Virus record (IMG/VR): IMGVR_UViG_3300036781_000607
Location: 1-55,909 of that record
Length of the DNA stretch: 55,909 nt
Source: a virus
Reading direction: 5' to 3' (one strand)
In this document: piece after piece, positions 1 to 55,909 of the stretch
Numbering within the stretch: the first letter of the stretch is position 1
Layout: the number at the start of each line of letters is the position of its first letter
The notes under the pieces: model-generated
What the model saw: the letters and a program-made list of their open reading frames with translations, nothing else
What the model was told of the DNA's origin: nothing
The model's database searches: none
Position numbers and translations under genes: made by a program

Positions 1-127
1 GATAGTGCTACCAACTGCCCGTTCACGTTTGATACAGATATACCTTTTATTGAATTACCTAAACTATCAGCCCCTATTTTACCTACATTCAACGCTTGTT
101 GTAATGACAATTCAATTTGTTGTGCTT
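1..127. repeat. Terminal direct repeat identical to 55783-55909 (circular-assembly overlap)
   Basis: Bases 1-127 (gatagtgctaccaactgcc...caatttgttgtgctt) recur exactly as the last 127 bases of the window. Confidence 0.95.
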
Positions 128-833
128 CTGAATTTATAACCGCTAAATCTTCAGCCGGAGCCTTTAATCTTAAAGCATTTAATTCTGCTAAAGATCGTTT
201 TAACCCATTAATATATCCATCTTCCTGAACGACGGCATTACTGGTATTTTCAAGTGTTTGCGCTAACTGACCCGAGCTGCTGTTTGCGCTTAATATAGCT
301 TGGTTATATTCCTGTAGTGTGATTGTACCCGCTGCAAGTTGTTGATTTAATGCAGCGATTAATTCAGACTCCTGAGCAACAGCACCTGTCAAGTTCGGGT
401 TGGCTACATTCTCCGCAGAAGGTAAAGTCGAAGTGACATTCTCAAATGACCCCGGAGGCTGAACGTTCTTTACATTTTTAAGCGAGGCGCTGAGGTCATC
501 AACATGCTGTTTCAGCCGCTGAACGTCTCCGTCCATCGGGTCAAACCCGTTAGCCAGTAAAGAGTTGATCGCAGTCTGGTAAGCGCCTACTTCCTGTGTT
601 TGCAGTTTTACACTATCACCAAAAAGCGTAGCATTTCCTGTGATGACCGATAACTTCTGATCAAGTTGATCCAGCGCAGCAACACCTGCTTTGATCTGCG
701 GACTGATATCAGGAATAGTGATGTTGATCTGACTGCTTTTCGCGCCAGCGTCTTTGATGAGATTAGAAGCCTGGTTGATGGCACTTTCAAGACCTGATAT
801 ATCGCCGGTTATTTCGTATACAAGTCTTGCCAT
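1..833 (-). CDS. Tape measure protein, N-terminal part; continues across the circular junction into 52629-55909
   Basis: ATG at 833-831 overlaps the upstream stop (TAATG). My hand translation is open down to base 1 and reads in frame ...ELSLQQALNVGKIGADSLG, matching the start of ORF 52629-55892. The joined ORF is 3987 nt. Confidence 0.8.
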   Translation of the reverse strand, partial: MARLVYEITGDISGLESAINQASNLIKDAGAKSSQINITIPDISPQIKAGVAALDQLDQKLSVITGNATLFGDSVKLQTQEVGAYQTAINSLLANGFDPMDGDVQRLKQHVDDLSASLKNVKNVQPPGSFENVTSTLPSAENVANPNLTGAVAQESELIAALNQQLAAGTITLQEYNQAILSANSSSGQLAQTLENTSNAVVQEDGYINGLKRSLAELNALRLKAPAEDLAVINSEAQQIELSLQQALNVGKIGADSLGNSIKGISVSNVNGQLVAL

Positions 834-1039
834 TATTCAAATTCTTTTAACAGCGCCAGAGCCTGTTTAAGTGTAGTAATTTTTCTTTTTTCATTTTCCC
901 TATCAAGCCCTAACGGGTAAATATCTTTAGGGTGATGAAACTCTTTAGCCCCCCATCCCGCGTAGTTCAGTACATAAGCCATTAAGTGCCTTGTCCTGTC
1001 CCATTCTCTTTCCTGCCTGCGCTGATACCCTAACAGCAT
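833..1039 (-). CDS. Tail assembly chaperone T-frame segment, probably made only as a G-T fusion by -1 frameshift
   Basis: This frame is open upstream from 1039 to 1141, through the A-run inside the 3' end of ORF 1090-1503. It sits directly upstream of the tape measure gene. Confidence 0.65.
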   Translation of the reverse strand: MLLGYQRRQEREWDRTRHLMAYVLNYAGWGAKEFHHPKDIYPLGLDRENEKRKITTLKQALALLKEFE

Positions 1040-1089
1040 CAGGTTGAAATCCTTTAAAGTACATCGCTCTATTTCAGATGGCTTTAACC

Positions 1090-1503
1090 CTATTTCGTAG
1101 GCAAGGATGATGATTTCCGCGATACCGACTTTTTTTTTGCCCCGGTTTTATTCGTTTCTTCCAAAACCACACCCATCAATTCGGCAACGGACTTACCATA
1201 TAAATAAGAATTAAAAAAATCTGCGACAATAGGTGTAGTAAAATCAGCGCCTTTTTTGTCGATCTCGACAATTATTTTTTGATAAGGGATAGCAGGTGCT
1301 GAAAGATCATTAATGATAGCATCTGTATCAACGGCACAAGTAATGAATTTAGCCAAAACAACGGTACCTTTTATGCCTGAGTCTTTTTGCATTAATAAAG
1401 TGATGGCCGAAGTCATATCCATATCCACCATATCGCAAAAACGATCTATGGTATTAAGCCCCCAGTAAATACCGTATTCAGTTTCATTAATCGTTATCTT
1501 CAT
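1090..1503 (-). CDS. Tail assembly chaperone (gpG-like)
   Basis: 137-aa ORF between the tail tube and tape measure genes, with a slippery A-run near its 3' end. Confidence 0.65.
   Translation of the reverse strand: MKITINETEYGIYWGLNTIDRFCDMVDMDMTSAITLLMQKDSGIKGTVVLAKFITCAVDTDAIINDLSAPAIPYQKIIVEIDKKGADFTTPIVADFFNSYLYGKSVAELMGVVLEETNKTGAKKKSVSRKSSSLPTK
1129..1135 (-). promoter_or_regulatory. -1 programmed frameshift slippery heptamer A AAA AAG
   Basis: Minus strand reads GCA AAA AAA AAG TCG in frame 0. A -1 slip gives AAA AAA AAA GTC GGT, which continues open into ORF 833-1039. Confidence 0.65.
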
Positions 1504-1664
1504 TTTCCGCTATTGCTTTTAAAATTTCTTCTGTTGTAGGCTCAGTTGACTGAGTAATTATTATACTAAAACGGTTATACCGGCAACCGCAGGGCAACCA
1601 TACGATATAGCTGCAAACCCACCGGTCGCCGGGATAGGAGGTAATTCTTTTGAGTTCTGTCAAA

Positions 1665-2129
1665 TTAAGTAGTACGGTTTATTTCAGTATGTGACAGCGG
1701 GCCGTTACCGGTGATCGTAATATCCCCTGTGGAAGAACCTTTCTCAGGGCCGTTAATTTTGATACCTGTTAACAAACCTGTACCTGAATATAAATAATCC
1801 GTTGAAATTACGCCGTCACCTAAATCAGGGTTGGTCATAAAGTCAGCTTCTACATTCAGGTCGCCGTCAATAAACTCATTGGCGAGATCGAATATATTAC
1901 CGTCAAGACCATCCGCAAATGCCTTGGCTGAAAAGGTCATTGTCCAGTCTTTCGAGTCAACCGTACGGGTAACCCATCCTATCGGATCCTGATCAGCTCC
2001 CTGATCCGGCTTACAAGTATCATCATCAGTTGTAGCCCCGGTGAGTGTTAAATCACCAGCAGTTTGACACCTCCAATATTTACCATTGGTACGGATGCCT
2101 AAAAGCTTACCTGGTAGCGCATTTGCCAT
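1665..2129 (-). CDS. Major tail (tube) protein, paralog 1
   Basis: 154 aa. Its N-terminus MANALPGKLLGIRTNGKYWRC parallels MAGISGRLLGLQANGIFISC of ORF 2470-2949. Located upstream of the chaperones. Confidence 0.5.
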   Translation of the reverse strand: MANALPGKLLGIRTNGKYWRCQTAGDLTLTGATTDDDTCKPDQGADQDPIGWVTRTVDSKDWTMTFSAKAFADGLDGNIFDLANEFIDGDLNVEADFMTNPDLGDGVISTDYLYSGTGLLTGIKINGPEKGSSTGDITITGNGPLSHTEINRTT

Positions 2130-2130
2130 T

Positions 2131-2469
2131 TTAATTTCCTCCTTTAATTTTTTGTATAACTTGTTTAATATAATTTTCTTTCACAACCATAGGGGCTAAA
2201 ACCTCTATTACAACAGATTCTTTTTTGGCTTTCACTTTTCCTTTCAGAACCCGGATAACTTCACCTGTTTTAAACAGACAAACTGTCTCAATACCCTTAG
2301 TTAAAATGCTTTTTCCCTCAAATATATAATTAAATTTTAATATCGGGGTTTCACGTAAACTTTTTTTACCGTCAACTTCAATGAGTTCATGTTCCTTATC
2401 AATAAACACGTCATCTGAACAGGCCCATCCGTCAGGCCACACAATAAAACCTATTCCTGTATTACTCAT
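2131..2469 (-). CDS. Hypothetical protein between the two tail-tube paralogs
   Basis: 112-aa ORF tightly packed between its neighbours. Confidence 0.5.
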   Translation of the reverse strand: MSNTGIGFIVWPDGWACSDDVFIDKEHELIEVDGKKSLRETPILKFNYIFEGKSILTKGIETVCLFKTGEVIRVLKGKVKAKKESVVIEVLAPMVVKENYIKQVIQKIKGGN

Positions 2470-2949
2470 TTATGTAACCCTTTCATCAACTATAACAGGA
2501 TAATCTGCACTTGCTGGCATTGCATCAATGATTAATGCAAAATCTTCAAATGAAGCCTTAAGTTCTCCAGAGCCGTTAAATACCATATTCCATGTGCTCG
2601 CCCCCTTGCCAGGGCCTGTAGCGCTTCCGGAAGCCAGTACAGCATTTCCGCTTAACGACATTTGCGTAGTTGCAGACGGCCTTGTACCCCAAATTAAAAA
2701 TACGGGTAAACCTGAAAAGAACGAGTTCATCAAAGTTTTAAAATCAGCGCCTACGGCTTCAGCTAATAATTGGCCATCAATGCTGATCGTCCATGATCTT
2801 AAACCCGCGATAAATTCAGCCCATCTTGCACTGTCAACAGCAGAAGCAGGCAGCATATTGGCCTGAAAGTTGATAGATGACTGTACCTCACAGCTTATAA
2901 ATATGCCGTTCGCTTGTAGCCCTAATAACCTTCCTGATATTCCTGCCAT
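2470..2949 (-). CDS. Major tail (tube) protein, paralog 2
   Basis: 159 aa, with an N-terminal motif shared with ORF 1665-2129. The antisense ORF 2528-2866 is judged spurious. Confidence 0.5.
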   Translation of the reverse strand: MAGISGRLLGLQANGIFISCEVQSSINFQANMLPASAVDSARWAEFIAGLRSWTISIDGQLLAEAVGADFKTLMNSFFSGLPVFLIWGTRPSATTQMSLSGNAVLASGSATGPGKGASTWNMVFNGSGELKASFEDFALIIDAMPASADYPVIVDERVT

Positions 2950-3365
2950 TATATTACCTCAGATAACCAGTGTTCATAGATCAAAACCCGTCTCTCAATA
3001 GTAAGCGTTTTATCGGTCATATCCAAATCAATACTATCGATCAGGTAAGTTGATTTCAAATAAAAATTATTAACCAAAATGCCCGCTTCAACTGCAGTGA
3101 TACAAAGTTGTTCCATGTCATCCACAATAGAAGTAGCCGTATAGCCACGGGTGTTTACGCTAATAATGTGTAATGTAACACGGCAGTTCCACTCAAAATC
3201 CTCTTTACTGCGTTCAGTTGTGGTTTTTGACTGGGACTCAACCAGCACATATTGCGCAGGTACCGGGTTAACATCAACCGGAATATCTTTATTAAATACA
3301 GTCAATCCCACATTCTGTAAAGCAGTAAGATAACCTTCACGTAAAAATTTGTCAGGGTTCTTCAT
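2949..3365 (-). CDS. Neck / tail-completion protein (by position)
   Basis: 138-aa ORF in the head-tail joining block, with overlapping start and stop codons on both sides. Confidence 0.4.
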   Translation of the reverse strand: MKNPDKFLREGYLTALQNVGLTVFNKDIPVDVNPVPAQYVLVESQSKTTTERSKEDFEWNCRVTLHIISVNTRGYTATSIVDDMEQLCITAVEAGILVNNFYLKSTYLIDSIDLDMTDKTLTIERRVLIYEHWLSEVI

Positions 3366-3826
3366 TCTGCCAGTTCACTTAATTGTTTATCGATCTCACC
3401 AGGTAATTCATCAATATGTTCATAAATGGCCGGGAAGAAATACGGATGAGCCTGCAAAGTACCTTCACCGTTCACAAAGAACTTTTTAGCCTCTGCCACC
3501 TGTTCTTCAGGTTTTCCGGCTAAAAATGTCTCGGCGTTCTGCCCGGTACCAAACTCTACATAAGCGGAAAGTTCATCTCCCGCATCAATGATCGTTTCTT
3601 CCCCGGTCTGAATAACACTGATCTTACTGCCTAAACTGCCCGGTGCCGCGCTTCTGGCCTGTTCGGCTATACGGTTAGCTACATCCAGTTCGGCTTTATT
3701 CACAGCCTCCCTTGCGCCTTTCAGTAAAGCGTTTAAGGGAGACAGCGAATCGTTCAAGTTTTTAATCACCTTTTTTATTTGTTGTACATAATAAGCGCCA
3801 GTAATGCACAGGCTGGTCAATATCAA
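3362..3826 (-). CDS. HK97 gp10-like tail-completion protein (start more likely the GTG at 3769)
   Basis: The AYVEFGTGQNAE motif is typical of the HK97 gp10 family. An in-frame GTG at 3769 overlaps the upstream stop (GTGATTAA). Confidence 0.55.
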   Translation of the reverse strand: MILTSLCITGAYYVQQIKKVIKNLNDSLSPLNALLKGAREAVNKAELDVANRIAEQARSAAPGSLGSKISVIQTGEETIIDAGDELSAYVEFGTGQNAETFLAGKPEEQVAEAKKFFVNGEGTLQAHPYFFPAIYEHIDELPGEIDKQLSELAE

Positions 3827-4160
3827 TGATCGCCCGCAAAGTATAACTAATCGCTACACCATTCACCAAAACCTCCACACGCATATTTTTTTTAGGCATC
3901 CAATTGCTACGGTAACGGATAGTGTAATAGGTATCACCATTCATCATCGTAGCCCCAGCTTCCTGTTCCAGTTGACTATAAATACTCCCCGGCCTGTTCT
4001 GTATATTTTGCTGAGAAGCACGGGTCTGTAAGGTCATTGTTTCGTTAAGCGGCGTTTGATCTCCAAAACTATTTGTAACCGATGATTGCTCAAAGAACTT
4101 AATATCAAACCGCAACCGGCCCGGATCTACAAAAGTCTTGTTCTCATACAAAATTTTCAT
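3762..4160 (-). CDS. Head-closure / head-tail adaptor protein (by position)
   Basis: 132-aa ORF between the gp6-like connector and the gp10-like gene. Confidence 0.45.
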   Translation of the reverse strand: MKILYENKTFVDPGRLRFDIKFFEQSSVTNSFGDQTPLNETMTLQTRASQQNIQNRPGSIYSQLEQEAGATMMNGDTYYTIRYRSNWMPKKNMRVEVLVNGVAISYTLRAIIDIDQPVHYWRLLCTTNKKGD

Positions 4161-4726
4161 ATCAGCGCCCTCCGGTACTGCGCTAATAAAATCTGTATGT
4201 CGGTCGGCAAATTTGCCTTATAACTATCTCTGTTCTCATACAAATAGGTGATCCATTTATAAGCGGCTTCAATCAACGGTGGTGGAATACCCGAAATATC
4301 ACCTGGTGCAAACCCCGTCTGCAACGTGATCATACTGTTCGGCGCTGCATACAATAATGTTTTCAGTGCGTTGAATTGCGTGGTATAAGTAATATCACCC
4401 GGAGGTGAAGATAAATCCTGTACAGAAGTGATGGTGAACGGATACAGATAAATTGATAAACCTTTCGGGGTCCAGCGGATACCTGATGAGCCGTTATAAA
4501 ATCCTGTTCCATAATCGGGAAAATAATTGATCGGAATATACGGATTAATCTGCCTGTTAAAAACAACTTCTTCCCGCTGGAAAGTACGCCAGCAGGTATA
4601 CTTCTCTACCCAATCAATAGACGCCCCAATAAGCCGTGTGATTGTGGCATCTTCATCAGTATAATCTGCTTCAATGTTCAACCAACTCTTAGCATCTGCT
4701 AAAGAAATTATATCAGTGCCTTGCAT
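4157..4726 (-). CDS. gp6-like head-tail connector protein
   Basis: N-terminus LADAKSWLNIEADYTDEDATITRLIGASIDWVEKYT matches the gp6-like connector pattern. It is the first gene after the capsid terminator. Confidence 0.6.
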   Translation of the reverse strand: MQGTDIISLADAKSWLNIEADYTDEDATITRLIGASIDWVEKYTCWRTFQREEVVFNRQINPYIPINYFPDYGTGFYNGSSGIRWTPKGLSIYLYPFTITSVQDLSSPPGDITYTTQFNALKTLLYAAPNSMITLQTGFAPGDISGIPPPLIEAAYKWITYLYENRDSYKANLPTDIQILLAQYRRALI

Positions 4727-4745
4727 AAATCAAAACTAATAAAAA

Positions 4746-4772
4746 AACCCGGCATATTCAATACGCCGGGTT
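4746..4772 (-). terminator. Intrinsic terminator after the major capsid gene
   Basis: Minus strand reads AACCCGGC-loop-GCCGGGTT followed by TTTTTTTATT, 28 nt after the capsid stop. Confidence 0.7.
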
Positions 4773-4799
4773 AAACCTAAAAACCTATGAAAAACAATC

Positions 4800-6098
4800 T
4801 TAAGTCGTACGGGTAAAGTCAATCTTTTTGAATGACTCAGGATAGAAAGGAGTCATCGCGATACGGGCTTCAACCAGGAAGGTAACCAAGTTCTTGAAGA
4901 AGTTTTGGTCAGCTTCAGTAGAAGTACGCAGGGTAATACCCTTTTTCTGCCATAAAGCAACACCGCGATTATAATTACCTGCCAAACCTTCCAGTGCATT
5001 AAATACTGTATGGAAGTAGATCGGAATACCACCGATGGCCAACTGGCCGGCAGTAGTAGCCTGGATAGGATAATCATATTCCTGTACATCACCTTCTGAC
5101 TTATTAATTAAAGCACTCAGATAAGCTTCCGGTGAAATCCAGATCGCGTCGCCTGGACGCAGGTTGCGGCGGGTATTCGTAAGTGCCAAAGCCATTTTAT
5201 CCCAAACATTTGAATTAGGGCTTACGTCCTCTATACCGGCATAGCTGATAGCACTTGCTACTTCACTGAATAGACCTGGTAATTCGCCTGATGCTGAAAC
5301 GCCTTTAAATACCTGGCGAGTTTCTTCGTCTTTGTATGCCCAGGGTAATTCCTGTGCCAGCCATTCAGGTGCCCCTACGATATCATCCAAAAATTCTTCC
5401 TGCACGCTTACCCAACCTGCAATCTTAATTACATTCGCTGTCTTTGGAACAGGTGTGTAGTCAAATTGTGGTTTGGTTGCACCTGCAGCAACAGAAGCGA
5501 TCTTACCGTCTTTTTTAACAAACTGAACGTAGTTGATCGCATTATTAGCAGTAGGGTATACTGGTATAATATCGCGGGCCTGTACCTGTTCGTGCGGAAT
5601 ACTGATTGGCATTAACCATTGCTGCGCAGTAGTACCAGCAGGTACACCAATTACAGCGGGAGCTTTTTCAGCTAAAAGACCAGCGCCTTCTAACTCCACA
5701 TTGAAAGATTTTTTGGTTTTAAATTCCTGCAATTGCTTCATAGCTGCACCATCTTTTTCAGCAAAAGCTTTACTGATCTCAGCTTTCAACCCTGCCATTT
5801 CAGCATTTTTCTGTTGTGCAGAAATACGCTCCATTTTAGCTTCGGCAGCTTCACGCTTTTTATCAGTTTCATCGATCTTAACTGTCAATGCAGCAATTTC
5901 AACTTTCTGAGCTTCAATAGTTGTGGTTAATTCTGTTTTCACGGCTTCCACAGCGACACCTGCGGCAGTTTCAGCAGCTACTTTAGCGGCATCGGCAGTT
6001 TCCTTCATTTCATGGCTACGCTTTTCATCGGCGTATTTTTCCTTCTGATAATCAGTAAGAGCCTCGAATTGTGCTTTGGTTAAATATTCAAATTTCAT
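4800..6098 (-). CDS. Major capsid protein (HK97 fold) with an N-terminal coiled-coil, delta-like domain
   Basis: 432 aa. The first ~130 aa are Ala/Glu/Lys-rich and coiled-coil-like. It follows the protease gene and no separate scaffold gene is present. Confidence 0.8.
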   Translation of the reverse strand: MKFEYLTKAQFEALTDYQKEKYADEKRSHEMKETADAAKVAAETAAGVAVEAVKTELTTTIEAQKVEIAALTVKIDETDKKREAAEAKMERISAQQKNAEMAGLKAEISKAFAEKDGAAMKQLQEFKTKKSFNVELEGAGLLAEKAPAVIGVPAGTTAQQWLMPISIPHEQVQARDIIPVYPTANNAINYVQFVKKDGKIASVAAGATKPQFDYTPVPKTANVIKIAGWVSVQEEFLDDIVGAPEWLAQELPWAYKDEETRQVFKGVSASGELPGLFSEVASAISYAGIEDVSPNSNVWDKMALALTNTRRNLRPGDAIWISPEAYLSALINKSEGDVQEYDYPIQATTAGQLAIGGIPIYFHTVFNALEGLAGNYNRGVALWQKKGITLRTSTEADQNFFKNLVTFLVEARIAMTPFYPESFKKIDFTRTT

Positions 6099-6110
6099 TT
6101 CGGGTTGTTT

Positions 6111-6935
6111 TTAAAGTTGATAAAAATAATCTGATTTAACCTCTGTGCTGCTGTCTGCGGGCGGTTCGGTTTCGTGTTTTTGACCTGCTTCTGCGGGGTC
6201 ATTATAATAAATTGGAGTCGCGCGGTTTGAGCCAGCTAATACAGCGCTTCCCTCTTTTACAATTTTTGCCTGTTTCTGAGCCCAAAAATACCCTTCTGTC
6301 TCATCTTCTTTATTGGCCATTAAAGGGAAATACTTCATGTAATTCATGTATTCCGCTTCCATGCCCTTACCAGTACTGTTAACACAAAGATCCATGTCAA
6401 CATACTGCATACGTATAGACCCCTGTAATGGCTTACCAGCTTTAATAATCTTAAATGCTTTTTTATTTGATAACTCAGTTACCATCGAAGCAAATATTAA
6501 AGCTTGTGTTTTACCGACATAATTTTGTCCTAAATCCGACCAGTCTAAACTCCTTAAAAGTATTTCTACTTCATCAGGATAACTTATAATCGAGTTCATG
6601 TCAAGTTTATGCTCCGTGGTATAGTAAGTTTTACCTTGCTGGTCTTTAATTGATAAATCCCAGATACCGTCCAGGTGCATATCTTTATGACTGTCCAAAA
6701 AATTTGTAGTATTTATAACTGGATATATAATATCCCCAAATTTTAATTCAGCCGGAGCCTGTAATGATTTTGATGTCTCATCTTTACTTTGTCGAAGCGC
6801 AAAACCTACAGGATCACTTTCCTTTATAGCTGCTTTTTTTAAACCAATAATTCGTGTTTTATTTTGCACAAGAGCAATAAACATCTCTTGTTGAGTAGAA
6901 AACTCCTTATTAAGTTCAGGACAAAATATTTTCAC
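6111..6935 (-). CDS. Prohead maturation protease (HK97 / U35-S78-like)
   Basis: Motifs FLDSHKDMHLDG, GSIRMQY and EGSAVLAGSNRAT resemble the family pattern. It lies immediately upstream of the capsid gene and has a GTG start. Confidence 0.6.
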   Translation of the reverse strand: MKIFCPELNKEFSTQQEMFIALVQNKTRIIGLKKAAIKESDPVGFALRQSKDETSKSLQAPAELKFGDIIYPVINTTNFLDSHKDMHLDGIWDLSIKDQQGKTYYTTEHKLDMNSIISYPDEVEILLRSLDWSDLGQNYVGKTQALIFASMVTELSNKKAFKIIKAGKPLQGSIRMQYVDMDLCVNSTGKGMEAEYMNYMKYFPLMANKEDETEGYFWAQKQAKIVKEGSAVLAGSNRATPIYYNDPAEAGQKHETEPPADSSTEVKSDYFYQL

Positions 6936-7060
6936 TTATTGAAGGGTTTAACCAGGTGCTTTTGCTTCTCATCAATAGATTTCCGTACATTATCAGGCAG
7001 GGAGTTTTCTTTAAACTTGTTCAGCTTTTCAATTTGTTCCTTCTGATTTTTATCACTCAT
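6932..7060 (-). CDS. Small hypothetical protein (42 aa)
   Basis: ATG at 7060. Its TGA overlaps the GTG start of the protease (GTGA). Below the 60-aa cutoff of the ORF track. Confidence 0.35.
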   Translation of the reverse strand: MSDKNQKEQIEKLNKFKENSLPDNVRKSIDEKQKHLVKPFNK

Positions 7061-7114
7061 GGCATAAAAGTAAGCGAAATGAAAAAATATTTGAATTAAA
7101 TTCGTAGTGTACTA

Positions 7115-7145
7115 TTGCAATATTGAAATATGTAATTTATATTTG
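7115..7145 (+). promoter_or_regulatory. Bacteroidota-type promoter (-33 TTG, -7 TATATTTG), conserved copy 1
   Basis: TTG at 7115-7117, a 20-nt spacer, then TATATTTG at 7138-7145. The ~33-bp block is similar to 25333-25366 and 37519-37552. Confidence 0.5.
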
Positions 7146-7150
7146 CACTC

Positions 7151-7342
7151 ATGACATTACAAGAAGCTATTAAAGAAATTACCTCAAAACCTAAATGGTA
7201 TGCAGGTAAACTTAACCAATCAACAGCCAGTAGTACTGTTAGAAATATCATAGCCGGTACAGCAAAGCCAAAAACTGTTCGTGAATTTATGGCTTTATTT
7301 GGATTTGAAGTTGAGAAAGAATTAATATGGCGAAAGAAATGA
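7151..7342 (+). CDS. Small hypothetical protein, first gene of the plus-strand cassette
   Basis: 63-aa ORF 6 nt downstream of the promoter-like element. Confidence 0.45.
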   Translation: MTLQEAIKEITSKPKWYAGKLNQSTASSTVRNIIAGTAKPKTVREFMALFGFEVEKELIWRKK

Positions 7343-7590
7343 GAAATAACATGCAAAGGTCTATATCGCATGGTTTAGGCATAGAAACTCCTGTTAAAGT
7401 TTATAATGTTGATGAAAAACAATTACTTTTTATTTGTAAAAATTTGAGTGAATGTGCTTTGAAAGTAGGTATAAACATGAGCACGCTAGTACGTGCTATT
7501 TCAAATAAATCTGTAAATAAAGCCAATAAATTAAATTTACGTTTAGCATTTAGATTATGCCCATTAGAAAATTCACAATCACAGGCATAG
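7327..7590 (+). CDS. NUMOD1/IENR1-like helix-turn-helix protein (stand-alone homing-endonuclease DNA-binding module)
   Basis: PVKVYNVDEKQLLFICKNLSECALKVGINMSTLVRAISNKS resembles the NUMOD1 pattern. Confidence 0.45.
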   Translation: MAKEMRNNMQRSISHGLGIETPVKVYNVDEKQLLFICKNLSECALKVGINMSTLVRAISNKSVNKANKLNLRLAFRLCPLENSQSQA

Positions 7591-7789
7591 CCGTTAAGGT
7601 CGAGTTCAAAAATGAATTTAACCCGCATACATTTGAACAGATCAATAAGCGGTATGATACAACTGGACATTGTTAGTAATGGTGACTTCTCCGATTTTGA
7701 CGCTGAGAAGCTACAATCATTAATTATCAACTATTTTAAAGGCAATCCAAAATTGATGTTGCCAGATATAATAAGGAGTTCAAATTAAT

Positions 7790-8104
7790 ATGGAAAACAA
7801 AATTCTTATGATTTCATTAACTCCTGATGAGTTAAAAAATTTAGTTAAAGAAGCGATCAGAGAATATAATTGTTCTTTATCGGGTGGCGGAAATGAAAAA
7901 ACTTTTGCAGATACTATTATAGATTGGGATCTATCTCACAAATGTATTAAAACTCTAAAAGATGCTTTTCCTAACTGTACATTAGACCAATTTTTATCTA
8001 AAAATACTGAATATACTCTACTTAGAGTAAGAGGTTTCGGTAAAAAATCCTTAGAAGAACTTGTTTCTTATCTACGTATGAAAAATTTATCTCTTAGAAA
8101 ATGA
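7790..8104 (+). CDS. RNA polymerase alpha C-terminal-domain-like (HhH) protein
   Basis: C-terminus TLLRVRGFGKKSLEELVSYLRMKNLSL resembles the RpoA CTD motif (...NLGKKSL.EI...L...GLSL). Confidence 0.5.
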   Translation: MENKILMISLTPDELKNLVKEAIREYNCSLSGGGNEKTFADTIIDWDLSHKCIKTLKDAFPNCTLDQFLSKNTEYTLLRVRGFGKKSLEELVSYLRMKNLSLRK

Positions 8105-8757
8105 ACGTTGGAATTGCAATATCAACTCATAATCGCCGGGAAATCGCCGAGCGCTCTATAGAACAGTGGAAAAAATTTCTGCCTGTTGGTGCCAAACTGG
8201 TTATCGTGGATGATGCTTCAGCAATTCCTTATCCTGGCGCTGACTATGTTTTCAGTGAACGTGCAGGTATCTCAGCAGTTAAGAACAAATGTATAGAACT
8301 GCTTGAAGATTGTAGTGATATTTTTCTGGCAGACGATGACATTTACGCGATAGATGCGAACTGGGCCACCTGGTATACGCACAGTAACCTGCAGCATGCC
8401 TGTTATATATTTGAACGTAAATTATTGTGGACTGAGCCTGATTACAAAGCGTATGAATTGCCTCGCGGTTGCCTGCTTTACTTTACAAAACACTGCATCG
8501 AAATAGCAGGGGGGTTTGATACGAATCTAAAAAATATGTATGAACATGTAAATTTATCTCAACGTATTTTCAATATGAAATTAACTCCATCAGCATACAT
8601 TGATATCCCGCATTCAAAAGGATTATTCTATTCGCATGATGAGCAAAATACGGCTCAGTCATGCTTTGATCCTTATGAACGTACTAAAGCGATCTGGGAG
8701 AACAAAAAATACTGGGAAGAAACCAAATTAAGTAATCAGTTTATACCTTATAAATGA
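8101..8757 (+). CDS. Glycosyltransferase family 2-like (GT-A)
   Basis: GIAISTHNRREIAERSIEQW...KLVIVDDAS, plus a second DDD motif. Confidence 0.7.
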   Translation: MNVGIAISTHNRREIAERSIEQWKKFLPVGAKLVIVDDASAIPYPGADYVFSERAGISAVKNKCIELLEDCSDIFLADDDIYAIDANWATWYTHSNLQHACYIFERKLLWTEPDYKAYELPRGCLLYFTKHCIEIAGGFDTNLKNMYEHVNLSQRIFNMKLTPSAYIDIPHSKGLFYSHDEQNTAQSCFDPYERTKAIWENKKYWEETKLSNQFIPYK

Positions 8758-9395
8758 TAAGTATAATTCATCCAACGCGTAACCGTTTTAAACAAGCGCA
8801 GGAAACTACTAATAAGTGGCTATCAAGAGCTGACGGAAACATAGAATATATTTTAAGTGTAGATTTAGATGACTTAAACTATAAAAACTCATCTATCGCT
8901 TTTATATCTGATAATAAATCTGCTATTGAGGCTATAAATAATGCTGCTAAGAAAGCTTCCGGTAATATATTCATCATAATTTCTGATGATACGGATTGTC
9001 CTGAACACTGGGACACATTACTTTTACAGGCGCTTGAAGGCAAATCGGATTTCTGCGCTAAGACTGATGATGGCCTGCAGCCGACTCTGATCACTATGCC
9101 GATCATGGATCGCATTTATTATGAGCGGTACGGTTATGTTTATCATCCTGATTTTTTACACATGCACTGTGATGAAGAACTTACTTGTGTTGCATTAATG
9201 ACCGGAAAATATATAAAATTACCTATTACGTTCTTACACAATCACTACACTACAGGTAAGACAGAAATCGATGATATCAATCGAAAAAATAATGCTACCT
9301 GGGCGCAAGGACAAAAAACTTTGAATGAGCATGCTAAAAATAACTTTGGAATCGAAAACCCAGTTATGCGCAGAGAGGATATTATATGGAAATAG
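8754..9395 (+). CDS. GT-A-like glycosyltransferase
   Basis: MISIIHPTRNRFKQAQETTNKW..., then IFIIISDDTD. Confidence 0.5.
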   Translation: MISIIHPTRNRFKQAQETTNKWLSRADGNIEYILSVDLDDLNYKNSSIAFISDNKSAIEAINNAAKKASGNIFIIISDDTDCPEHWDTLLLQALEGKSDFCAKTDDGLQPTLITMPIMDRIYYERYGYVYHPDFLHMHCDEELTCVALMTGKYIKLPITFLHNHYTTGKTEIDDINRKNNATWAQGQKTLNEHAKNNFGIENPVMRREDIIWK

Positions 9396-9868
9396 AAATC
9401 TGGAAATCTCTCCCTATAACTGATGATTATTTAGCATCTTCATTTGGCAGAATAAAGTCATTAAAATCAAATAAGGAAAAAATATTAAAGCCTCAAAAAG
9501 GTAAAAATGAACCTTATTATGATGTAACGTTAAGAATAAATGGTAAATCTACTATGAAAAGAATACACGTATTGGTTGCATTGGCGTTTCATCTAAATCC
9601 TGAACATAAAAAGACAGTTAATCACAAAGATGCTAATAAGTTAAATAACTACGCCTCTAATTTAGAATGGGCGACATATAAGGAAAATTTAAATCATATG
9701 ATGCTATTAAATTTAAATCCTCAATATGTAAAAGTTGTTCACTTAGAGACAGGTATTTTTTATGATAGGGCGTTAGATGCCGCAGTTGCTTATGGTATAG
9801 TTCCTTCCACTCTATACAATGCCTTAAACGGGTTTCGTAAAAATAAATTTAATATCATCGAAGTATGA
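9386..9868 (+). CDS. HNH homing endonuclease with NUMOD4-like N-terminus
   Basis: WKSLPITDDYLASSFGRIKSLK (NUMOD4-like) and VNHKDANKLNNYASNLEWATYKEN (HNH_3-like). Confidence 0.75.
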   Translation: MEIEIWKSLPITDDYLASSFGRIKSLKSNKEKILKPQKGKNEPYYDVTLRINGKSTMKRIHVLVALAFHLNPEHKKTVNHKDANKLNNYASNLEWATYKENLNHMMLLNLNPQYVKVVHLETGIFYDRALDAAVAYGIVPSTLYNALNGFRKNKFNIIEV

Positions 9869-10407
9869 TTCAACTATCAATACTTATAACGACAATGCCG
9901 ATACGGTCCAACAAGCTGGCCGATCTTCGCCAGGTTCTTGATCGCCAGTTAACGCCTGAAGTGGAAGTAGTGACGGATATTTCGATGAATTATAATATTG
10001 GTACCAAGCGCAATAAATTACTTTCTTTAGCCTCGGGAAAATATGTAGTTTTCATTGATGACGATGACCTTATCAGTTCAGACTACATTGAAAAAATACT
10101 GGAAGCTTGTAAATCTGATTGTGATTGTATTGGTATCAGTGGAGTAATCACGACAAATGGCAGGAATGAAATGCAGTGGCACATTTCCAAAGATTATATG
10201 GGTTGGTTTGAACGAAAAAATGTTTATTACCGTACGCCAAACCATATATCCCCTGTTAAACGTGAGCTGGCGCTATTGGCGGGGTTCCCAGAGATTAGTT
10301 TTGCAGAAGATCACGAATATTCGATGCGTTTGTTGCCCATGTTAAAAACTGAATTTAAGATACCAGGCATTTTATACTACTATAAATTTGAAAGTAAAAG
10401 AAGATGA
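9865..10407 (+). CDS. Glycosyltransferase family 2
   Basis: LSILITTMPIRSNKLADL... and KYVVFIDDDDLIS (DxD). Confidence 0.7.
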   Translation: MIQLSILITTMPIRSNKLADLRQVLDRQLTPEVEVVTDISMNYNIGTKRNKLLSLASGKYVVFIDDDDLISSDYIEKILEACKSDCDCIGISGVITTNGRNEMQWHISKDYMGWFERKNVYYRTPNHISPVKRELALLAGFPEISFAEDHEYSMRLLPMLKTEFKIPGILYYYKFESKRR

Positions 10408-11051
10408 ATAAAAAAGCTATAATATCATTTGCTAATGCTAATAACCGCTATGTTCAAAATATAGCGCGATTATCTGAAAGTTTACGTAATAACGCCCCGG
10501 AAATCGATTTTTTAGCCTGGATAGGAGAAAGTTCAGTTGGCGCTCCTTTACATTCTGAAAATCCATATGCCTTTAAAATATACTGTTGGGAACAAGCTTT
10601 AAAAGCAGGTTACCGGCAAATTTTATGGGTAGACGCTTCTTGTTTTGCTATTAAAAATGTTACACCTGTTTTTGATGTTTTAGATGAAGATGGATATATA
10701 GCTCAGCAGGCCGGTTATTTTTTAAATGAATGGTGCAATGATGAAACTTTAGAATATTTTGAAATATCAAGAAAAGAAACTGAATCGATCCCGATGATAG
10801 GAAACGCTGGTTTTTTAGGTCTTAATTTTGACCGAAAAGAAGCTAATCAGTTTTATGATAACTGGAAAAACTCAATGGAAGCTGGAATGTTTAAAGGTTC
10901 CTGGGAAAATCACCGTCATGATATGTCATGCAGTAGTGCTTTATGGTATCAGTGGGGGATGAAATATCAACCGGGGGATCAATGGCTACAGTATGCGGGT
11001 TTATTTGATGAAACAGCTAATGATACAATAATTTTTAAAGCGCAAGGATAA
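10404..11051 (+). CDS. Putative nucleotide-diphospho-sugar transferase-like protein
   Basis: 215 aa, AIISFANANNRY...ILWVDASCF pattern. The assignment is weak. Confidence 0.4.
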   Translation: MNKKAIISFANANNRYVQNIARLSESLRNNAPEIDFLAWIGESSVGAPLHSENPYAFKIYCWEQALKAGYRQILWVDASCFAIKNVTPVFDVLDEDGYIAQQAGYFLNEWCNDETLEYFEISRKETESIPMIGNAGFLGLNFDRKEANQFYDNWKNSMEAGMFKGSWENHRHDMSCSSALWYQWGMKYQPGDQWLQYAGLFDETANDTIIFKAQG

Positions 11052-11052
11052 A

Positions 11053-11625
11053 ATGGGAATAACTCAAAACTCTTTAGACCGTTTCAATCGGCACGTAGCA
11101 AACCTGGATACCATGCTGATCTTAGGTTGCCAAAATATGTACGGAGACACAAATTACGGTGAAATAGCCCGTGACTTTTTTACCCGTCACGGCTTCAAAG
11201 TAACTGATATTGATATTACTGGGTGCCAGGGGAGCCAGCAAATTGATCTCCGGGAACCAATTAATTTTGAAAATCAGTTCGGTATTATCATGCAGCACGG
11301 AACAGTGGAGCATATTGATGGTTCTTTATACCAGCCTTTTAAAAATATCCATGAAGCCTGTGCAGTTAAGGGTTTTATACTCCATGAAAACCCGATGACA
11401 AATAATTGGCCGAAACATGGTCAGCATTACTTTACTGAAAAATTCTATATTGAACTGGCCAAAGCCTGTAATTATGAATTGCTGGAAGTATGCTCAGAAG
11501 CAGCAATGAGTAATACAGTTGATGGATGGAATATCTGCGCAGTCCTTCGCAAAGTAGAAGATGCTGAATTTATCAGTGAAGAAGAATTTAACAAAATTTA
11601 TTCAAAACATATTAAATCAAAATAA
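11053..11625 (+). CDS. Possible SAM-dependent methyltransferase-like protein
   Basis: TMLILGCQNMYGD...TDIDITGCQG loosely resembles MTase motifs I and II. The call is weak. Confidence 0.35.
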   Translation: MGITQNSLDRFNRHVANLDTMLILGCQNMYGDTNYGEIARDFFTRHGFKVTDIDITGCQGSQQIDLREPINFENQFGIIMQHGTVEHIDGSLYQPFKNIHEACAVKGFILHENPMTNNWPKHGQHYFTEKFYIELAKACNYELLEVCSEAAMSNTVDGWNICAVLRKVEDAEFISEEEFNKIYSKHIKSK

Positions 11626-11627
11626 TT

Positions 11628-11909
11628 ATGTTGTTCAAAGTAGGAAATGAAATCATAGATACCGAAACTACACCGGTAGCCTTAATCTTTAAAACTAAAG
11701 AGGAAGGTAAAGTTGTAGGTGAAATTATTGCCAATATTAAAAATGGGGATAGCCAATATTCAGTTGAAAATAATGGTAACTGGTGGATGATGTTTCCTGC
11801 CGGAGTATCAAAAGAAGAAATTGATAAATGGTCAATTCTTACACCTGAACAAAAAGAATTACTCGAAAAAGCACCTTGTGTTTCAACTATAATAACCAAT
11901 GAGCTATGA
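11628..11909 (+). CDS. Hypothetical protein
   Basis: 93-aa ORF whose stop overlaps the next ATG (ATGA). Confidence 0.5.
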   Translation: MLFKVGNEIIDTETTPVALIFKTKEEGKVVGEIIANIKNGDSQYSVENNGNWWMMFPAGVSKEEIDKWSILTPEQKELLEKAPCVSTIITNEL

Positions 11910-12187
11910 AACCAATAGATTTCCCCGGTCGTAATATTATTTTTGCTGAAGATCAGCCGGAATACCAACCATTGCCTGCCATTTTAATGCCTGACCCCGA
12001 AGCGGAAGTAATTTCCTGTTAGGAATTGTCTGATGAAGAAATAGCCACTATCGTTAAAAACAGGTGTCTGTTTATTTCACAACTTTGCTTCAGGCATGAA
12101 AATGAAAAAGGCGAGATGGTGAACAATGCTTTACAACCAATTTTACCGATGACCCAATTAGGTGATAATATAATGCTACTACCATGA
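11906..12187 (+). pseudogene. 93-codon gene interrupted by a single in-frame TAG at 12020-12022 (nonsense mutation or read-through)
   Basis: ATG 11906 overlaps the upstream stop (ATGA) and its TGA at 12185-12187 overlaps the next ATG (ATGA). The only interruption is TAG after ...EVISC, followed by ELSDEEIATIV... Confidence 0.55.
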
Positions 12188-12474
12188 GTTTTACAAAATT
12201 AATTCCTGTATTCGTACAAGAAATGCCAGAAATTAAAGAACAAGGTATTTTGTATATTTCGTATAAATACGAAACTGCAATTCATTTATGTGCTTGCGGT
12301 TGTGGGGAGTTAACTATTACTCCATTTTCTCAAGGATGGAAAATAATTAACACTCCTATACAAGTTGATGGACAGAATCAAAATATTATTACTATACGCC
12401 CCTCAATAGGTAATCAAAAATTACCTTGTAAATCACACTATTTTATAACAAATAATCAAATTGATTGGAGATGA
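12184..12474 (+). CDS. Small Cys-rich protein (CxCGCGE ... PSI ... C.SHYF..N motifs), DUF6527-like from memory
   Basis: HLCACGCGELTITP...IRPSIGNQKLPCKSHYFITNNQIDW. Confidence 0.5.
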   Translation: MSFTKLIPVFVQEMPEIKEQGILYISYKYETAIHLCACGCGELTITPFSQGWKIINTPIQVDGQNQNIITIRPSIGNQKLPCKSHYFITNNQIDWR

Positions 12475-13091
12475 ATTCAGTAGCCCAAAACAAAGAGGAC
12501 CTGTTCATACAGGAATACTTCGGTGATTTTAAAGGTACTTTACTCGATATTGGATCGAATGACGGAATTACATTTTCAAATTCACGTTTACTTATCGAAA
12601 ATGGATTTAAAGCGCACCTTGTTGAACCTTCCTCGGTTTTCTATGACCTGAAACGCTTGTATCTCGGCAATCAGAATGTACATTGTTACAATGTGGCTAT
12701 TGGAGAACAGCAGGGAATTGTCGATTTTTACGAATCAGGTGCTCATGTTCCGAATGGTACTGATAAAGCCCTGGTGTCTACACTGGATTTCAACGAAACA
12801 CAGCGGTGGGCGAATGTACAATTCAACAAGATCAAAGTCAATGTGGTACCGTTCAATTTCCTGTGGGAAATGACCGACTTTGCAAAATTCGACTTTATAT
12901 CGATTGACGCCGAAGGGCATGATCTCACTATTTTAAGGCAAATTGACCTGGATGCTGTAAGGTGTAAATGCCTGATCATTGAACATAATGGTAGTGAGGA
13001 TTTAAAAACTGATTTCTGCAGGTATTGCGTTGATCAATTCGGTATGAAATTAGCACTTGTGAATGCTGAAAATATTATCTTTATACGTTAA
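12465..13091 (+). CDS. FkbM-family methyltransferase
   Basis: LLDIGSNDGITFSNS...HLVEPSS...VAIGEQQGIVDFYES...ISIDAEGHDLTIL matches the FkbM pattern. Confidence 0.7.
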   Translation: MEMNSVAQNKEDLFIQEYFGDFKGTLLDIGSNDGITFSNSRLLIENGFKAHLVEPSSVFYDLKRLYLGNQNVHCYNVAIGEQQGIVDFYESGAHVPNGTDKALVSTLDFNETQRWANVQFNKIKVNVVPFNFLWEMTDFAKFDFISIDAEGHDLTILRQIDLDAVRCKCLIIEHNGSEDLKTDFCRYCVDQFGMKLALVNAENIIFIR

Positions 13092-13104
13092 AACCCATAA
13101 AACA

Positions 13105-14172
13105 ATGAACGAGACTCTATATGTGATCACACCGATCTTTAACCCCCGGCGCTTTACCAGCCGTATCAAACTTTACAACCAATTCGCAAAATATATGCAG
13201 GATTGTGGTGTCAAACTGATCACAGTAGAAGTCGCCTTTGCTGACCGGCCCTTCGAGGTTACCAATCATTATAACCCTTATCATTTGCAACTCAGGAGCC
13301 CCGTAGAACTATGGCATAAAGAACGTGCTATCAACCTGGGAATTGAGCATCTTAAAAAATTACATCCGGAAGTTAAGAAAGTCGCCTGGATAGACGCGGA
13401 TGTTCATTTCAGCAATCCTAACTGGGTAACAGATACATTATATGCTCTTGATCATTATCATGTTGTACAGATGTTCTCACAAGCTACTAACCTGGGGCCG
13501 AAGCATGAAATACTCGATAAATTTGAAGGTGCTTTTGCTCACTGGCGTAATCGTAAACCTCCTGTTCATGTTTGTGATTATCCTTTATCTGAACTTGGTG
13601 GCGGCCATCCGGGTTTAGCCTGGGCCGCAACTATTGATATACTGGAAAAACTTGGCGGTTTATTAGATCGATGTGTTCATGGTAGTGGTGACAGCCACAT
13701 GGCAAACGCGTTACGTGGTGATGTGCATACTTATTATTTAAAACGTGAAACATCTGAAGCCTTTAAAAAGATGCTGGATGACTGGCAGGCGCTGTGCGAT
13801 AAATTCGTAAAACGAAACGTTGGGCATATCGAAGGTGTGTGTAATCATTACTGGCATGGTGCTTACCAAAAAAGAGGTTATAATACCCGGTGGGACGTTA
13901 TATGCCATCATGAGTATGATCCTTTTGTAGATATCGAGTATGATGACAACGGTTTATACAAATTCACAGGTAATAAGCCTGATTTTGAGCAAGACCTGCG
14001 TTTATCAATGATCGCACGTAATGATGATGATAATGTCATTACGTATGACCCTGCAAAAATTGTAAAAGAGGGGGATAAGATCGGTAATAAAGTACTACGC
14101 CGCGTTTCTGCCGGCTTCGCAGAGAAAAATCCGGACTTAGGTTTAAAAGAAGGTGATTTATGGCCGATGTAA
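13105..14172 (+). CDS. Putative GT-A-like glycosyltransferase (355 aa from the ATG at 13105)
   Basis: LYVITPIFNPRRFTSRIKLY...VAWIDADVHF. The ATG at 13105 avoids overlap with the FkbM gene. Confidence 0.5.
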   Translation: MNETLYVITPIFNPRRFTSRIKLYNQFAKYMQDCGVKLITVEVAFADRPFEVTNHYNPYHLQLRSPVELWHKERAINLGIEHLKKLHPEVKKVAWIDADVHFSNPNWVTDTLYALDHYHVVQMFSQATNLGPKHEILDKFEGAFAHWRNRKPPVHVCDYPLSELGGGHPGLAWAATIDILEKLGGLLDRCVHGSGDSHMANALRGDVHTYYLKRETSEAFKKMLDDWQALCDKFVKRNVGHIEGVCNHYWHGAYQKRGYNTRWDVICHHEYDPFVDIEYDDNGLYKFTGNKPDFEQDLRLSMIARNDDDNVITYDPAKIVKEGDKIGNKVLRRVSAGFAEKNPDLGLKEGDLWPM

Positions 14173-14717
14173 AAATTCATTATATACAACCATATAGAAC
14201 CGATAAAAATATTGGTAAAGCAATCAATGAAACTATCCAAAATCTACGGTACGAACCTGATGATTTTATCATATTAACCGATCACGATACTTTATGGCTG
14301 CTGCCCGACTCTAAGGCCCAGGTGGAACGAATCCTTATGGGCACTGATTATGATATCCTCGGGTGCATGACCAACCGTATACGTTCTCCTGAGCAGCTTA
14401 TAAACGGCAGGTTCATTGAGAACGACAGTATCCGTGATCATATCGTGCTGGCTGAGAAATGCCGGGAGAATGCAGGAGATTACGTGAAAGAGGCCCACAA
14501 CGCGGTAGCGGCTTTTTGCATGTGTTTCCGGGTATCAGTGTGGGTGCGTGTCAGTGGTTTCGTGGAGAATGTTTTAACGTTCGATTCCGAGTTCTGCCGC
14601 GAGGCACGGGTGACCTGCCGGGCTAAAGTCGGTATTATGTGTGGCGTGTATGTGTGGCACAGCTACCGGCTTGATAAGAAAAATCCAAAATCATATATTA
14701 AACACTTAGAAAAATAA
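14160..14717 (+). CDS. Putative glycosyltransferase (GT2-like)
   Basis: DDFIILTDHDTLWLLPD (DxD-like) and AFCMCFRVSVW resemble GT2. Confidence 0.5.
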   Translation: MADVKIHYIQPYRTDKNIGKAINETIQNLRYEPDDFIILTDHDTLWLLPDSKAQVERILMGTDYDILGCMTNRIRSPEQLINGRFIENDSIRDHIVLAEKCRENAGDYVKEAHNAVAAFCMCFRVSVWVRVSGFVENVLTFDSEFCREARVTCRAKVGIMCGVYVWHSYRLDKKNPKSYIKHLEK

Positions 14718-14722
14718 AAATT

Positions 14723-14950
14723 ATGGAAAAGGACAGATTAAATGCGATCATGCAAATTTTTGCTGAACTTGATCACGGAGAACAAGTAGATTTATTTTTG
14801 AATCTTAAAGATGCACTTTTACAAAACCGTGCTGCGCGTCGGGAAGAACATGAAAAAATACTGCAGGTACAACAAGAAAATATCAAAACGATCTTTGCCG
14901 GTAATGATATGATTATCAGTAATAATAGCGCAGCAGTAAAAACCGGTTAA
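14723..14950 (+). CDS. Hypothetical protein (last gene of the cassette)
   Basis: 75-aa ORF followed by a terminator hairpin. Confidence 0.45.
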   Translation: MEKDRLNAIMQIFAELDHGEQVDLFLNLKDALLQNRAARREEHEKILQVQQENIKTIFAGNDMIISNNSAAVKTG

Positions 14951-14960
14951 TTATTTAACC

Positions 14961-14989
14961 GCCGGTGAGTCCTTTGCCGGCTATTTTTT
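14961..14989 (+). terminator. Intrinsic terminator closing the glycosyltransferase cassette
   Basis: GCCGG-tgagtcctttg-CCGGC followed by TATTTTTT. Confidence 0.6.
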
Positions 14990-15088
14990 GTATATTTATA
15001 GTTCGATGTTCAGGATCGTAACTTTTAAAACATTATAGCTATTGGTGAGTAGGGCCTGAACCCCGAAAGCCAGTGGCTTTTTTATTTT

Positions 15089-15619
15089 ATGGAACTTACA
15101 CAAGAATTAGTTAGAGAGTTATTTAATTATCATGAGGACGGTTATTTGATCTGGAAAATAAAGCCCAGACAAAATGTAAATATTGGTGATATAGCCGGTC
15201 ATTTAACTATTGATAGAGGTGAAAAACGTCATTCAACTATGATTTATGGAAAAGGTTACCGTATATCAAGATTAATTTTCTTTTACCATACGGGTAAATG
15301 GCCTCAAACTATAGACCACATAAACCGCGTTACAACTGATAATAGAATACAAAATTTACGTGCTGCTACTCGGGCTGAAAATAGTCGAAACAGAAATCCA
15401 TCTAAAAATTCTTCCTCAAAATATCTCGGGGTAGGTTGGCATAAAGCTACTCAAAAATGGTGCGCTAAAATAAAAGCAGAAGGTAAGGATAAACATTTAG
15501 GAGTTTTTACATCTGAAATTACTGCTGCTTTAATTTATAATAAGTCAGCGGTAAAATATTTTGGTGAATTTGCAAACCTAAATATTATAATTCCTTCAAA
15601 TGCTCAAAATAACTTTTAG
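15089..15619 (+). CDS. HNH-AP2 homing endonuclease (paralog of 41054-41569)
   Basis: IDHINRVTTDNRIQNLRAATRAEN (HNH) and SKYLGVGWHKATQKWCAKI...LGVF...AALIYNKSAVKYFGEFANLN (AP2 domain). Confidence 0.8.
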   Translation: MELTQELVRELFNYHEDGYLIWKIKPRQNVNIGDIAGHLTIDRGEKRHSTMIYGKGYRISRLIFFYHTGKWPQTIDHINRVTTDNRIQNLRAATRAENSRNRNPSKNSSSKYLGVGWHKATQKWCAKIKAEGKDKHLGVFTSEITAALIYNKSAVKYFGEFANLNIIIPSNAQNNF

Positions 15620-17036
15620 GTTTTTCGGTTTGATTTTCACCTGCTACGGCCGCCGTTACGTGAGCTGCCCCCTGTTGTACAGTACCATCCATAATGCTCT
15701 GCATCGGAGTTTTAGTAATAGGTACCCATATCAAGTCAGCGCCTGGCTCTGTACTGCGACCATAACCGATTACTTCACGTTTTTCATTTAAAGAAAGGAA
15801 ATCGGCTTTTACCAGGTAATCAACGGTGCCTTTCACATCGTCCTGAAGTTCCGGCAAGCCCATAAAGTCTTTCTCAACTATGTAGGTGGCGTGGCTCGTG
15901 TTATACGGAGTACAGATAAAGGCTGTCATCGCTTTACTGAACTTACGGCAGTAAGGTGCGATTGCATTATAGGCAAGCTGTCGGTTCGCTACCGGCAGAT
16001 TGTTGTATGTCGCAGTATCTTGACTTCTGAACTGCAATGGTACGTGAAATCCCCGGTAAATATCATCTGCTTTCGCATCTGAGGCTTCCAGAGCTTTTAA
16101 ATCAGCTATCGGCAAACCTATTGCTGTCCATTTCAAGGGTATGGCCACCGGTACGATCCGGTCAAGGCGATCATTTGATGCATAAGCTGTTTTAAGAGAT
16201 TCCCCGGTCTGCTCCATTTGTGGTTCTCCCCAGTTATCTTCTTTATTCTCGGGATTAAGTAAACCTATTGAGCCCCCGTTTTTAACTTGTTTATCTACTT
16301 CACGGTCAACATTTTTTAATATGTCAATGGAGTACAGATAAGCTTTAAGTACTGGTAGCCCGTAACCCTGTGATCCTGCCGGATCATAACGGGGATTGAG
16401 TGTTTTTATATGTTTAATTTGATTGGCGGGAAACGGTCTGTTCTGAAGATAGTTAGTCATTTGATATTCAACAACCGGATCCATGAAATTCTGTCCTGCT
16501 TTAATAGTCATTTCGCTTGGTATGCACCATAGTTCGGACCATTTGCCTGCTTTCCGGTCAGCATCATTACCTGCATTTCCGTACAGATAAGTATTGCCGC
16601 GAAGCAGTAGTAAAGCACTTGCCAGTTCCCAGAGTGAGTCCCCATCTGTTTCCGGATTTGGGTTTTCCAGTAATTTTTCTATCGCAGGCATTGATACTTC
16701 TTCCAGTGCATTAACTTTTGCAATCAGCATTTTAGCTATATCGCCACCTTCACAAGCCTGTAAATATTTCTTATAATCTTTTTGGCTTTTAACGCGGTAC
16801 ACGATCCAGGGACAAGCAACGAATTTTTTAACGATCAGGTCAACACATTCATAAACTGCGCCTACCTGTTCAAAAGCTTTTTCGGAGTAGTTATAACCAT
16901 TCGGGTTGATCGTGACCTGAACATTATTGATCAGTTGGTTGAGGTTTTGCTGGAACAGGTTTTGGGTAATATGGGATACCTGTTGGTTGACCCTCTTATC
17001 AATTGTGCCTTTGAGCAGGTAATTCAATATTCCCAT
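15585..17036 (-). CDS. Portal protein (HK97 family-like)
   Basis: 483 aa, in the minus-strand packaging and head gene set. Confidence 0.8.
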   Translation of the reverse strand: MGILNYLLKGTIDKRVNQQVSHITQNLFQQNLNQLINNVQVTINPNGYNYSEKAFEQVGAVYECVDLIVKKFVACPWIVYRVKSQKDYKKYLQACEGGDIAKMLIAKVNALEEVSMPAIEKLLENPNPETDGDSLWELASALLLLRGNTYLYGNAGNDADRKAGKWSELWCIPSEMTIKAGQNFMDPVVEYQMTNYLQNRPFPANQIKHIKTLNPRYDPAGSQGYGLPVLKAYLYSIDILKNVDREVDKQVKNGGSIGLLNPENKEDNWGEPQMEQTGESLKTAYASNDRLDRIVPVAIPLKWTAIGLPIADLKALEASDAKADDIYRGFHVPLQFRSQDTATYNNLPVANRQLAYNAIAPYCRKFSKAMTAFICTPYNTSHATYIVEKDFMGLPELQDDVKGTVDYLVKADFLSLNEKREVIGYGRSTEPGADLIWVPITKTPMQSIMDGTVQQGAAHVTAAVAGENQTEKPKSYFEHLKEL

Positions 17037-17093
17037 GAAACAAATATAAAAATTTTGTTTGCATATAAGTGTGGAAAATTTTTCGTGAAATTT

Positions 17094-17498
17094 TCAGCAG
17101 TTTGTTAAGTATCCATTCTGTAGAAACCCGTGATAAGAACCTATTGCTATACTTCCTGCTCCTGCTGCACAAGTATTTCCTACTTTATCAACAGTAAAAT
17201 TTGGTACTTCACCGTGCCGGCACCAGCATCTGTGTTCTTTATTTTCAGGTTTTGTGCAATTAGAAGCTTGGCTATCAATATACCACCAACGGTTCCCCGG
17301 ACAAATGCAAACATAACTTCTACCGTCCTCACCGACTTGAAAACCCTGATCTGTTACGTCTATAATAGCGCCGGCGCCAAAATGTCGAGAAGTGCCTGTT
17401 TCGCCGGTATCTATACGCCTATAAATAGGACTGCTTACACCATCAATAAAATCGGTATATTCTCCTGTTTTTTCTATTAAAAAGCACTTAATATCCAT
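17094..17498 (-). CDS. Cys/His-rich small protein, distant paralog of 12184-12474
   Basis: HRCWCRHGEVPNFTV...CAAGAGSIAIGSYHGFLQNGYL parallels HLCACGCGELTITP...PSIG...CKSHYFITNNQI. Confidence 0.5.
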   Translation of the reverse strand: MDIKCFLIEKTGEYTDFIDGVSSPIYRRIDTGETGTSRHFGAGAIIDVTDQGFQVGEDGRSYVCICPGNRWWYIDSQASNCTKPENKEHRCWCRHGEVPNFTVDKVGNTCAAGAGSIAIGSYHGFLQNGYLTNC

Positions 17499-17511
17499 AA
17501 TTTAAATAAAA

Positions 17512-17539
17512 ACCGCCGAAATCCTTATGTTCCGGCGGT
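17512..17539 (-). terminator. Hairpin A with flanking T/A runs, about 10 nt upstream of the ATG at 17498
   Basis: ACCGCCG, a 14-nt loop, then CGGCGGT. On the minus strand it is followed by TTTTATTT. Confidence 0.55.
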
Positions 17540-17571
17540 CGTTTTCAACATGAAGAACTCAGTCCCTACTA

Positions 17572-17593
17572 AGGCTATAAATATAATAAAAAT
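17572..17593. repeat. 22-bp AT-rich box AGGCTATAAATATAATAAAAAT, copy 1
   Basis: Identical to 17679-17700. Confidence 0.85.
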
Positions 17594-17607
17594 TTTTAAC
17601 AAGAAAA

Positions 17608-17650
17608 ACCGCCGGAAAAGTGGAGTTCGATCAAAACATACTTCGGCGGT
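17608..17650 (-). terminator. Hairpin B, same 7-bp stem sequence as hairpin A
   Basis: ACCGCCG ... CGGCGGT. On the minus strand it is followed by TTTTTCTTG. Confidence 0.55.
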
Positions 17651-17678
17651 TTTCTTTCATAAGTGGTGCCTCATGATT

Positions 17679-17700
17679 AGGCTATAAATATAATAAAAAT
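17679..17700. repeat. 22-bp AT-rich box, copy 2
   Basis: Identical to 17572-17593. Confidence 0.85.
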
Positions 17701-17867
17701 ATTTTTCATAATAGCCGGTTTTTGCTCAAATATTTTTCTACATGGGGTCTGCGGCAAACGAAATTACAAAGTTGTCCTTTTGTTTTTAATGGATCCTTTG
17801 AGATATTACTTTATTGATTATCAACAATTTAAATAATAAAATGTGGATAACTTTTATTAAATAATAC

Positions 17868-17897
17868 TTGACAAATACGAAACTTTTAGTATCTTTA
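17868..17897 (+). promoter_or_regulatory. Diverged Bacteroidota-type promoter for the 17920-19407 block
   Basis: TTG at 17868-17870, a 19-nt spacer, then TATCTTTA at 17890-17897. Confidence 0.35.
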
Positions 17898-17919
17898 TAT
17901 CGTTAAACAATTAAAGATC

Positions 17920-18102
17920 ATGACACTATTAGAACAACGGAAACAAGAGGCTGAACAGATGAAACCTCAATTACAAAATAAGATTAATGACCAGGTTATT
18001 GATCTTTTGCAAATGCGTAATAATGCCATCAAATTAAATGACTGGATGGGGCGTATATTAATAGAAAATAAACTTGACTCTTTAAACATTCAATATAAAT
18101 AA
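17920..18102 (+). CDS. Hypothetical protein
   Basis: 60-aa ORF. Confidence 0.45.
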   Translation: MTLLEQRKQEAEQMKPQLQNKINDQVIDLLQMRNNAIKLNDWMGRILIENKLDSLNIQYK

Positions 18103-18103
18103 C

Positions 18104-18223
18104 ATGAAAACTTTAAACACCTTATTAGCTGCCTTCATAGTGCTGGCGGTTATCGCATTCGTTGCAATGGCTTTTCCTGCCTTGCTTCATAACATAATAA
18201 GAGACTTAATAGCTAAAAACTAA
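18104..18223 (+). CDS. Small single-pass membrane peptide (39 aa)
   Basis: MKTLNTLLAAFIVLAVIAFVAMAFPALL... Below the ORF-track cutoff. Confidence 0.35.
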   Translation: MKTLNTLLAAFIVLAVIAFVAMAFPALLHNIIRDLIAKN

Positions 18224-18228
18224 ACAAC

Positions 18229-18450
18229 ATGAAAACAACATTCTCAATTACAAGTTTCTTTGATCCTTTCGGTGATGGAAAATCAACAAGGAAAGTGTTT
18301 CAAAGAAAATTTTATCACTCTGAATTTAGTGATAAAGATCAAATTCAAAACTTTTTTGATACAGTAATTAACAATAAACCAACTTCTTACTATGGTGAGA
18401 AAGTTATAAAGTTCAAATCTTATACTAAAACTAAACCCTTTATAATATGA
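18229..18450 (+). CDS. Hypothetical protein
   Basis: 73-aa ORF. Confidence 0.45.
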   Translation: MKTTFSITSFFDPFGDGKSTRKVFQRKFYHSEFSDKDQIQNFFDTVINNKPTSYYGEKVIKFKSYTKTKPFII

Positions 18451-18617
18451 AATTATACACACCTGATCAAATCTTTGATATCATAGGATCCGTACATTCA
18501 AGTACGGATCTAATCGAAATTGAGCACTATATACTAAGCAATCAAACAGCCTATAAGCCTTATTTGATTGATATCTGGCAATTATGCATTAACGACTTAT
18601 ATTCAATATTAAAATGA
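18447..18617 (+). CDS. Small hypothetical protein (56 aa)
   Basis: ATGA overlaps at both ends with the neighbouring ORFs. Confidence 0.4.
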   Translation: MKLYTPDQIFDIIGSVHSSTDLIEIEHYILSNQTAYKPYLIDIWQLCINDLYSILK

Positions 18618-18847
18618 GCAACATTGTAAACCCTGTAAAGCCTTATTCGATTAAATCTAATCAATATGGTGCGTTTCCTTGCAAAACTTACTACTATATA
18701 GTAGATGCTACCGGCGCAACCTTTCATCATAAGGACCAAAAATGGCGTAAAAAGGAAACTATTGAAATGACAAACTATTACTATCACCTGGTTACCGCCG
18801 CCGAATCACATTTAAAATATCTTAACAAAAATGGAAAAATCAGGTAA
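18614..18847 (+). CDS. Hypothetical protein
   Basis: 77-aa ORF. Confidence 0.45.
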   Translation: MSNIVNPVKPYSIKSNQYGAFPCKTYYYIVDATGATFHHKDQKWRKKETIEMTNYYYHLVTAAESHLKYLNKNGKIR

Positions 18848-19040
18848 ACATCCTAATGAAGCATTTATAACTATCAACTTGCAGTCGCCACTTTTAAATA
18901 AGTCGGCCATTGCAAAGAAATTAGGTTTAACGGCTATGAACTTTCACGATAAGTTAAACGGCCGTGGAAAGGCTAAACGGTTTACCGCCGCCGAATTGGT
19001 GGAAATTGAAACAGTAATTAAAAACGATCTTAATCTTTAA
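18831..19040 (+). CDS. Small HTH-like protein
   Basis: LNKSAIAKKLGLTAMNFHDKLNG resembles a helix-turn-helix. Confidence 0.45.
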   Translation: MEKSGKHPNEAFITINLQSPLLNKSAIAKKLGLTAMNFHDKLNGRGKAKRFTAAELVEIETVIKNDLNL

Positions 19041-19044
19041 AAAC

Positions 19045-19407
19045 ATGAAAACTCTAATCACCTCAGAACAAGCGTTTATCAACCAATTACAAAGAGCAGT
19101 TGAAAACGGTTTTGAAATAGACCGCGACTTAACTATAAATGAAATTCAAATTGAAGCGCAGGACTTTTTAATATATAATTTGCCGGTAGATAAGTCCGAA
19201 TATTGCGAAGTCTTACAACATGGAACAAGTCAACATGTAGATTATTGCGACGGTTTAGGCACCGTTTACACTTGTGACGGTGAAATAATTGGCTGGAATA
19301 CTTACAGAGATGCCACACCAAATGAAAAATTTGTTCATACAACTATTGTAAACGTAAAAGGCGAAATAGTTCAGTTATACGAAAATCTATGTTTATCTTT
19401 AAGTTAA
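19045..19407 (+). CDS. Hypothetical protein
   Basis: 120-aa ORF. Confidence 0.45.
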   Translation: MKTLITSEQAFINQLQRAVENGFEIDRDLTINEIQIEAQDFLIYNLPVDKSEYCEVLQHGTSQHVDYCDGLGTVYTCDGEIIGWNTYRDATPNEKFVHTTIVNVKGEIVQLYENLCLSLS

Positions 19408-20939
19408 TCATTCAACAAACTAACTACCGGCGCCGGTTCACCCTCAGTGACCGGCCGGTTTTTTCTCCAACCTACGGCAAACTTTCTTTCAGGCCTGCCA
19501 AAATGCCGTAGTATCGCCTGGGCAATCGTATCGGCTAAATCCTGTTTTGCTCCGTTTGGGAATTTTAATATCCCCTGGTCTGTATCGTAATAGATTTTTT
19601 CAAGGATCGAAGCACGGACGTAAATTAACCCTGCCTCTGCTTTAGGCGTGGCCATACGGGAACGCGCCAATTTATCACCAACGACCTGAACGCCGATAGC
19701 TACAATACCTTCAGATTTAAGTAAATTAACCAGGTCAACGCCGCTGGCCTTCGCTTCTACATAATGTGGCTCCGGGTATTCATCGCGCATTAGTTTCATT
19801 AGATCAGGAAATATTTTCCAGTACCAACCAACGCGGTCAATGTACATACGACCGTTAAACATACCAGATGTAACGAACGCGCTGGCTGCATTCGTTTGCT
19901 TATCGGTGTAGGCTGTGTCGCTATCAGTTCCATAACCTGTCATCTCGGCCGGTGACGGCATATCTTTATCAGGTACAGCGATAAACCATTTCTGCCATAC
20001 ACCGCCACCCTCCGGCGCCGGGTCCTGGTCCATTTGACCGGCGAACCCATAACTACCGAGTTCTATTTTAGCATTTGCCAGGACGTCCTCATCCAAACGA
20101 ACCGGGTCCAGTAGCCCGTTTATATAGTACTGCTTTAACTCCGGCGGGTAAACTTTCGGTGACGAACGAACCGGCAAACAGATATGTTTGATCTTACGGC
20201 CTTCCTGGTCCCGCTGGCGCAGCCAAACGCCGGCCGGGTCAAGTTCGTTCAACCGCTGCATAACCATGATCGTTAATGTCACGGCTTTGTCAACTTTTCG
20301 GGTTGATAGCGTGGTATTAACGAACGAAGCTGCCGCCGGCAGGTCTGCTTCACTGATCGATTGTTTAGTGTTCAGCGGATCATCTATTATAATAAGGTGG
20401 GCATGGATCCCCATGACCGTACCGCCGACGGACGTCGCGTACCGTTCACCGTTCATCATATTTTTATAGTTGTTCTTATTGTTCTGGTCCACACGTATCT
20501 CTATTTCCGGGAAATAGGACTTATATTTTGGTGATTGGATAATGTCCCGCGAACGAACGGCATGATCCTGGCTTAAATCGCCGGAGTATGAGGCGCTTAT
20601 GATACGCAGGGTTTGATCGATGGTCCAGGCCCACGCAGGGGCCATAACGGTGATTATCGTTGATTTTAACGAGCCTGGCGGCACATTAACCAGCAGGTCA
20701 TATAGTTTTTGTTCGCGCTTTTTAGCCGGTTGTGTAAAACGAACGCCCTCGAATATGGCCGGTTTCTCTGGTAAACGAACGACCCGCATGATCGCGGTTT
20801 GCACTTCATCACAAATATATTTGATGTGCCAGTTCCAGATCGGATCCTCCGGGATGATCACATCCCAAAATTCCTGGACAAATTCGTATAACGAACGACG
20901 GCACAGCTCAGCTATTGCTTTTGAGGCGTTTATTTGCAT
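19404..20939 (-). CDS. terL: Terminase large subunit
   Basis: 511 aa, with a P-loop-like VPPGSLKST, acidic HLIIIDDP, and a C-terminal nuclease-like half. It lies directly after the small-terminase-like gene. Confidence 0.8.
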   Translation of the reverse strand: MQINASKAIAELCRRSLYEFVQEFWDVIIPEDPIWNWHIKYICDEVQTAIMRVVRLPEKPAIFEGVRFTQPAKKREQKLYDLLVNVPPGSLKSTIITVMAPAWAWTIDQTLRIISASYSGDLSQDHAVRSRDIIQSPKYKSYFPEIEIRVDQNNKNNYKNMMNGERYATSVGGTVMGIHAHLIIIDDPLNTKQSISEADLPAAASFVNTTLSTRKVDKAVTLTIMVMQRLNELDPAGVWLRQRDQEGRKIKHICLPVRSSPKVYPPELKQYYINGLLDPVRLDEDVLANAKIELGSYGFAGQMDQDPAPEGGGVWQKWFIAVPDKDMPSPAEMTGYGTDSDTAYTDKQTNAASAFVTSGMFNGRMYIDRVGWYWKIFPDLMKLMRDEYPEPHYVEAKASGVDLVNLLKSEGIVAIGVQVVGDKLARSRMATPKAEAGLIYVRASILEKIYYDTDQGILKFPNGAKQDLADTIAQAILRHFGRPERKFAVGWRKNRPVTEGEPAPVVSLLND

Positions 20940-21450
20940 TCTTGATCTCTTTTAACGCCTCATCCGAGACTTCTGTATACTCAATAAAGTCGGTTTGATT
21001 AATATTCAACTGCCGGACGTCGGACTTCTCTGCGAGGCTTAAATCACGTACAATAACGTTCTCTTTTAGTAGTCCGGCGGCGGCTCCCTCGAACTTTTGA
21101 GTGAACATAATTTGACTAACCCGCGAGAGGATTGCTACAAAATCTTGAGACAATTCCACCAAACCACTAACTTGATCCTCGCCAACATTCCCGTTAAAAG
21201 CAGATTTATATCGGCGTAAATCACAATCCAGGAATACCCCAAGACCAGACCAACTATAAGCCCGCATTTTGTTAAGTGTCACACTTACAGCATCTTTACC
21301 TCTAAAATCTTCCTCTTTTAATGGGTTATTATCACACCAATTAAAATAACGAACGCACTCCTGCCAAAATAATTTTGGATCAGAAAATAACTTGTCCCGC
21401 CCATGTTTAGACCTTTGCATCCAAAACTGATTTCCCGCCGGTGCTGCCAT
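20908..21450 (-). CDS. terS: Terminase small subunit
   Basis: N-terminus AAPAGNQFWMQRSKHGRDKLFSDPKLFWQECVRYFNWCDNNPL is typical of a small-terminase family. It sits upstream of terL. Confidence 0.6.
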   Translation of the reverse strand: MAAPAGNQFWMQRSKHGRDKLFSDPKLFWQECVRYFNWCDNNPLKEEDFRGKDAVSVTLNKMRAYSWSGLGVFLDCDLRRYKSAFNGNVGEDQVSGLVELSQDFVAILSRVSQIMFTQKFEGAAAGLLKENVIVRDLSLAEKSDVRQLNINQTDFIEYTEVSDEALKEIKNANKRLKSNS

Positions 21451-21548
21451 AAAAATTATTTTTATTTCAAATATCGCTTTTAATTATCAAAATAAAAACT
21501 ATATTTGATCTCCCACTCTTTAACATCCGTACTATAATTAGTACAAAA

Positions 21549-21851
21549 GGTTTACAGGTTTACAGGACGAAAAACAACGTGTAAACCAACGTGTAAACCA
21601 TAAAAACCCATCCAGCATATCAAATTTCGCAGTTTTTACCAACCAGTTTACAGGTTTACACGATTTTCCTCGCGCGCACGTATACGCGCGAACACTGTTA
21701 TTTTTTAATTTTTAAGGCTTAACTAAAAAATAAAAAATCTCTCTATAGTGCGAGAAAACAACCTGTAAACCTGTAAACCTGTAAACTTATTGCTTATACA
21801 TATATTTAAACACACTTTTTTGGTTTACAGGTTGGTTTACAGGTTTACAGG
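21549..21851. repeat. Iteron array, candidate replication origin or regulatory region
   Basis: About 12 copies of GGTTTACA(G/C) in both orientations. Forward copies at 21549, 21557, 21645, 21653, 21822, 21834, 21842. Inverted copies at 21580, 21592 and three tandem at 21762-21785. A GC-rich island cgcgcgcacgtatacgcgcg lies at 21671-21690. Confidence 0.75.
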
Positions 21852-21907
21852 TAATTTTAATTTAATATAACCTTTGTATTTTAAATAATACTTTTTACAT
21901 TAGCCGA

Positions 21908-22078
21908 ATGGATCAGGAACTCATTGCTAAGGTCAACGAATCAGGCCTAAAAAAGAAATTCATTGCTGAAAAACTGGATATTGTACCGAACCACTTATAC
22001 CAGTGCTTACTCGGAAACCGGCGGTTATCCACCAAAAAACAGGATGCTTTACGTAAACTTTTAACCACTGTAAACTAA
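21908..22078 (+). CDS. Small HTH protein (56 aa) upstream of the primase-helicase
   Basis: MDQELIAKVNESGLKKKFIAEKLDIVPNHLYQCLLGNRRLS... Below the ORF-track cutoff. Confidence 0.5.
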   Translation: MDQELIAKVNESGLKKKFIAEKLDIVPNHLYQCLLGNRRLSTKKQDALRKLLTTVN

Positions 22079-22079
22079 C

Positions 22080-24212
22080 ATGGAAACCAAAATAGACCTT
22101 TATCCAGACGCCTGGACAACTACCGGTGCCGAAAAAATTACAGTAAGTACCTTTTTAGATAACATTCGTTCTGGTTATTGGCAGGATCAGGTTCTACCCA
22201 TCCGCGCCGCTGTTCAGAAAAACCTGTCAAAGAAACAAATTGATAAGTTAAAAACTTCCATCCCGGCTGCCGCCGCTTCCGGCACTTTTAAAGTTCGTAA
22301 CTCGTCCCCCGACAACCTGGAAAAACATTCCGGTTATCTCGCCATAGATATTGACCATATAAGCAACATAAGCGCCGTAAAGGAACAATTAATGCAGGAC
22401 AGCCTTTTCCACGCCATTTTCATTTCATGCTCAGGACGGGGTATTTGCGGGCTTGTACGGATAAATCCAAAAGCTCATATTGAATCGTTCAATTTTATGT
22501 CCGAGCATATGTTCCTTAAATATGGTCTGAACATCGATGAAAAATGCAAGGATGTTTCCCGGCTGAGGTTCGTTTCATATGACCCGGACTTATACGTTAA
22601 CCAGGACTCACAGATTGCACCAATTAAACCCACACCCAAAAAAGAAAAACAATCACCAAAAAAATATCTCTACACAGATGAAGATTTCCAGCGCATACTG
22701 GACGACATAAAAACCGCTGAACTGGACCTGACCGGCAATTACCAGGACTGGATATACTGTGGGTTCTCCCTGGTTGATAAATTTGGGGAAGAAGGTCGCG
22801 ACCCGTTCCATACGATCAGTATGTTCCATCCAGACTATGACCCGGACAAAGTAGACTATAAATATGATCACCTTTTAAAATCAAAAACCGGCGACCACAC
22901 AATAGACTGGTTCTACCACATAGTTGAAAAGAACGGCCTCACGGCTTACGGTAAAGGCACCGCCGATTTTATACAGCAGGAACTGGCGGAGAAACGGGCC
23001 TATGACGCAGGCCTGAGAGACGAACGCCCTCTTACTTATGCTACGCTTGGTATTATAGACATACCGGCCACCGACCCAATTATCCAGGTGAAGAACTTTG
23101 TACACAAAGCCTACAAGATTCGCAAGAACGAGATGACCGCCGCGCTGGAAGTGAACGGTGAAATGCTGGATGACGAACTGCTGAACACTATTTATATTCT
23201 CTGCCGGTCAGTCATTGAAAAGATTAACGGGCGCGATATTATCTATCACGTACTGGACAGCCGGTTTACCCCGCGTTATCACCTGGTAAAAGATATGATG
23301 GCTAAATATGACGCGGAACCACCGGAACAATCACGTGGTCATATAAAGGCGCTGGTTGACACTTTGGAGACAGACACAGTTTATGCCTACGCTTTCATAA
23401 AGAAATGGCTGGTGGCCCTGATCGCAAGCGCCTACGGCCAGCACAGCGTTCTTGAGCTGATCCTGCAGGGGCCGCAGAACTGTGGCAAGACAGAATGGTT
23501 CCGCAGGCTATTGCCCGTCATCCTGCTACAATACTATGCAGAGAGTAAAATGGATGAGGGTAAAGACGACTTGATCCTGATGAGCAAAAAGCTGATTATC
23601 ATGGATGACGAGCTCAGCGGTAAGTCCAAACAGGAAGAACGTAAAATGAAATCGATCTCATCCAAACAAACCCTTGACCTGCGGGTACCGTTTGGGCGCA
23701 CATCCTCCACACTTAACCGGATCGCTATGCTTGCAGGCACAGCGAACGATGACGAGATCGTGGATGACCCGACCGGTAATCGGCGCCGTATCGTGATCGG
23801 CATCAAGTCAGTGAACTTTGAGGCTTATAATGCAATCGATAAAGAGTTGCTCCTTTATGAGTGCTATCTCGAATACATGGCCGGGTTCAATTATCAGATG
23901 ACCACTGAGGATATATTGTTGCTGGAAAGTGGCGGGCAGCAGTTTAAAAAATCCGTGGTTGAGGAAGAACTGCTCACTAAGTACTTTTGCCTTCCGGCAG
24001 ACTTACCGGAGGCAGAGATCACTGAAATGTCCAGCAGCGAAGTGTTTGACTATATCCGGCCCATGACCAGGCACAATATCAACAGTAATACCCTGGGCAA
24101 GTATTTAAAAAAGCTTGGCTTTGAGCAGAAGCACCGGAAGAACGGTAAAACAACGATCAGGAAATATTTACTGGTGAAAATAAAAGAGCTTACATTAAAT
24201 GATTTAGTATGA
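22080..24212 (+). CDS. Primase-helicase (BT4734/VirE N-terminal primase-like domain plus VirE/D5-like P-loop NTPase)
   Basis: HSGYLAIDIDHI...CSGRGICGLVRI...SRLRFVSYDPDLYVN, and Walker A GPQNCGKT with Walker B LIIMDDE. Confidence 0.75.
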   Translation: METKIDLYPDAWTTTGAEKITVSTFLDNIRSGYWQDQVLPIRAAVQKNLSKKQIDKLKTSIPAAAASGTFKVRNSSPDNLEKHSGYLAIDIDHISNISAVKEQLMQDSLFHAIFISCSGRGICGLVRINPKAHIESFNFMSEHMFLKYGLNIDEKCKDVSRLRFVSYDPDLYVNQDSQIAPIKPTPKKEKQSPKKYLYTDEDFQRILDDIKTAELDLTGNYQDWIYCGFSLVDKFGEEGRDPFHTISMFHPDYDPDKVDYKYDHLLKSKTGDHTIDWFYHIVEKNGLTAYGKGTADFIQQELAEKRAYDAGLRDERPLTYATLGIIDIPATDPIIQVKNFVHKAYKIRKNEMTAALEVNGEMLDDELLNTIYILCRSVIEKINGRDIIYHVLDSRFTPRYHLVKDMMAKYDAEPPEQSRGHIKALVDTLETDTVYAYAFIKKWLVALIASAYGQHSVLELILQGPQNCGKTEWFRRLLPVILLQYYAESKMDEGKDDLILMSKKLIIMDDELSGKSKQEERKMKSISSKQTLDLRVPFGRTSSTLNRIAMLAGTANDDEIVDDPTGNRRRIVIGIKSVNFEAYNAIDKELLLYECYLEYMAGFNYQMTTEDILLLESGGQQFKKSVVEEELLTKYFCLPADLPEAEITEMSSSEVFDYIRPMTRHNINSNTLGKYLKKLGFEQKHRKNGKTTIRKYLLVKIKELTLNDLV

Positions 24213-24664
24213 TAAAAGCTATTGAGACAAGGTATAAAGGTTACCATTTTAGATCACGTACAGAAGCGCGTTGGGCTGTTTTCTTTGATGATATGGGGTA
24301 CACCTGGGAGTACGAAAGAGAAGGATTTCAACTTCCTTCGGGTTACTATTTACCAGATTTTTATTTCACATATTCCTACCATAAAGTTTATATGGAAGTA
24401 AAAGGACAAGAATTTACTCCTGAAGAAAGACAAAAATGTAAAGAATTATCAGCTGATTACGATGTAGTCATGTTAGATGGTCCGCCGAAACTAAAGTCCT
24501 ATGAATTTTATATGCAGGGAGAGCACGAACTTAGCAGTTTTGTATTTATTCCAGCCGGAGAAAAATATGCTCCTTTTTACTATACTTATGAGCGTAACCC
24601 TGATCCTGAAGATTATTCAAGTACACTATTATCAGTTCATGAAGCTTTATCTTATAGATTTTAA
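24209..24664 (+). CDS. PD-(D/E)xK-type nuclease
   Basis: YHFRSRTEARWAVFFDDMGYTWEYEREGFQLPSGYYLPDFYF...YMEVKG. Confidence 0.55.
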   Translation: MIKAIETRYKGYHFRSRTEARWAVFFDDMGYTWEYEREGFQLPSGYYLPDFYFTYSYHKVYMEVKGQEFTPEERQKCKELSADYDVVMLDGPPKLKSYEFYMQGEHELSSFVFIPAGEKYAPFYYTYERNPDPEDYSSTLLSVHEALSYRF

Positions 24665-24667
24665 ATT

Positions 24668-24928
24668 ATGATTTACAAACTATTCCTGTTTGGTGAAAAG
24701 GAGCTTTTCGCCTACACTGAGATTTTCCACGACATGCACCTCAAAGAAGGTGATCTATTTTACTTTGAAGAAAAACGCTATAAGATCCTGCGGATCATCC
24801 GCACCTATAAACGTGTGGAGTGGGATGACAAAGGCAATTTAAAACGTAAATATCCCGACGCTACTAACCAGCAATTTGCTGAACTGGAAGCGCCTGAGCT
24901 GATCATTACGGAGGTACCTGCAACATGA
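24668..24928 (+). CDS. Hypothetical protein
   Basis: 86-aa ORF. Confidence 0.45.
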   Translation: MIYKLFLFGEKELFAYTEIFHDMHLKEGDLFYFEEKRYKILRIIRTYKRVEWDDKGNLKRKYPDATNQQFAELEAPELIITEVPAT

Positions 24929-25314
24929 AAAAGTACGTATTAGGCTTTGCATTTGACAAAGGAAAGAGAAAAGTTGTTTTGATCTTGAAAAATTACCCGG
25001 AATTCCAGCGTAATAAGTTCAACGGTATAGGCGGTGAAATTAAAGATGATGAATCACCGGCACAAGCAATGTGCAGAGAATTTTTTGAAGAAACTGGCGC
25101 GATATCTTCGCCAACCGACTGGTATTATTACACCTGTATTAACCATAAAGATTACATTATTTATTGCTTCTGTATGTATTCTGATATAATTAAAGACTGC
25201 TCAACTGTTACGGAAGAAATTATTGTGATAAAACATGTCTCTTTAGTAGAGCATTTACCGCTGGTCACTAAAACCAAAGAATTGTTCCGTTTAGCTTTAT
25301 TAAAAGATAAATAA
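24925..25314 (+). CDS. Nudix hydrolase
   Basis: Nudix box GGEIKDDESPAQAMCREFFEETG. Confidence 0.8.
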   Translation: MKKYVLGFAFDKGKRKVVLILKNYPEFQRNKFNGIGGEIKDDESPAQAMCREFFEETGAISSPTDWYYYTCINHKDYIIYCFCMYSDIIKDCSTVTEEIIVIKHVSLVEHLPLVTKTKELFRLALLKDK

Positions 25315-25333
25315 ATTATTTTTAATAAAAAAC

Positions 25334-25365
25334 TTGTAAATATTAAAAATAAGTTTTTATATTTG
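25334..25365 (+). promoter_or_regulatory. Bacteroidota-type promoter, conserved copy 2
   Basis: TTG at 25334-25336, a 21-nt spacer, then TATATTTG at 25358-25365. Confidence 0.5.
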
Positions 25366-25369
25366 TTAT

Positions 25370-25594
25370 ATGAAAAGTGAATTTGTTGAATATACCCACA
25401 TTTTAAAATTTATAAGGGGTAAAGAAAGTATAGTTATAAGTTTTACAAAAAAGTCTGGATCAGTACATTTCGACGGACTTATAGTTAGAGAAGGATACCA
25501 AGATTTTACTTTTCCTTGGCGAGGTGAAATTAATAGATTAAAAGTTTTATTGTTAATAGACAAATATATTACAATGGCTGTTCAATCTGATTAA
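25370..25594 (+). CDS. Hypothetical protein
   Basis: 74-aa ORF. Confidence 0.45.
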   Translation: MKSEFVEYTHILKFIRGKESIVISFTKKSGSVHFDGLIVREGYQDFTFPWRGEINRLKVLLLIDKYITMAVQSD

Positions 25595-25617
25595 ACCAAA
25601 ACAACTGGTAAATCTCA

Positions 25618-25666
25618 GCGCAACACCAGAAACGGTTTGCGCTTTACCTGGTAAAAAACTTTAAAA
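25618..25666 (+). promoter_or_regulatory. Hairpin plus ACCTGGTAAAAAACTTTAAAA leader unit 1
   Basis: GCGCAA-caCCagaaacGGt-TTGCGC at 25618-25642, then the 21-nt box at 25646-25666, then the ATG at 25670. Confidence 0.6.
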
Positions 25667-25669
25667 ACA

Positions 25670-26077
25670 ATGGAAGAAGTATCAATGGGTAAGATATTCG
25701 GAGTTTCGATATCCTTACTAACAGTAGTCGGAGGTTTAATTGTATTATGTATGTGGGGTTGCCCTCAGTACTCAGTTTATTCCGCCAGGAAACAGGGTGA
25801 AGCAGTTCTTGCTCATGCGCAGTCATCAAGAGAGGTTGCCGTAGCCGAGGCCAAAGCCAAAATGGAGTCCGCCGCTTTACTGGCACAAGCTGACACCATC
25901 AGGGCACATGGCGTTGCACGTTCAAACATCATTATAGGGCAGTCACTGACAGATGCGTACCTGCACTGGTACTGGATCGATAATATAGAGAAAAACCCGA
26001 ATGCGGTCATCTATGTGCCCACAGAGGCCAACCTGCCGATCATGGAAGCAGGACGATTTAAACAGCCTGTAAAATAA
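25670..26077 (+). CDS. Small N-terminally anchored membrane protein, SPFH/band-7-like C-terminal region
   Basis: TM segment ISLLTVVGGLIVLCMWG, then an Ala/Glu-rich helix and a GQSLTDAYLHWYWIDNI segment. The family call is weak. Confidence 0.4.
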   Translation: MEEVSMGKIFGVSISLLTVVGGLIVLCMWGCPQYSVYSARKQGEAVLAHAQSSREVAVAEAKAKMESAALLAQADTIRAHGVARSNIIIGQSLTDAYLHWYWIDNIEKNPNAVIYVPTEANLPIMEAGRFKQPVK

Positions 26078-26082
26078 AGCTC

Positions 26083-26131
26083 ACCCCGCACTGAAACAAA
26101 TGCGGGGTTAACCTGGTAAAAAACTTTAAAA
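26083..26131 (+). promoter_or_regulatory. Hairpin plus leader unit 2 (box identical to unit 1)
   Basis: ACCCCGCA-ctgaaacaaa-TGCGGGGT at 26083-26108, then the identical 21-nt box at 26111-26131, then the ATG at 26134. Confidence 0.6.
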
Positions 26132-26133
26132 CT

Positions 26134-26526
26134 ATGAATTTATTATTTTGGAAACACAAAAAAGAAGCGCATGTAATTAAAAAGCAGTGTTACGACAAAT
26201 TACCGTCAACCTTGCAGAATCACTACCATCCAAGTGATGAACAACCTACGCATCACTATGACGATGACAGCGGACTGATCACGGGTATAGTTATTGGCGA
26301 AATGCTGGCCGATAACAGCACGGCACCTGATAGCTCACCAGCAGATAATAGTCCTTCATTTGATGGATTTGGCGGCGGAGATTTTGGTGGAGGTGGCTCA
26401 TCCGACAGTTTTGATACCCCGGATTCAGGCGGATCAAGCTATGATAGTGGTAGCTCTTATGACAGTGGTAGCTCTTATGACAGTGGTAGCTCTTATGACA
26501 GTGGTAGTAGTTCATCTGATTATTAA
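26134..26526 (+). CDS. Low-complexity Gly/Ser/Asp-rich protein with SSYDSG tandem repeats
   Basis: 130 aa, ...GGGDFGGGGSSDSFDTPDSGGSSYDSGSSYDSGSSYDSGSSYDSGSSSSDY. Confidence 0.5.
   Translation: MNLLFWKHKKEAHVIKKQCYDKLPSTLQNHYHPSDEQPTHHYDDDSGLITGIVIGEMLADNSTAPDSSPADNSPSFDGFGGGDFGGGGSSDSFDTPDSGGSSYDSGSSYDSGSSYDSGSSYDSGSSSSDY
26434..26505 (+). repeat. Four tandem 18-bp repeats encoding SSYDSG
   Basis: The unit agctcttatgacagtggt occurs three times exactly, preceded by a diverged copy. Confidence 0.85.
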
Positions 26527-26547
26527 TCATTGCTAATCCTGCCAACG

Positions 26548-26590
26548 CCCCGACGCCATAAACCGGCTCGGGGTTAACCTGGTGAAATGA
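26548..26590 (+). promoter_or_regulatory. Hairpin plus partial leader unit 3
   Basis: CCCCGAcGCC-ataaacc-GGCTCGGGG at 26548-26573, then TTAACCTGGTGAAA. Confidence 0.5.
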
Positions 26591-26670
26591 AATTGATATT
26601 ACTTTCAAAAAGTTAAAGCAGGAGGTCACATGTAAGGTTCATAATTGGTTTAGGTTTAAGTAAACCATTA

Positions 26671-26715
26671 GCGTAACGCCAGCAACGGTTTACGCTTTTG
26701 GTAGTAAAAAGAAAA
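26671..26715 (+). promoter_or_regulatory. Hairpin plus diverged leader unit 4
   Basis: GCGTAA-cgCCagcaacGGt-TTACGC at 26671-26695, same architecture as unit 1 with a compensatory C:G to T:A pair. It is followed by TTTTGGTAGTAAAAAG and the ATG at 26721. Confidence 0.55.
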
Positions 26716-26720
26716 CAATT

Positions 26721-27158
26721 ATGAAAATAACAGTTGAAGTAAATGGTAAGCCAGTAGAAATTGAGCTTACAAAAGATCAGGTTGCTTTCGTTAAAAAGCA
26801 ACCACAAAAGATCACTGATCGGATTAAAACTTTTCAGGATGTACTTGATTACATTGGCTTGGAAAGGGCTAATGAATTTTATAAATCTTGTGAAAATTGT
26901 TCAGATCACAATATTGCTGACAAGCAGGTAGAACTGATTTGCGAAGTTTTAAACGAAGGTTGGATAGCAAATCCTTTTAATACAAAGCAATACAAATATT
27001 ATCCTTATTTCCAGGTAAGCGGTTCTGCCTTTGTGTTCCACAACTGCGCTTGGTACCGGATTACGATTGTCGGCTCGCGGCTTTGCTACAAAAATGCTGA
27101 ACTGGCTACATACGCAGGAAAACAATTCGTAGACATTTACACTAAACTATTATCATAA
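26721..27158 (+). CDS. DGR variable protein 1 (145 aa), paralog of 27158-27574
   Basis: Contains VR1. The two share MK..(I/V).VNGK.VEIELT.DQ...VKK...KITDRIKT, NEGW, QYKY.PYF, GSAFVF and IVGSRLC. Confidence 0.8.
   Translation: MKITVEVNGKPVEIELTKDQVAFVKKQPQKITDRIKTFQDVLDYIGLERANEFYKSCENCSDHNIADKQVELICEVLNEGWIANPFNTKQYKYYPYFQVSGSAFVFHNCAWYRITIVGSRLCYKNAELATYAGKQFVDIYTKLLS
27021..27086 (+). repeat. DGR variable repeat VR1 (one codon shorter than the TR)
   Basis: Aligns to TR 27585-27653 with 11 substitutions, all at TR adenines, and one 3-nt deletion. It diverges from the TR after ...ctttgc. Confidence 0.75.
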
Positions 27159-27574
27159 TGAAACTTCCTATCCAGGTAAACGGAAAAACCGTTGAAATTG
27201 AGCTCACTAACGATCAGATCGAAATAGTGAAAAAAGCAAATCAGAAAATTACTGATCGTATTAAAACTGAAGAAGATATTTGGCGCGAGGCAGGAGTCAC
27301 TAAAAGTTTTTGGGGGAAACTACATGTGTTTGATCAGTTAGCTTTGTTAGGTTCTATTTTGAATGAAGGGTGGAAACCTGATTGGAATGATTCAAGTCAG
27401 TACAAGTATGAACCATACTTTAAATGGAACGGTTCTGCCTTTGTGTTCGACAGCTACATCGCTTGGAGCCAGCATACGATTGTCGGCTCGCGGCTTTGCT
27501 TTAAAAGTAGCGACTTAGCTATTTATACAGGAAAACAGTTTATCGATTTATATAATAAAATATTGAGTTTGTAA
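27158..27574 (+). CDS. DGR variable protein 2 (138 aa)
   Basis: Contains VR2, which ends 22 codons before the C-terminus. Confidence 0.85.
   Translation: MKLPIQVNGKTVEIELTNDQIEIVKKANQKITDRIKTEEDIWREAGVTKSFWGKLHVFDQLALLGSILNEGWKPDWNDSSQYKYEPYFKWNGSAFVFDSYIAWSQHTIVGSRLCFKSSDLAIYTGKQFIDLYNKILSL
27431..27506 (+). repeat. DGR variable repeat VR2
   Basis: 76 nt, collinear with the TR. There are 11 mismatches, every one at an A in the TR: AAC>GAC, AAC>AGC, AAC>ATC, GAA>GCT, AAC>AGC, AAT>CAT, AAT>ATT, AGC>GGC, CAG>CGG, CTA>CTT. Confidence 0.9.
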
Positions 27575-27584
27575 TTACCGGCGC

Positions 27585-27660
27585 GGTTCTGCCTTTGTGT
27601 TCAACAACTACAACGAATGGAACCAGAATACGAATGTCAGCTCGCAGCTATGCTTTAAAA
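27585..27660 (+). repeat. DGR template repeat (TR)
   Basis: Non-coding copy between target 2 and the RT. It is rich in AAY codons when read in the VR frame (4 AAC, 2 AAT). Confidence 0.9.
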
Positions 27661-27752
27661 CCTTATTGCAAACTTTACCAGCAAGGTAGAAAAATAAAAA
27701 TTTAAAAGGGTTGTGGTAGTCTCCGGACGAAGCAAACCTTATAAAAAGCAAA

Positions 27753-28715
27753 ATGAAAAGATTAGGCAATCTATATACGGAGATTTGTAGCAAGGATAAC
27801 ATCATTCTGGCTGATCAGAGAGCGCGTAAGCGAAAAGCTAAACAAAGAACTATTAAATTATTTGATGTAAACAGAGAGGCTAATTTAGCTTCTATTGTTA
27901 ACATTTTATCTGAGCAAACTTACAAAGTCTCTGGGTATGAAACTTTCAAAACTTTTGAAGGTAAAGAACGTCTGATATTTAAATTGCCTTATACTGATCG
28001 TGTAGTTCAACATGCTATAATGAATGTATTGGAACCGATCTTTAGAAATTACTTTATAGCCCATACTTATAGTTGTATAAAAGGCCGCGGTATTCACAGG
28101 GCAAAAAATGATGTGGAGAAAGCTTTGAAACAAGGCTTTATGTATTGCCTGAAACTTGATGTAGTTAAATTTTATCCATCAGTCGATCACGAGATTTTGA
28201 AACAGCTTTTAAGAACAAAATTCAAGGATCAGAAATTATTAGGTTTACTGGATACGATCATTGAATCAGCACCAGGTTTACCAATAGGCAACTATCTGAG
28301 TCAGCCTTTAGCTAATTTTTATCTGACACCTTTTGACCGCTGGATAAAAGCAAAGAAATTTCCCTATTTCAGGTATGCAGACGACATGGTCATTTTATCA
28401 TCGAATAAGGCTGAGCTTCAAACTTTACTGCATGAAATTATAGGTTATCTGAAAGATAATTTAAAGCTTGATATCAAAGGAAATTACCAGGTATTTCCTG
28501 TAGCGGCCAGAGGTATTGATTTTGTAGGCTACCGGATTTTTCATACGCACGTAAAACTGCGTAAGTCAATTAAGCTCCGTTATATTAAAACCATGTTGAA
28601 TAATCCGTCAGATACTTCAAAAGCAGCGTATAACGGATGGTTAAAACATTGTGATTCAAAAAACTTAAAAAATAAATATGACACAAGTAATATTTACACT
28701 GATCATCATAGCTGA
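27753..28715 (+). CDS. DGR-type reverse transcriptase
   Basis: N-terminus MKRLGNLYTEICSKDNIILADQRARKRK, the IGNYLSQ motif characteristic of DGR RTs, and catalytic RYADDMVIL. Confidence 0.9.
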   Translation: MKRLGNLYTEICSKDNIILADQRARKRKAKQRTIKLFDVNREANLASIVNILSEQTYKVSGYETFKTFEGKERLIFKLPYTDRVVQHAIMNVLEPIFRNYFIAHTYSCIKGRGIHRAKNDVEKALKQGFMYCLKLDVVKFYPSVDHEILKQLLRTKFKDQKLLGLLDTIIESAPGLPIGNYLSQPLANFYLTPFDRWIKAKKFPYFRYADDMVILSSNKAELQTLLHEIIGYLKDNLKLDIKGNYQVFPVAARGIDFVGYRIFHTHVKLRKSIKLRYIKTMLNNPSDTSKAAYNGWLKHCDSKNLKNKYDTSNIYTDHHS

Positions 28716-28893
28716 ATTAGGAATTTTAACTTATCAAAGTGGAAAGAGTCGTAGTAAAAATTAGACCTCAGAACAGCGAAGCATGGTTCCAGCGCAGATG
28801 GCTATGGACCTGGTGGACCGTAAAGTTTAAAATAGGCTCAACAGGCGAAGTACTGGATTGGGCTGATGCGCAGAACGTACATATCATTATACA

Positions 28894-29232
28894 GTGACTG
28901 ATAATCAGAAAAAGTTAAGGGCCACTACCACGCATTGCAGGTATTGTGGCCAGGCGTTCCACGGCAAAGTAACGGCAACGTTTGACCACTTCTACCCACT
29001 GGACAAACAAGGCCCGAACAGGATGTGGAACAGGTTCGTAGTCTGCAGGGCGTGTAACCAGGACAAAGGCAATAAAATGCCGCAGGAGTTTATAGTGCAC
29101 CTGCTGCATAAGATAAAGCATAACAAGGATATTAACACTAAATATTTCACCCGCGCCAGTAAAACGATAGCTAATATGCTGATCATTGAAGAACAAATCT
29201 GGCCATTATTTGAAGGAAAGGATATATTATGA
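28894..29232 (+). CDS. HNH endonuclease
   Basis: GTG start. CRYCGQ...FDHFYPLDKQGPN..WNRFVVCRACNQDKGNKMP. Confidence 0.8.
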   Translation: MTDNQKKLRATTTHCRYCGQAFHGKVTATFDHFYPLDKQGPNRMWNRFVVCRACNQDKGNKMPQEFIVHLLHKIKHNKDINTKYFTRASKTIANMLIIEEQIWPLFEGKDIL

Positions 29233-29393
29233 AAACATTATTAGAATTACTTTCTGAACAAGAAGAACAAATTAGAATATGGGTTGATGATAATCCAGAA
29301 GCTACTGAACACGAATTTAATGTGGCTAATAATTGTGTAGTTACATTAAACTTTTCAGTTGAAATATTAACACCTAAAAATGATGAAAACTGA
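29229..29393 (+). CDS. Small hypothetical protein (54 aa)
   Basis: ATGA overlap with the HNH stop. Below the ORF-track cutoff. Confidence 0.35.
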   Translation: MKTLLELLSEQEEQIRIWVDDNPEATEHEFNVANNCVVTLNFSVEILTPKNDEN

Positions 29394-29568
29394 AAACACT
29401 TTTAAAGTCATCCGTAACCAAACCACCTCGGAAATGTCTGACCTGATCGGCAGATCCGACTGGAAGAAACCGCAGCTGAACCCGCCCCATTTCCCCGACG
29501 CAAGTGAACGTGAGGTGCATTTCGGGGTATTAGGCAGATTGTTGAAACGTTTAACTAAGAAGCCATGA
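29380..29568 (+). CDS. Hypothetical protein
   Basis: 62-aa ORF. Confidence 0.4.
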   Translation: MMKTENTFKVIRNQTTSEMSDLIGRSDWKKPQLNPPHFPDASEREVHFGVLGRLLKRLTKKP

Positions 29569-29801
29569 AAACAAATTGCTTAAATTCTCACATGGGTGAA
29601 AGTCATAACAGTCGGGCGGATAAAATGTCCGGTATTCCTAAAGCTAATCGTCACCGGCTTGAAGCAATGGCGAAACTTGGGGTTGAAAGAGGTATAAGTG
29701 GTTTAGGTGAACAGAATAAGCAAGGACCATTTGGCAAAAAATTTTATGGGAGAAAACGCAGGATGTTTTTAAAGAACCCTGAAAACTGGGAGAAGATATG
29801 A
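29565..29801 (+). CDS. Hypothetical basic protein
   Basis: 78-aa ORF with overlapping start and stop codons. Confidence 0.45.
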   Translation: MKTNCLNSHMGESHNSRADKMSGIPKANRHRLEAMAKLGVERGISGLGEQNKQGPFGKKFYGRKRRMFLKNPENWEKI

Positions 29802-30088
29802 GTAGAAATAGTTCAGCCTTCATCCAACTCCCAAACGGTGGAACGGCTTTCATTGATGGCCTCAAACAGGACCATGAGTGTAACTCCCACGGTGACGCGG
29901 AGTACCAGACTGCCAGCGGTAAGATGATTTACTGGCACACGCAGCGACAGTGGGCGCATTTGACCACCAAGGCCCGCAGACCACTGCTCTATGCCTACTA
30001 TTCAAGCATCGATGATCCGATCTGTATGGAAACCTGCACCTGTTCAATTTGTAAAGAAAGTAGTATAAGTAAAGCATATTGGTTATGA
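29798..30088 (+). CDS. Hypothetical Cys-rich protein
   Basis: 96-aa ORF. Confidence 0.45.
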   Translation: MSRNSSAFIQLPNGGTAFIDGLKQDHECNSHGDAEYQTASGKMIYWHTQRQWAHLTTKARRPLLYAYYSSIDDPICMETCTCSICKESSISKAYWL

Positions 30089-30324
30089 AAGAAGAAATGG
30101 CAATTATCAGTGACATACACGTAGGCATTCGTGATACGAATCAAGTGATATGTTGGTTTACAGTGACTATGATAGGTTCAGGTTCACTACAAATAATAAG
30201 CATTCAAGAAATGGTTGATTTAATGCAACGAGAGGGTATTTATAAGTTAGAAGATGTTAACGGAAAACCTTGTATCGTTGAGACTGATAGTGGCATGTGC
30301 AAATTTAAAAGATTACTAAAGTGA
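30079..30324 (+). CDS. Hypothetical protein
   Basis: 81-aa ORF. Confidence 0.45.
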   Translation: MVMKEEMAIISDIHVGIRDTNQVICWFTVTMIGSGSLQIISIQEMVDLMQREGIYKLEDVNGKPCIVETDSGMCKFKRLLK

Positions 30325-30869
30325 TCACTTTCCAGGAACATAAAGAAACAGGCTATGCCATGCGGACCTGGGATAATGCCAGGCTCAGTGACCTGACCAT
30401 TGCTTTTGCGATAAACTTTAATACACCTGGTGAGATACTGACTCGGAAAGCTGCTTATGGAAAATATCACGGAGTGGAATTATTGGAATTATTGGAATTT
30501 CCGGAACAACCAGTGCTTACTACTTTATTAGAAATGAGGCGTAGACAGGCTACCTGCATTAATATTGCAGGTAACGGTATTTACTCCCTCAGTAAATTAA
30601 TAGACCAGATAACTGCTGATCAACTGATGTTTAATTTTGTGAAAAAACTGGCTATGAACTGTATGTGGAGCTTTTCAATACGTTCTGGCGGTCAAACTGG
30701 TGTTGATGAAGCAGCGTTAAAAGCCGGGGACAAACTTGGCCTGGAAACAATCTGCCTGGCGCCGAAGCACTGGATGTTCAGGGACATAAACGGCAGGGAT
30801 ATTATTGGCCAGGAGGCTTTGTTCCTGAAACGTTTTGGAGAGAAATATGATGCAACTGATATATTATGA
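30321..30869 (+). CDS. SLOG / YpsA / MoCo-carrier-like protein
   Basis: IRSGGQTGVDEAALKAGDKLGLETICLAPKHW resembles the SGGQTGVD..AL..A...G motif of that family. Confidence 0.45.
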   Translation: MITFQEHKETGYAMRTWDNARLSDLTIAFAINFNTPGEILTRKAAYGKYHGVELLELLEFPEQPVLTTLLEMRRRQATCINIAGNGIYSLSKLIDQITADQLMFNFVKKLAMNCMWSFSIRSGGQTGVDEAALKAGDKLGLETICLAPKHWMFRDINGRDIIGQEALFLKRFGEKYDATDIL

Positions 30870-31138
30870 AATATTACACAGGTTTTAATGCAATGTTGAA
30901 TGGTGATGATTTTATGACAGATCGGATGACCATTGTTAAAACATTTGATGTTGGTGGTATAAGATATCGGCTATGGTATGTTACTGACCGGCGAATTATC
31001 ACCATTGTAAAATCAAAAGGTATCCAGCAAATTGAATATTGTGTATCTCCTGAAATGATGGATGACTGCTACGGCGATGGTGTCGAAATGGCTTGCAGGC
31101 AAATAATTGATTTTGAATTTCCAGAAATAATCGCATGA
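30866..31138 (+). CDS. Hypothetical protein
   Basis: 90-aa ORF. Confidence 0.45.
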   Translation: MKYYTGFNAMLNGDDFMTDRMTIVKTFDVGGIRYRLWYVTDRRIITIVKSKGIQQIEYCVSPEMMDDCYGDGVEMACRQIIDFEFPEIIA

Positions 31139-31404
31139 GAGAGCGTACTATTGAGCAACGCTTTCGGCTGGCGATCAAGTCTCGCGGCGGTCTTTGCCTT
31201 AAGCTAACAACGCCAGGTTTTACTGGAATCCCCGACAGGCTCAATCTCCTGCCTGGAGGCCGATTATTCTTTGCGGAGTTTAAGTATGGTGGCAACAAAC
31301 TATCAATGCGCCAGGAAGCCGTTATTCGCGTACTGAGGGGGTTAGGCTTTATTTGTTGGGTAGTAGATGAGTTTAATATTGATGAATATATAAAATTATT
31401 ATGA
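31135..31404 (+). CDS. VRR-NUC domain nuclease
   Basis: GFTGIPDRLNLLPGGRLFFAEFKYGGNKLSMRQEAVIRVLRGLGF. Confidence 0.7.
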   Translation: MRERTIEQRFRLAIKSRGGLCLKLTTPGFTGIPDRLNLLPGGRLFFAEFKYGGNKLSMRQEAVIRVLRGLGFICWVVDEFNIDEYIKLL

Positions 31405-32048
31405 GAGTTTTAATAGGTTGTGAGGAAAGCCAAGCAGTTACCATAGAGTTTAGGAAACTTGGAATAGAAGCATTTTCATGCGATATTTTGCCTTGTAGTG
31501 GAGGTCATCCTGAATGGCATTTACAACAGGATGTTACAGAATTACTTTTACAACATTGGGATTTAATTATTGCATTTCCACCATGTACACATCTTTGTGT
31601 TTCAGGGGCAAAACATTTTGAGCAGAAACGAAAAGATGGTAGACAGCAACAAGGAATTGATTTTTTCATGTTGTTTGCAAAAGCAAAATGTGAGTTAATT
31701 TCCATAGAAAACCCAATAGGTATAATGAGTAATGAATGGCGAAAACCTGATCAAATCATACAACCTTATCAATTTGGCGATCCTGTTAAAAAAACAACTT
31801 GCTTATGGTTAAAAGGTTTACCAAAATTGAAAGTTACGGAAGATGTAGAAAATGAAGTTAAATATTATACTTCTCCAAACGGTAAGAAAATGTCAGAGTT
31901 TCATGCAAAACAAATTGTGGTAGATGGTAAAAAGTATGGATATCATACTGAACAGTTTAAAAAACACCGGTCAAAAACTTTTCCAGGTATAGCAAAAGCA
32001 ATGGCAGATCAGTGGGGATATTATTTATTAGCCAATGATATATTATGA
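31401..32048 (+). CDS. C5-cytosine DNA methyltransferase-like protein (phage short form)
   Basis: AFPPCTHLCVSG (motif IV-like PC) and ISIENP (motif VI-like ENV). The N-terminus LIGCEESQ is not a canonical FxGxG. Confidence 0.45.
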   Translation: MRVLIGCEESQAVTIEFRKLGIEAFSCDILPCSGGHPEWHLQQDVTELLLQHWDLIIAFPPCTHLCVSGAKHFEQKRKDGRQQQGIDFFMLFAKAKCELISIENPIGIMSNEWRKPDQIIQPYQFGDPVKKTTCLWLKGLPKLKVTEDVENEVKYYTSPNGKKMSEFHAKQIVVDGKKYGYHTEQFKKHRSKTFPGIAKAMADQWGYYLLANDIL

Positions 32049-32115
32049 ACATCAAAACTTGGAATGTGGATACCATCGTTCATTTATTTGAACCGCTTTT
32101 ATGGCTTGATATTAT

Positions 32116-33465
32116 ATGATCTACAAGCCTCATTCATACCAATCCTACGCCATACAGCATTTACTTGATAATCCTGCTGCGGCCCTGTGGCTTTCTGTAG
32201 GACTTGGCAAGAGTTCTATTACGTTAACTGCTATTGAATGGCTGTTAGGTACGTTGGCGATTGATAAAGTCCTTATTGTCGCGCCAAAGCGTGTTGTAGC
32301 ACATACTTGGCCATCGGAACTGAAGAAGTGGTCGCATCTTTCCCATTTAAAAATATCTGTCATCCAGGGCAATGAAAAGCAGCGGATACAGGCGCTTTAC
32401 ACCAAAGCTGATATTTATGCTGTGAGCCGTGATTTGATTGCATGGTTGGTTCACTATATAGGTAAGAACAAAGGTAAGTGGCCCTTTGACATGCTGGTCG
32501 TAGACGAAAGTTCAAATTACAAGAACCCATCAGCTCAACGCTTCAAAGCGTTGAAAAGAATTTTACCTTATTGCCGGCGCACAGTTATACTTTCCGGGAC
32601 TCCAAGCCCAAACGGTCTTTTAGGGTTATGGTCCCAAATCTACCTTTTAGATAAAGGGGAACGCCTGGGGCATACGTATGGAGCGTATAAAGATGAATAT
32701 TTTATCGCTGGGGCAAAACAGGGGCACATTGTTTTTAATTATTATCCAAAGAAAGATGCTGAGCAAAAGATATTTGAAAAAATTTCTGATATCGCACTCA
32801 GCATGGATAAAAAAGATCATTTACTCGATCTGCCGCCGAGATATGATATTTACCAGGAAGTTGAACTTCAAAGCTATAAACGTTATGAAGAATTTAAGAA
32901 AAACGAGGTACTTATTTTAAAAGACGGGTTTGAATTGACTCCGGTTAATGCCGCCAGTATGTACGGAAAATTGCTCCAATACTGTAATGGAGCGGTATAT
33001 CGTGGTGATGGCTCATACGAAATTGTTGATAACTCAAAATTGGAAGAACTTCAGGAAGATGTAGAGGCGTTAGACTCCGATCCGGTATTTATCGTGTACC
33101 AGTTTCAATCCGATTATGAACGGTTTTTAAAGGCCTTTCCTGGTATTGTAAAAGTACAAAGTGATCAACAAATTGACGATTGGAATGCTGGTCTTATACC
33201 AATTGCCTGTTCACAGATACAGTCTTTAGCCTACGGGGTTAATTTGCAAGAAAGCGGGAATCATCTTTATCATTTTGGTTTAGGATGGGATTTGGAACTT
33301 TATCAGCAATTCTGTGGCCGCCTGGACAGGATGGGTAAAAAGAAAGCTACGATCAATAAACATTTTGTTGCAAAGGGCTCGATTGAGCAACTTGTTATAG
33401 AACGATTAGCTGGGAAGTATGATACGCAGGAAAAGCTGATGCAGGCGCTTAAAAGATTTCTATAA
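32116..33465 (+). CDS. SNF2-family helicase
   Basis: LGKSS (Walker A-like), MLVVDESSNYKNP (DExx), LSGTPSPNG. Confidence 0.8.
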   Translation: MIYKPHSYQSYAIQHLLDNPAAALWLSVGLGKSSITLTAIEWLLGTLAIDKVLIVAPKRVVAHTWPSELKKWSHLSHLKISVIQGNEKQRIQALYTKADIYAVSRDLIAWLVHYIGKNKGKWPFDMLVVDESSNYKNPSAQRFKALKRILPYCRRTVILSGTPSPNGLLGLWSQIYLLDKGERLGHTYGAYKDEYFIAGAKQGHIVFNYYPKKDAEQKIFEKISDIALSMDKKDHLLDLPPRYDIYQEVELQSYKRYEEFKKNEVLILKDGFELTPVNAASMYGKLLQYCNGAVYRGDGSYEIVDNSKLEELQEDVEALDSDPVFIVYQFQSDYERFLKAFPGIVKVQSDQQIDDWNAGLIPIACSQIQSLAYGVNLQESGNHLYHFGLGWDLELYQQFCGRLDRMGKKKATINKHFVAKGSIEQLVIERLAGKYDTQEKLMQALKRFL

Positions 33466-34236
33466 AATATCGTACATATTTTCAACAGCGTCAATATACT
33501 CCTGAGATTCTTTTACATATTCTTCGCTGATATCACAGCCTAAATAATTTCTGCCATTTCTTTTTGCTTCAGCACACGTAGTTCCGGATCCGGAAAAAGG
33601 ATCAAAAACAAGGTCCCCAATATTTGACCAGGTATTAATATGATCAGCGGCTAATTGTTCTGGAAATACAGCAGGATGATTTTTACCGCTATTTCCACAA
33701 GCATAGTAAAATATATTACCAGGTATTTTTTCTTCTTTTACAGTTACTTCTTCGGCCCGGCGCCTGAATGATCCTTCTTTAAAACCATACCCTTTATGGC
33801 TTAAATTTTGCTTCATACCGCCAGTTCTGCTTTTTACCAGTAAAGGATTGAATGTAGAGATATTCCCTTTGACAAAGACAAACATATATTCAAATTCCTG
33901 CTCATAACGTTTATGCGTTTGTGGAATAAAATTCAATTTTCCATAAATCATGGTATCGTGTAGTTTGAAACCTAAACTTATAAAAAATAAAGCTTGCCTG
34001 AAAGAATCTCCAGACTCAGAACCGTTCACAGTATGATCGCCCACAACCCAAACTAATATGCCACTGTTTTGAGTTATACGATATAGATTTGTTGCAGTGC
34101 GTTCAAAATCAAAAGTAAAGCCATTATACTTTCTTAATTTTTTACCGTAAGGAGGTGAAGAAACTGTTAATTTTATATGATTAGCCGGAAGGCTGTCCAT
34201 AAAATAATTACATTCTGAGCAAACTATTTTATTCAT
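33460..34236 (-). CDS. DNA methyltransferase (N6-adenine or N4-cytosine, SPPY type)
   Basis: LTVSSPPYGKK and LVFDPFSGSGTTCAEAKRNGRNYLGCDISEEY. Confidence 0.8.
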   Translation of the reverse strand: MNKIVCSECNYFMDSLPANHIKLTVSSPPYGKKLRKYNGFTFDFERTATNLYRITQNSGILVWVVGDHTVNGSESGDSFRQALFFISLGFKLHDTMIYGKLNFIPQTHKRYEQEFEYMFVFVKGNISTFNPLLVKSRTGGMKQNLSHKGYGFKEGSFRRRAEEVTVKEEKIPGNIFYYACGNSGKNHPAVFPEQLAADHINTWSNIGDLVFDPFSGSGTTCAEAKRNGRNYLGCDISEEYVKESQEYIDAVENMYDIL

Positions 34237-36344
34237 TATTTTTTGTAATAATCTCCTACGAATCCGTCAGCAAAAATAGGCCAGGTTTTTGCCCATTCAG
34301 GAACATCTAACATTAATTCCTTAATTGTGTCAAAGCTTACAGAGCCTTTTTTTACTTCCAGGACACACTCATCATGCACCGAGAGTACAACAGGGTATCC
34401 GGCGTTTTCAATATTCATAATAGAGTGCATTAAAAGATCACGGCTGATACCCTGAGTAAAATTTTCCACCAGGCGCGGGCCAAATGTTTCAATTATACCC
34501 CATTGTTTTGTAGTTTGATTCTGCCCCCAGAAGCATACGGTTTCACGGGTATTAGGTTTAGTACCATCATCTTTTAAGTTGAGTTTTTTAAGATACCAGT
34601 AATACTCATCCATGGTACCGCGCCTTACTTCTCCAACTTTTACATTTTTTATCTCGATCACATATTCTTTGGTTTCTTCATCTAATTTCATTGAAGGAAT
34701 GTGGGCAATATAAAATTTTCGTAAATGTGCTTTATGGTAAACAATACACCTGCCCGAGGGGAATTTCATTAGCAAATTGCCATTCTTCATGCCGAAAGCT
34801 ATACCATGTTTAACCGGTGAAAACTCCCCTGTCCTAATCGCGTTCTTTGCGGCCGCATCCGTATCCCACCACAATTGAACAATATTGGCATTGGCCTCCC
34901 GGAAAGCTTTGATCAGCCCCGGCATTTCTTTTACAGGGATTCGCTTCTTTGGATCTTCGATGGTTTCGTTCATGCGCTCCATGGCTAAATGACTGCCCCC
35001 ATATTGCCCTAATAAAAACGATATTTTTGCTTTTTGCCGCTGGTCTTTCGTAACTTCCTCGAAAGGAACTTTGAACATATTAACAGCCGTCTTTTTATAT
35101 ACGTCCTCTTTGTTGGCAAAAGCTTTGATTAGCCAGGTTTCATCTGCGAGGCAACTGAGAGTTACAGCCTCCACGCTCGTGAAGTCTAAAACAATAAATT
35201 CATTGCCTTCATCTGCTATAAAAGTAGGTCTTAATAACTGTGATAACACATCAGATAAATCGGGGAATATCATGTGTAAAGAATCTATATCTCTACGTTT
35301 TACTACTTCCCTGGTATCATCCAGCATAGGTTCAAACCATTCTTCGATTCGCCTGAAATTTTGACCGTTAAAAATTCTGCCGGCTTCTCGACCGGTCCTG
35401 TTAGCACCGTAGTATTGAGTAAGGCCGCGCACCCTGAAATCTTCCCCGGCGGCAGCTTTCATTGAGGCATATTTTTTGATACTGGACCGGGACATTAACT
35501 GCCTGATACGTAAAATTCGTTTTGCGGGGCCTTCGTCTATTTCATTAAGCAACTTACTGACAGTTTGTTTATTCAGATTATCAAGAGCATCTTCAGTTTC
35601 TAATTCCAGCCATTTTTTAAGTTGCGTAGGCGAATTTACATTTTTAAGACCTGTTAAATTAACAGCTTCTTCAGTAAGTTCAGCCCGGTAAACCCGGTCC
35701 AGTTCCATAGCCGAATCGATCAAATCAATATCAACTTTAATTCCGCGTTCATTTTTAAGTTCATTCAGACACCAGATTTGATGCTCTTTCTTCGGAATAC
35801 TATACCATTCGCAAGCTTTATGAACAGCCTGTTCTACCTCGACGTCAATTTTATTATAATTTTTAAATTGCTCCCATTTCTCAGGGTCATGTTCAGGCAA
35901 GTTACGGGTACGCATACCATTAACCGCTGTTGGCTTACAGGGAATGCAAAAATACCTGATCAGCGACTTGCCGATAGGGTCTTTTTTTTCAATCAGTCCA
36001 AGGGCTTTACTGGCGTCATCCAGGCTTAAAGGCAATCCGCACATAGCGGCCCTGACCAAACTACACTCCCATTGCTCCGCAGGTGAATAGATATCTAATA
36101 CAGTGTTAAGATATCCGCGTTCGTAGGGAGCATTATAAGCACGTTTAATATAGTTCGGATCAGTGAATGCTGATAAAAGCCACGCAGGTATTTTTTCTTT
36201 GGTTAAATCCAGTACAATAACAGGACCATAATCGAGTGAATACGCGAGCAGGATTATCTCACCGGACTCAGCACGTTTATAAACACCATACTTGATGTCA
36301 ACGGGGCTAAAATCTTCTATATCGAGGGATAAGATGTGTTTCAT
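34236..36344 (-). CDS. Family A DNA polymerase with 3'-5' exonuclease domain
   Basis: LSLDIEDFS (Exo I), the KISFLLGQYGG region, VLSVHDECVLEV (motif C). Confidence 0.85.
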   Translation of the reverse strand: MKHILSLDIEDFSPVDIKYGVYKRAESGEIILLAYSLDYGPVIVLDLTKEKIPAWLLSAFTDPNYIKRAYNAPYERGYLNTVLDIYSPAEQWECSLVRAAMCGLPLSLDDASKALGLIEKKDPIGKSLIRYFCIPCKPTAVNGMRTRNLPEHDPEKWEQFKNYNKIDVEVEQAVHKACEWYSIPKKEHQIWCLNELKNERGIKVDIDLIDSAMELDRVYRAELTEEAVNLTGLKNVNSPTQLKKWLELETEDALDNLNKQTVSKLLNEIDEGPAKRILRIRQLMSRSSIKKYASMKAAAGEDFRVRGLTQYYGANRTGREAGRIFNGQNFRRIEEWFEPMLDDTREVVKRRDIDSLHMIFPDLSDVLSQLLRPTFIADEGNEFIVLDFTSVEAVTLSCLADETWLIKAFANKEDVYKKTAVNMFKVPFEEVTKDQRQKAKISFLLGQYGGSHLAMERMNETIEDPKKRIPVKEMPGLIKAFREANANIVQLWWDTDAAAKNAIRTGEFSPVKHGIAFGMKNGNLLMKFPSGRCIVYHKAHLRKFYIAHIPSMKLDEETKEYVIEIKNVKVGEVRRGTMDEYYWYLKKLNLKDDGTKPNTRETVCFWGQNQTTKQWGIIETFGPRLVENFTQGISRDLLMHSIMNIENAGYPVVLSVHDECVLEVKKGSVSFDTIKELMLDVPEWAKTWPIFADGFVGDYYKK

Positions 36345-37090
36345 AATATAGTATTACAGAAATTATCAAATTGACTTTCATGTATAAAAAGCTTTTCAAT
36401 GGTTTTTTTCGACCCGCCATATAAACCGTTTGCTGATAAACTACTTCTGATAGTTCCTGACCAAATACTAATAAAATCGTCAGGCATCTGATACTCACTT
36501 ATAAAAAGTTCATGATCGTTTTTTACTTGCTCTCGGCAATAATTATAAAATGTTTCATGATTAAATTTAACGCGATATCCAGTGGTTCCTTTGTAAGGTG
36601 GGTCTAAATAAACTCTACTTTTCGGTGGTAGTAATACTTGATCGTAGGTTTTATTTATAAACTTAACTCTTTTTAATTTTTCTCTTTGTTTGAGAATATA
36701 ATTATAAGTTTCAGTTTGGTAATTACGTAAAACCCCTGTTTCGGGGGTATGTTCACCGGCGAATCCTGAAAATGGTTTTCCAGAATAACTACAACCAAAA
36801 CAAGTCCATCCAACTAATTCACCTGGAAAAAAGTCTTGATTATCACGTATAAAGATATATTCATCCTTTGAAGTCCATTTTGGCGGTTCCCATCCATTTT
36901 GTAATGAAATCCACATATCAATAAGTGGTTTATTAATATCATTCGCTATAATCAATGGATGGTTTATTTTATCAGTAAGATTACAGCCCCCACAAAATAA
37001 TTCAACAAAATATTGATCTAATTGTATGTTTTCAATAAGGATAGGAATTATATGCTTTGCTATTTTAGCTTTAGACCCCATGTATTTCAC
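36341..37090 (-). CDS. Dam-like N6-adenine DNA methyltransferase (D12 class)
   Basis: MKYMGSKAKIAKHIIP, ELFCGGCN, YLDPPYKGTTGY. Confidence 0.85.
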   Translation of the reverse strand: MKYMGSKAKIAKHIIPILIENIQLDQYFVELFCGGCNLTDKINHPLIIANDINKPLIDMWISLQNGWEPPKWTSKDEYIFIRDNQDFFPGELVGWTCFGCSYSGKPFSGFAGEHTPETGVLRNYQTETYNYILKQREKLKRVKFINKTYDQVLLPPKSRVYLDPPYKGTTGYRVKFNHETFYNYCREQVKNDHELFISEYQMPDDFISIWSGTIRSSLSANGLYGGSKKTIEKLFIHESQFDNFCNTIL

Positions 37091-37257
37091 AGGATATCCT
37101 CCGATTCAATCTCAATTATCTGTCGTTCGATCTCAGCCAACCCTGCTTTTAAAGCAATCATCCACTCGAAAGCAGAGGCAACCTGCATTCTGTCCAAAGC
37201 CTTGATCTGGGCTTCGGTGATCAATTTTTGTGATTGTAAAAATTCAAGCTTTGTCAT
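37087..37257 (-). CDS. Small hypothetical protein (56 aa)
   Basis: ATG at 37257. Its stop overlaps the Dam ATG (ATGA). Below the ORF-track cutoff. Confidence 0.4.
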   Translation of the reverse strand: MTKLEFLQSQKLITEAQIKALDRMQVASAFEWMIALKAGLAEIERQIIEIESEDIL

Positions 37258-37486
37258 TTCTTTTATTAATTTCTAATTGTTCTAACCACATAAATTCATC
37301 AAACCATTGGTCAAATTTACATAGTATAATAAACCAAATTTCATCATCTGAAAAAACCCCATTATTATAATAGTGAACTTCTTTTCTTATATCATCTACA
37401 AGCCATTGAACTATAAGGGGTTCTTCACTATCAAGATAAAATAATATATCATTGAACCGAAACCAAAGCCAGTCAAATGTTTTCAT
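37244..37486 (-). CDS. Hypothetical protein
   Basis: 80-aa ORF, first gene of the minus-strand Pol/MTase block. Confidence 0.45.
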   Translation of the reverse strand: MKTFDWLWFRFNDILFYLDSEEPLIVQWLVDDIRKEVHYYNNGVFSDDEIWFIILCKFDQWFDEFMWLEQLEINKRNDKA

Positions 37487-37519
37487 TAAATCAAAGGTAT
37501 AAAAATAATTTTAAAAATA

Positions 37520-37551
37520 ATTGCAAATATTAAAAATTAGTTTTTATATTT
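37520..37551 (+). promoter_or_regulatory. Bacteroidota-type promoter, conserved copy 3
   Basis: TTG at 37520-37522, a 21-nt spacer, then TATATTTG at 37544-37551. The block is near-identical to 25333-25366. Confidence 0.5.
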
Positions 37552-37576
37552 GTCAAGTCAATAAAAATTTTATAAA

Positions 37577-37765
37577 ATGGCAGAAGAAAAAATAAATGTA
37601 ACTTTTACATGGCCTAAAGAACTTGCTGATTTTGTCAGAGGACCTGTTTTTAAAAAGACAAGAGTTAGAATAGGACAATTGTCAGAATTAGCTATGGTAA
37701 TGTGGCTTAAAGAAAACGGGTACTGGGCTGAATACCAGGAAAGTTTAGCAGGAGATATATTATGA
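37577..37765 (+). CDS. Hypothetical protein
   Basis: 62-aa ORF. Confidence 0.45.
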   Translation: MAEEKINVTFTWPKELADFVRGPVFKKTRVRIGQLSELAMVMWLKENGYWAEYQESLAGDIL

Positions 37766-37950
37766 GCGAGTTCAGAATAAACATTGTTAAGTGTAATAAT
37801 TGCGGATGCGATTATGATTTGGCAGAATTTGATTATTGCCCTGAGTGTCTTATGGATAATGAAGGAAATGATCATAATGGTGAAGATAATGAAGGACGTA
37901 ATTATGATGATTTTTTACGCTCAGATCAAAGACATAAAGATTTGCAATGA
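37762..37950 (+). CDS. Zinc-ribbon protein with an acidic tail
   Basis: CNNCGCDYDLAEFDYCPEC. Confidence 0.5.
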   Translation: MSEFRINIVKCNNCGCDYDLAEFDYCPECLMDNEGNDHNGEDNEGRNYDDFLRSDQRHKDLQ

Positions 37951-38149
37951 CAAGCTGGAAAGACAGCTAAAACTTTACAGGGAAAAAGTACCTGCCTGAC
38001 AGGAGAAATAGTAAAGTGGGAGTTCTATAGTTCGACAACGAATTTAGCTTAAACCAGTTACAAACTCAGGCATGAGGATTGTGACCCCTGTTTTGAAAAT
38101 ATAAAGTGTTGGACTTACCGGCAATGTTGGATTGCACGAATACACTTTG

Positions 38150-38261
38150 ATAACCGGCGTCGAACGGTAGTAGACAACATACCGAAGCGCGTGTTCGAGT
38201 CCGCAAACTCAATGGTTCGACTCCTGAGAGTGCAGGTGCAGAGAATGTTGAAGCCGGTTAT
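38150..38261 (+). ncRNA. Candidate structured RNA element closed by a 9-bp stem
   Basis: ATAACCGGC at 38150-38158 pairs with GCCGGTTAT at 38253-38261 and is followed by TTTAAATTT. An inner hairpin CGGTA-gtagacaaca-TACCG and two T-loop-like strings (GTTCGAGTCC, GGTTCGACTCC) lack proper T-stems. Confidence 0.25.
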
Positions 38262-38292
38262 TTTAAATTTAGAAACTTAAAAAGACAATATA

Positions 38293-38793
38293 ATGATTAA
38301 AATTGAACTTGAATTTGCTACCGGCGCCGAAGCGCGTCAAGCGTTAACCGAGCTATTAGGCGGTAATTTATCCGTAATTCTACGCAGTGAAGATTTGGCT
38401 ATAAGGAACGAAAAAATTGCCGAAAATTTTGAGGCTCCAAAAATGGAAGTCTTAAAAGATGAAATCCCCGGAGAAAATTCCGCCCCGAAGCGACGCAGGA
38501 CTAAAGCTGAGTTGGCATTGGAAAATGCTGCACCCGCTGTTGAAAAAGAACTTGCTCTTGAAGGTGGTGATATCCAGTCAGATAATATCGAGACTGAAAC
38601 CAAAGAAGCCAGCAAAGCGATCACCGCTGATATGTTAAAGGAAAAAGCTGTTGAGCTTATCAGGAACAACAAAAAGCCGGAAGTAACTGCACTGGTTAAA
38701 AGCTTCGGCGCCGACTCAGTTGCCACTGCCGACAAAAATCCGATCAAACCAGAGGACTATATTCGGTTCATGGATGAATTGAATAAATTGTAA
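38293..38793 (+). CDS. Hypothetical acidic protein
   Basis: 166-aa ORF. The antisense ORF 38337-38747 is judged spurious. Confidence 0.5.
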   Translation: MIKIELEFATGAEARQALTELLGGNLSVILRSEDLAIRNEKIAENFEAPKMEVLKDEIPGENSAPKRRRTKAELALENAAPAVEKELALEGGDIQSDNIETETKEASKAITADMLKEKAVELIRNNKKPEVTALVKSFGADSVATADKNPIKPEDYIRFMDELNKL

Positions 38794-38801
38794 ATGTTGT
38801 T

Positions 38802-38984
38802 GAACAGTTGGCGGAATTGGTAGACGCTAATCAGGTAAAGGAGAACTTGTTCGGTAGTAGTGATACGGTGCGGACAAGATCAGTCAAATGAGTATGATAA
38901 ACTGATAGGACAAGAAGTAAAACGAGGCGACACGACCAAAGCGCGCCTATCCTTACCGTGCAGGTTCGAATCCTGCCCTGTTCA
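38802..38984 (+). tRNA. tRNA-like gene with a type II (Leu-like) D-arm, T-arm and acceptor, carrying a ~100-nt structured insert where the anticodon and variable arms should be
   Basis: GAACAGT-TG-GCGGAATTGGTAGACGC at the 5' end. GCAGG-TTCGAAT-CCTGC plus CCTGTTC-A at the 3' end. The acceptor pairs 6 of 7. I could not fold a canonical anticodon arm. Confidence 0.4.
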
Positions 38985-39011
38985 CAAGTTAAAAATGTTA
39001 AACTGAGTAAA

Positions 39012-40163
39012 ATGTCAAAACACGCAATCTTATCCCCATCGGCTGCGAGCCGCTGGATGGCCTGTACACCGTCTGCAAGACTCGAACAGGAATTTCCCAA
39101 TACTTCTTCGTCTTATGCTGATGAAGGCACCCTGGCACATGCTGTTGGTGAGTGCATCTTAAAACAGCTGGCTGGTTTCATATCGGGTGCCGAGGCCGAA
39201 ACGATCATGGCCGTTCACATGACCAACCAGTACTATAATAAAGAACTGCATGATTATGCGGAGGGTTACGCCTTTTACGTTTGGAACCAGATGAAGCCTG
39301 GCAAAACGCATCTTTTTATCGAGACGCGGCTTGATATGACTGAGTGGATAGAAGATGGTTTCGGCACCGCTGACGCGCTGATCATTGGTGATGGCGTACT
39401 GATCTTTGATGATTACAAACATGGCAAAGGCGTACCTGTTTATGCGCCTGAGAACAAGCAGCTGATGATCTACGCACTGGGTGCTTACGAGATGTTCAAA
39501 GAGATATTTGAGATCAACACGATCCAGATGAACATCTATCAGCCCCGCATTGATAATATCTCAGCCTGGGAGATCAGTGTTACTGACCTATTGGACTGGG
39601 CCGAGAATGAATTAAAGCCTCGCGCGGAACTGGCTTATGCCGGCGAAGGGGATTTTGCACCTGGAAAATCTTGTATTTTTTGTAAAGCAAAAAGTTCATG
39701 TAGGGCTTTACACGACTATAATATGGAATTAGCTAAACTTGAATTTAAGAACCCTGATATTTTAACTGACGAAGAAATCGCACTGGTTCTACAACGTTCT
39801 GATATGTTTACAAAGTGGATAGACTCAGTAAGTAGTTACGCATTAGCAACAGCAGTAAGCGGTGAAAAATCATGGCCTGGCATGAAGGTGGTAGCTGGAA
39901 GAAGCAACCGTAAATATTCTTCAGAAGTTATAGTTGCAACTAAACTTGAAGCTGCTGGCTATAAGGATATCTACAAACCTTTATCTCTTTTACCGCTCGG
40001 AGAAATGGAAAAAAAATTATCCAAACCTGTTTTTACAGAAATTGTAGAACCGCTATTATTAAAACCAGAAGGGGCACCAACTTTGGTAAAAATCGATGAT
40101 AAACGGCCTGTTTTCAGTGTAGCATCAAGAGAATTTACAGTGGTTCAAGATGAGGACATCTAA
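39012..40163 (+). CDS. DUF2800-type PD-(D/E)xK (Cas4-like) nuclease
   Basis: MSKHAILSPSAASRWMACTPS is the family-typical N-terminus, and there is a C-terminal Cys cluster CIFCKAKSSC. The ATG at 39012 is preferred over 38958, which overlaps the tRNA-like element. Confidence 0.75.
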   Translation: MSKHAILSPSAASRWMACTPSARLEQEFPNTSSSYADEGTLAHAVGECILKQLAGFISGAEAETIMAVHMTNQYYNKELHDYAEGYAFYVWNQMKPGKTHLFIETRLDMTEWIEDGFGTADALIIGDGVLIFDDYKHGKGVPVYAPENKQLMIYALGAYEMFKEIFEINTIQMNIYQPRIDNISAWEISVTDLLDWAENELKPRAELAYAGEGDFAPGKSCIFCKAKSSCRALHDYNMELAKLEFKNPDILTDEEIALVLQRSDMFTKWIDSVSSYALATAVSGEKSWPGMKVVAGRSNRKYSSEVIVATKLEAAGYKDIYKPLSLLPLGEMEKKLSKPVFTEIVEPLLLKPEGAPTLVKIDDKRPVFSVASREFTVVQDEDI

Positions 40164-40764
40164 GTTAAAATACGGTAAACCTGTAGACCAGATACCTGAA
40201 TATAGAGCTTGGAAAAAAGCTAAAGAACGCTGTACTTATAAAAAGGATATTAATTATAAAAACTATGGCGAACGAGACATAACTATGTGTGACGAATGGT
40301 TTAATAGTTATGACGCATTTATAAGTTACATGGGTGAAAAGCCCTCTCCTAACTACACACTTGATCGTATAAATGTAAATAAAGGTTATCGACCAGGAAA
40401 CTGCAAATGGTCAACGGCTGAAGAACAAGCCAATAATAAAAGAAATAACGTAACTATAGATACGCCGGAGGGAAAGATGTCTTTTAAACAGGCATCAGAA
40501 AGATTTGGTTTACATATTAATACAATAAAATCAAGAATAGCTTATGGTTTTCCGAAAAACGAGTTGTTTTTACAGGATGATTTAAGAAAAATGCCAGTTA
40601 AAAAATTCAATACAGATATTGGCACAAAAGTGATTGATACTGTTACAGGGAAAACCTATACAACAATTAAAAAAGCAGCATTAGACTTAGGAATTTCACG
40701 AAAAAGATTAGCTCATATGCTGTCCGGTAATACTAAAAATGATACTTCAATAGTAAAATTATGA
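40150..40764 (+). CDS. Homing-endonuclease-like protein with two NUMOD1/IENR1-like HTH repeats
   Basis: YTLDRINVNKGYRPGNCKWSTAEEQANNKRNN, then FKQASERFGLHINTIKSRI and IKKAALDLGISRKRLAHML. Confidence 0.55.
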   Translation: MRTSKLKYGKPVDQIPEYRAWKKAKERCTYKKDINYKNYGERDITMCDEWFNSYDAFISYMGEKPSPNYTLDRINVNKGYRPGNCKWSTAEEQANNKRNNVTIDTPEGKMSFKQASERFGLHINTIKSRIAYGFPKNELFLQDDLRKMPVKKFNTDIGTKVIDTVTGKTYTTIKKAALDLGISRKRLAHMLSGNTKNDTSIVKL

Positions 40765-41057
40765 TCTGTGAACTTTGTAACCAGGAAAATCCAATCAGTT
40801 GTGATCATCCTAAAAATGCTTACTGTGCCCTGTTTCTAAACTCAGCCGAAAAGGATATTAGGCAGTTCGGCCCGAAGCATTATAAAACTTTAGCTGACCT
40901 GGAAATTGGTGAGACGTTTCGTTACAAAGGTTCTGATGAAAATGACTGGCACACGGTAAGCGGCAAGGATGAAGCAAAGATTTATTACGCTGGCTATTTA
41001 CCGGATGTACCGCAGAGTAATTACAGGGTAGAAAATGTTGAGGTAATCGTGAGATGA
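40761..41057 (+). CDS. Hypothetical protein
   Basis: 98-aa ORF. Confidence 0.45.
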   Translation: MICELCNQENPISCDHPKNAYCALFLNSAEKDIRQFGPKHYKTLADLEIGETFRYKGSDENDWHTVSGKDEAKIYYAGYLPDVPQSNYRVENVEVIVR

Positions 41058-41569
41058 TGGAATTAAGTCCAGACAATATTAGAGAAATTTTTAATTATAA
41101 AGACGGACTTTTATTTTGGAAAATAAGACCTTCTCATAATGTACAAATAGGCGATATTGCTGGAAGTATAGGTCAAAAGAATAAAAAGCCTCGTAGAGTA
41201 GTTGCTTATAAAAACAAAGATTATTTAGTTGCTCGTTTGATATTTTGTTATCATAAAGGATATTTTCCTAAAGGAGTTGATCATGAAGATAGAAATCCTT
41301 TAAATGATAAAATAGAAAATTTAAGAGAATGCGATCAAAGTCAAAATATTGCTAATTCGTCATCAAGAAAAAATTCTACTTCTAAGTATCTCGGGGTTCA
41401 TTATTATAACAGAGATAGAGTTTGGATAGCTTCTATTACTAAAAACGGTAACCATATAGTTATTGGCCGTTATGATATTGAGCAAAAAGCTGCTCTTGCA
41501 TATAATAGAGCCGCTGTGCTTTATCATAAAGAATTTGCAAATTTGAATATAATAAACAAAAATAGTTAA
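41054..41569 (+). CDS. HNH-AP2 homing endonuclease (paralog of 15089-15619)
   Basis: VDHEDRNPLNDKIENLRECDQSQN and SKYLGVHYYNRDRVWIASI...AALAYNRAAVLYHKEFANLN. Confidence 0.8.
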   Translation: MMELSPDNIREIFNYKDGLLFWKIRPSHNVQIGDIAGSIGQKNKKPRRVVAYKNKDYLVARLIFCYHKGYFPKGVDHEDRNPLNDKIENLRECDQSQNIANSSSRKNSTSKYLGVHYYNRDRVWIASITKNGNHIVIGRYDIEQKAALAYNRAAVLYHKEFANLNIINKNS

Positions 41570-41577
41570 CAATTAAA

Positions 41578-42126
41578 TTGAGTAAAATGAACACAGAGAC
41601 AAAAGTTTCCACCCCGGAGTTAGTTAGATTTTCATATGTAAATTTAGAAAATCCTAAATGCGCTCCCGGATCCACTGAGGCCAAATTTGGCATGAGTGTG
41701 ATCATCCCGAAGTCCAATAAAAAGACTTTGAAACTGATTGAAACCGCAATCGAAGCGGCTATTGAAGTAGGTAAAGAAAAACACGGCAAGTCTTTTAAAG
41801 CCAAAAAACTTCCGCTGCGGGACGGCGATGAAGAACGTGAAGATGCAGCTTATGCAAATTCTTTCTTCCTGAATGCCAACTCCAAAAATCGCCCTGGTAT
41901 GGTTGACAAAAAAGTGCAGCCGATCCTTGATCTTAAAGAGATCAAATCAGGCGACTGGGGTAATGTGAGCCTGAACTTTTACCCGTTCAATGTCAACGGT
42001 AACAGCGGTATCGCTGTGGGCCTTAACCACGTACAGAAGGTAAAAGATGGCGAACCTCTGGGTAGCCAGACAAATGCGGCCGACGAATTTGACGAAATCG
42101 AATTTGAAGAAGATGACATTCTTTAA
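41578..42126 (+). CDS. DUF2815-type phage single-stranded DNA-binding protein
   Basis: VSTPELVRFSYVNLENPK...YGMSVIIPK-like N-terminus and an acidic tail DEFDEIEFEEDDIL. Confidence 0.7.
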   Translation: MSKMNTETKVSTPELVRFSYVNLENPKCAPGSTEAKFGMSVIIPKSNKKTLKLIETAIEAAIEVGKEKHGKSFKAKKLPLRDGDEEREDAAYANSFFLNANSKNRPGMVDKKVQPILDLKEIKSGDWGNVSLNFYPFNVNGNSGIAVGLNHVQKVKDGEPLGSQTNAADEFDEIEFEEDDIL

Positions 42127-42418
42127 ATTAACCAGGGTGTCGTTAATAGCGACACCCTTATTACTGCTTTGTAGCATTGCAGTAAACGCCCAAGTTAAAA
42201 AGCCTGCGCCAAAAGACACATCAAGTTATGTGCTTACTGAACCGCAAGTTATTTTAATCACACAGTTACTAAACTATGCAGAAACTACTGCTGGTAACAG
42301 CGATAAAATATCTACTCGCGACTATAATAATTTTCATTACCAGGTGATGAAAATAGATAGTGTCCTCCGGGTTCAGTATGCACAAAAGCATCCACCTAAA
42401 AAAGATGCTAAACATTAG
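42113..42418 (+). CDS. Small secreted protein (signal peptide)
   Basis: From the ATG at 42113: MTFFKLTRVSLIATPLLLLCSIAVNAQ... Confidence 0.45.
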   Translation: MTFFKLTRVSLIATPLLLLCSIAVNAQVKKPAPKDTSSYVLTEPQVILITQLLNYAETTAGNSDKISTRDYNNFHYQVMKIDSVLRVQYAQKHPPKKDAKH

Positions 42419-42528
42419 TTTCTTTCAACGCCTTGTGCAAGAAAAACCTGACAAAACTTATTCACAACAGGAAATTATTTATCACTTAGAAATACTACCG
42501 CAATTTCGCAAATCAAAATTAAAAGATC

Positions 42529-43011
42529 ATGGATCAAACATTAACACCGCAGCACAAAACTGCTCTCGGAAAAATCCTCGCAGCTCTCGGTTCATTTATC
42601 GTGAACCTGTTCCATAATGCAGGCAAATCATTTGAAGCGCTTCCACCCGATCAACAAAAGGCAACCATTGACGGCACCAATATCAGCCAAATATTAAAAA
42701 CCGGCTACGCAAACGGAGAAGCATGGGTATTAGCAGAAATAACAAAGGTTACAGGCCTTCCCAGTGATGTAGCTGAACAAACGATACTTTCTATTGCCAA
42801 AGATAATGGCGTTGACACAACCTCTGTACAGGCTTATCTTGATCACATTGCTGATAAGGTACAGGCCGGCGTCACGGATAATAAATGGAACGCGATCTGG
42901 CAGGATATAGCCAAGTTCGCCGCCACTTATTTAACCCAGGGAAAATTAGATTGGGTATCATTATCACTCGGGATAATTGAGTATGTATTTCAAACCTTTG
43001 TGAAAATATAA
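42529..43011 (+). CDS. Hypothetical protein
   Basis: 160-aa ORF, last plus-strand gene before the convergent terminator. Confidence 0.5.
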   Translation: MDQTLTPQHKTALGKILAALGSFIVNLFHNAGKSFEALPPDQQKATIDGTNISQILKTGYANGEAWVLAEITKVTGLPSDVAEQTILSIAKDNGVDTTSVQAYLDHIADKVQAGVTDNKWNAIWQDIAKFAATYLTQGKLDWVSLSLGIIEYVFQTFVKI

Positions 43012-43012
43012 T

Positions 43013-43048
43013 AAAAAAGCCTCTGAGTAATCTCAAAGGCTTTTTTTT
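43013..43048. terminator. Bidirectional intrinsic terminator
   Basis: AAAAAA-GCCTCTGAG-taat-CTCAAAGGC-TTTTTTTT, at the convergence of the plus- and minus-strand blocks. Confidence 0.75.
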
Positions 43049-43352
43049 AAGTAGTCAAGTTAGTAGGCTGATCCGGTTTCGGAATAACATTGACAGTTGG
43101 ACTGTCGCCGGTCACTGTAGGATTGCCAACAGTGTTCACCAAAGCATCATCTTTTTTAGCGCTTCCTTGTGATGAGCCAAAATAATAACCGGTTGCAGCC
43201 GCTACTGCGGCAACCATAGCAATTAATATTTGCGGATCCGGTTTTATGTCCCTGATTGAACACATGTAGAAATAACCAAAGCCGAGCACCACTATGATGA
43301 TCGCTAATATTGGTTTGATGTTGATGTTTAAAAATGAGTTTTGATCGTTCAT
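43047..43352 (-). CDS. Two-TM membrane protein (holin candidate)
   Basis: ILAIIIVVLGFGYFYM and ILIAMVAAVAAATGYYF. It lies directly downstream of the endolysin gene on the minus strand. Confidence 0.45.
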   Translation of the reverse strand: MNDQNSFLNINIKPILAIIIVVLGFGYFYMCSIRDIKPDPQILIAMVAAVAAATGYYFGSSQGSAKKDDALVNTVGNPTVTGDSPTVNVIPKPDQPTNLTT

Positions 43353-43993
43353 AATAATTTAAGTTGTTGAAGTGTTCCGTTAAAATAATCCAGGTCAAGA
43401 TCACCACCGGTCAGGTTACCATGTTGTGTCCCGAACTGTGAATTTTGCCAGAATTGCCAGTCGGTAAATCCTTTCGGCAGATGTGGTATATGATCCTGGT
43501 AACCTGCTATCCATAAGTAATATTTACTGAACGGTACAGAGTCGCCCAGGTATTCATTTAAAAAGTTTGGTGAACAATAAACAATCGGCTTACGGCCTGT
43601 TCGTGTTTGCACAGTTTCAAGTAAAGAAAGCGCATTGTCACAGCATTTCGATTTATTGTTCAGGATGTACTGGTCAAGTTGCCGGCTGATCGCAGGTGTA
43701 GCGCCCACCTGGTTCTCAATATCTATCACAGGAGGCATTATACCCGGCAATGACCAGTCTACTCCACGATTGAGAAAATTGTCTGCCTGAACTTCCGGAT
43801 CAGCTTCTGCCACCCAGAAATCATAACATCCAACCTGCAGGTTTTTGGTGCGTGCAGTATGCCAATTGTTTTGAAAAGCCGGATCGTGAAAAGAAATACC
43901 CTGCGCAGCTTTTATAAATACAAACTGGAACTCTGGGGAGAGAGTATTCCAGTTTATATTATTTTGATGTGATATATCAAAACCTTTAATCAT
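43349..43993 (-). CDS. GH25 muramidase (endolysin)
   Basis: MIKGFDISHQNNINWNTL...FVFIKAAQGISFHDPAFQNNW matches the GH25 N-terminal pattern. Confidence 0.85.
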   Translation of the reverse strand: MIKGFDISHQNNINWNTLSPEFQFVFIKAAQGISFHDPAFQNNWHTARTKNLQVGCYDFWVAEADPEVQADNFLNRGVDWSLPGIMPPVIDIENQVGATPAISRQLDQYILNNKSKCCDNALSLLETVQTRTGRKPIVYCSPNFLNEYLGDSVPFSKYYLWIAGYQDHIPHLPKGFTDWQFWQNSQFGTQHGNLTGGDLDLDYFNGTLQQLKLL

Positions 43994-44056
43994 TTCATCG
44001 TAATTATAGTTGCTACTAATGCATTTTGGATGGTCAGCTTTTTTGACAAATAGTCG

Positions 44057-45265
44057 CTATTTATAGGTGATTATTACCGATGGTAGGATATTAGTCGTTA
44101 TAGTCTTATCAGACCAGGTATTTGTTTTCCAGTTCAAAGGCATCGGAGAATTTGCTAACCAAAACTGAGAGAGCGGTGTACTATTAATAGAGTTATCGCC
44201 ATTGGAATTAGTCCAATTAGTGTTATTAAAACCCACATCTGTCTGTGATTTGCTTTGTACCCCCATACCTTGTCCCGTTACTGGTGTTTTAACACTGAAT
44301 ATCTTATTGTGATCTGCTTTTATTCCTACACCTGTACCTATAATCGCTACGCCTCCGGCACCCGGATTAACTAATATATTGCCTCTTGCTACCTGGTATG
44401 TTCCATTAACATCACATAAAACGATACCACAAGCCCCGGCATTTGCAGTAGGCCATTTAGATAATTGACCCCCTCGTATCCAATTATTCATAACCATGAT
44501 ACTATCACCTTTAATACCATTCGACTGATAAATAGAAATCAAATCATGCGGATGTAAAGCTACGCCTGCAATATTTTCAATATGGTTGCCCGATATCACA
44601 TTTCCACCACCTGATACCCCGTTTAACTGTATAGCATGGCCGAACCAATTCTGATCTATACCGTTAATATTTAAGAATTGATTATTATTTATTTTATATC
44701 CAGTTCCACTGCTTGCATAAACACCCATCCCTACATTTGAAAAGAAGCAATTTTGTACAGTGATATTTGTACAGTTTGATAAATTAATAGCAAAACTTGT
44801 TGTGTTTACGATCTTACAGTTTATAATAGTGACGTTTGAAACCTTGTTACCTGATATACCTATCGTTTTGGCATTTTTAAGATCAATGGTTAATCCGGAA
44901 TATGTTTTACCGGATACTAATGTTACGGGGCCGGATACCGTACCCCCCGGATTAATAACTACAGGCGGTTTAATTATTACCATTGTATCATAAATACCAG
45001 GTGTAGCGAATCCTTTCGTCATATTAGCCATTGCCAAATCAACAATACTATCCTCTTTAGCCTGTGTCTTTGAATTAGGCATAGACCGCTTGTGTAAGGT
45101 TGCTTTAAGGCTATCGGTAAAAGTATTAGCCGTTGATACTGCGTTCGCCTGTGTGGCTTTCTGAGGGCTTACAATAGCGTAGGTTACTGCACCTGCAATA
45201 AGCAATCCTCCGCTTATCAGTGCTGTTAATTTTGATTTCGTCATAATACTTTGGTTTTTAAGCAA
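44057..45265 (-). CDS. Right-handed beta-helix (pectate-lyase-like) polysaccharide depolymerase with an N-terminal membrane anchor or signal
   Basis: Repeats of NCKIVNTTSFAINLSNCTNITVQNCFFSN type. N-terminus KSKLTALISGGLLIAGAVTYAIV. Confidence 0.65.
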   Translation of the reverse strand: MLKNQSIMTKSKLTALISGGLLIAGAVTYAIVSPQKATQANAVSTANTFTDSLKATLHKRSMPNSKTQAKEDSIVDLAMANMTKGFATPGIYDTMVIIKPPVVINPGGTVSGPVTLVSGKTYSGLTIDLKNAKTIGISGNKVSNVTIINCKIVNTTSFAINLSNCTNITVQNCFFSNVGMGVYASSGTGYKINNNQFLNINGIDQNWFGHAIQLNGVSGGGNVISGNHIENIAGVALHPHDLISIYQSNGIKGDSIMVMNNWIRGGQLSKWPTANAGACGIVLCDVNGTYQVARGNILVNPGAGGVAIIGTGVGIKADHNKIFSVKTPVTGQGMGVQSKSQTDVGFNNTNWTNSNGDNSINSTPLSQFWLANSPMPLNWKTNTWSDKTITTNILPSVIITYK

Positions 45266-45275
45266 ATGTAGAAAT

Positions 45276-45563
45276 TTATTTGTAATTCTTAATGTAATTC
45301 CACAACCTGTACATTACCCAAACCATAGGGGCGTTACAGATTATTCTTATCCATAGCGAGGAAACAACTCCTATCAGATGCAGGTCATACATAAGGTAAT
45401 AGGCTGCTGCTATGCCATAAGTCCACATTTTTGTAAGGAATAACTCCATAACAAGATACTTAAGCTTATCACCTACCGAATGGTTAAAAGCCACATATAT
45501 TTTATAGGAGAAATAAACTATGCCCCAGAAAAGTAATTGTGAGGCTACTACTTCGTAGATCAT
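45276..45563 (-). CDS. Multi-pass small membrane protein
   Basis: 95 aa, hydrophobic throughout. Confidence 0.5.
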   Translation of the reverse strand: MIYEVVASQLLFWGIVYFSYKIYVAFNHSVGDKLKYLVMELFLTKMWTYGIAAAYYLMYDLHLIGVVSSLWIRIICNAPMVWVMYRLWNYIKNYK

Positions 45564-45582
45564 ACTGTAAATATAAAGAATT

Positions 45583-45798
45583 TTATTTCTTCATACTTTT
45601 AATAAGTGTAGTTAGTTCGGAAAGGACTTCCGTGTTTTTATTAAGGCTTCGATTATGTTCATCGTTCTGTTGCTCCTGTCTTTTCTGCCAGTCTGCCCGT
45701 TCTTCGCGGTGCTCTTTCATCATATTCTTGATAAAGACAGAAAGCCATGCTATACCGGCTATCAGAACGCCTACTATACCGTATTTTTCAAAGTCCAT
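45583..45798 (-). CDS. Small membrane protein (one TM plus a charged tail)
   Basis: GIVGVLIAGIAWLSVFI, then a basic and acidic tail. Confidence 0.5.
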   Translation of the reverse strand: MDFEKYGIVGVLIAGIAWLSVFIKNMMKEHREERADWQKRQEQQNDEHNRSLNKNTEVLSELTTLIKSMKK

Positions 45799-45799
45799 A

Positions 45800-46120
45800 C
45801 TATTTTGACGGAACTAAAATAATTTTGCCATCACTTTTTCGCTCAGTGAAAGCAGGCTGATCCAATTTCATATTGATCTGCTGAAATTTAAGTTCATTAA
45901 TATGCTGATTGCTGTCTATTTTTTTATTCAACATGGTGGCTACTGATATGATTTGTTCTTTAGCCTCGACACGGCTGTCTTTTATATCGCCTTTTAAACC
46001 ATAATAGACACCTGCAATTGCTAACACAATTGAGATAGTGGAAGCTCCTATATATAAGGCTGTAGTCCACTTTACATTACTCATGTATTCTTGCTTGTCA
46101 GTCATTTTCTTTACATTCAA
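45800..46120 (-). CDS. Membrane-anchored small protein
   Basis: TTALYIGASTISIVLAIAGVYYGL is a TM segment. Confidence 0.5.
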   Translation of the reverse strand: MNVKKMTDKQEYMSNVKWTTALYIGASTISIVLAIAGVYYGLKGDIKDSRVEAKEQIISVATMLNKKIDSNQHINELKFQQINMKLDQPAFTERKSDGKIILVPSK

Positions 46121-46257
46121 GTAATTTTAGTCTCAACTCAGCATTTTGACGTCTTAATTCCTTTACCTCTTTTCTGGTCATTAAATATAACTGCAAATTT
46201 AGTGCCCCGAATACTGCACCCATGATAAGCAATACTGCAAAAAGCAAATTAGGTATA

Positions 46258-46611
46258 TCATGTGCGTTCACGTTTATAAAATATATAAAAGATTAAGGTA
46301 ACTATTAAGAATAAAGCAAGTTGCCAATTTTTATCATATATCCATTCCGATTTAGAAAAGATACACAACTCATAATAACAGGTAACAAAAGCTAAGTTAC
46401 CAATTAAATACCGTATGCAAAACCTTTCATATATACCCAGTTTTCTATTAGATGTGTTTACCCATATATACAATAAATAGCCAAACACAATTAAAGGGAT
46501 AATATTAAATAACACCTGGCAAAACCTGCACCAATCCCCGAAATACAAATGTAAAGCAAGGAATAACGGGTAACCATGTGTTAAACAAAATATTATCCCT
46601 TTACGGCTCAT
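46258..46611 (-). CDS. Multi-pass membrane protein
   Basis: 117 aa with about four hydrophobic segments. Confidence 0.5.
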   Translation of the reverse strand: MSRKGIIFCLTHGYPLFLALHLYFGDWCRFCQVLFNIIPLIVFGYLLYIWVNTSNRKLGIYERFCIRYLIGNLAFVTCYYELCIFSKSEWIYDKNWQLALFLIVTLIFYIFYKRERT

Positions 46612-46775
46612 GGTTTGTGCGGATGTGTCGGATCTGGTGGAACCGGATCACCGTCTGCTGTTAACCCTACCAAGCTCTGGCAGTCGTGCAATAAAATAGC
46701 GGACAATTTTTGTAACTCCGCTTCTCCGTAGCTTGCTAATTTTTCAGCTACTTCTTTTAATTCTTGTTCTTTCAT
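46608..46775 (-). CDS. Small hypothetical protein (55 aa)
   Basis: ATG at 46775. Its stop overlaps the next ATG (ATGA). Below the ORF-track cutoff. Confidence 0.4.
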   Translation of the reverse strand: MKEQELKEVAEKLASYGEAELQKLSAILLHDCQSLVGLTADGDPVPPDPTHPHKP

Positions 46776-46787
46776 TTTATTTAAGTA

Positions 46788-49148
46788 TTAATACCAGGAT
46801 GTTGTTGCACTATCGTACGTCAACACAACCAATCCTCCCGCGGCCGGGGAAATTACGCCATCGATCACAGTACCACCTGCGTAAGTAACTGTCGTCACAG
46901 CCTGTGTATACTTGATAAATACACAGTCATTGTTCACTGGTGATGAAGGCAGATTAACAGTTAATGCCACAAGCGTCCCTGTAGGGTTGATTATATTGTA
47001 TTGGTTATTTGTGAGCGTTACTGAACCTCCTGTGGTAGGCGTAAAAATAGTATGTGGCTTAGAATTTAACGTACCTAAGCTTACGAATCTTTTATTTGCA
47101 TCGGTACCCACCAATTGAGATGCGGACAATGTATCTACTTGAAGCCCGCTTACCCTTGTCAAACCATATTTAAACCAGCCATTCCATCTGTTAGTAGCCG
47201 TCCCACCTGTTGGTACTCCTTGTGAATAAATAGTAGCTACGTCCGTAAATGCACCCGATCCTGTTAATGTAGGTGCCCTGATTCCAAAACCTGCAGAAAT
47301 TGGTGAGGTACCTGAGCTTAATGTAATCGGCGAACTTGCTATGAATAAATTAAATCCAGCACCTCCTGGGGCTAATGACTGACTATTATCCTGACCTGCC
47401 ATGTACATACGTGCCATTACCGATGTTGACCCATCAACAAGAAAATAAGAATTTGTTGCAGATCCACCCAAAGCCCCACCTCCGGTAAGTCTCATGTTTG
47501 AAGTTACCGAGCCACCTGAAAGGTCTGTATAAAACCCGCTTCCGAATCCTTGTAAATTAGGCCAATTGTTTGTACCTGCTAAATAAACCAATGTACCTGT
47601 TCCTGTTGGAAACGTGGGTGTACTATTGGCTGTAGTAGTTAAATTAAGCGTAAAGGCACCTGTTGTTTGCAATGTTGAACCAGATGCTAAAACCAACGCT
47701 CCAGGTGAATAGGCCGGCAAACCCGATGTAACTATTAATGGATGATTGGTTGTTCCTATACCTAATCTTGCGGGTGTACCTGAATTGTCAGAGCTATATA
47801 TAATATCACCAGTAGCGGTCATCGGGTTTGCCATCTTGGCCGCAATACTTGTTTTAAGATTATTATAATCAGTCAGAGCACCCACCTTGCTTTTAAGCAC
47901 GGTAGTATCGGTGGCAATTGTCCTGTTTGTGGATAAATCCCCGATAGCCTGCATACCTAATCCGGCTGTTAAGGTTCGCGTTAATGGTACATAGGTACTG
48001 GCGCTCTGCGCTTTTGTATTAAACGCAGCCAATGCCCATGATTTACTACCTATAGTACCTGCTGTATCTACATTCATTGTACCGCTCGTAGTAATCGGAG
48101 TATGTGACAAAAAACCTACACCAGGTGTAATAGAAGTTACAGTTCCTGTCCCACCCGATATTGTACTTTTGATGCTATCAGCCAATGCAATCACAGTGTT
48201 TACAGATGGAATAGCAAGCCTGTTTAATCTTTGATTTGTGGTATAATTACCGTTATAAAGCAAACCACGCGAATGAATAGCATCTAATACCTTAAGCGAA
48301 GATATGGTAAAGTAAAACCCCGCCTGATTAGTGCTGTTATCCTCTAACTGAACAAATGTTTGTGTATTTGATGATCCATTCGTACCGATTATTGATTGCC
48401 CATCTGTGGATGTATTTTGAATATTTGCACTGGTAGTACTTACATTTATGCTATTTATATTACCTGATGTTGTACGAACATCGAACCCTCCCGCGCCAAC
48501 TGTTAAATCAACAAATCCGGAACCTATATTACCACCTAATGAAACGTTTCCGCTACCGTCATCTGTTAAACCACCTGAAAATGTATAGGTGCCACCATAA
48601 TGAGCATCCGCATATTGTTTTGTAATTAAAGAACGGCCTGTAAAATTAGATTCATAATCTCCGGAGTTTTCAAGTCCTTTTTGATTTAAGCTATCCAATA
48701 CAGTCATTTTACCATCAATAATAAAATATTGACCTATACCGGTAGAATGATGTTCATACCCTAATTTTGCATACTGTGCTTGGAGACTTATACTTGACGT
48801 GTATGGATTTGTGAATGTGGAGTCGAAAGCAACATGTATGTATAAACCTTGTCCAAATGCCTCAATATTACCAGATCCTATAAATTCCAAATTGCTTTGG
48901 CCTAATAAAATCAATCGGGTAGGATCCGTTACTGAACCGTTTGAATTGTAAATATTGTTACCACCACCTCCTGCACCATGTTTCTTCACCCAGGCCGTAT
49001 CTGGCAGCCAAAAAGTTCCTGTTACTCCCGGAAAAGAATACCCTAAAAGACTGTCAACAGGAATTTTTCTTTTAAACGCAGGTGTTACAGGACTTTGTGC
49101 AAAACAAAATACGGGCAAAATAAACAGTAAAAAAAGTAATTTTTTCAT
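46788..49148 (-). CDS. Large Gly/Thr/Ser-rich tail-fiber-like protein with an N-terminal signal-peptide-like sequence
   Basis: 786 aa. MKKLLFLLFILPVFCFAQS, then long G/S/T-rich fiber-like sequence. Sits in the tail-fiber block. Confidence 0.6.
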   Translation of the reverse strand: MKKLLFLLFILPVFCFAQSPVTPAFKRKIPVDSLLGYSFPGVTGTFWLPDTAWVKKHGAGGGGNNIYNSNGSVTDPTRLILLGQSNLEFIGSGNIEAFGQGLYIHVAFDSTFTNPYTSSISLQAQYAKLGYEHHSTGIGQYFIIDGKMTVLDSLNQKGLENSGDYESNFTGRSLITKQYADAHYGGTYTFSGGLTDDGSGNVSLGGNIGSGFVDLTVGAGGFDVRTTSGNINSINVSTTSANIQNTSTDGQSIIGTNGSSNTQTFVQLEDNSTNQAGFYFTISSLKVLDAIHSRGLLYNGNYTTNQRLNRLAIPSVNTVIALADSIKSTISGGTGTVTSITPGVGFLSHTPITTSGTMNVDTAGTIGSKSWALAAFNTKAQSASTYVPLTRTLTAGLGMQAIGDLSTNRTIATDTTVLKSKVGALTDYNNLKTSIAAKMANPMTATGDIIYSSDNSGTPARLGIGTTNHPLIVTSGLPAYSPGALVLASGSTLQTTGAFTLNLTTTANSTPTFPTGTGTLVYLAGTNNWPNLQGFGSGFYTDLSGGSVTSNMRLTGGGALGGSATNSYFLVDGSTSVMARMYMAGQDNSQSLAPGGAGFNLFIASSPITLSSGTSPISAGFGIRAPTLTGSGAFTDVATIYSQGVPTGGTATNRWNGWFKYGLTRVSGLQVDTLSASQLVGTDANKRFVSLGTLNSKPHTIFTPTTGGSVTLTNNQYNIINPTGTLVALTVNLPSSPVNNDCVFIKYTQAVTTVTYAGGTVIDGVISPAAGGLVVLTYDSATTSWY

Positions 49149-49600
49149 CCTTTTAATATTACAATTGTATCTTCTTTAAAATTACCGGATCCGTCATCAT
49201 GCCCGTAAATGTTCCAGCCTGTAAAGGTACCAGTACCATCATTATTCGTATCCTGATCTTCTACAGGCATATCGTACCATTTTTGTAACCGCCCTGTGGG
49301 ATCACCTGTTGCCGGGTCATAAGAGGTAGCTTTAGTAATTACATCCGAAGTTACGGTTATACCTGTATATAAAGAAACGTCTACAAAAAATGGTATCGGG
49401 GTACCTGCGGTAATTATTGGAATTTGTATTGTAGGAACTCCGGCAGCAAAACTTTGTCCGATCTTTTTAGTGATCAATTCATCATCTGTCAGATCATCCG
49501 CATTAGGGGAAAACGAATACCCTATCTTGGAATCGGACAAGACAGGGTCAACCCCTGTGGATGCTTTTAACCGGTCAACTATTTGTATCGTTTCACTCAT
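49145..49600 (-). CDS. Hypothetical tail-associated protein
   Basis: 151-aa ORF in the fiber block. Confidence 0.45.
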   Translation of the reverse strand: MSETIQIVDRLKASTGVDPVLSDSKIGYSFSPNADDLTDDELITKKIGQSFAAGVPTIQIPIITAGTPIPFFVDVSLYTGITVTSDVITKATSYDPATGDPTGRLQKWYDMPVEDQDTNNDGTGTFTGWNIYGHDDGSGNFKEDTIVILKG

Positions 49601-49601
49601 A

Positions 49602-50648
49602 TCAGCTGATTGCTACAAAATATAATTGAACTTTTGAAAATGGCCGCACGTCAATCGGATCAGGTATTTCCTGTCCGAAAGAATTTGTAGCCCCTATAGA
49701 CCGGTTATTATCCCCCGCCTGTTTCATATCGTAATCCTGGTTACCTGAAGTATGATTTGATGTCCAGGCAGCTGTTTTAACACCTGTCGGGTCCGGAGAT
49801 AAATTACCTACCGGTGGCGCACCGGAAAATAACTTATGACTGTGTATAGGCAGGTTATTTTCACTTAAAGTAATTTCACCTGTATCAGGTGCGCCAAAAG
49901 TAGTGGCCGCAGGATATAAAGTATCCCCAACCTGCCAGCCCGTAGCATATACCCTCGCCATACTTTGTGTCCCGTTCGTCCCGGAGATCGCACAATTTGC
50001 CCATGGAGTATTTGCCTTACCAAGACCAGTTGTAAAATCCCAGTTATCATCCAGATCAGTCGGTCCAAGTGGTTCAAATATTCCTTTAAAACATTTAGGC
50101 CAGGCAAAAGGAGTATCACCGCCTGTCGGTGGTATGGCCGGGTTTTCATCGTACTGAAAGTATACTACAAATATACTATAGCTTTTTCCTGCCAGGCCGC
50201 TCAGGAACACTGTGGATACGTCAGAGAATACTTTACGTAAATTGATTGAGGAAACGCCCTCATTTAAAGTAATTTCAAAAAGATCGTTAGCCCCGGAAGT
50301 AGTACCGACTTTCAGATCGATGTTCGTACCACTATTATTGATCACGATAATATCATACAGGCAACTGAATTGCCTGAACGTACTGCCGATCGTAATATTA
50401 GTATTACCATTTATAAAAGATAGTACTTTCTGATTAAGTACATTACTGAAATAAGTAATGAAATAAGGTAGCTCTGAAAATAATTTAGTACCGTCCCCAA
50501 TTTTAAAATTCAGCAGAACCGTACCTGTAGGATCAAGTACAAATGCCTGTTCGCCGGCAAGTACAACGCCCAGCTCAGCCTCTGCTGCCAGCCATCCGGC
50601 TTCCGTATCTACTTTTTGCTGTACCCGCGCGTTTAATATTTCAGCCAT
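49602..50648 (-). CDS. Tail fiber protein with a phage tail-collar domain
   Basis: GEITLSENNLPIHSHKL matches the tail-collar pattern. Confidence 0.65.
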   Translation of the reverse strand: MAEILNARVQQKVDTEAGWLAAEAELGVVLAGEQAFVLDPTGTVLLNFKIGDGTKLFSELPYFITYFSNVLNQKVLSFINGNTNITIGSTFRQFSCLYDIIVINNSGTNIDLKVGTTSGANDLFEITLNEGVSSINLRKVFSDVSTVFLSGLAGKSYSIFVVYFQYDENPAIPPTGGDTPFAWPKCFKGIFEPLGPTDLDDNWDFTTGLGKANTPWANCAISGTNGTQSMARVYATGWQVGDTLYPAATTFGAPDTGEITLSENNLPIHSHKLFSGAPPVGNLSPDPTGVKTAAWTSNHTSGNQDYDMKQAGDNNRSIGATNSFGQEIPDPIDVRPFSKVQLYFVAIS

Positions 50649-52639
50649 CAGTTACTTATAGATGAATCGTCATTAGAATTATAGAAACTTTCCCTTAAAG
50701 TGATCACATCGTTCCGGGCCTCTATCGCCACTATATTCACTATACTTTTCTCGGCATAATGTTTGGCATTTAAAGGTATAAATTTTTTACCTAATAAGGT
50801 ATCCACACTGTAAATTTCATCAAAAGACCAGGTTGAACCGGCAACATACATATCTGTGTTGATAATCTGTGAAGCTTTATAACGGAAACGCATCACTGCC
50901 TGGGAATTAATACCTGTTAAAGTACCGCTATATAGCAGTGCGTCGTTAAATCCACATTCTTTACCCGAATTAAAAGGCGAGGACATAAAATTACTCAGCA
51001 TGTATCCCCCAAAGCTACTGCTGATATTCAATGTAGCCTCGTCAGTAGAAGTATTTTTACTGCTGTCGTTAAACACTTCATACACATCATTACCGTTATC
51101 GATGGTGATCGATACATTATCCAATGAATAAGTCTGTCCATCTTTAACCCGGAAGATCAGCTGCAGATCAGAAACATCCCCTGCTACAAGCTGCGTGGCA
51201 GGCTGTGGAATTTTAACTCCCTGGAATTTATCAAAAGCAACCTGTGCAATATCGTCTATTTCCAGTCCATCGATCACAATTGGTATCCAGGCCTCAGTCG
51301 TGCTCCATGTACCAAACTCATTCAGGAAATAGGTCGTACCACCCTGGTTCAGTATCATTTTAAATTGCAGGGGTTGACTGTCCCATATAATTAAGCCGCT
51401 TCCGTCTACAGGCGCAAACCCTGTACCGGGCGAAAACGTAAAGCTGAAATTGATCACCGCGACCAAAGTATACGCATCTATAGGTAAACCGTTTTTTCCT
51501 TCAGTGCCGCCAGTAGATACCATAGTAAAATACTCATCACCACTTACGTTCGTGAGCTCAGCACAGAAACCCGACCGGCCGTCCAGTGACAAATTAGCCG
51601 CTACACCTAAAGTATCGTAACTTCCCCAGTAAAGAATGATGCTGCCAGCCAGCACATCCGCTACGGTGAGATCGGTTTTTAAAATATCATAGTTACCGTT
51701 TGGTATAATATTTGACCGGATATTTGCAGCATACGTAGTTTTGAAAGATTTAATCCCTTGTTTAACTGTAATAACTGCATTCTCATTAACGAAGCGGTAA
51801 CCGGTACGCCCTATCCGTTTAGCCAGGTTCTGCGTACCGGATTGTAAGGCCATCACGCCTAAAGTAGCCGGGATTTCTTTATAAGAAATAATACCCGCAA
51901 TTACGTCATTTACCCGGCGGATGACCCAGCGGCCGCCGGATTGGAATATCCGGCATTGCATTGCCTGTAACATTCCCCGGAGTATATATCCGCAGGTCTG
52001 TAAAGGCCCCTGGTCCTCACCTGTCACTCCCTGTTGATAAGTGTAAAACCCTTCATTAAAAGGTGACCACTGTACACCACCTGTAAAAATATCATCATCA
52101 AAGGCTGTACATTGTAACTGATTTGTCCAGCGTACAGGTAACAGTATTCCTAAATTTGCAGATTGATATAATATATTCCGTATATAATTCATCGGGCAAC
52201 GGCTTATAAAGCCTGTAGTACCCATCAGATCAGTATGAGTATAAGGAATATCATCCAGTAAAGAAAGTCCGCAGGCAAAGCTTATAGTACCTTGCTGCGG
52301 GGGTGATAAGAAGTTCCACTGTATATCTTCAGGTTTTAAAAATCCAGTCCAGTCCAGCAAACCGTTGCGAAAACGTTTAATTAAAAAATCCTTATCCCCG
52401 GCCTGCATCAGCTCATCCATATCCACCTGCCCCTCATTATAAAAATTAAGGGTTAAGGTAGACGCAAAAAACGTGCTGAAAGGGTCATCCGTGGTTTCAG
52501 CATCATAGTCCAGTTCAACAGCCTGTTCAGAAACCCCACGTACGACAATAGGGGCTGCGTTGTAAGAAGCAGTCTCTATATCACATTGCCATGCGGCATT
52601 ATCCGGTGAACGGAACTGTATGATGTATTTAACGCCCAT
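50648..52639 (-). CDS. Distal tail / baseplate protein (by position)
   Basis: 663-aa ORF immediately downstream of the tape measure gene. Confidence 0.5.
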   Translation of the reverse strand: MGVKYIIQFRSPDNAAWQCDIETASYNAAPIVVRGVSEQAVELDYDAETTDDPFSTFFASTLTLNFYNEGQVDMDELMQAGDKDFLIKRFRNGLLDWTGFLKPEDIQWNFLSPPQQGTISFACGLSLLDDIPYTHTDLMGTTGFISRCPMNYIRNILYQSANLGILLPVRWTNQLQCTAFDDDIFTGGVQWSPFNEGFYTYQQGVTGEDQGPLQTCGYILRGMLQAMQCRIFQSGGRWVIRRVNDVIAGIISYKEIPATLGVMALQSGTQNLAKRIGRTGYRFVNENAVITVKQGIKSFKTTYAANIRSNIIPNGNYDILKTDLTVADVLAGSIILYWGSYDTLGVAANLSLDGRSGFCAELTNVSGDEYFTMVSTGGTEGKNGLPIDAYTLVAVINFSFTFSPGTGFAPVDGSGLIIWDSQPLQFKMILNQGGTTYFLNEFGTWSTTEAWIPIVIDGLEIDDIAQVAFDKFQGVKIPQPATQLVAGDVSDLQLIFRVKDGQTYSLDNVSITIDNGNDVYEVFNDSSKNTSTDEATLNISSSFGGYMLSNFMSSPFNSGKECGFNDALLYSGTLTGINSQAVMRFRYKASQIINTDMYVAGSTWSFDEIYSVDTLLGKKFIPLNAKHYAEKSIVNIVAIEARNDVITLRESFYNSNDDSSISN

Positions 52640-55600
52640 TTGCTGCCCGGTCTAAAACAAATTGAATATTCTTACCGCTTACTGTTGCTGTCAGTTGTCC
52701 AAATGAGTTTAGGTCAACTCCTGTCACAATACCCTGTTGTGTCATCCGGCCGATAATAGAAGTTGTGTAAGCTAAAGCATTTTGCCGCGCCAGTAATTCA
52801 TTGGTTTCCTGTTGCTGCTCTAATTGCTGCTGTTGTAACTCTTCTTGCTTTTTAGCTTTAGAGGCGCTAAAAATACCTCCAATAGCCCCTACAACAGCAC
52901 CTATAGCTGTTCCTATTATTGGCCCCCCTAAAGCGGTACCTACCAAAGCTCCCTCCCCGGCACCTGTTAACGCCCCGCCTAATGCACTTGTAGCGGTATT
53001 GGTAGGTTTTCCTAAACCTGACACTATACTACCTGCCAAACTTGCTGCGGCGGCTAAACCTGCGGCAGCGGTTGATAATTTATTAGATGAGGTTGTCGCT
53101 CCGGTTGTTTGTATCTGTTGTGACAAACGCGAGGCAGCAACTGCCTGATCTGCAAATGAACCACCCGCAGCATCAATATTTTCTCCGAATTTATCCGCTG
53201 TAGCTATTACGCCGGTATTAAAAGTACTTTGTTGAGTCACTACTCCTTCAGCGGTTGTATCAACAGCCCCTAAAGCACTTCCCCCCGATGCACCGCTTAA
53301 AAGGCCCGGTGAAACAATTCCCGCAAAGCTATTTGCTACACTTACAGCAGCCTGAGTAACTTTTGCGGCAAAATCATCTCCGGCTTGTTTAATTTGAGTA
53401 CCTAAATCCCCGGAAGCGCTTTTAAGGGTTGCTGCTAATTGTTGCGCGGCCTGTTGATCAGGTGATATAGTAAGTTGTTTCGCGGTCGGAGTAAGTAATC
53501 TTTTACCAAGACTTTCAGTAAATTGTTTGGTAAAGCTATTTAAAATACTTTCGTTAAACGTAGACTGGAATTTAGTAACTAAAGAACTAAAGATAGCTTC
53601 AAACGATGTAGTACTTTGTTCTTCGAGTTTTTTCAGATTATTAATCTGATTAATAGTACTTTCATTTTGAGCAGCAGTAATTTTACCGTCCCCTGCTGCT
53701 ACGCTGTTTGCGTAGTCAATCTGCTGCTGTTGTAACTGCTGACTGTACTTATCATCAATAGTTTGACGTTGCGCCCCTAAAGTAGTCAAGCTGGTATAGA
53801 AATTGGATACAAAACCCTGTACGGCCCCTTGTAGCGCATCTGCAAACGGTTTTGATATTACCTCAGATACCTGCGCCTTAATTGATAAATTAATAACATC
53901 AGTAACTTGTTTTTCTACCGCTGTTAACTGATCGAAAGTAGCTTGTGGTGCTTTAGCACCGGTTGCAATATCCCGTAACTTATTAAAATCAGCCTGTGCC
54001 TGTGTTATACGTCTTTGACCTTCAAGAATTATTTTATCAGTTCGTGCCTGTTCCCCGTTATCAAGTAATTGAAAAGCTTCATTAGCTATATCTACTATCT
54101 TGCCATAGGTTTCGGTTTCCTGTTCAATATATTTGGCGTCCGCGGCTTGTATAGCCTGCGGAAAAGCAGCATCTGCGGCCGCTTTAATTCTTAGTTCAGC
54201 CTGCGTATCTCCGAATTTTTTACTCTCGGCTATTATATTGTCATAAAGCCTTTTGATACGGGATAGTTCTTCATTATAACCTGCCTGCTGTTTTATACCA
54301 AACTGATCATTTATTTTTTGTATTGCATCATCTGTTTTTTGAGCTTCCTCTATCGATGCATCACTTAATTCTTTTTGCTGTGCCAAAGCAGAATTATTTT
54401 CCCCTGTATTTAAACCGCTTTTATCCGCATCAAATTCTTTTTGCTGTTTAGGAGTACGTGGTTTATCGGCAAGAGCCGCGAGCTTTTGTGCCTGTATTGA
54501 TAAACTTTCATTAATCTTAATGTAGTTATCATTTATTTTTTGAACTTTTAATGCGTAGCCCACTAACCCGCTATCATTGGCGAGAGCTCCGATTTTATTA
54601 ATGATCTCTGTTAAAGAATTACCAATAGCAATATATGGATCTGCACTTGATACACCGCCTCCTTTACCTAATAGAACATCAAGTTCAGCCTGATCTGCTT
54701 TAATTTTAGCTAATACTTCCTGATAATTTTGAGCTTTCGGTAATATTTTTTCAAGTTGTGAAATTTCATTTTGTAAAAACCCTATTCTATTATCAGGTTG
54801 TTGGTTAGCGGTAGTTTGTTTTTGATACTGTGCTGCTAACTTATTAAATTTATCCTGTTGTGCAGAAGCTCCGTTAACCGCGGCTGAGTATTTAAAAACT
54901 TGATCGTTCGCAGCTGCGTAGGCTTTTTCTAAACTCTCTAATATCGCAGCTGCCCCCTGCCCGCTACTACCTCCCGTACCTAAACTGACACTTGGCGTAT
55001 TTGCAACTTGTTTTCTCGCGGCTTCTAATTGTTTATAAGCGGCTAAAGCTTTTTGAACAGAATCATCCAGAGCAACTTGATTTGCTATTTGTGATACCGC
55101 TGCATCCCCGCTTAATTTAAATGCCGCATTAGCTAAGGCTAAATTTTTTAAACCGTCAATTGCTTTACTGATAGCATCAGTAAAAGCCTGCGTGCCTATT
55201 TGAGATTGAGTTATACCGGCGAAATATTCAGGAAATTTTCCTTGTAAATTTTCAAAAGCTTCCGTTTCACCTTGTATAGAGTCTTTATTGTTATTTATAG
55301 CGTTAACGAAAGAATTTAGTTCGTTAACGCTGTTGGCTATTTCAGCAGCAGCCGCGGACTGAACTTTTTGAGATTCTGAAAGTGTGGATAGGTAATCATC
55401 TAAAGCCTGTTTTTGTTCGCGAAGGGCTTTTATATGTTCAGTAGCTGATTTAGTAGCATTTTTTTGTGAATTTTCATACGCTATTAACCCTGCACCTGCT
55501 GCTGCTATACCGAGTACAATTAAACTGGTAGGCGTTAATAAAGAAGCAAATGCCGCACCTAAAGCACCGGTGCTTAAAGCGGAGCCTGCGGCAACCTCAC

Positions 55601-55909
55601 CCTCAACAGCTATAGCTGTGGTAGCTGTTTTTGTAGCCCCTCCTGCAAATTGCGCGTTCTGGGCAAAAAATAAAAAGTCAACGGCAAGTAGTCCGATTGA
55701 CCGGGCAAATGTACCTACAGATGTTGAATCAAATGTTCTTACCAGGTCACGGGAAATCTGCCGGGCGCCGAATAGATTATTTGATAGTGCTACCAACTGC
55801 CCGTTCACGTTTGATACAGATATACCTTTTATTGAATTACCTAAACTATCAGCCCCTATTTTACCTACATTCAACGCTTGTTGTAATGACAATTCAATTT
55901 GTTGTGCTT
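52629..55909 (-). CDS. Tape measure protein, C-terminal part (joins 1-833 across the circular junction)
   Basis: Over 1000 aa, Ala/Gln-rich and coiled-coil-like, with a Gly-rich hydrophobic segment near the C-terminus. The frame stays open to the window end. Confidence 0.85.
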   Translation of the reverse strand, partial: AQQIELSLQQALNVGKIGADSLGNSIKGISVSNVNGQLVALSNNLFGARQISRDLVRTFDSTSVGTFARSIGLLAVDFLFFAQNAQFAGGATKTATTAIAVEGEVAAGSALSTGALGAAFASLLTPTSLIVLGIAAAGAGLIAYENSQKNATKSATEHIKALREQKQALDDYLSTLSESQKVQSAAAAEIANSVNELNSFVNAINNNKDSIQGETEAFENLQGKFPEYFAGITQSQIGTQAFTDAISKAIDGLKNLALANAAFKLSGDAAVSQIANQVALDDSVQKALAAYKQLEAARKQVANTPSVSLGTGGSSGQGAAAILESLEKAYAAANDQVFKYSAAVNGASAQQDKFNKLAAQYQKQTTANQQPDNRIGFLQNEISQLEKILPKAQNYQEVLAKIKADQAELDVLLGKGGGVSSADPYIAIGNSLTEIINKIGALANDSGLVGYALKVQKINDNYIKINESLSIQAQKLAALADKPRTPKQQKEFDADKSGLNTGENNSALAQQKELSDASIEEAQKTDDAIQKINDQFGIKQQAGYNEELSRIKRLYDNIIAESKKFGDTQAELRIKAAADAAFPQAIQAADAKYIEQETETYGKIVDIANEAFQLLDNGEQARTDKIILEGQRRITQAQADFNKLRDIATGAKAPQATFDQLTAVEKQVTDVINLSIKAQVSEVISKPFADALQGAVQGFVSNFYTSLTTLGAQRQTIDDKYSQQLQQQQIDYANSVAAGDGKITAAQNESTINQINNLKKLEEQSTTSFEAIFSSLVTKFQSTFNESILNSFTKQFTESLGKRLLTPTAKQLTISPDQQAAQQLAATLKSASGDLGTQIKQAGDDFAAKVTQAAVSVANSFAGIVSPGLLSGASGGSALGAVDTTAEGVVTQQSTFNTGVIATADKFGENIDAAGGSFADQAVAASRLSQQIQTTGATTSSNKLSTAAAGLAAAASLAGSIVSGLGKPTNTATSALGGALTGAGEGALVGTALGGPIIGTAIGAVVGAIGGIFSASKAKKQEELQQQQLEQQQETNELLARQNALAYTTSIIGRMTQQGIVTGVDLNSFGQLTATVSGKNIQFVLDRAANGR
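55783..55909. repeat. Terminal direct repeat identical to 1-127
   Basis: Exact 127-nt identity to the window start. Confidence 0.95.

Follow-up and report, generated by a model that had tools for sequence, protein, structure and literature searches.

The window, by which we mean the whole stretch of 55,909 nucleotides analysed here, holds a complete, circularly assembled 55.8-kb genome (127-bp terminal overlap) of a virus whose host phylum is Bacteroidota. Amid its minus-strand head genes lies an uninterrupted string of plus-strand genes (7151-14950), bounded by the portal gene at one end and by a head protein gene and the capsid gene at the other (Table 1). A preliminary description had recognized such an antisense unit, and the ORF map agrees with it. 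The cassette encodes six glycosyltransferases (GTs) of the GT-A fold, named here by start coordinate (8101, 8754, 9865, 10404, 13105 and 14160), and two methyltransferases, FkbM 12471 and the class I enzyme 11053. To these we add two HNH homing endonucleases, a DUF6527 (BubE-type) protease, an RpoA-CTD-like protein and a nonsense-interrupted ORF, all absent from the preliminary description.

Table 1. Genes and signals of the cassette and of the adjoining head genes
Feature	Position	Strand	Evidence or remark
HK97-type major capsid protein	4800..6098	-	phrog_10; PF05065 in homologues; N-terminal coiled-coil (delta-like) region
Head protein, scaffold/protease position	6111..6935	-	homologue of Flavobacterium phage snusmum9-1 gp053 ('structural protein')
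Cassette promoter	7115..7145	+	TTGCAA (-33-like) element and TATATTTG (-7 box, TAnnTTTG)
Small protein, 63 aa	7151..7342	+	phrog_26076; homologues in L001, L002, L020, L024
Small protein, 87 aa	7327..7590	+	no family match
Small protein, 58 aa	7612..7788	+	conserved upstream of first GT in 5/5 close relatives
RNA polymerase alpha C-terminal-domain-like protein, 104 aa	7790..8104	+	PF03118, 26.0 bits (cut-off 23.8)
GT-A glycosyltransferase, 218 aa	8101..8757	+	phrog_1579/2456 glycosyltransferase, E 3e-49; D78-D79-D80 conserved (D78/D80 at least 95%)
GT2 glycosyltransferase, 213 aa	8754..9395	+	PF00535, 24.8 bits; phrog_14945; S77-D78-D79 conserved (D78/D79 at least 95%)
HNH homing endonuclease (NUMOD4 + HNH_3)	9386..9868	+	freeloader between two GT genes
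GT2 glycosyltransferase, 180 aa	9865..10407	+	PF00535, E 4e-10; D65/D67/D68 conserved (at least 95%)
GT-A glycosyltransferase, retaining (GT8/GT6/GT24-like) type, 215 aa	10404..11051	+	predicted fold
Probable class I SAM-dependent methyltransferase, 190 aa	11053..11625	+	via homologues and profile
Protein, 93 aa	11628..11909	+	ORF; function not assigned
Interrupted ORF	11906..12187	+	in-frame TAG 12020-12022; Trp in L002 homologue
Stand-alone DUF6527 (BubE-type Ser-His protease, Cys4 zinc site)	12184..12474	+	PF20137, E 5e-17
FkbM-family methyltransferase	12471..13091	+	PF05050, E 2e-15; TIGR01444; ATG 12471 is the probable start
GT-A glycosyltransferase, 355 aa, unannotated family	13105..14172	+	predicted fold; invariant D97-A-D99 (D97/D99 at least 95%)
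GT-A glycosyltransferase, 185 aa	14160..14717	+	phrog_14179, E 5e-41; D41-H-D43 conserved (D41/D43 at least 95%)
Small protein, 75 aa	14723..14950	+	conserved next to portal in L003-L005
Intrinsic-terminator-like hairpin	14961..14989	+	9 bp, 5 G-C pairs, then T-run (terminator scan)
Second HNH endonuclease	15089..15619	+	own hairpin 15065-15081 upstream; 3' end overlaps portal 3' end
Portal protein	15585..17036	-	phrog_12

What identifies all six proteins as glycosyltransferases? Three of them had been described as clear GTs (8101, 9865 and, with a "probably", 8754), and their PHROG or PF00535 matches and conserved DxD residues bear this out; the profile matches of 9865 are to TarS, GalT1, PglI, TarP and GmaR. 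The three proteins called GT-like are also upheld, 14160 by its phrog_14179 match and its DxD motif, 10404 and 13105 by structure prediction, a check that the preliminary description had itself proposed. Neither of the latter two has a family-model match, and both are placed in the GT-A fold by AlphaFold and Foldseek: the 10404 model (pLDDT 95) matches LARGE1, glycogenin, GTA/GTB and UGGT at a Foldseek probability of 1.0, and the 13105 model (pLDDT 91; the gene, called at 13063, has a corrected start) matches B4GalT1, the chlorovirus HAS, WrtF and GtrB at the same probability. The DxD motif is conserved at 95% or above in five of the six; 10404 carries in its place an invariant D77-x-S79, which is a variant of DxD, and also an invariant H172-D173. 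The slot of 13105 is variable and holds a GT-B enzyme in L001, L003, L004 and L005.

The predicted FkbM methyltransferase is confirmed by scores above the curated cut-offs for PF05050 (57.6 bits against 22.7) and TIGR01444 (50.3 against 37.7), the start probably lying at 12471 rather than at 12465, and the possible second methyltransferase is now a probable class I enzyme: 11053 has no direct family match, but 20 of its 37 homologues match Methyltransf_23, and its profile matches juvenile-hormone acid methyltransferase (E 0.0016). No homologues of 10404 or of the FkbM enzyme occur in 50,697 cultured-phage records. Several of the remaining genes look like passengers. The HNH endonuclease at 9386 is 99.4% identical at the same site in L004, where the flanking GTs are 76-88% identical, and the RpoA-CTD-like gene is found in this genome only, with no homologue in relatives. 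Also absent from relatives is the DUF6527 gene, whose C36, C38, C40, C82, S74 and H85, read from the sequence, have the spacing published for BubE; because it lacks E1, E2 and Ubl partners, it does not belong to a Bub operon. The TAG within the ORF at 11906 is probably a nonsense mutation or a sequencing error.

The preliminary description, which saw no membrane, export, nucleotide-sugar or DNA-base-modifying genes, is sustained by hydropathy and by PHROG/Pfam scans. None of the cassette proteins has a membrane segment (no 19-residue Kyte-Doolittle window exceeds 1.5, the maximum being 1.47), and no flippase, ligase or priming genes are present. Across the complete genome, among all ORFs of at least 100 aa, each compared with PHROGs and/or Pfam, there is no integrase and no nucleotide-sugar gene, nor any enzyme for a hydroxylated base (dCMP/dUMP hydroxymethylase, 5hoC synthase, 5mYOX/TET or C5-methyltransferase).

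The cassette was thought to have its own early-type promoter and a terminator, and the terminator is recovered by the scan as a 9-bp hairpin with a T-run. The TTGCAA-17-TATATT arrangement at 7115-7143 has a sigma-70 score of 9/12, no better than chance, but TATATTTG at 7138-7145 conforms to the Bacteroidota -7 box, TAnnTTTG, and is placed exactly 13 nt ahead of the ATG. This box ends 5 nt upstream of the ATG, and the mRNA would therefore be nearly leaderless. TAnnTTTG boxes at -12/-13 head five transcription units where about 0.1 would be expected, the others being at 4726(-), 17036(-), 25370(+) and 37486(-), and the box at the cassette head is kept in five of seven relatives. Since the same box also precedes the portal and adaptor genes, the early-type label is unsupported.

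Of the neighbouring head proteins, the one encoded at 6111-6935 had been labelled a protease; that label is putative, and its homologue, gp053 of snusmum9-1, is described as structural. The last two codons of the capsid gene (4803-4808) encode a conserved C-terminal Thr-Thr: the terminal residue is Thr or Ser in 42 of 43 homologues (36-92% identity) and the pair is Thr-Thr in 35, while the preceding residues vary. The capsid protein ends in Thr-Thr at all six loci with a GT block beside the portal, the distant L041 included, compared with 2 of 40 loci without the block, an association that is largely clade-level and so not phylogenetically independent. The capsid protein has the terminal Thr-Thr only, with no Ser/Thr-rich C-terminal extension, and the tail-tube C-termini show no conservation. 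The Thr-Thr is a candidate acceptor site, and the most specific one.

In this genome, in L001-L005 (portals 71-90% identical), and in L022, L024 and L047, the cassette separates the portal gene from the scaffold/capsid genes; in L041-L043 (portal 25% identical) it directly follows the portal in the same orientation, and in L032-L034 the block sits between replication and packaging genes, outside the head module. In cassette-free relatives the portal, gp053/protease and capsid genes are contiguous. Over 25 metagenomic phage loci contain the core block of the cassette, and because some of these have portals only 25% identical, the module is horizontally mobile. The claim that the cassette was inserted into the head operon consequently holds for its antisense placing but not for a recent event in this genome: the cassette is no one-off, being conserved and stably kept in this phage clade and at the same time a mobile module. 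GT content differs among close relatives, the pattern that would be expected of glycan diversification.

What might a phage do with such a set of enzymes? We put at about one half the probability that the cassette is a self-contained cytoplasmic module that glycosylates proteins of the phage's own virion while it is being assembled. One GT-A enzyme would draw on a host nucleotide-sugar to place the first sugar on a Ser/Thr of a structural protein, perhaps at the capsid Thr-Thr, the remaining GTs would lengthen the chain, and the FkbM and class I methyltransferases would O-methylate its sugars and in this way cap or vary the glycan. The module has a host-type (Bacteroidota) promoter of its own, from which it is read antisense to the head genes, and it passes as a block between phage lineages; as one slot alternates between GT-A and GT-B enzymes, related phages would carry different glycans. 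We infer what accepts the glycan, in which order the enzymes act, which sugars they use and what the phage gains, whether shielding, stability or adhesion. This reading is the best supported by gene content, folds, motifs, solubility, position, homology to mycobacteriophage GTs and the absence of the alternative pathways. The preliminary description had already pointed to capsid glycosylation from gene content and the lack of alternative pathways, both of which stand, and homology to gp108, the slot shared with Corndog and the capsid threonines strengthen the case for a function that we nevertheless infer.

Could the same enzymes instead be directed at the host surface? Soluble GTs and methyltransferases might alter undecaprenyl-linked intermediates of the host (O-antigen, capsule or the general Bacteroidota O-glycan) at the cytoplasmic face, and the host flippase and ligase would export an altered, methyl-capped glycan, masking receptors and so blocking superinfection or keeping progeny off debris. 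We consider this unlikely. Many of the GTs that build O-antigen and capsule are peripheral proteins lacking membrane segments, and loci of this kind typically include FkbM methyltransferases; the solubility of the cassette proteins is compatible with host glycans, since lipid-linked intermediates at the inner membrane face are accessible to soluble GTs. The block is shared by phages with unrelated head genes, its GTs still 50-60% identical where portals share 25% identity, which an acceptor common to hosts explains more easily than a virion-specific one, and its location outside the head module in L032-L034 weakens the positional argument. Homologues of 13105 occur as single genes beside an integrase and tail-fibre-like genes in a Bacteroidota prophage, a typical lysogenic-conversion position that counts against action on the virion, and a beta-helix depolymerase-like protein of the phage suggests a polysaccharide receptor. 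However, this complete genome without an integrase is not one of lysogenic conversion, the priming, flippase and ligase genes and membrane segments are all wanting, and six GTs far exceed known phage seroconversion modules. Moreover, several lineages have the block at the portal-capsid junction, in one orientation or the other, and two of its GTs are homologous to genes of a mycobacteriophage virion-glycosylation locus.

Two further uses of the cassette are much less probable. It could serve counter-defence or host takeover by glycosylating a soluble host protein or small molecule, as an accessory island that collects anti-defence genes. The stand-alone DUF6527 and RpoA-CTD-like genes would suit this, as would the weak resemblance of the relatives' slot GT-B enzymes to 'GT4 in conflict systems', but those matches (19-20 bits) fall below the cut-off of 26, both genes are add-ons outside the core, being absent from all relatives, and inactivating one target would not call for two methyltransferases and a glycan pathway of several steps; we regard it as very doubtful. 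Least probable in our view is that a modified base of the phage DNA receives a methylated oligosaccharide from the GTs, blocking restriction or CRISPR, in the manner of T4 glucosyl-hmC, arabinosyl-5hoC or 5mYOX-dependent glycans. Phage DNA-glycosylation clusters (T4 alpha/beta-GT; 5mYOX/ThyS-dependent; arabinosyl-5hoC) do have soluble GTs, often GT-A and sometimes several per cluster, and phage GT-A enzymes that put mono- to trisaccharides on 5hmC can be encoded near structural genes (bioRxiv 10.1101/2023.12.21.572611). This genome also has three DNA methyltransferases and many homing endonucleases. Yet all known routes depend on a hydroxylated base, supplied either by a thymidylate-synthase homologue or by 5mYOX with a C5-methyltransferase, and these defining precursor-base enzymes are missing; the DNA methyltransferases are of the N6_N4_Mtase and D12/Dam class, and the cassette is distant from the replication module. 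Nor do we know of any sugar O-methyltransferase in DNA glycosylation.

How does the cassette compare with other virus-encoded glycosylation systems? With the Gtr serotype-conversion modules (GtrABC, O-antigen acetylases, glucosyltransferases) it has phage GT2 enzymes in common, but those modules have the flippase GtrA, GtrC and a membrane-anchored GtrB and belong to temperate phages, whereas the cassette has no GtrA/GtrC-type proteins, no accompanying integrase and far more enzymes. Chlorovirus PBCV-1 (A064R and partners) uses soluble cytoplasmic GT-A enzymes with sugar methyltransferase activity and no host export pathway. The likeness lies in this combination of soluble virus-encoded GT-A enzymes with methyltransferases, and among the structures matched by the 13105 model is the GT domain of A064R (PDB 2p6w, E 2e-5), a similarity at fold level only (10-11% identity). 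PBCV-1 differs in its eukaryotic host, double jelly-roll capsid, N-linked glycans and genes dispersed rather than gathered in one cassette.

Virions of Che8, Corndog and Myrna are glycosylated by phage GTs (PMC12363180; PMC12619734), and these two sources attribute the virion O-glycosylation loci, Corndog gp35-38 and Che8 gp108-110, to Freeman et al. 2023. In Corndog the interval from portal gp34 to capsid gp41, the very slot of the cassette, houses the methyltransferase gp35 and the GTs gp36-38. The N-terminal domain of Che8 gp108 is 35% identical to 9865 (E 5e-26), and that of gp108 of the cluster F phage Spartacus is 40% identical to 8101 (E 3e-44); no cassette protein has a match at E <1 among Che8 gp109/gp110 and Corndog gp35-38, so that Che8 gp110 and Corndog gp38, the two GTs that capsid glycosylation reportedly requires, have no similar counterpart here. 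Like the cassette, these loci encode soluble phage GT-A enzymes, with a methyltransferase in Corndog, their GT content varies among relatives, and Che8 has an HNH endonuclease near its GT locus. Unlike them, the cassette is a predicted glycosylation system, belongs to a phage of Bacteroidota rather than Actinomycetota, is antisense to the head genes in its clade, and has six GTs and two methyltransferases where Che8 and Corndog have two or three GTs. To our knowledge, phage-encoded sugar coating of virions has so far been shown solely in phages of mycobacteria; if our reading is correct, virion glycosylation by phage would extend to a Bacteroidota phage.

What might a phage do with a set of glycosyltransferases (GTs) and methyltransferases lodged among its head genes? 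The ORF map confirms that the plus-strand unit at 7151-14950 is real and flanked by minus-strand head genes, and all six of its proteins previously called GT or GT-like (named here by gene start) prove to be GT-A enzymes according to Pfam, PHROGs, and AlphaFold with Foldseek. 8754 and 9865 match PF00535, and 8101 and 14160 match PHROG glycosyltransferase families (E 1e-41 to 1e-49). For 10404 and 13105, Pfam, PHROGs and NCBIfam gave no family match; their database homologues (312 and 181, respectively) are all annotated 'hypothetical'. Structure prediction, which the preliminary description had suggested for assigning the GTs, was run for these two with AlphaFold models built from alignments of those homologues (pLDDT 95.1 for 10404, 90.9 for 13105), and a GT-A fold was found in both. 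Foldseek matches 10404 to the retaining GT-A enzymes LARGE1 (xylosyltransferase domain), glycogenin, blood-group GTA/GTB, UGGT and LgtC (TM ~0.6), and 13105 to B4GalT1, chlorovirus hyaluronan synthase, WrtF, GtrB and a domain of the PBCV-1 capsid-glycosylating A064R, so that two large families without prior annotation are now assigned GT-A folds. The catalytic DxD motif is conserved at 95% or more in five of the six GTs, 10404 having an invariant D-x-S instead. PDB searches with the single sequences of 8101, 10404, 13105, 14160 and the head protein 6111-6935 returned nothing significant, and the 8101 family profile gave weak PDB matches to B4GalT7 only (E 0.27). No NCBIfam equivalog covers the cassette enzymes, hence there is no hint of donor sugars. 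The FkbM methyltransferase 12465 is borne out by PF05050 and TIGR01444, its start likely being the ATG at 12471. 11053, earlier a possible second methyltransferase, is now a probable class I enzyme, with matches to Methyltransf_23 in 20 of 37 homologues and a family profile that matches juvenile-hormone acid methyltransferase.

No cassette protein has a membrane-spanning segment, and the absence of flippase and polymerase genes noted earlier extends to priming and ligase genes. Because the enzymes are all soluble and these partner genes are missing, the acceptor must be one that cytoplasmic enzymes can reach, conceivably DNA, a host lipid-linked glycan or a protein. Gene content and analogy with mycobacteriophages suggest virion-protein glycosylation, to which we give a probability of about 0.5.

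The phage is a siphovirus. The two window ends (1-127 and 55783-55909) have the same 127-bp sequence, which shows that the contig was assembled as a circle and represents a complete genome of ~55,782 bp; a tape-measure ORF crosses the junction. Other genes encode a family A DNA polymerase, a primase-helicase and an endolysin; no integrase was found in the complete genome. Searches found no close cultured relative, and megablast gave no nucleotide match to the cassette among 50,697 phage records. The absence of Shine-Dalgarno sequences from window genes, the Bacteroidota -7 box TAnnTTTG, the binning of homologous contigs with Bacteroidetes, Flavobacteriales and Sphingobacterium MAGs, and the match of head protein 6111-6935 to gp053 of Flavobacterium phage snusmum9-1 (E 3e-53) together point to a Bacteroidota host. 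The box lies 12-13 nt before the ATG at five transcription units, where ~0.1 would be expected, a spacing which implies that these units would have near-leaderless transcripts from Bacteroidota-type promoters. The cassette had been credited with an early-type promoter; a host-type Bacteroidota promoter is credible there and is kept in 5 of 7 relatives, but the label 'early-type' is unsupported because the box also precedes the portal and adaptor genes. One promoter type is common to early and structural units. A sigma-70 promoter scan of the region was uninformative (36 sites versus 35.6 expected), and the -7 box test was used instead. The terminator hairpin at 14961-14989 was recovered by a hairpin scan.

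Coordinates of structural, retroelement and promoter features of the window
Feature	Position	Strand	Remarks
Tail tube and tail terminator	2470-3365	-	
HK97-type capsid protein	4800-6098	-	
Portal	15585-17036	-	
TerL/TerS	19404-21450	-	
Variable repeat	27017-27093		3' end of gene 26721-27158
Variable repeat	27430-27506		3' end of gene 27158-27574; 86% identical, mismatches at template adenines
Template repeat of retroelement	27584-27660		
Reverse transcriptase	27753-28715		phrog_1423, E 2e-105
TAnnTTTG boxes	4727-4738, 7138-7145, 17041-17048, 25358-25365, 37492-37499		Upstream of unit-leading genes

Elsewhere in the genome, a diversity-generating retroelement occupies 26721-28715 and has two target genes, since each of its two variable repeats forms the 3' end of a gene. 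Copies of GGTTTACAGG / CCTGTAAACC, both direct and inverted, are densely arrayed at 21451-21907, where they separate the small terminase gene from the replication module; they are iteron-like, and the stretch is probably an origin or a region bound by a regulator. A ~20-nt motif, GGCTATAAATATAATAAAAAT, occurs twice within 17499-17919, each copy after a strong G+C-rich hairpin; downstream lie a near-consensus TTGACA-N17 promoter and then small plus-strand genes (17920-19407), a second antisense unit splitting the packaging/head module. A right-handed beta-helix protein (PF13229, 44057-45265), probably a tail spike or an enzyme that depolymerises polysaccharide, adjoins the endolysin and suggests a capsule or exopolysaccharide receptor. 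ARAGORN found no tRNA genes in the window, although intergenic regions at 37876-38957 are tRNA-like in appearance.

The cassette occurs in the same place and orientation in all five IMG/VR contigs with portals 71-90% identical, and its GTs are 52-88% identical across them, similar to the structural proteins. Its core consists of 8101, 8754, 9865, 10404, FkbM, 14160 and a 58-aa protein (7612); its variable genes are 11053, 13105 and those for the DUF6527 protein, the RpoA-CTD protein and the endonucleases. In the slot that separates FkbM from 14160, the window and the close relative L002 carry the GT-A enzyme 13105, and the other four (L001, L003, L004 and L005) a GT-B enzyme (Glyco_trans_1_4); 9865-like and 10404-like domains are fused in L001, L003 and L005. 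Over 25 additional contigs, viral or from MAGs, contain the block 8754-9865-10404-(11053)-FkbM-(8101)-(14160). It lies antisense between portal and scaffold/capsid genes in L022, L024 and L047 (capsids 30-35% identical; reduced in L047), behind the portal gene and co-oriented with it in L041-L043 (25% portal identity), and between replication genes and apparent packaging genes in L032-L034. GT identity of 50-60% between phages whose portals share 25% argues that the block moves horizontally. GC content is 0.30-0.37 over 7-13 kb versus 0.41-0.45 in the flanking head genes. We found no cassette-free close relative: all phages whose portals reach 41% identity or more carry the cassette, and 'empty site' comparisons therefore rest on distant cultured phages: portal, gp053/protease and capsid are contiguous in the cassette-free snusmum9-1 and Mesorhizobium phage P1. 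No cultured-phage record contains a homologue of 10404 or of the cassette FkbM.

Several genes had been overlooked: HNH homing endonucleases (9386 and 15089), a DUF6527 protein (12184), an RpoA-CTD-like protein (7790) and a TAG-interrupted ORF (11906-12187). The HNH (NUMOD4) endonuclease 9386-9868 has 99.4% protein identity with one at the same intergenic site of L004 (15906-16388), and because the flanking GTs are just 76-88% identical, comparison of the two loci points to recent homing. Three more HNH genes are inserted among the cassette genes of L003, and L002 has a GIY-YIG gene. The RpoA-CTD-like protein (7790-8104; 104 aa, PF03118 above cut-off), directly upstream of the first GT and present in this genome only, may modulate transcription. 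In the ORF 11906-12187 (93 codons, 86% identical to L002) an in-frame TAG at 12020-12022 replaces a conserved Trp (TGG in L002) and reflects a nonsense mutation, an error in sequencing or recent pseudogene formation. Stop-codon recoding was rejected: the TAG is one TGG-to-TAG difference only, and an apparent stop in the L022 portal is a natural stop inside an over-extended alignment. The product of 12184-12474 is a stand-alone DUF6527/BubE-type Ser-His protease with Cys4 zinc ligands and Ser/His dyad present. Its gene is absent from all relatives, and the window contains no E1, E2 or Ubl partner genes; the protein is a candidate counter-defence deconjugase acting against ubiquitin-like tagging of virion proteins.

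If virion proteins are modified, where would the glycan be attached? A Ser/Thr-rich capsid or tail-tube extension like those of mycobacteriophages was searched for and not found, the capsid having only a terminal Thr-Thr (TT). Among 43 capsid homologues (36-92% identical), 42 end in Thr or Ser and 35 in TT, and the 3-5 preceding residues vary freely. Where the GT block lies beside the portal, capsids end in TT in six of six loci, including L041, whose capsid is undetected by the window's capsid protein in tblastn at E 1e-3; of 40 related capsids whose genes have 4 kb or more of upstream sequence free of the cassette, 2 end in TT. The nominal Fisher p of 3e-6 is inflated by shared ancestry, and the comparison excludes lineages of the L032-L034 type, in which no capsid gene is identifiable in the 10-kb flanks. 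The Thr-Thr end is a lead, not proof, as to the acceptor. The six GTs and two methyltransferases would attach a methylated oligosaccharide to the HK97-type capsid protein at its conserved C-terminal Thr, and swappable GT slots would give each phage a different glycan. Since these phages never meet antibodies, such a coat would serve another purpose, possibly shielding virion proteins from tagging or degradation by host defences (the deconjugating protease lies in this very unit), or alternatively changed adhesion and stability in the environment. The full proposal, that a mobile cassette gives environmental Bacteroidota siphophages this capsid modification with diversifying GT slots, and that virion glycosylation is not actinobacteriophage-specific, is tentative, and we would sooner bet against it than for it.

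Of the other conceivable acceptors, host glycans are the likeliest. That the block moves among unrelated phages is explained by a host-derived acceptor no less well than by one in the virion, and its position outside the head module in some lineages weakens the virion reading. As a lone gene, the 13105 family also occurs in a Bacteroidota prophage (L006, 10001-10945), where it follows tail-fibre-like genes and adjoins an integrase, and in a Mu-like element (L008, 10001-11011), where it lies upstream of the terminase and portal. Peripheral soluble GTs could use undecaprenyl-linked host intermediates. We consider host-glycan remodelling rather unlikely, and in its classical form, seroconversion, it is unlikely because integrase and Gtr-type membrane proteins are absent. 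Glycosylation of DNA is more improbable still. In characterised phages it always begins from a hydroxylated pyrimidine, supplied by a thymidylate-synthase homologue or by 5mYOX after a C5-methyltransferase (bioRxiv 10.1101/2023.12.21.572611); all three are absent from the complete genome, whose DNA methyltransferases are of N6/N4 and Dam type. Any other target we regard as equally remote.

Virion-protein glycosylation also has a precedent. According to PMC12363180, phage GTs add O-glycans to Che8, Corndog and Myrna virions; Che8 gp110 and Corndog gp38 are the GTs reported as essential, in papers that cite the original genetics (PMC12363180, PMC12619734). Phage virion glycosylation has been demonstrated in mycobacteriophages only, and these papers cite it for no other phages. 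The gp108 GTs of about 600 cluster F mycobacteriophages are the closest cultured-phage homologues of 8101 (40% identity), and the N-terminal domain of Che8 gp108 is 35% identical to 9865; no cassette protein resembles either essential GT. The original mycobacteriophage study reportedly judged virion glycosylation rare in other phages, and we found no published description of such a cassette or of virion glycosylation in Bacteroidota phages. Were the virion reading wrong, the cassette would remain an unusually large, mobile, soluble glycosylation module, and so compact a set of soluble enzymes could serve glyco-engineering of phage particles. Were the capsid proposal true, capsid glycan coats would count as a trait of phages in general, one for which antibody shielding is no longer a sufficient rationale by itself, and the C-terminal Thr-Thr would be a concrete, testable site. 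In Corndog, a methyltransferase (gp35) and GTs (gp36-38) lie exactly between the portal (gp34) and capsid (gp41) genes. Compared with the mycobacteriophage system, the window cassette is much larger and belongs to a different host phylum and a setting without antibodies, and it would, on the virion reading, be a new variant of that system.

Follow-up and report, generated by a model that had tools for sequence, protein, structure and literature searches.

In a 55,909-nt stretch of viral DNA (the window), two small adjoining genes, T1 and T2, are very probably the usual tandem small variable proteins of an Avd-less diversity-generating retroelement (DGR) of Bacteroidota phages, with a variable repeat (VR) of the 'CLec3' class, homing that would be guided by RNA, a shared 3′ block made up of three layers and products that may serve as binding modules. 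The DGR reading of the locus in a first-pass annotation is right, as two diversified targets depend on one template repeat (TR). The DGR appears to be intact and recently active, its current activity being suggested by comparisons between genomes.

All features of the cassette lie on the plus strand. T1 (positions 26721–27158, 145 amino acids) and T2 (27158–27574, 138 amino acids) are both present as open reading frames, the start of T2 overlapping the stop codon of T1, and with 52% identity they are paralogues, as had been proposed. They are followed by a non-coding TR with 24 adenines (27584–27660), a spacer (27661–27752) and a DGR-type reverse transcriptase (RT) of 320 amino acids (27753–28715). 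VR2 in T2 (27430–27506) aligns with the TR over 77 nt without gaps, and all 11 mismatches fall at TR adenines; as adenines make up 24 of the 77 positions, the chance of this is approximately 0.31^11, or 3e-6. In VR1 of T1 (27020–27087), all 11 substitutions are likewise at TR adenines and there is in addition a 3-nt gap, in agreement with the earlier count of 11 adenine changes and one missing codon. The gap can be placed as an absent TAC or an absent AAC, and either way every mismatch is at an adenine. The lost codon is an indel that faces the AAC/TAC run in the TR, and DGR copying is known to produce AAC-opposite indels as a by-product (PMC5758913). Similarity to the TR ends after TGCT (27087) in VR1 and runs on through TGCTTTAAAA (27506) in VR2, 6–7 nt further, which matches the difference of about 7 nt noted before, and in each gene the VR is followed by approximately 22 codons, again as first counted. 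The two VRs both have GCT and ATT at two hypervariable codons and share a 24-nt block, ACGATTGTCGGCTCGCGGCTTTGC, from which the TR differs at the four adenines already recognized in the annotation (27634, 27639, 27646 and 27650).

DGR-type RTs are marked by a YxDD catalytic box and an [I/L/V]GxxxSQ motif. The RT of the window is full length and has both motifs intact, read from the translation as YADD and IGNYLSQ; it matches RVT_1 (E = 2.3e-18) and phrog_1423 (E = 2e-105). No Avd-like family was found among the neighbouring genes or the ten small basic ORFs of the window. The avd gene is present in about 74% of DGRs, and 26% are without it (PMC5758913). In 58 of 65 related viral loci, the next ORF after the RT encodes 98 amino acids (phrog_19665); no homologue of it was found in the window.

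The locus thus combines adenine-site TR/VR mismatches and an adjacent DGR-type RT with evidence of diversification in nature, which comes from comparisons between genomes. Against its closest relative (locus L081), 65% of the adenine-templated VR sites differ, compared with 5% of the other VR sites, 15% of positions in the rest of the genes and 5% in the TR (95% identical), and the excess at adenine sites is seen in both VRs. This pattern indicates that the element has been active. The VR1 orthologues of L081, L083 and L084 differ from VR1 of the window at TR-adenine positions, and the hypervariable columns across homologues coincide with TR-adenine codons. The TR, VR1 and VR2 all share one change relative to L081 at a site that is not an adenine (GCC versus GCT), which implies that both VRs have been rewritten since the split from L081. 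It had been suggested that invariant VRs in related genomes would identify a dead DGR; instead, relatives vary precisely at TR-adenine positions in both VRs, which speaks against a dead element.

The annotation had offered two explanations for the shared 3′ block: duplication of the genes after diversification, or a fixed IMH-like element with the IMH* version held by the TR. We find the block to be composite and the IMH/IMH* reading to be largely right. Approximately 190 VRs from about 120 loci, the proteins of which are only 35–50% identical, read GTC GGC TCN CGC CTT TGC, and their TRs read GTC AGC TCN CAC CTA TGC. We profiled transfer in 129 VR/TR pairs, with positions numbered from the first base of the Gly codon. 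TR bases other than adenine recur in the VRs at 95–100% from about −56 to +5, and at the wobble sites +2 and +5 the TR base is reproduced in 129 of 129 VRs. VRs carry fixed bases at +9, +11 and +14 (C, T and C, respectively) irrespective of the TR base, and the wobble positions +8 and +14 are alike in being fixed. At +11, a T is found in 127 of 129 VRs, with A in 37 TRs, G in 10, T in 12 and C in 2; a TR Arg codon CGA gives CGC in the VR rather than a mix. TR copying therefore ends around the Arg codon, and VR bases downstream of this boundary stay fixed whatever the TR holds. An IMH at the VR 3′ end, with a non-identical IMH* in the TR, marks the 3′ limit of transfer, and the constant block would mostly be a docking site that directs where the device pastes.

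In the window, the IMH-like segments are GGCTTTGCT in VR1 (27079–27087) and GGCTTTGCTTT in VR2 (27492–27502), and the IMH* of the TR is AGCTATGCTTT (27646–27656), whose adenines at 27646 and 27650 correspond to G and T in the VRs. The four adenine differences are of different kinds. The synonymous change at 27650 (CTA to CTT) is a true fixed difference between IMH and IMH*, for which the earlier reading holds. It does not hold for 27634 (AAT to ATT), an ordinary hypervariable codon, or for 27639 (AGC to GGC), which lies within the copied tract in a conserved Gly codon; 27646 (CAG to CGG), in a conserved Arg codon, is at or near the copy boundary. Of 61 TRs, 58 have an adenine in the Gly codon, where the VRs almost always have G, a costly arrangement that counts against our explanation. 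Most TRs encode Ser and His or Gln where the proteins require Gly and Arg, so most homing events would yield defective proteins, a cost that calls for an explanation. There may be a rule that IMH*/IMH differences within the copied tract must be adenines, as adenine is the sole TR base that can revert to the VR base.

Downstream of the TR, the spacer contains a conserved structured RNA. In an alignment of 46 loci analysed with RNAalifold, 10 of 14 predicted pairs are maintained through changes on both sides, forming a predicted hairpin P1 (approximately 27673–27690) and helices P2 and P3 (approximately 27708–27739). This structure emerged only from the alignment, as the single-sequence fold of the TR and spacer was not significant (z = −0.9), and a search of the whole window matched no Rfam family. 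The last spacer segment, AAAGCAAA (27745–27752), abuts the RT start codon, is conserved and is the reverse complement of the downstream fixed VR bases. Contiguous complementarity to this segment averages 9.1 nt for the VR versus 4.0 nt for the TR (102 unique VRs). In VR2, the 8 nt of TTTGCTTT (27495–27502) are complementary to 27745–27752; VR1 has only 6 contiguous complementary nt (TTTGCT, 27082–27087), owing to TAC in place of TTT at 27087–27089, and the window is without the GG(C) that lengthens complementarity in most relatives. Other parts of the spacer, used as a control, reach 5–8 nt, so the margin at a single locus is moderate and the argument rests on family-wide conservation. At locus L044 the two sides covary, a G at +8 of the VR being paired with a C in the spacer.

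By analogy with phage BPP-1, we propose how the element might work. The TR and spacer would be transcribed together and the spacer would fold, its last segment pairing with the TR at its 3′ end. Beside that duplex, the RT would prime cDNA and copy the TR leftwards, misincorporating opposite adenines. The RNA–cDNA hybrid could then locate a VR, as the same spacer segment would pair perfectly with the VR 3′ end (TTTGCTTT) and imperfectly with the 3′ end of the TR itself (TATGCTTT), a difference that would leave the VRs as recipients and protect the TR as the donor. VR1 shares this IMH core as well as the 5′ homology; it would be served in the same way and has been rewritten in this lineage. The three layers of the shared block would then be an ordinary variable codon that is by chance Ile in both VRs; two TR adenines that lie within the copied tract or at its edge, in the codons of the conserved Gly and Arg, so that only VRs that regained G would persist; and the IMH proper, which would never be copied and would be constant at the DNA level. 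The puzzling constant block of the window could in this way be accounted for by known DGR rules.

The prototype for comparison is the DGR of Bordetella phage BPP-1 (mtd-avd-TR-brt), which has in common with the window adenine-specific transfer from TR to VR and a VR near the 3′ end of the target gene. Both have a GC-rich start of the IMH, a non-identical IMH* in the TR and a copy boundary inside the element. In BPP-1, spacer–TR pairing adjoins the priming site (PMC6182149) and the RNA primer pairs better with the IMH than with IMH* (PMC5703328); a spacer segment that pairs by the cDNA start, and better with the IMH than with IMH*, is likewise predicted for the window. The complementarity of spacer and IMH fits this published IMH/IMH* and RNA-primer model. 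In contrast to BPP-1, the window has no Avd, has two targets rather than one, and has IMH/IMH* differences that sit at TR adenines; the target is a protein of 138–145 amino acids without a predicted C-type-lectin fold rather than a tail-fibre tip, and the approximately 22 codons after the VR place the IMH under coding constraint. Nor did we find the conserved GC-rich hairpin that follows the IMH in BPP-1: folds of single sequences, together with a pair-frequency scan of 128 VR flanks, for a conserved DNA hairpin or cruciform 3′ of the VRs gave only a weak TTTGC/GCAAA pairing that scarcely exceeds background diagonals, and this candidate was dropped. As the BPP-1 mechanism needs Avd, and neither Avd nor another known accessory protein was found, it may not transfer in detail. 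Because its IMH is the complement of a spacer segment by the RT start, this lineage, which has no Avd, would add independent comparative support to the RNA-primer-guided choice of the VR.

Other explanations for the shared block and for the state of the element fare less well. The block could have been inherited, if T1 and T2 duplicated after one diversification and their 3′ parts have not been rewritten since; VR1 and VR2 are identical across the block, including the synonymous CTA-to-CTT change, and they share the GCT and ATT codons. We regard this as highly improbable, because the same VR block and TR version recur across the roughly 120 divergent loci, the GCC/GCT change of the TR is mirrored in both VRs, and the 52% identity of T1 and T2, each of which has its own orthologues in relatives, makes the duplication old. 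It is also improbable that there is no cis-element, with the entire block copied and adenine-mutagenized each time and selection on the protein alone restoring Ile, Gly, Arg and Leu. Two of the four sites are non-synonymous and in invariant Gly and Arg codons, and in the clade of the window the Gly codon is either GGC or the AGC of the TR (AGC in 4 of 11 VRs), which resembles copying followed by selection. However, selection on the protein would not explain the T at the synonymous +11 where the TR has G or C (non-adenine mismatches), the fixed wobble positions +8 and +14, the uniform CGC opposite CGA, or the complementarity of the fixed bases to a conserved spacer segment. A relic element, which diversified its VRs in the past but has ceased to function, at least for a VR1 that differs in length from the TR, seems unlikely. 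The 3-nt deletion and short spacer complementarity of VR1, the lack of Avd and of the 98-amino-acid ORF, and the relative L083, which has three paralogues with no RT nearby, are in its favour. Yet the RT retains its length and its catalytic and DGR-specific motifs, the TR, spacer helices and IMH are intact, and both VRs follow the TR of the window at non-adenine sites; AAC-opposite indels and the absence of avd are each familiar in DGRs.

The pair is not unusual within its family and belongs to a common but barely described lineage of Bacteroidota-phage elements. The family has approximately 5,000 clusters at 50% identity (5,055 in the representative library) in Bacteroidota phages and prophages, and nearly all members are 130–165 amino acids in length (148 homologues of T2 were found). 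The size of T1 and T2, which had been called unusually small for DGR targets, is therefore what is usual in the family, and a published reference set already contains small targets in tandem. The usual locus has two copies (119 of 165 loci), then the TR and then the RT, without Avd; Wu et al. 2018 refer to an avd-less TR–RT core as Architecture A. Of 80 viral loci, about 73 have DGR-like TR/VR pairs and 71 have an RT within the flank; among genome loci, the order is VR-VR-TR in 31 of the 55 that carry the block, and an RT lies in the flank of 53 of 79. T1 matches phrog_11581 and no Pfam or NCBIfam family. A search for close relatives in cultured phages returned only a methyltransferase fragment of Cellulophaga phages with megablast and nothing with tblastn using T2.

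The published reference DGR targets in the 'CLec3' VR class (Wu et al. 2018) already include members of this family. The entries t120 (156 and 123 amino acids, in tandem as are T1 and T2) and t121 (131 amino acids) have the same VR motif, are about 30% identical to T1 and T2, and match the family profile with hhalign probabilities of 99.3% and 99.6%, respectively; they are listed without a published description of fold, genomic setting or IMH. The VR is alignable with this class, the reference sequences of which are those labelled CLec3 in Supplementary Data 8 of Roux 2021, and ends in its motif, VGSRLCF. Long 'CLec3' targets of Bacteroides-type prophages, such as t116 (477 amino acids), share the last approximately 24 VR residues with T1 and T2, including VGSRLCF; the remainder of these proteins is unrelated and their VR is at the extreme C terminus. 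The family profile aligns with the VR of t116 over 24 columns (hhalign probability 84%, E = 7e-6). Given these common residues, the long targets probably share the IMH logic of T1 and T2.

The comparison with C-type-lectin and Ig-like folds that the annotation had called for was made with AlphaFold2 models of both proteins (pLDDT 83.9 for T1 and 83.7 for T2; pTM 0.70). The models consist of a β-hairpin and helices and are mainly helical, with a loop or hairpin of 30–50 residues; the variable residues fall in a low-confidence hairpin or loop (pLDDT 50–61). Foldseek returned no PDB match at E < 1 for either model (TM ≤ 0.18), with neither a C-type-lectin fold of the Mtd, TvpA or TaqVP type nor an Ig-like β-sandwich recognized in models of which the VR part has this low confidence, and a profile search of PDB sequences returned nothing. 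The annotation's remark that the VR does not look like that of a C-type lectin thus stands for the models and fails for the motif, which is that of 'CLec3'. A similarity of the N terminus to ZapA was weak (Foldseek E > 1; Pfam ZapA in 5 of 107 members, best E = 5e-4) and is a lead only. As modelled, T1 and T2 probably use a helical scaffold to present the variable residues, on a short hairpin or loop, and would act as a binding module.

What such a module might bind is a matter of two tentative readings. T1 and T2 could be miniature receptor-binding proteins with a C-type-lectin fold, virion parts for host attachment like other phage DGR targets. We find this doubtful: the terminal motif, the alignment with t116 and the published surveys that place small family members in CLec3 speak for it, but the models and PDB searches do not, and neither does the genomic setting. 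The cassette is part of the replication module, between a VapE-type primase and SNF2/PolA genes and distant from the capsid, portal and large tail-like genes, and it is placed likewise in relative L164. Furthermore, in the best 150 of the 5,055 related clusters the proteins are stand-alone or two-copy (146–353 amino acids) and none is a domain of a long fibre-like protein; neither a location in a tail module nor a fibre-domain fusion is thus seen. It is conceivable, although we would put it no higher than a working suggestion, that T1 and T2 are a target type that is neither C-type lectin nor virion protein: a hypervariable binding module of two subunits that acts in the cytoplasm, is expressed together with replication genes in temperate Bacteroidota phages and, for example, tracks a host factor that itself varies, such as a defence protein.

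The complementarity between IMH and spacer, conserved and covarying in approximately 100 VRs, makes RNA-guided integration testable in an Avd-less system. The T1/T2 family is very large and has neither a Pfam model nor a structural relative. As it sits among replication genes, the usual premise that receptor-binding proteins are what phage DGRs diversify may fail for this family.

The window carries two tandem genes, T1 (26721-27158, 145 amino acids) and T2 (27158-27574, 138 amino acids), which overlap at the T1 stop and T2 start and encode products that are 52% identical. A repeat search found a 77-nt unit three times, within T1 (27017-27093, containing variable repeat VR1), within T2 (27430-27506, VR2) and at 27584-27660, where it is non-coding and was taken as the template repeat (TR). 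Downstream lies a reverse transcriptase (RT) gene (27753-28715, 320 amino acids; RVT_1, E = 2.3e-18; phrog_1423, E = 2e-105), the translation of which contains YADD and IGNYLSQ motifs. VR2 aligns to the TR without gaps and with 11 mismatches, and VR1 aligns with 11 mismatches and one 3-nt gap; in both cases 11 of 11 mismatches fall on TR adenines, which has a chance probability of about 3e-6 per VR given 24 adenines in the 77 nt of the TR. The 24-nt block identical in VR1 and VR2 differs from the TR at 27634, 27639, 27646 and 27650, each an adenine. The first-pass annotation had described tandem paralogs that each carry a VR, a VR1 with 11 adenine-directed substitutions and a missing codon, and a shared 3′ block, all of which we confirm. 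VR1 and VR2 further have the same outcome in two of the hypervariable codons, where GAA became GCT (27046-27048 and 27460-27462) and AAT became ATT (27066-27068 and 27479-27481), with differing codons in between; this agreement may be due to chance (a likelihood of roughly 1 in 10 to 1 in 20 for each codon), to shared selection or to exchange from one VR to the other.

Immediately 5′ of T1 is an acidic, Ser/Gly/Asp-rich ORF (26134-26526, 130 amino acids) that matches no family and contains an 18-nt tandem repeat (26440-26507; 3.8 copies, 98% identity) encoding SYDSGS repeats. An imperfect inverted repeat (AGCGTAA...TTACGCT, then TTTT) at 26672-26700, just before the T1 start, was missed by a consensus scan owing to its long loop, and may be a terminator that makes T1, T2, TR and RT one transcription unit.

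The window is a phage genome, with genes for a head completion protein (3762-4160), capsid (4800-6098), portal (15585-17036), VapE-type primase (22080-24212), SNF2 helicase (32116-33465) and family A DNA polymerase (34236-36344). The cassette of this diversity-generating retroelement (DGR) sits inside the replication block, with genes for a NUDIX protein and an HNH endonuclease (28894-29232, 180 nt 3′ of the RT) next to it. L164, a related cassette, is placed in the same way: a DNA methylase gene lies on one side and HNH/primase genes on the other, and its phage has a CI-type repressor. This setting makes a tail-fibre role for T1 and T2 less likely. HNH genes also occur in relatives, upstream of the targets in locus L083 and, as HNH_3, two genes after the RT in L164. 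We found no gene for the DGR accessory protein Avd among the neighbours of the cassette or among ten small basic ORFs of the window. Most related viral loci (58 of 65) carry, directly after the RT stop, a conserved ORF of about 98 amino acids (phrog_19665, no Pfam family; for example, L003 5470-5766) that may encode an accessory factor of Avd-less DGRs; tblastn detected no homolog of it in the window (E > 0.07).

T2 has 148 homologs of 130-190 amino acids, none with a Pfam domain, and a family profile searched against 1.84 billion representatives matched 5,055 clusters at E values up to 1e-3. Among the best 150 of these, nearly all are stand-alone proteins of 146-226 amino acids, and about 17 proteins of 247-353 amino acids contain two copies (for example, P0121-P0131); the latter are apparently fusions of the tandem pair, which suggests that the two paralogs act together. 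We compared loci on viral contigs (L001-L080) and in bacterial genomes (L085-L163), the latter nearly all Bacteroidota (Pedobacter, Mucilaginibacter, Chitinophagaceae, Flavobacterium, Elizabethkingia, Tenacibaculum and Bacteroides), with some Ignavibacteria and Chlorobi. About 73 of the 80 viral loci yielded a TR/VR system in a scan for repeats with adenine-only mismatches, and an RT 49-91% identical to that of the window lies within the flank in 71 of 80 viral and 53 of 79 genome loci. At about a third of genome loci the RT is absent within 3.5 kb. Of 165 loci, 119 have two target copies, the most frequent number; 19 have three and 4 have four. Because paired targets with an RT nearby recur in this way, two very small tandem targets are the norm for the family, and the impression that T1 and T2 are unusually small does not hold within it. 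Locus L083 (2229-3417; ENA ERZ27279683, a 71.8-kb contig) and L084 have three tandem paralogs of 111, 146 and 138 amino acids; in L083, neither RT nor TR was found within 3 kb, yet the VRs look diversified.

The lineage is already catalogued. Roux et al. 2021 (Supplementary Data 8) reproduces the reference targets of Wu et al. 2018, including t120 (a tandem pair of small targets, 156 and 123 amino acids) and t121 (one, 131 amino acids), all of VR class CLec3, and our family profile matches t121 and t120 with 99.6% and 99.3% probability, respectively. Published cases provide precedent for each feature that had seemed odd: two targets occur in 13% of DGRs, avd is absent in about 26% and no accessory gene is present in 29% (Architecture A), IMH and IMH* (the fixed 3′ element of the VR and its non-identical TR version) are predictable in nearly all, and indels opposite AAC have been seen (Wu et al., PMC5758913). 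The finding is real, and the window cassette is a typical member of a catalogued, uncharacterised DGR lineage.

AlphaFold2 models of T2 and T1, built from 107-108 homologs, have mean pLDDT values of 83.7 and 83.9, respectively (pTM 0.70 for both). In each, an N-terminal beta-hairpin precedes five helices, followed by a long non-regular stretch and a pair of C-terminal helices. The variable residues 98-108 of T2 form a short predicted hairpin with a conserved Trp at the turn and the same stretch of T1 is coil, at a confidence of 50-61 across the variable stretch. Foldseek searches of both models against solved structures returned nothing at E < 1, a search of predicted viral structures matched only uncharacterised phage proteins, and a profile search of PDB sequences was negative. 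Neither protein has a Pfam or NCBIfam match, the sole match being phrog_11581 (function unknown); 5 of 107 family members show a faint N-terminal resemblance to ZapA. With t116, a CLec3 target of 477 amino acids, only the last 24 VR residues are in common, ending in VGSRLCF (84% probability, E = 7e-6). On present evidence T1 and T2 have the CLec3 VR motif and appear to lack the C-type-lectin fold: the earlier view that the VR segment is unlike that of a C-type lectin is half right, agreeing with the models and overlooking the shared motif.

Comparison with L081, the closest relative for which DNA was compared (87.7% identity across the whole cassette), bears on whether the element has been active. 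The two differ at 22 of 34 adenine-templated VR sites (65%), compared with 4 of 81 other VR sites (5%), 15% of the rest of T1 and T2 and 5% of the TR. At a non-adenine TR difference, GCC versus GCT, the two VRs of each genome match their own TR, and where the window TR has GAA in place of the AAC of relatives, that codon begins with G in both window VRs. Together, the divergence at adenine sites and the tracking of each TR by its VRs indicate, from sequence comparison, that VR1 and VR2 have both been rewritten within this lineage. VR1 is probably still targeted, as the VR1 orthologs of L081, L083 and L084 are all mutually different at adenine-templated sites, and this variation runs counter to a dead DGR with invariant VRs. 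The 3-nt gap of VR1, found only in the window among the compared relatives, lies opposite an AAC/TAC run, a type of indel already described for DGRs.

The 24-nt block had been read either as a trace of gene duplication after diversification or as an IMH-like element. We examined 129 unique VR/TR pairs with 61 unique TRs, with position 0 set at the Gly codon's first base (TR 27639, VR2 27485, VR1 27072). From about −56 to +5, VRs repeat non-adenine TR bases at 95-100%, TR adenines give all four bases (at −12: A30, C26, G46, T27), and the synonymous sites +2 and +5 differ among loci yet are the same in TR and VR within a locus in 129 of 129 pairs. Further 3′ the pattern changes, with several mismatches on non-adenine TR bases: +8 is C124, G5 in VRs and C49, A8, G2, T2 in TRs, and TRs with A or T still correspond to C except in one VR (L116) that retains the A; +9 is C in 129 of 129 VRs and non-C in 10 of 61 TRs; +11, a synonymous site, is T in 127 of 129 VRs and A37, G10, T12, C2 in TRs; and +14 is C in 127 of 129 VRs and not always C in TRs. 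The VR bases at these sites thus do not come from the TR and are conserved as DNA, which, with a divergent TR version, is the definition of IMH and IMH*. Genome loci show the same pattern (VRs GTC GGN TCN CGC CTT TGC; TRs GTC AGN TCN CAC CTA TGC). Duplication after diversification would also make VR1 and VR2 alike, but the pattern is common to about 120 loci at 35-50% protein identity, which that reading fails to account for; it is also unneeded. The IMH/IMH* reading is essentially right.

The block's remaining differences lie further 5′. Position −5 (AAT to ATT) is an ordinary hypervariable codon, with 15 different residues in homologs. Position 0 (TR A in 58 of 61; VR G in 127 of 129) is inside the copied tract, between covarying sites, so the VRs must recover their G through adenine mutagenesis, after which selection for Gly retains it; +7 (TR A in 51 of 61; VR G in 128 of 129) is at the boundary. 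In the window's own clade, the AGC (Ser) of the TR persists in 4 of 11 VRs and neither C nor T occurs at that site, which fits copying with selection for a small residue. A TR/VR contrast like that at the Gly site of the window (27639) is also seen at 5′ sites such as −48 in related loci.

An alignment of 46 loci from the TR 3′ end to the RT start showed that the spacer between them (27661-27752 in the window) is strongly conserved, with two helices in which 10 of 14 predicted pairs keep pairing despite changes on both sides; a hairpin of the CTTGCC-loop-GGCAA type is accompanied by a second helix pair surrounding invariant GGTA and GAA. The spacer has no match in Rfam. Immediately 5′ of the RT start codon is a nearly invariant AAAGCAAAGG(C), the reverse complement of which, (G)CCTTTGCTTT, is the VR sequence from +7/+8 to +17. 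Across 102 unique VRs, contiguous spacer-VR complementarity averages 9.1 nt (mode 10, up to 13; start +7 to +10), compared with 4.0 nt for spacer-TR, where adenines break it, and in L044, the VRs of which have G at +8, the spacer carries the matching C. As the rest of the spacer gives 5-8 nt (10-11 nt in two loci), the signal is clear family-wide and moderate per locus. In the window, AAAGCAAA (27745-27752) adjoins the ATG, GG(C) being absent, and pairs over 8 nt with VR2 TTTGCTTT (27495-27502), over 6 nt with VR1 TTTGCT (27082-27087) and over 6 nt with TR TATGCTTT, after an A-A mismatch at 27650. This complementarity mirrors that of phage BPP-1, in which seven potential spacer-TR base pairs lie beside Sp A56, the nucleotide that primes synthesis, and TR G117, the base copied first (PMC6182149), and the RNA primer pairs more with the VR IMH than with the TR IMH*, a pairing proposed to direct integration (Naorem et al., PMC5703328). 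If priming occurs at the duplex end, copying would start at about +9 in the window's clade, which would explain the G at +8 in its TR and VRs (CAG, CGG), where most relatives have C.

At the codons that are GGC (Gly) and CGN (Arg) in nearly all VRs, most TRs instead read AGC (Ser) and CAC/CAG (His/Gln). With Ser specified at the copied Gly site, and His or Gln at the Arg site where that is copied too, most homing events should yield defective proteins. A possible reason for adenine at these Gly and Arg codons is that it is the sole TR base both unlike that of the VR and convertible back to it.

Follow-up and report, generated by a model that had tools for sequence, protein, structure and literature searches.

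A complete DGR with two small tandem targets and no recognisable Avd gene in the replication region of a phage genome

Described systems and the place of the locus among them

Phage DGRs are usually seen as host-range switches, a picture from which a family of small, soluble targets encoded in early modules departs. Where accessory genes are treated in Wu et al. (2018, NAR 46:11, PMC5758913), Avd homologues are given for 74% of DGRs, hence about a quarter are without one; 29% fall into architecture A (TR-RT), which has no accessory gene of any kind, and one whole lineage is named as lacking avd. Where VRs are classified in that work, one class is labelled CLec3. The target family that concerns us here was catalogued as PC_00007 by Roux et al. 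(2021, Nat Commun 12:3076, PMC8144416, Supplementary Note 8), who list it as "Phage_other" and "non-structural/unknown", assign it to DGR clade 1 with hosts Bacteria:FCB and record members in tandem, one as the primary and one as the secondary target of a single RT. PhANNs called only 1.6% of the members structural, the authors caution that the family could be an unrecognised structural protein, and in their table some RTs carry both a tail-type (structural) PC_00002 target and a PC_00007 target, which ties the family loosely to receptor-binding biology. PC_00007 appears there without an analysis of context, accessory genes or RNA, and without discussion in the main text.

Two other systems are close in part. 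In the crAss-like phage cr55_1 (NC_055869.1) the TR and RT also directly follow the target gene and no Avd is annotated, but the target is a 572-aa annotated tail protein, and the phage has neither a PC_00007 homologue nor the 99-aa domain described below. Hankyphage (Benler et al., 2018, PMC6199706) shares a Bacteroidota host and a Mu-like transposable backbone with one of our related loci, L005, but its DGR diversifies an ORF of >2,200 aa that contains a C-type lectin domain, and a small Avd-like ORF was reported beside its RT.

The DNA that we analysed, hereafter the window, is the whole stretch of 55,909 nt that forms positions 1 to 55,909 of IMG/VR record IMGVR_UViG_3300036781_000607. Its DGR cassette and immediate surroundings comprise the following features.

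26670-26698, plus strand: hairpin followed by a U-run, 22 nt upstream of the target-1 start
26721-27158, plus strand: target 1, 145 aa, 16.8 kDa, pI 7.6; PC_00007 / phrog_11581
27019-27093, plus strand: VR1, in target 1
27158-27574, plus strand: target 2, 138 aa, 16.0 kDa, pI 6.7
27430-27506, plus strand: VR2, in target 2
27565-27675, plus strand: P1, predicted 11-bp long-range helix, 27565-27575 with 27665-27675 (window minimum-free-energy fold)
27584-27660, plus strand: TR, 77 nt, 24 A (31% A)
27676-27688, plus strand: P2, predicted short conserved hairpin directly 3' of P1
27701-27745, plus strand: P3, predicted stem-loop in the TR-RT spacer, just upstream of the RT start codon
27753-28715, plus strand: DGR RT, 320 aa, full length
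28739-28897, plus strand: small ORF, 52 aa, GTG start, between the RT and HNH genes
28894-29232, plus strand: HNH endonuclease gene, 112 aa (HNH_5, E = 1e-9)

A sequence-only reading of this DNA had presented the context of the DGR as unusual, a view that is not supported: both the Avd-less kind of DGR (the 29% above) and the target family are already in published catalogues. The two targets match PC_00007 members by BLASTP (E = 1e-21 to 1e-31, the latter value for target 1 against one member) and by HMM (E = 1e-49 to 1e-55), and both match phrog_11581 (E = 8e-18 for target 1 and 5e-14 for the other). In an alignment, the family core in the targets reads KITDRIKTFEDA ... LNEGWKPDW ... YKYYPWF ... 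GSRLCFKS-ELA-YAGKQF. Our target profile HMM also matched (E = 1e-20 to 1e-27) t120 (NZ_AMSG01000002.1) and t121 (AKZJ01000008.1), two small CLec3-class entries of Wu et al. (2018) whose sequences come from the supplement of Roux et al. (2021). These references have stand-alone targets of 123-156 aa with a VR near the C terminus that ends in GSRL, arranged in tandem in t120 as in the window, whereas the window subfamily differs in its N-terminal beta-hairpin and helix with sub-threshold similarity to ZapA. No match among 50,697 phage records was obtained by megablast with 25000-30500 or by tblastn with target 2.

The repeats and transfer from the TR

The target genes overlap by 1 nt, the stop of the first with the start of the second, and encode paralogues of 52% identity. 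The VRs occupy the 3' part of these two protein-coding genes, with 65 nt (VR1) and 68 nt (VR2) left between the VR end and the ORF stop. The stop codon of target 2 (27572-27574) is separated from the TR by 9 nt, and 92 nt lie between the TR end at 27660 and the RT ATG at 27753, which bears out the close spacing given in the sequence-only reading; the DGR and the ORFs it had delimited for the targets, the RT and the HNH endonuclease were likewise found at the positions listed above.

Read in the VR frame, the TR encodes GSAFVFNNYNEWNQNTNVSSQLCFK, with six AAY Asn codons. All 11 mismatches between VR2 and the TR fall on TR adenines, a pattern with a chance of about 0.31^11 = 3e-6 if mismatches were placed at random. 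VR1 has 11 substitutions at A and two at T (27655-27656), and it lacks one codon through a deletion of 3 nt in frame. Neither a third TR-like copy nor a remote VR, for example in a tail gene, was found within the window. The RT matches RVT_1 (E = 2e-18) and phrog_1423 (E = 2e-105), has the motifs IGNYLSQ and YADD, and is 59% identical to the RT of t121 and 52% identical to that of t122 in the reference set of Wu et al.; its closest relatives in the cultured and curated phage collection are RTs of crAss-like phages, with 50-53% identity over 96% of the query. The window thus contains a complete DGR, confirmed as a genuine mutagenic retroelement.

The last ~15 nt of the TR (27646-27660) are IMH*-like in their behaviour: the window and its closest relative, L083, the DNA of which is 87% identical to the window, have four VRs between them, and every one departs from the TR at 27646 (A to G) and 27650 (A to T, synonymous). 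These fixed TR/VR differences at the 3' boundary are comparable to those between IMH and IMH* in BPP-1. Further features shared with BPP-1 (mtd-avd-TR-brt) are a dedicated RT, adenine-specific transfer from TR to VR, a VR near the 3' end of the target gene and a structured TR-RT spacer. The window differs in having no Avd, a shorter TR (77 nt, against 134 nt in BPP-1), and two tandem targets of 16 kDa in a replication module in place of the tail-fibre protein Mtd; neither an Mtd nor a C-type lectin fold was detected in the window target.

In the mechanism that we propose, RNA from the end of target 2 through the TR and the 92-nt spacer would fold, with a long-range helix around the TR and two hairpins after it; the 320-aa RT would copy the TR, misincorporating opposite adenines, and the cDNA would replace the homologous VR in either of the two translationally coupled paralogous genes. 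Transfer would reach its 3' limit between TR positions 27639 and 27646, and ~10 codons, mostly AAY, would be randomised.

Did transfer continue in the recent history of this phage? A further new point bears on this: at TR position 27593 the TR, VR1 and VR2 of the window have C, where each of the three L083 repeats has T, a synonymous change (GCC to GCT). Since in each phage the variant is common to the TR and both VRs, it is likely that the TR was transferred into both targets after the two phages diverged, and the comparison, made with this single relative, indicates retrohoming after the split of the window phage from L083. VR1 may no longer be homed in the window phage, because it has the codon deletion and differences at positions other than A.

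Other close relatives have lost more of the element. L001 and L008 keep the targets and have no RT, and L002-L004 keep the targets with a 135-aa RT stump and a TR remnant, so that the element is decaying in the window's phage group. One could go further and see in the window itself a recent relic, in which RT and TR are intact in sequence, homing has ceased and the targets are now fixed proteins. Such a reading would accommodate not only these relatives but also the deletion and two non-A differences of VR1 and the absence from the window of a ~99-aa ORF conserved in the lineage (see below). Against it, the RT is full length with its motifs intact, the RNA elements around the TR are preserved, the differences of VR2 are purely at adenines, and in the window phage as in L083, each of which is without the ~99-aa ORF, both VRs repeat a synonymous change of the TR. 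We consider it improbable that the DGR is a relic.

Related loci, accessory genes and the RNA around the TR

We screened 82 related loci, 55 of which have one to four (usually two) tandem small targets, a gap and then the RT, the gap having a median of 213 nt and a maximum of 249 nt. These 55 loci are mostly from Bacteroidota and lie among replication or Mu-like early genes. TR-VR mismatches in most of them number typically 12-20 per VR, nearly all at TR adenines, and a few gave short or poorly A-biased TR-VR local alignments. No relevant publication came up in a literature search on DGRs of Flavobacterium, Elizabethkingia or Mu-like phages. The target family comprises 4,961 clusters at 50% identity, and among the best 150 of these almost all members are stand-alone proteins of ~155 aa or apparent tandem fusions. 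The apparent fusions are of 250-350 aa, and recoded stop codons are a possible alternative explanation for them.

Small ORFs between 21.9 and 31.4 kb gave no match to Avd (23S_rRNA_IVP), HRDC or MutS-like (MutS_I) families in Pfam and NCBIfam at E <= 1, in agreement with the earlier report of no recognisable avd here. Gaps of 9 nt and 92 nt leave no room for an Avd ORF, and the gaps across the related loci are also too short for an ORF. There is a conserved ORF of ~99 aa that abuts the RT in 52 related loci, and this is a new point on the DGR lineage. A Foldseek search with a model of the 99-aa protein gave weak matches only (E = 0.3-0.8), with OB-fold domains frequent among them, and a profile search of the PDB returned nothing. 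The window's phage group differs from the PC_00007 lineage in being without this ORF: a search of the window in six frames with HMMER filters off gave a best E of 1.1, and the ORF is also absent from L001, L002, L008, L083 and the crAss-like cr55_1. At the place where the 52 loci carry it, the window has the 52-aa ORF, for which no family match was found and which is itself absent from L083, where a different small hydrophobic ORF stands instead.

The HNH endonuclease gene had been put forward as the nearest accessory candidate. We rejected it in that role, since it has no conserved co-occurrence with the RT across the lineage: besides the window, homologues among the 82 related loci are restricted to L001, L008 and L083, of which L001 and L008 are without an RT, and in L001 the gene precedes the targets. 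In L083 as in the window, it does hold the post-RT position of the ~99-aa ORF, and both phages show signs of past homing, so one might suppose that the HNH protein stands in for Avd or for the 99-aa protein, perhaps as a nickase that opens the VR and so primes integration of the cDNA. We regard this as very improbable. A homologue beside the RT is missing from all 55 loci that have an RT; the local GC of 45-49%, compared with about 35% in the cassette, is ~10 points higher and suggests separate acquisition; and HNH genes of unrelated PHROGs are common in such replication modules. We judge the gene to be an unrelated, probably mobile, neighbour of the DGR.

P1 would enclose the whole TR, its 5' strand overlapping the stop codon of target 2. 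RNAalifold on 40 loci predicts 24 pairs, with compensatory changes in 20 of the 24; the equivalent of P1 in those loci is a 12-bp helix with compensatory changes at most pairs, and the minimum-free-energy fold of the window has the same three elements. The small inner hairpin of P3 differs in sequence from that of L083 with its pairing kept. The predicted TR-enclosing fold is supported by this covariation and is a new point for the lineage, which offers a route into Avd-independent mutagenic retrohoming.

The targets and what they may bind

The description of the targets as small, soluble proteins stands: with a maximum Kyte-Doolittle 19-residue mean of 0.93 they have neither a TM segment nor a signal peptide, and no Pfam domain was found in them. 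The AF2 model of target 2 has a mean pLDDT of 85.5, falling to 63-67 in the VR region, which is coil-rich. Foldseek with the target model gave no PDB match below E = 1.8 and no C-type lectin entry, and against BFVD it returned uncharacterised proteins of uncultured phages only; a search of PDB sequences with the target profile gave no C-type lectin and no informative match. FGE-sulfatase, DUF1566 and Mtd were absent from the 25 Pfam families most matched by 54 family members, and the window target matched none of them. The large CLec3 target t122 gave nothing in a phmmer search of the PDB, and hhalign of the small targets with t122 aligned 14 residues, at the VR end only. Because the VR region is of lower confidence and coil-rich in the model, it may have a minimal or divergent lectin-like fold.

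The N terminus of the window subfamily, ~45 residues modelled as a beta-hairpin and helix, resembles ZapA (PF05164). Eight of 10 subfamily members match positions 1-48 of the 88 in that profile, in the same register, at 12.8-20.8 bits, under the Pfam cut-off of 23.8; in the family overall 11 of 54 members match, and ZapA is the top PDB match of the target model in Foldseek (at the E of 1.8 given above). We treat this likeness as a lead only.

The cassette lies where it had been placed, in an early or replication region far from the minus-strand tail genes. Primase (22080-24212), SNF2 helicase (32116-33465) and PolA (34236-36344) flank it, and the tail-type genes on the minus strand, a beta-helix tail-spike-like gene (44057-45265) and large presumed tail ORFs (46.8-55.9 kb), are 16-28 kb away. 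The placement holds across the lineage. Among the six nearest ORFs of each of 25 loci (150 ORFs), the PHROGs that come up most often are those of methyltransferases, helicases, primases, replication initiators, ParB and HNH, and the top 25 include no head or tail family; in the Mu-like loci the cassette sits between Gam and a GemA-like gene; and a replication or early placement is seen on three or more distinct phage backbones.

What, then, are the targets diversified to bind? With genome position as a proxy for expression timing, localisation and binding, they would most plausibly act inside the infected cell, as early-expressed proteins, unrecognisable as virion parts, that bind a variable ligand there. 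Taken as a whole, the account in which a complete DGR of a catalogued Avd-less Bacteroidota-phage lineage, active since the split from L083, diversifies such binders seems to us somewhat better than an even bet. We count in favour of a non-structural role the absence of a TM segment and a signal peptide from the window targets, and the DNA-metabolism neighbours found across the 25 loci. The targets could instead be unrecognised virion parts, tail-tip adaptors or fibre-docking decoration proteins, in which case the DGR would change host range. Roux et al. (2021, PMC8144416) explicitly allow for this, and their RTs with both PC_00002 and PC_00007 targets fit it; so does the 3' end of the VR, VGSRLCF, a CLec3-type motif that t122 and other tail-type targets have at their C terminus, and the RTs of crAss-like phages with 52% identity to ours directly follow an annotated tail protein. 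The likeness to tail-type targets, however, amounts to 14 residues on which the TR and IMH impose a DNA-level constraint as well, no known adhesin or C-type lectin fold came up in Foldseek, PhANNs calls very few of the family structural, and the neighbours are mainly replication and DNA-metabolism genes, in a placement found on several backbones. We hold a virion role to be unlikely.

If the preferred reading of intracellular binding is correct, DGRs also drive an intracellular arms race between phage and host, and the family is a compact, naturally evolvable binding scaffold of ~140 aa. A more specific proposal, which we offer tentatively and hold to be doubtful, is that PC_00007 proteins in general are early cytoplasmic hypervariable binders that Bacteroidota phages direct against variable host factors, such as defence components or, through the ZapA-like N terminus of the window subfamily, cell-division proteins, and are diversified by an Avd-free DGR with a TR-enclosing fold and, mostly, a ~99-aa beta-barrel partner. 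Were this true, it would be the first DGR to diversify a counter-defence or host-takeover protein and not a receptor-binding protein. The role of the targets is open to experiment, since related loci are present in cultured strains, namely Elizabethkingia miricola GTC 862, E. meningoseptica WHH, Flavobacterium facile T-12, Dyadobacter sp. Leaf189, Apibacter muscae G8 and Yeosuana marina JLT21.

A further feature lies 5' of the cassette. The hairpin at 26670-26698 is stable, with a dG of -18.3 kcal/mol (z = -4.4), and is repeated at 25617-25645 with a compensatory change (2 matches vs 0 expected). It is probably terminator-like or regulatory punctuation that marks the cassette edge.

Genomic placement of the DGR and its targets

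We found that the sequence-only reading, which described an atypical DGR with soluble targets encoded in an early region, was right as an observation of non-structural, early-module targets, whereas the novelty it attached to the lack of Avd and to the target family (both already catalogued) and its link to an HNH gene did not hold. The cassette consists of the following features.

26721-27158, plus strand: target 1 ORF, 145 aa
27019-27093, plus strand: VR1, differing from the TR at 11 adenine sites and 2 T positions (27655-27656), with one codon missing
27158-27574, plus strand: target 2 ORF, 138 aa, its ATG overlapping the target-1 stop by 1 base
27430-27506, plus strand: VR2, with 11 differences from the TR, 11/11 at TR adenines
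27584-27660, plus strand: TR, 77 nt, intergenic, 24/77 A
27753-28715, plus strand: RT ORF, 320 aa (RVT_1 E = 2e-18; phrog_1423 E = 2e-105)
28739-28897, plus strand: 52-aa ORF with a GTG start, preceding the HNH ORF
28894-29232, plus strand: HNH endonuclease ORF, 112 aa (HNH_5 E = 1e-9)

Around it, the genes are arranged as follows.

4800-6098, minus strand: major capsid protein
15585-17036, minus strand: portal
19404-20939, minus strand: terminase
22080-24212, plus strand, same block as the cassette: primase / VapE-like helicase
plus strand, same block: NUDIX hydrolase
30321-30869, plus strand, same block: circularly permuted YpsA-like SLOG-family protein (E = 8.5e-10)
32116-33465, plus strand, same block: SNF2 helicase
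34236-36344, convergent to the cassette block: DNA polymerase A gene
38958-40163, replication region: DUF2800 / PD-(D/E)XK nuclease (E = 7e-130)
44057-45265, minus strand: beta-helix protein
46.8-55.9 kb, minus strand: large presumed tail ORFs
minus strand: GH25 lysin

The YpsA-like protein and the DUF2800 nuclease may have nucleotide-modification or recombination functions. A 130-aa ORF (26134-26526) without a family match has a low-complexity, acidic, Ser/Gly/Asp-rich C terminus built of 18-nt tandem repeats (SSYDSG units, 26440-26507).

The target pair stays in the same replication module in the nearest relatives of the window, namely L001 (whose primase is 75% identical to the window's), L002-L004, L008 (from a Mucilaginibacter MAG) and L083 (87% DNA identity over 2.2 kb). 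In a Mu-like prophage, L005, the order is repressor, transposase, MuB-like ATPase, Gam, three targets, TR, RT and a weak GemA-like match (Pfam E = 0.003, under the gathering score), so that the position of the cassette corresponds to the early region of Mu. When the three closest ORFs to either side of the cassette were compared with PHROGs at 25 loci (150 proteins), the commonest families were DNA methyltransferases, helicases, primases, an ATPase, replication-initiation and ParB-like proteins, nucleotide-metabolism enzymes and HNH endonucleases, and head or tail families were absent from the 25 most frequent. Judged by gene content and position, which is the sense in which we use "early", the non-structural, early-module character of the targets thus appears to be real and to hold across the lineage.

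The target family and its possible ligand

Both targets are near-neutral 16-kDa proteins in which the highest mean hydropathy over 19 residues is only 0.93, and therefore, as had been claimed, they have neither a TM segment nor a signal peptide. Both match phrog_11581, a family of unknown function, and have 148 homologues of 130-160 aa in a 90%-identity protein collection. An exhaustive profile search extended the family to 4,961 clusters at 50% identity, and among the best 150 of these nearly all are stand-alone proteins or apparent tandem fusions. The apparent fusions of tandem paralogues (P0217-P0242 and others), at 250-350 aa, show two stretches that match the family; they may point to an interaction between the long and short forms, or may have arisen artificially, through recoded stop codons or the merging of gene calls.

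The family is not new. Roux et al. 2021 (PMC8144416) include members such as IMG 2585424986/7 and 2588220293/4 in their sequence supplement as primary and secondary targets of one RT, and place them in PC_00007, a cluster of class "Phage_other" (DGR clade 1, host Bacteria:FCB) that goes undiscussed in the main text. The same supplement holds t120 and t121 of Wu et al. 2018 (PMC5758913), which have small, tandem, CLec3-class targets. Our target HMM matched the PC_00007 members at E = 1e-49 to 1e-55 and the t120 and t121 targets at E = 1e-20 to 1e-27, so that direct comparison of the sequences confirms their homology to the window's targets; the RTs of the window and t121 are 59% identical.

Target 2, modelled by AlphaFold2 from 54 homologues (mean pLDDT 85.5), has a beta-hairpin (2-15), five helices (18-68), a coil-rich stretch (69-117) that contains the VR and where pLDDT drops to 63-67, and two C-terminal helices. 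Foldseek gave no match below E = 1.8 in the PDB and, in BFVD, only uncharacterised proteins from uncultured gut phages, and profile searches found no FGE-sulfatase, DUF1566 or Mtd similarity. Only 14 residues, where the VR ends (VGSRLCF), resemble a large CLec3 tail-type target, and this stretch is constrained at the DNA level too, by TR and IMH. On this model the VR scaffold could be a minimal lectin-like fold or another fold. The N-terminal half of ZapA (PF05164) is matched by the first ~45 residues, the beta-hairpin and a helix (26721-26860, 27158-27300), in the same register in 8/10 members of the window's subfamily but at sub-threshold scores (12.8-20.8 bits, cut-off 23.8). ZapA was also the top, non-significant, Foldseek match in the PDB, and other target subfamilies have different N termini; we treat this similarity as a lead only.

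A worthwhile question arising from the window is "What is the ligand of the PC_00007 proteins?" We consider an intracellular ligand the likeliest answer, with about an even chance of being correct. Its main rival, that the targets have a cryptic virion role, seems to us distinctly less probable, at around half that chance. Roux et al. 2021 rate the cluster "non-structural/unknown". Only 1.6% of PC_00007 members were classed as structural by PhANNs, but the authors, who report this figure, caution that the cluster could still consist of uncharacterised structural proteins.

Template, RNA structure and past activity

A 77-nt repeat occurs in three copies, with no further TR-like copies elsewhere in the window, and the copy at 27584-27660 is the TR because it is intergenic and adenine-rich. 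In the VR reading frame it encodes GSAFVFNNYNEWNQNTNVSSQLCFK with six AAY codons, the usual DGR design, and the RT has both IGNYLSQ and YADD. Our measurements bear out the short distances that had been reported: 9 nt separate the target-2 stop and the TR, and 92 nt lie between the TR and the RT start. A stable hairpin with a compensatory base-pair change between its two copies (25617-25645 and 26670-26698; z = -3.5 and -4.4), each followed by a U-run, lies ~22-25 nt ahead of the next start codon, that of the ORF at 25670 and of target 1, respectively; these hairpins look like terminators or regulatory punctuation.

In an alignment of 40 TR-containing intergenic regions (A4), the RNAalifold consensus had 24 pairs, and compensatory changes were seen in 20. 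It comprises P1, a 12-bp helix with strands on both sides of the entire TR, P2, a short hairpin directly 3' of P1, and P3, a stem-loop before the RT start, and all three are found in the window's own minimum-free-energy fold.

27565-27575 pairing with 27665-27675, plus strand: P1, its 5' strand overlapping the target-2 stop codon
27676-27688, plus strand: P2
27701-27745, plus strand: P3

Two changes, 27646 A-to-G and 27650 A-to-T (synonymous), are fixed in 4/4 VRs of the window and L083 while position 27639 varies among them, which sets the 3' limit of cDNA transfer between 27639 and 27646; by analogy with BPP-1, we infer that the segment past this limit behaves like an IMH/IMH* pair. At position 27593 (a synonymous difference), the window has C in its TR and in both of its VRs, and L083 has T in all three repeats. 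This concerted pattern is best accounted for by retrohoming into each of the two targets since the phages split, and hence the DGR has been active in a sub-lineage that lacks both Avd and the ~99-aa ORF described below. The present homing status of VR1 is uncertain, given the codon deletion it has acquired since.

The DGR is decaying in the closest relatives while the targets persist: L001 and L008 have no RT but still carry two or three target paralogues (L001:7229-8417; L008:10001-15376), and in L002-L004, represented by 29 contigs, a 135-aa stump is left of the RT, together with a remnant of the TR (L002:7564-9004). Retention of the targets in such genomes argues that they are useful without continuous diversification, as noted in another phage DGR system (bioRxiv 10.1101/2024.10.15.618418).

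Accessory genes

The claim that avd is not recognisable was borne out, as no small ORF between 21.9 and 31.4 kb matched Avd (23S_rRNA_IVP / four-helix-bundle), HRDC or MutS-like families in Pfam or NCBIfam at E <= 1. A scan with the target alignment, taking one genome per species, gave 77 loci; Bacteroidota supply nearly all of them, Ignavibacteria and Chlorobi the few others. Of 82 related loci that we screened, 55 have one to four (usually two) tandem small targets followed by a gap and an RT of ~320 aa; since this gap (median 213 nt) never exceeds 249 nt, no Avd gene fits between targets and RT. TR-VR mismatches are typically 12-20 per VR, almost all at TR adenines in most RT-bearing loci, although in a few the local alignments are short or poorly A-biased. 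Avd homologues were present in only 74% of the 372 DGRs surveyed by Wu et al. 2018, who assigned 29% to an architecture A (TR-RT without an accessory gene) and named one lineage that "notably lacks avd genes". As their survey and the 55 loci agree, the absence of Avd is a lineage trait and ordinary for such DGRs, not the oddity it had been taken for, and the window adds a member to a recognised DGR type.

Does another protein take the place of Avd? In 52 loci (e.g., L005:10456-10758, L009:10105-10404) an ORF of ~99 aa begins at the RT stop or overlaps it, and in L052 the ORF and the RT are fused. Its family, which has no Pfam match, is far more conserved than the targets; the 96 matches to it, at 48-93% identity, all carry the annotation "hypothetical". 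The AlphaFold2 model is a small beta-barrel with short helices (mean pLDDT 88.6) to which Foldseek found weak matches only (E = 0.3-0.8), several to OB-fold nucleic-acid binders. In most of the lineage this protein may serve the DGR as an accessory of its own, filling the role of Avd. The ORF is absent from all six frames of the window and from L001, L002, L008, L083 and the crAss-like phage cr55_1, and its absence from the window's group indicates that the protein is dispensable or substituted by something else.

The HNH gene, proposed as the nearest accessory candidate, we reject in that role. Besides the window, homologues among the 82 loci occur only in L001, where the gene lies upstream of the three targets, and L008, both without RT, and the GC content of the HNH segment is 45-49% vs about 35% for the cassette. 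L083 likewise carries a homologue after its RT, but this is not independent evidence because L083 is a close relative. We conclude that the HNH gene is a separate gene, possibly a mobile one. The RT-HNH junction is a variable spot, its short ORF differing between the two closest phages: a Trp-rich 52-aa ORF in the window (28739-28897) and a hydrophobic peptide of ~41 aa in L083 (2740-2860).

Follow-up and report, generated by a model that had tools for sequence, protein, structure and literature searches.

To our knowledge, the structurally characterised variable proteins of diversity-generating retroelements (DGRs) have C-type lectin folds, with Ig-like folds proposed for some, and the variable proteins of phage DGRs are almost always tail proteins. 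In the DGR of Bordetella phage BPP-1, organised as mtd-avd-TR-brt, sequence information is transferred in an adenine-specific manner from a template repeat (TR), located just upstream of the reverse transcriptase (RT) gene, to a variable repeat (VR) in a single target that forms the tail-fibre tip and adopts a C-type lectin fold. The published lineage 3 DGRs, a group that "notably lacks avd genes" and whose sublineage 3A is reported only from Bacteroides and its relatives (PMC5758913), show that Avd is not universal in DGRs. The DGR of crAssphage LMMB likewise has a target-TR-RT layout without avd, and many of the cassettes in crAss-like genus I are incomplete (PMC7290462). Among RT-associated structured RNAs, Weinberg et al. 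(2017) tied only RT-10, which corresponds to the BPP-1 TR-RT spacer, to a DGR (PMC5737381).

The sequence analysed here (hereafter the window) comprises all 55,909 nucleotides of IMG/VR record IMGVR_UViG_3300036781_000607 and represents a complete phage genome of ~55.8 kb, the first 127 nt being identical to the last 127 nt. It codes for a major head protein, portal, large terminase, primase-helicase, helicase, DNA polymerase and exonuclease, and the phage probably infects a member of the Bacteroidota. A preliminary description had reported a textbook DGR in this genome. The assignment to DGRs is upheld by our analysis, but the locus departs from the textbook form in lacking Avd, in carrying VRs that end 22 codons before the stop codon, and in diversifying small targets without a recognisable lectin fold. 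We conclude that the locus is very probably a functional Avd-less DGR. Its machinery is that of a known Avd-less DGR lineage and does not constitute a new type of system: it shares with lineage 3 and crAss-like DGRs the target-TR-RT layout and the absence of avd, and its RT is 44–53% identical to theirs.

Three collinear copies of a 74–77 nt repeat, two coding and one non-coding, are present in the window, on the same strand as the RT and target genes. The non-coding copy is the TR (27584-27660, plus strand, 77 nt), which starts 10 nt past the stop codon of the open reading frame at 27158-27574. Within that reading frame, which encodes target 2, lies the second copy (VR2; 27430-27506, plus strand, 77 nt), coding for approximately residues 92–116 of 138. 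The third copy (VR1; 27020-27093, plus strand), recognised in a gapped alignment, lies inside the upstream target 1 gene. The preliminary description had placed the TR at 27585-27660 and VR2 at 27431-27506; both copies are confirmed and run one base further 5'. It had also counted 11 mismatches between them, each an A in the TR replaced by G, C or T in VR2, and our alignment reproduces this count exactly (TR positions 27603, 27607, 27613, 27616, 27617, 27622, 27627, 27634, 27639, 27646 and 27650). The 53 non-A positions are identical throughout, and the probability that all 11 mismatches should fall on A, given 24 adenines in 77 nt, is 3.7e-7 (hypergeometric).

Read in the VR frame, the TR contains the codon series AAC AAC TAC AAC GAA TGG AAC CAG AAT ACG AAT, as first described. 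This AAY-rich tract (27603-27639) is the mutagenised part of the template and contains 18 adenines, which could generate 6.9e10 DNA variants and 1.5e10 protein variants, with no possibility of a stop codon arising. The corresponding hypervariable part of VR2 (27449-27485) encodes residues 98–110 of target 2. VR2 departs from the TR at nine of the tract's 18 adenines, in line with the mutational density of roughly 50% described for active DGRs (bioRxiv 10.1101/2024.11.15.621889).

A less regular form of this adenine bias is seen in VR1. Ten of its 12 substitutions relative to the TR are at TR-A positions, and several of these A-specific differences are its own and not common to VR2 (TR 27603, 27621, 27625 and 27628). 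The remaining two substitutions, TT to AC at TR 27655-27656, lie beyond the 3' homing boundary, and an in-frame 3-nt deletion removes the equivalent of TR 27610-27612. The deletion suggests that VR1 may be decaying, or that it may be the product of imprecise homing. When A-site differences were tolerated, a scan with the 3' half of the TR recovered VR1 again, and searching the window on both strands brought up no further copy of the repeat.

Comparison with relatives reveals that the mismatches between TR and VR2 are of two kinds. At 27646 and 27650 the TR has A, where all 12 VRs from close relatives carry G and T, respectively; the second change (CTA to CTT) is synonymous. These two of the 11 mismatches are not variable but fixed TR/VR differences. 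Across the whole clade, the three 3'-most A-mismatch sites read A, A, A in 35 of 38 TRs and G, G, T in 91 of 93 VRs. Since one of the three fixed changes is synonymous, its fixity cannot be explained by selection at the protein level. The fixed differences suggest an IMH/IMH*-like boundary that would set the 3' limit of information transfer, with a putative IMH-like conserved 3' end in VR2 (GTCGGCTCGCGGCTTTGCTTTAAAA; 27482-27506, plus strand) and an IMH*-like 3' end in the TR (GTCAGCTCGCAGCTATGCTTTAAAA; 27636-27660, plus strand). As in BPP-1, the VR 3' end (GGCTCGCGGCTTTGC) is richer in GC than the TR 3' end (AGCTCGCAGCTATGC), and VR1 retains a complete IMH-like end (GTCGGCTCGCGGCTTTGC). Unlike in BPP-1, there is no DNA hairpin or cruciform after the VRs, the DNA folds of 27480-27560 and 27067-27147 having z-scores of +0.1 and +1.3.

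The preliminary description had proposed a search of related contigs for variability confined to A sites, and sister genomes indeed vary almost exclusively at the TR-A positions of their VRs. Homologues of target 2 are conserved throughout except for the VR-coded residues. Five closely related contigs contribute 12 VRs, among which variation affects 20 of the 26 TR-A positions and 6 of the 51 non-A ones. Within a 90%-identity protein cluster, members differ only at residues 98–108 (nine differences between P0003 and P0268, eight between P0004 and P0269), and the differences between the target-1 orthologues P0027 and P0275 are confined to residues 107–116. L024 and L007, two near-identical contigs from a single study, are separated by 24 substitutions across ~1450 nt, 23 of which fall in two VRs, all at TR-A positions, while the VR of the middle paralogue is unchanged. 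More broadly, the genome loci yielded 111 TR/VR pairs with 2202 mismatches, 76% of them at TR-A. That near-identical relatives vary almost only at TR-A sites of their VRs indicates that this DGR family is active, and activity in this particular genome may be inferred from its sister genomes.

These comparisons bear directly on whether both VRs of the window are still substrates. A DGR active on VR2 only, with VR1 no longer used, would account for the 3-nt deletion in VR1 and for the TT to AC change just 3' of the shared end, and the unchanged middle VR of L024 and L007 offers a parallel. However, VR1 keeps both its IMH-like end and A-specific differences of its own, and the variation between P0027 and P0275, which are orthologues of the VR1-bearing protein, is restricted to the VR. 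We thus regard restriction to VR2 as unlikely, though it is the alternative that deserves most weight, and favour a DGR that acts on VR2 and probably on VR1.

The same cassette, in which between one and four small targets in tandem (usually two) precede TR and RT, is present at 53 of the 79 genome loci examined, nearly all of them in Bacteroidota or other members of the FCB group. Its TR-RT module is not always intact. In L002-L004 the TR is kept and the RT is cut to 135 aa, and a target of this RT-truncated lineage, P0011, is identical in 29 contigs. In L007 and L024 both TR and RT are gone by clean deletion; no RT was found within ±10 kb in the RT-less relative. L001 carries three tandem targets and neither TR nor RT in the 10 kb examined. 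The loss or truncation of the TR-RT module in relatives indicates that it is dispensable, and these loci resemble the incomplete cassettes of crAss-like genus I. The A-site-only differences between the RT-less L007 and L024 could reflect action in trans from RT-bearing relatives, recurrent deletion or recombination.

Such losses raise the question of whether the DGR of the window might itself be a relic, once active but now inactive in this genome, with its VRs persisting as frozen alleles. The truncated RT of L002, the clean TR-RT deletions, the invariance of P0011 and the indel that separates VR1 from the TR all lend themselves to that reading. In the window, however, the RT is not truncated and keeps every catalytic motif, neither the TR nor the spacer RNA is damaged (score of 133.7 bits under the clade model), and VR2 carries no non-A mismatch at all, which argues that no ordinary drift has taken place since the last homing event. 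A relic is accordingly improbable, and a DGR that remains functional in this genome is the reading retained below.

The RT gene (27753-28715, plus strand) encodes a full-length protein of 320 aa that starts 92 nt after the TR, as in the initial description, and the motifs noted there (IGNYLSQ and YADD) are present within PIGNYLSQ and RYADD. The protein matches PF00078 (E 2.3e-18) and phrog_1423 (E 2e-105), and its best match among solved structures is 8ub7_A, a 328-aa RT (E 6.5e-38, 134 bits), whose printed sequence is BPP-1 Brt. Other RTs in the PDB score far lower: group II and Cas-associated RTs no better than 5.5e-17 (65 bits), retron-type RTs ~1e-15 and AbiK 5e-7, with DRT RTs also below the group II score. 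Alignment with bRT, taken from the BPP-1 record, is collinear and end-to-end. It places the window's PIGNYLSQ opposite PIGSLTSQ and its YADD opposite YMDD, in agreement with the IGxxxSQ and YxDD motifs of this RT family; LKLDVVKFYPSVDH is also present, and LKLDxxKFYPSxDH is kept relative to bRT. The closest phage RTs are those of crAss-like phages (50–53% identity; 44% for crAssphage LMMB), and identity to the best RTs of 54 genome loci, mostly Bacteroidota, reaches 57–60%. Judged by similarity and not by a tree, the RT appears to belong with the DGR RTs of Bacteroidota and crAss-like phages.

The top NCBIfam match, from a collection that contains no DGR model, is a group II RT/maturase (E 3.5e-32), and PADLOC returned a generic RT as best match while also listing DRT and Cas-associated RT models. 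An RT from a different class of retroelement (retron, group II intron or Abi/DRT), accompanied by a repeat that is merely a partial gene duplication, might be read from these hits, but it can be dismissed as highly improbable, given that NCBIfam scores are far under their cut-offs (group II TIGR04416, 111.9 versus 300 bits; retron, 56.9 versus 235; Drt3a, 62 versus 200), that the score of bRT is double that of any group II RT, that an Rfam scan of 26500-29000 found no retron or group II intron RNA, that 320 aa is too short to accommodate a maturase or endonuclease domain, and that duplication would neither confine all 11 differences to a single base nor produce the same pattern in 111 TR/VR pairs. 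The designation of this RT as a DGR enzyme, and not one of the retron, group II or Abi type, hence stands.

The 92 nt that separate the TR from the RT gene (27661-27752, plus strand) correspond to a conserved structured RNA, with a hairpin, an A-rich linker and a three-tier stem bearing UGGUAG and CGAA. This region resembles Rfam RF03020 (RT-17); like that motif, it directly precedes an RT gene and has the hairpin, the UGGUAG...CGAA core and the AAAAGCA tail. The match of the window copy (27671-27755) scores 31.1 bits and, unlike members of the RT-17 family, falls below the gathering score of 40.4, whereas the spacer of one relative, L012, lies above it at 41.4 bits; the spacer of the crAss-like phage cr55_1 gives an RT-17-like match of 32.9 bits. 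A covariance model (R1) built from seven spacers has matches directly upstream of the RT at 58 loci. In the resulting alignment 88% of cells are paired, against 35–45% for slid controls, and compensatory changes are present in 18 of the 21 pairs, counts that are biased towards structure because the alignment was fitted to the model. Comparative analysis alone is informative here, the single-sequence fold of TR plus spacer not being significant (z = -0.9). On the strength of the covariation across 58 loci, we treat the window spacer as a divergent relative of RT-17 despite its sub-threshold score. The placement of RT-17-like RNAs between TR and RT identifies them as DGR spacer RNAs. By analogy, the spacer would be the counterpart of that of BPP-1, which likewise has a structured RNA between TR and RT but of the RT-10 type, and would serve in positioning and priming cDNA synthesis.

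The DGR is embedded in plus-strand replication and early genes, ~18 kb away from the large presumed tail genes at 46.8–55.9 kb. Relatives keep this placement, and the recurrent neighbours at the genome loci look replication-type as far as their translations show. Pfam searches found no Avd in the six neighbouring open reading frames or in most of the remaining small and mid-sized ones (searched as three composite sequences), and a phmmer search with BPP-1 Avd against a six-frame translation returned no match at E<=10. An HNH endonuclease gene at 28894-29232 was considered as a DGR accessory and rejected, as it occurs in RT-less relatives and is not a recurrent neighbour at the genome loci. The location of the cassette in a replication/early module suggests that its targets may not be tail proteins.

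The two targets are paralogues encoded in tandem, and phrog_11581 is the sole family that either of them hits. Target gene 1 (26721-27158, plus strand; 145 aa) matches phrog_11581, a family of unassigned function (E 7.8e-18), and a local family HMM (E 9.5e-53), and its stop codon overlaps the start codon of target gene 2 (27158-27574, plus strand; 138 aa). At 50% identity and E<=1e-3, the family to which they belong numbers 5040 clusters, nearly all 130–170 aa long, whose proteins lack signal peptides. It is represented by 193 loci in species-representative genomes, nearly all from Bacteroidota or other FCB-group members, and in phages and prophages, mostly of Bacteroidota, its genes invariably lie in a replication or early-gene setting. 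VR2 ends 68 nt (22 codons) before the stop codon of target 2 and is thus not at the extreme C-terminus, an arrangement that is unusual among lectin-type targets (PMC5758913). In this the locus differs from BPP-1, as it does in having two tandem targets instead of one, of ~140 aa each and located in the replication module, and with each VR ending 22 codons before the stop. It also differs from crAss-like DGRs, whose targets are large proteins of the tail or tail collar that carry the VR at their very C-terminal end, although the VRs of both end in a similar GSRL motif. Comparison by hhalign with two large proteins encoded next to an RT, the cr55_1 tail protein and the L016 target, gave a match limited to this GSRL end (probability 1–6%).

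In two AlphaFold2 models (pLDDT 84.5 and 89.6, the latter for target 2; pTM 0.71 and 0.78), the variable residues lie along the second strand of a β-hairpin and in the loop that follows it; the target 2 model is a confident one. Foldseek searches of PDB with both predicted structures gave best E-values of 0.5–1 and TM-scores of at most 0.26, without any C-type lectin or Ig fold. Neither Pfam, NCBIfam nor PADLOC returned a match above cut-off for the targets, a profile search of PDB sequences found nothing better than E 0.01 (CagS), and a structure search of BFVD recovered uncharacterised phage proteins only. The Pfam, NCBIfam, PADLOC, PDB profile and Foldseek searches thus lend no support to a target with a C-type lectin or Ig fold, in contrast with LMMB and other lineage 3 targets, which have been assigned to C-type lectin classes. 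The N-terminal hairpin-helix shows some likeness to ZapA (Foldseek E ~1, and one JGI annotation), which we treated as insignificant. A tblastn search of 50,697 phage records with the target produced no match, and we found no description of this small-target cassette in the literature, though it may already have been catalogued. Binding of a ligand or of another protein is the most likely task of the targets, and the role we assign to them is that of a putative diversified binding surface on a small protein.

Taken together, these elements outline how the DGR would operate. The TR would be transcribed with its structured 3' spacer, and the RT would copy the TR RNA into cDNA, misincorporating opposite adenines. 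The cDNA would then replace the homologous stretch of VR2, and probably of VR1, in the two tandem paralogues, so that some 11–13 surface residues (98–110 of target 2) would be recoded without stop codons ever being created. The IMH/IMH*-like pair would make the transfer one-way.

As a DGR, the locus adds little to what has been described, since DGRs in phages, lineages without Avd and cassettes with several targets have each been documented. Its possible importance lies in the target: a conserved and widespread clade of Bacteroidota DGRs that diversifies a tiny replication-module protein of unrecognised fold. Tentatively, and with considerable doubt, the targets could represent an undescribed non-lectin DGR scaffold, perhaps acting as intracellular binders, diversified by a TR-RT module that is seemingly dispensable and may act in trans. 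If the targets were intracellular binders, they might be directed against, for instance, a variable host defence or host factor, and would not be receptor-binding tail proteins. Identification of the target ligand would reveal whether DGRs serve purposes beyond receptor recognition, and the coexistence of RT-bearing and RT-less relatives may provide a natural system in which to study the action of DGRs in trans within a phage population.

Positions 1-127 of the window recur without change as its final 127 nt (55783-55909), and the sequence is therefore a complete phage genome, circular or terminally redundant, of about 55,782 bp. Flanked by minus-strand structural genes, a plus-strand block (8101-15619) encodes two family-2 glycosyltransferases (8754-9395 and 9865-10407), a methyltransferase of the FkbM type (12465-13091) and a pair of HNH_3 endonucleases (9386-9868, in which NUMOD4 is also present, and 15089-15619). 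A sugar-modification cluster is unusual for a phage of such size (about 55.8 kb). Other annotated genes encode a cpYpsA SLOG-domain protein (30321-30869), an Enc34-type ssDNA-binding protein (41578-42126) and, on the minus strand, a GH25 lysozyme (43349-43993).

Immediately upstream of the two target genes lies a 130-aa open reading frame (26134-26526) that had no match in a family search, and in which three tandem repeats of 18 nt (26440-26507) code for a C-terminal tail rich in Ser, Tyr, Asp and Gly. Two short intergenic regions (26083-26117 and about 26545-26583) each contain a GC-rich hairpin and end in the identical 14-mer GGGGTTAACCTGGT, which a motif repeated at 25643 and 26108, TT(T/A)ACCTGGTAAAAAACTTTAAAA, resembles. 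These hairpins and repeated motifs may represent a terminator together with a promoter or regulatory signal of the phage.

Directly after the reverse transcriptase (RT) gene, a Trp-rich 52-aa open reading frame (28739-28897) is followed by an HNH endonuclease gene (28894-29232). Conservation of both extends to relatives that lack the RT as well as to those that have it, which places them outside the diversity-generating retroelement.

The related 55.9-kb phage L002 encodes a truncated RT (5597-6004 of that contig), a 135-aa N-terminal fragment, and retains the template repeat (TR) together with three variable repeats (VRs), one of them 4 kb distant (9580-9664). The sequence of P0011, the target protein of this RT-truncated lineage, is identical across 29 contigs.

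In the near-identical relatives L024/L026 and L007, the entire TR-RT module is missing through a clean deletion, the junction of which corresponds to positions 27574-28740 of the window, and no RT was found within ±10 kb of the locus. Comparison of L024/L026 with L007 revealed differences at 23 TR-adenine positions, located within two of the three VRs, and just one further substitution across the approximately 1450 nt compared. The TR-adenine differences between these RT-less relatives could be explained by action in trans, by recurrent deletion or by recombination.
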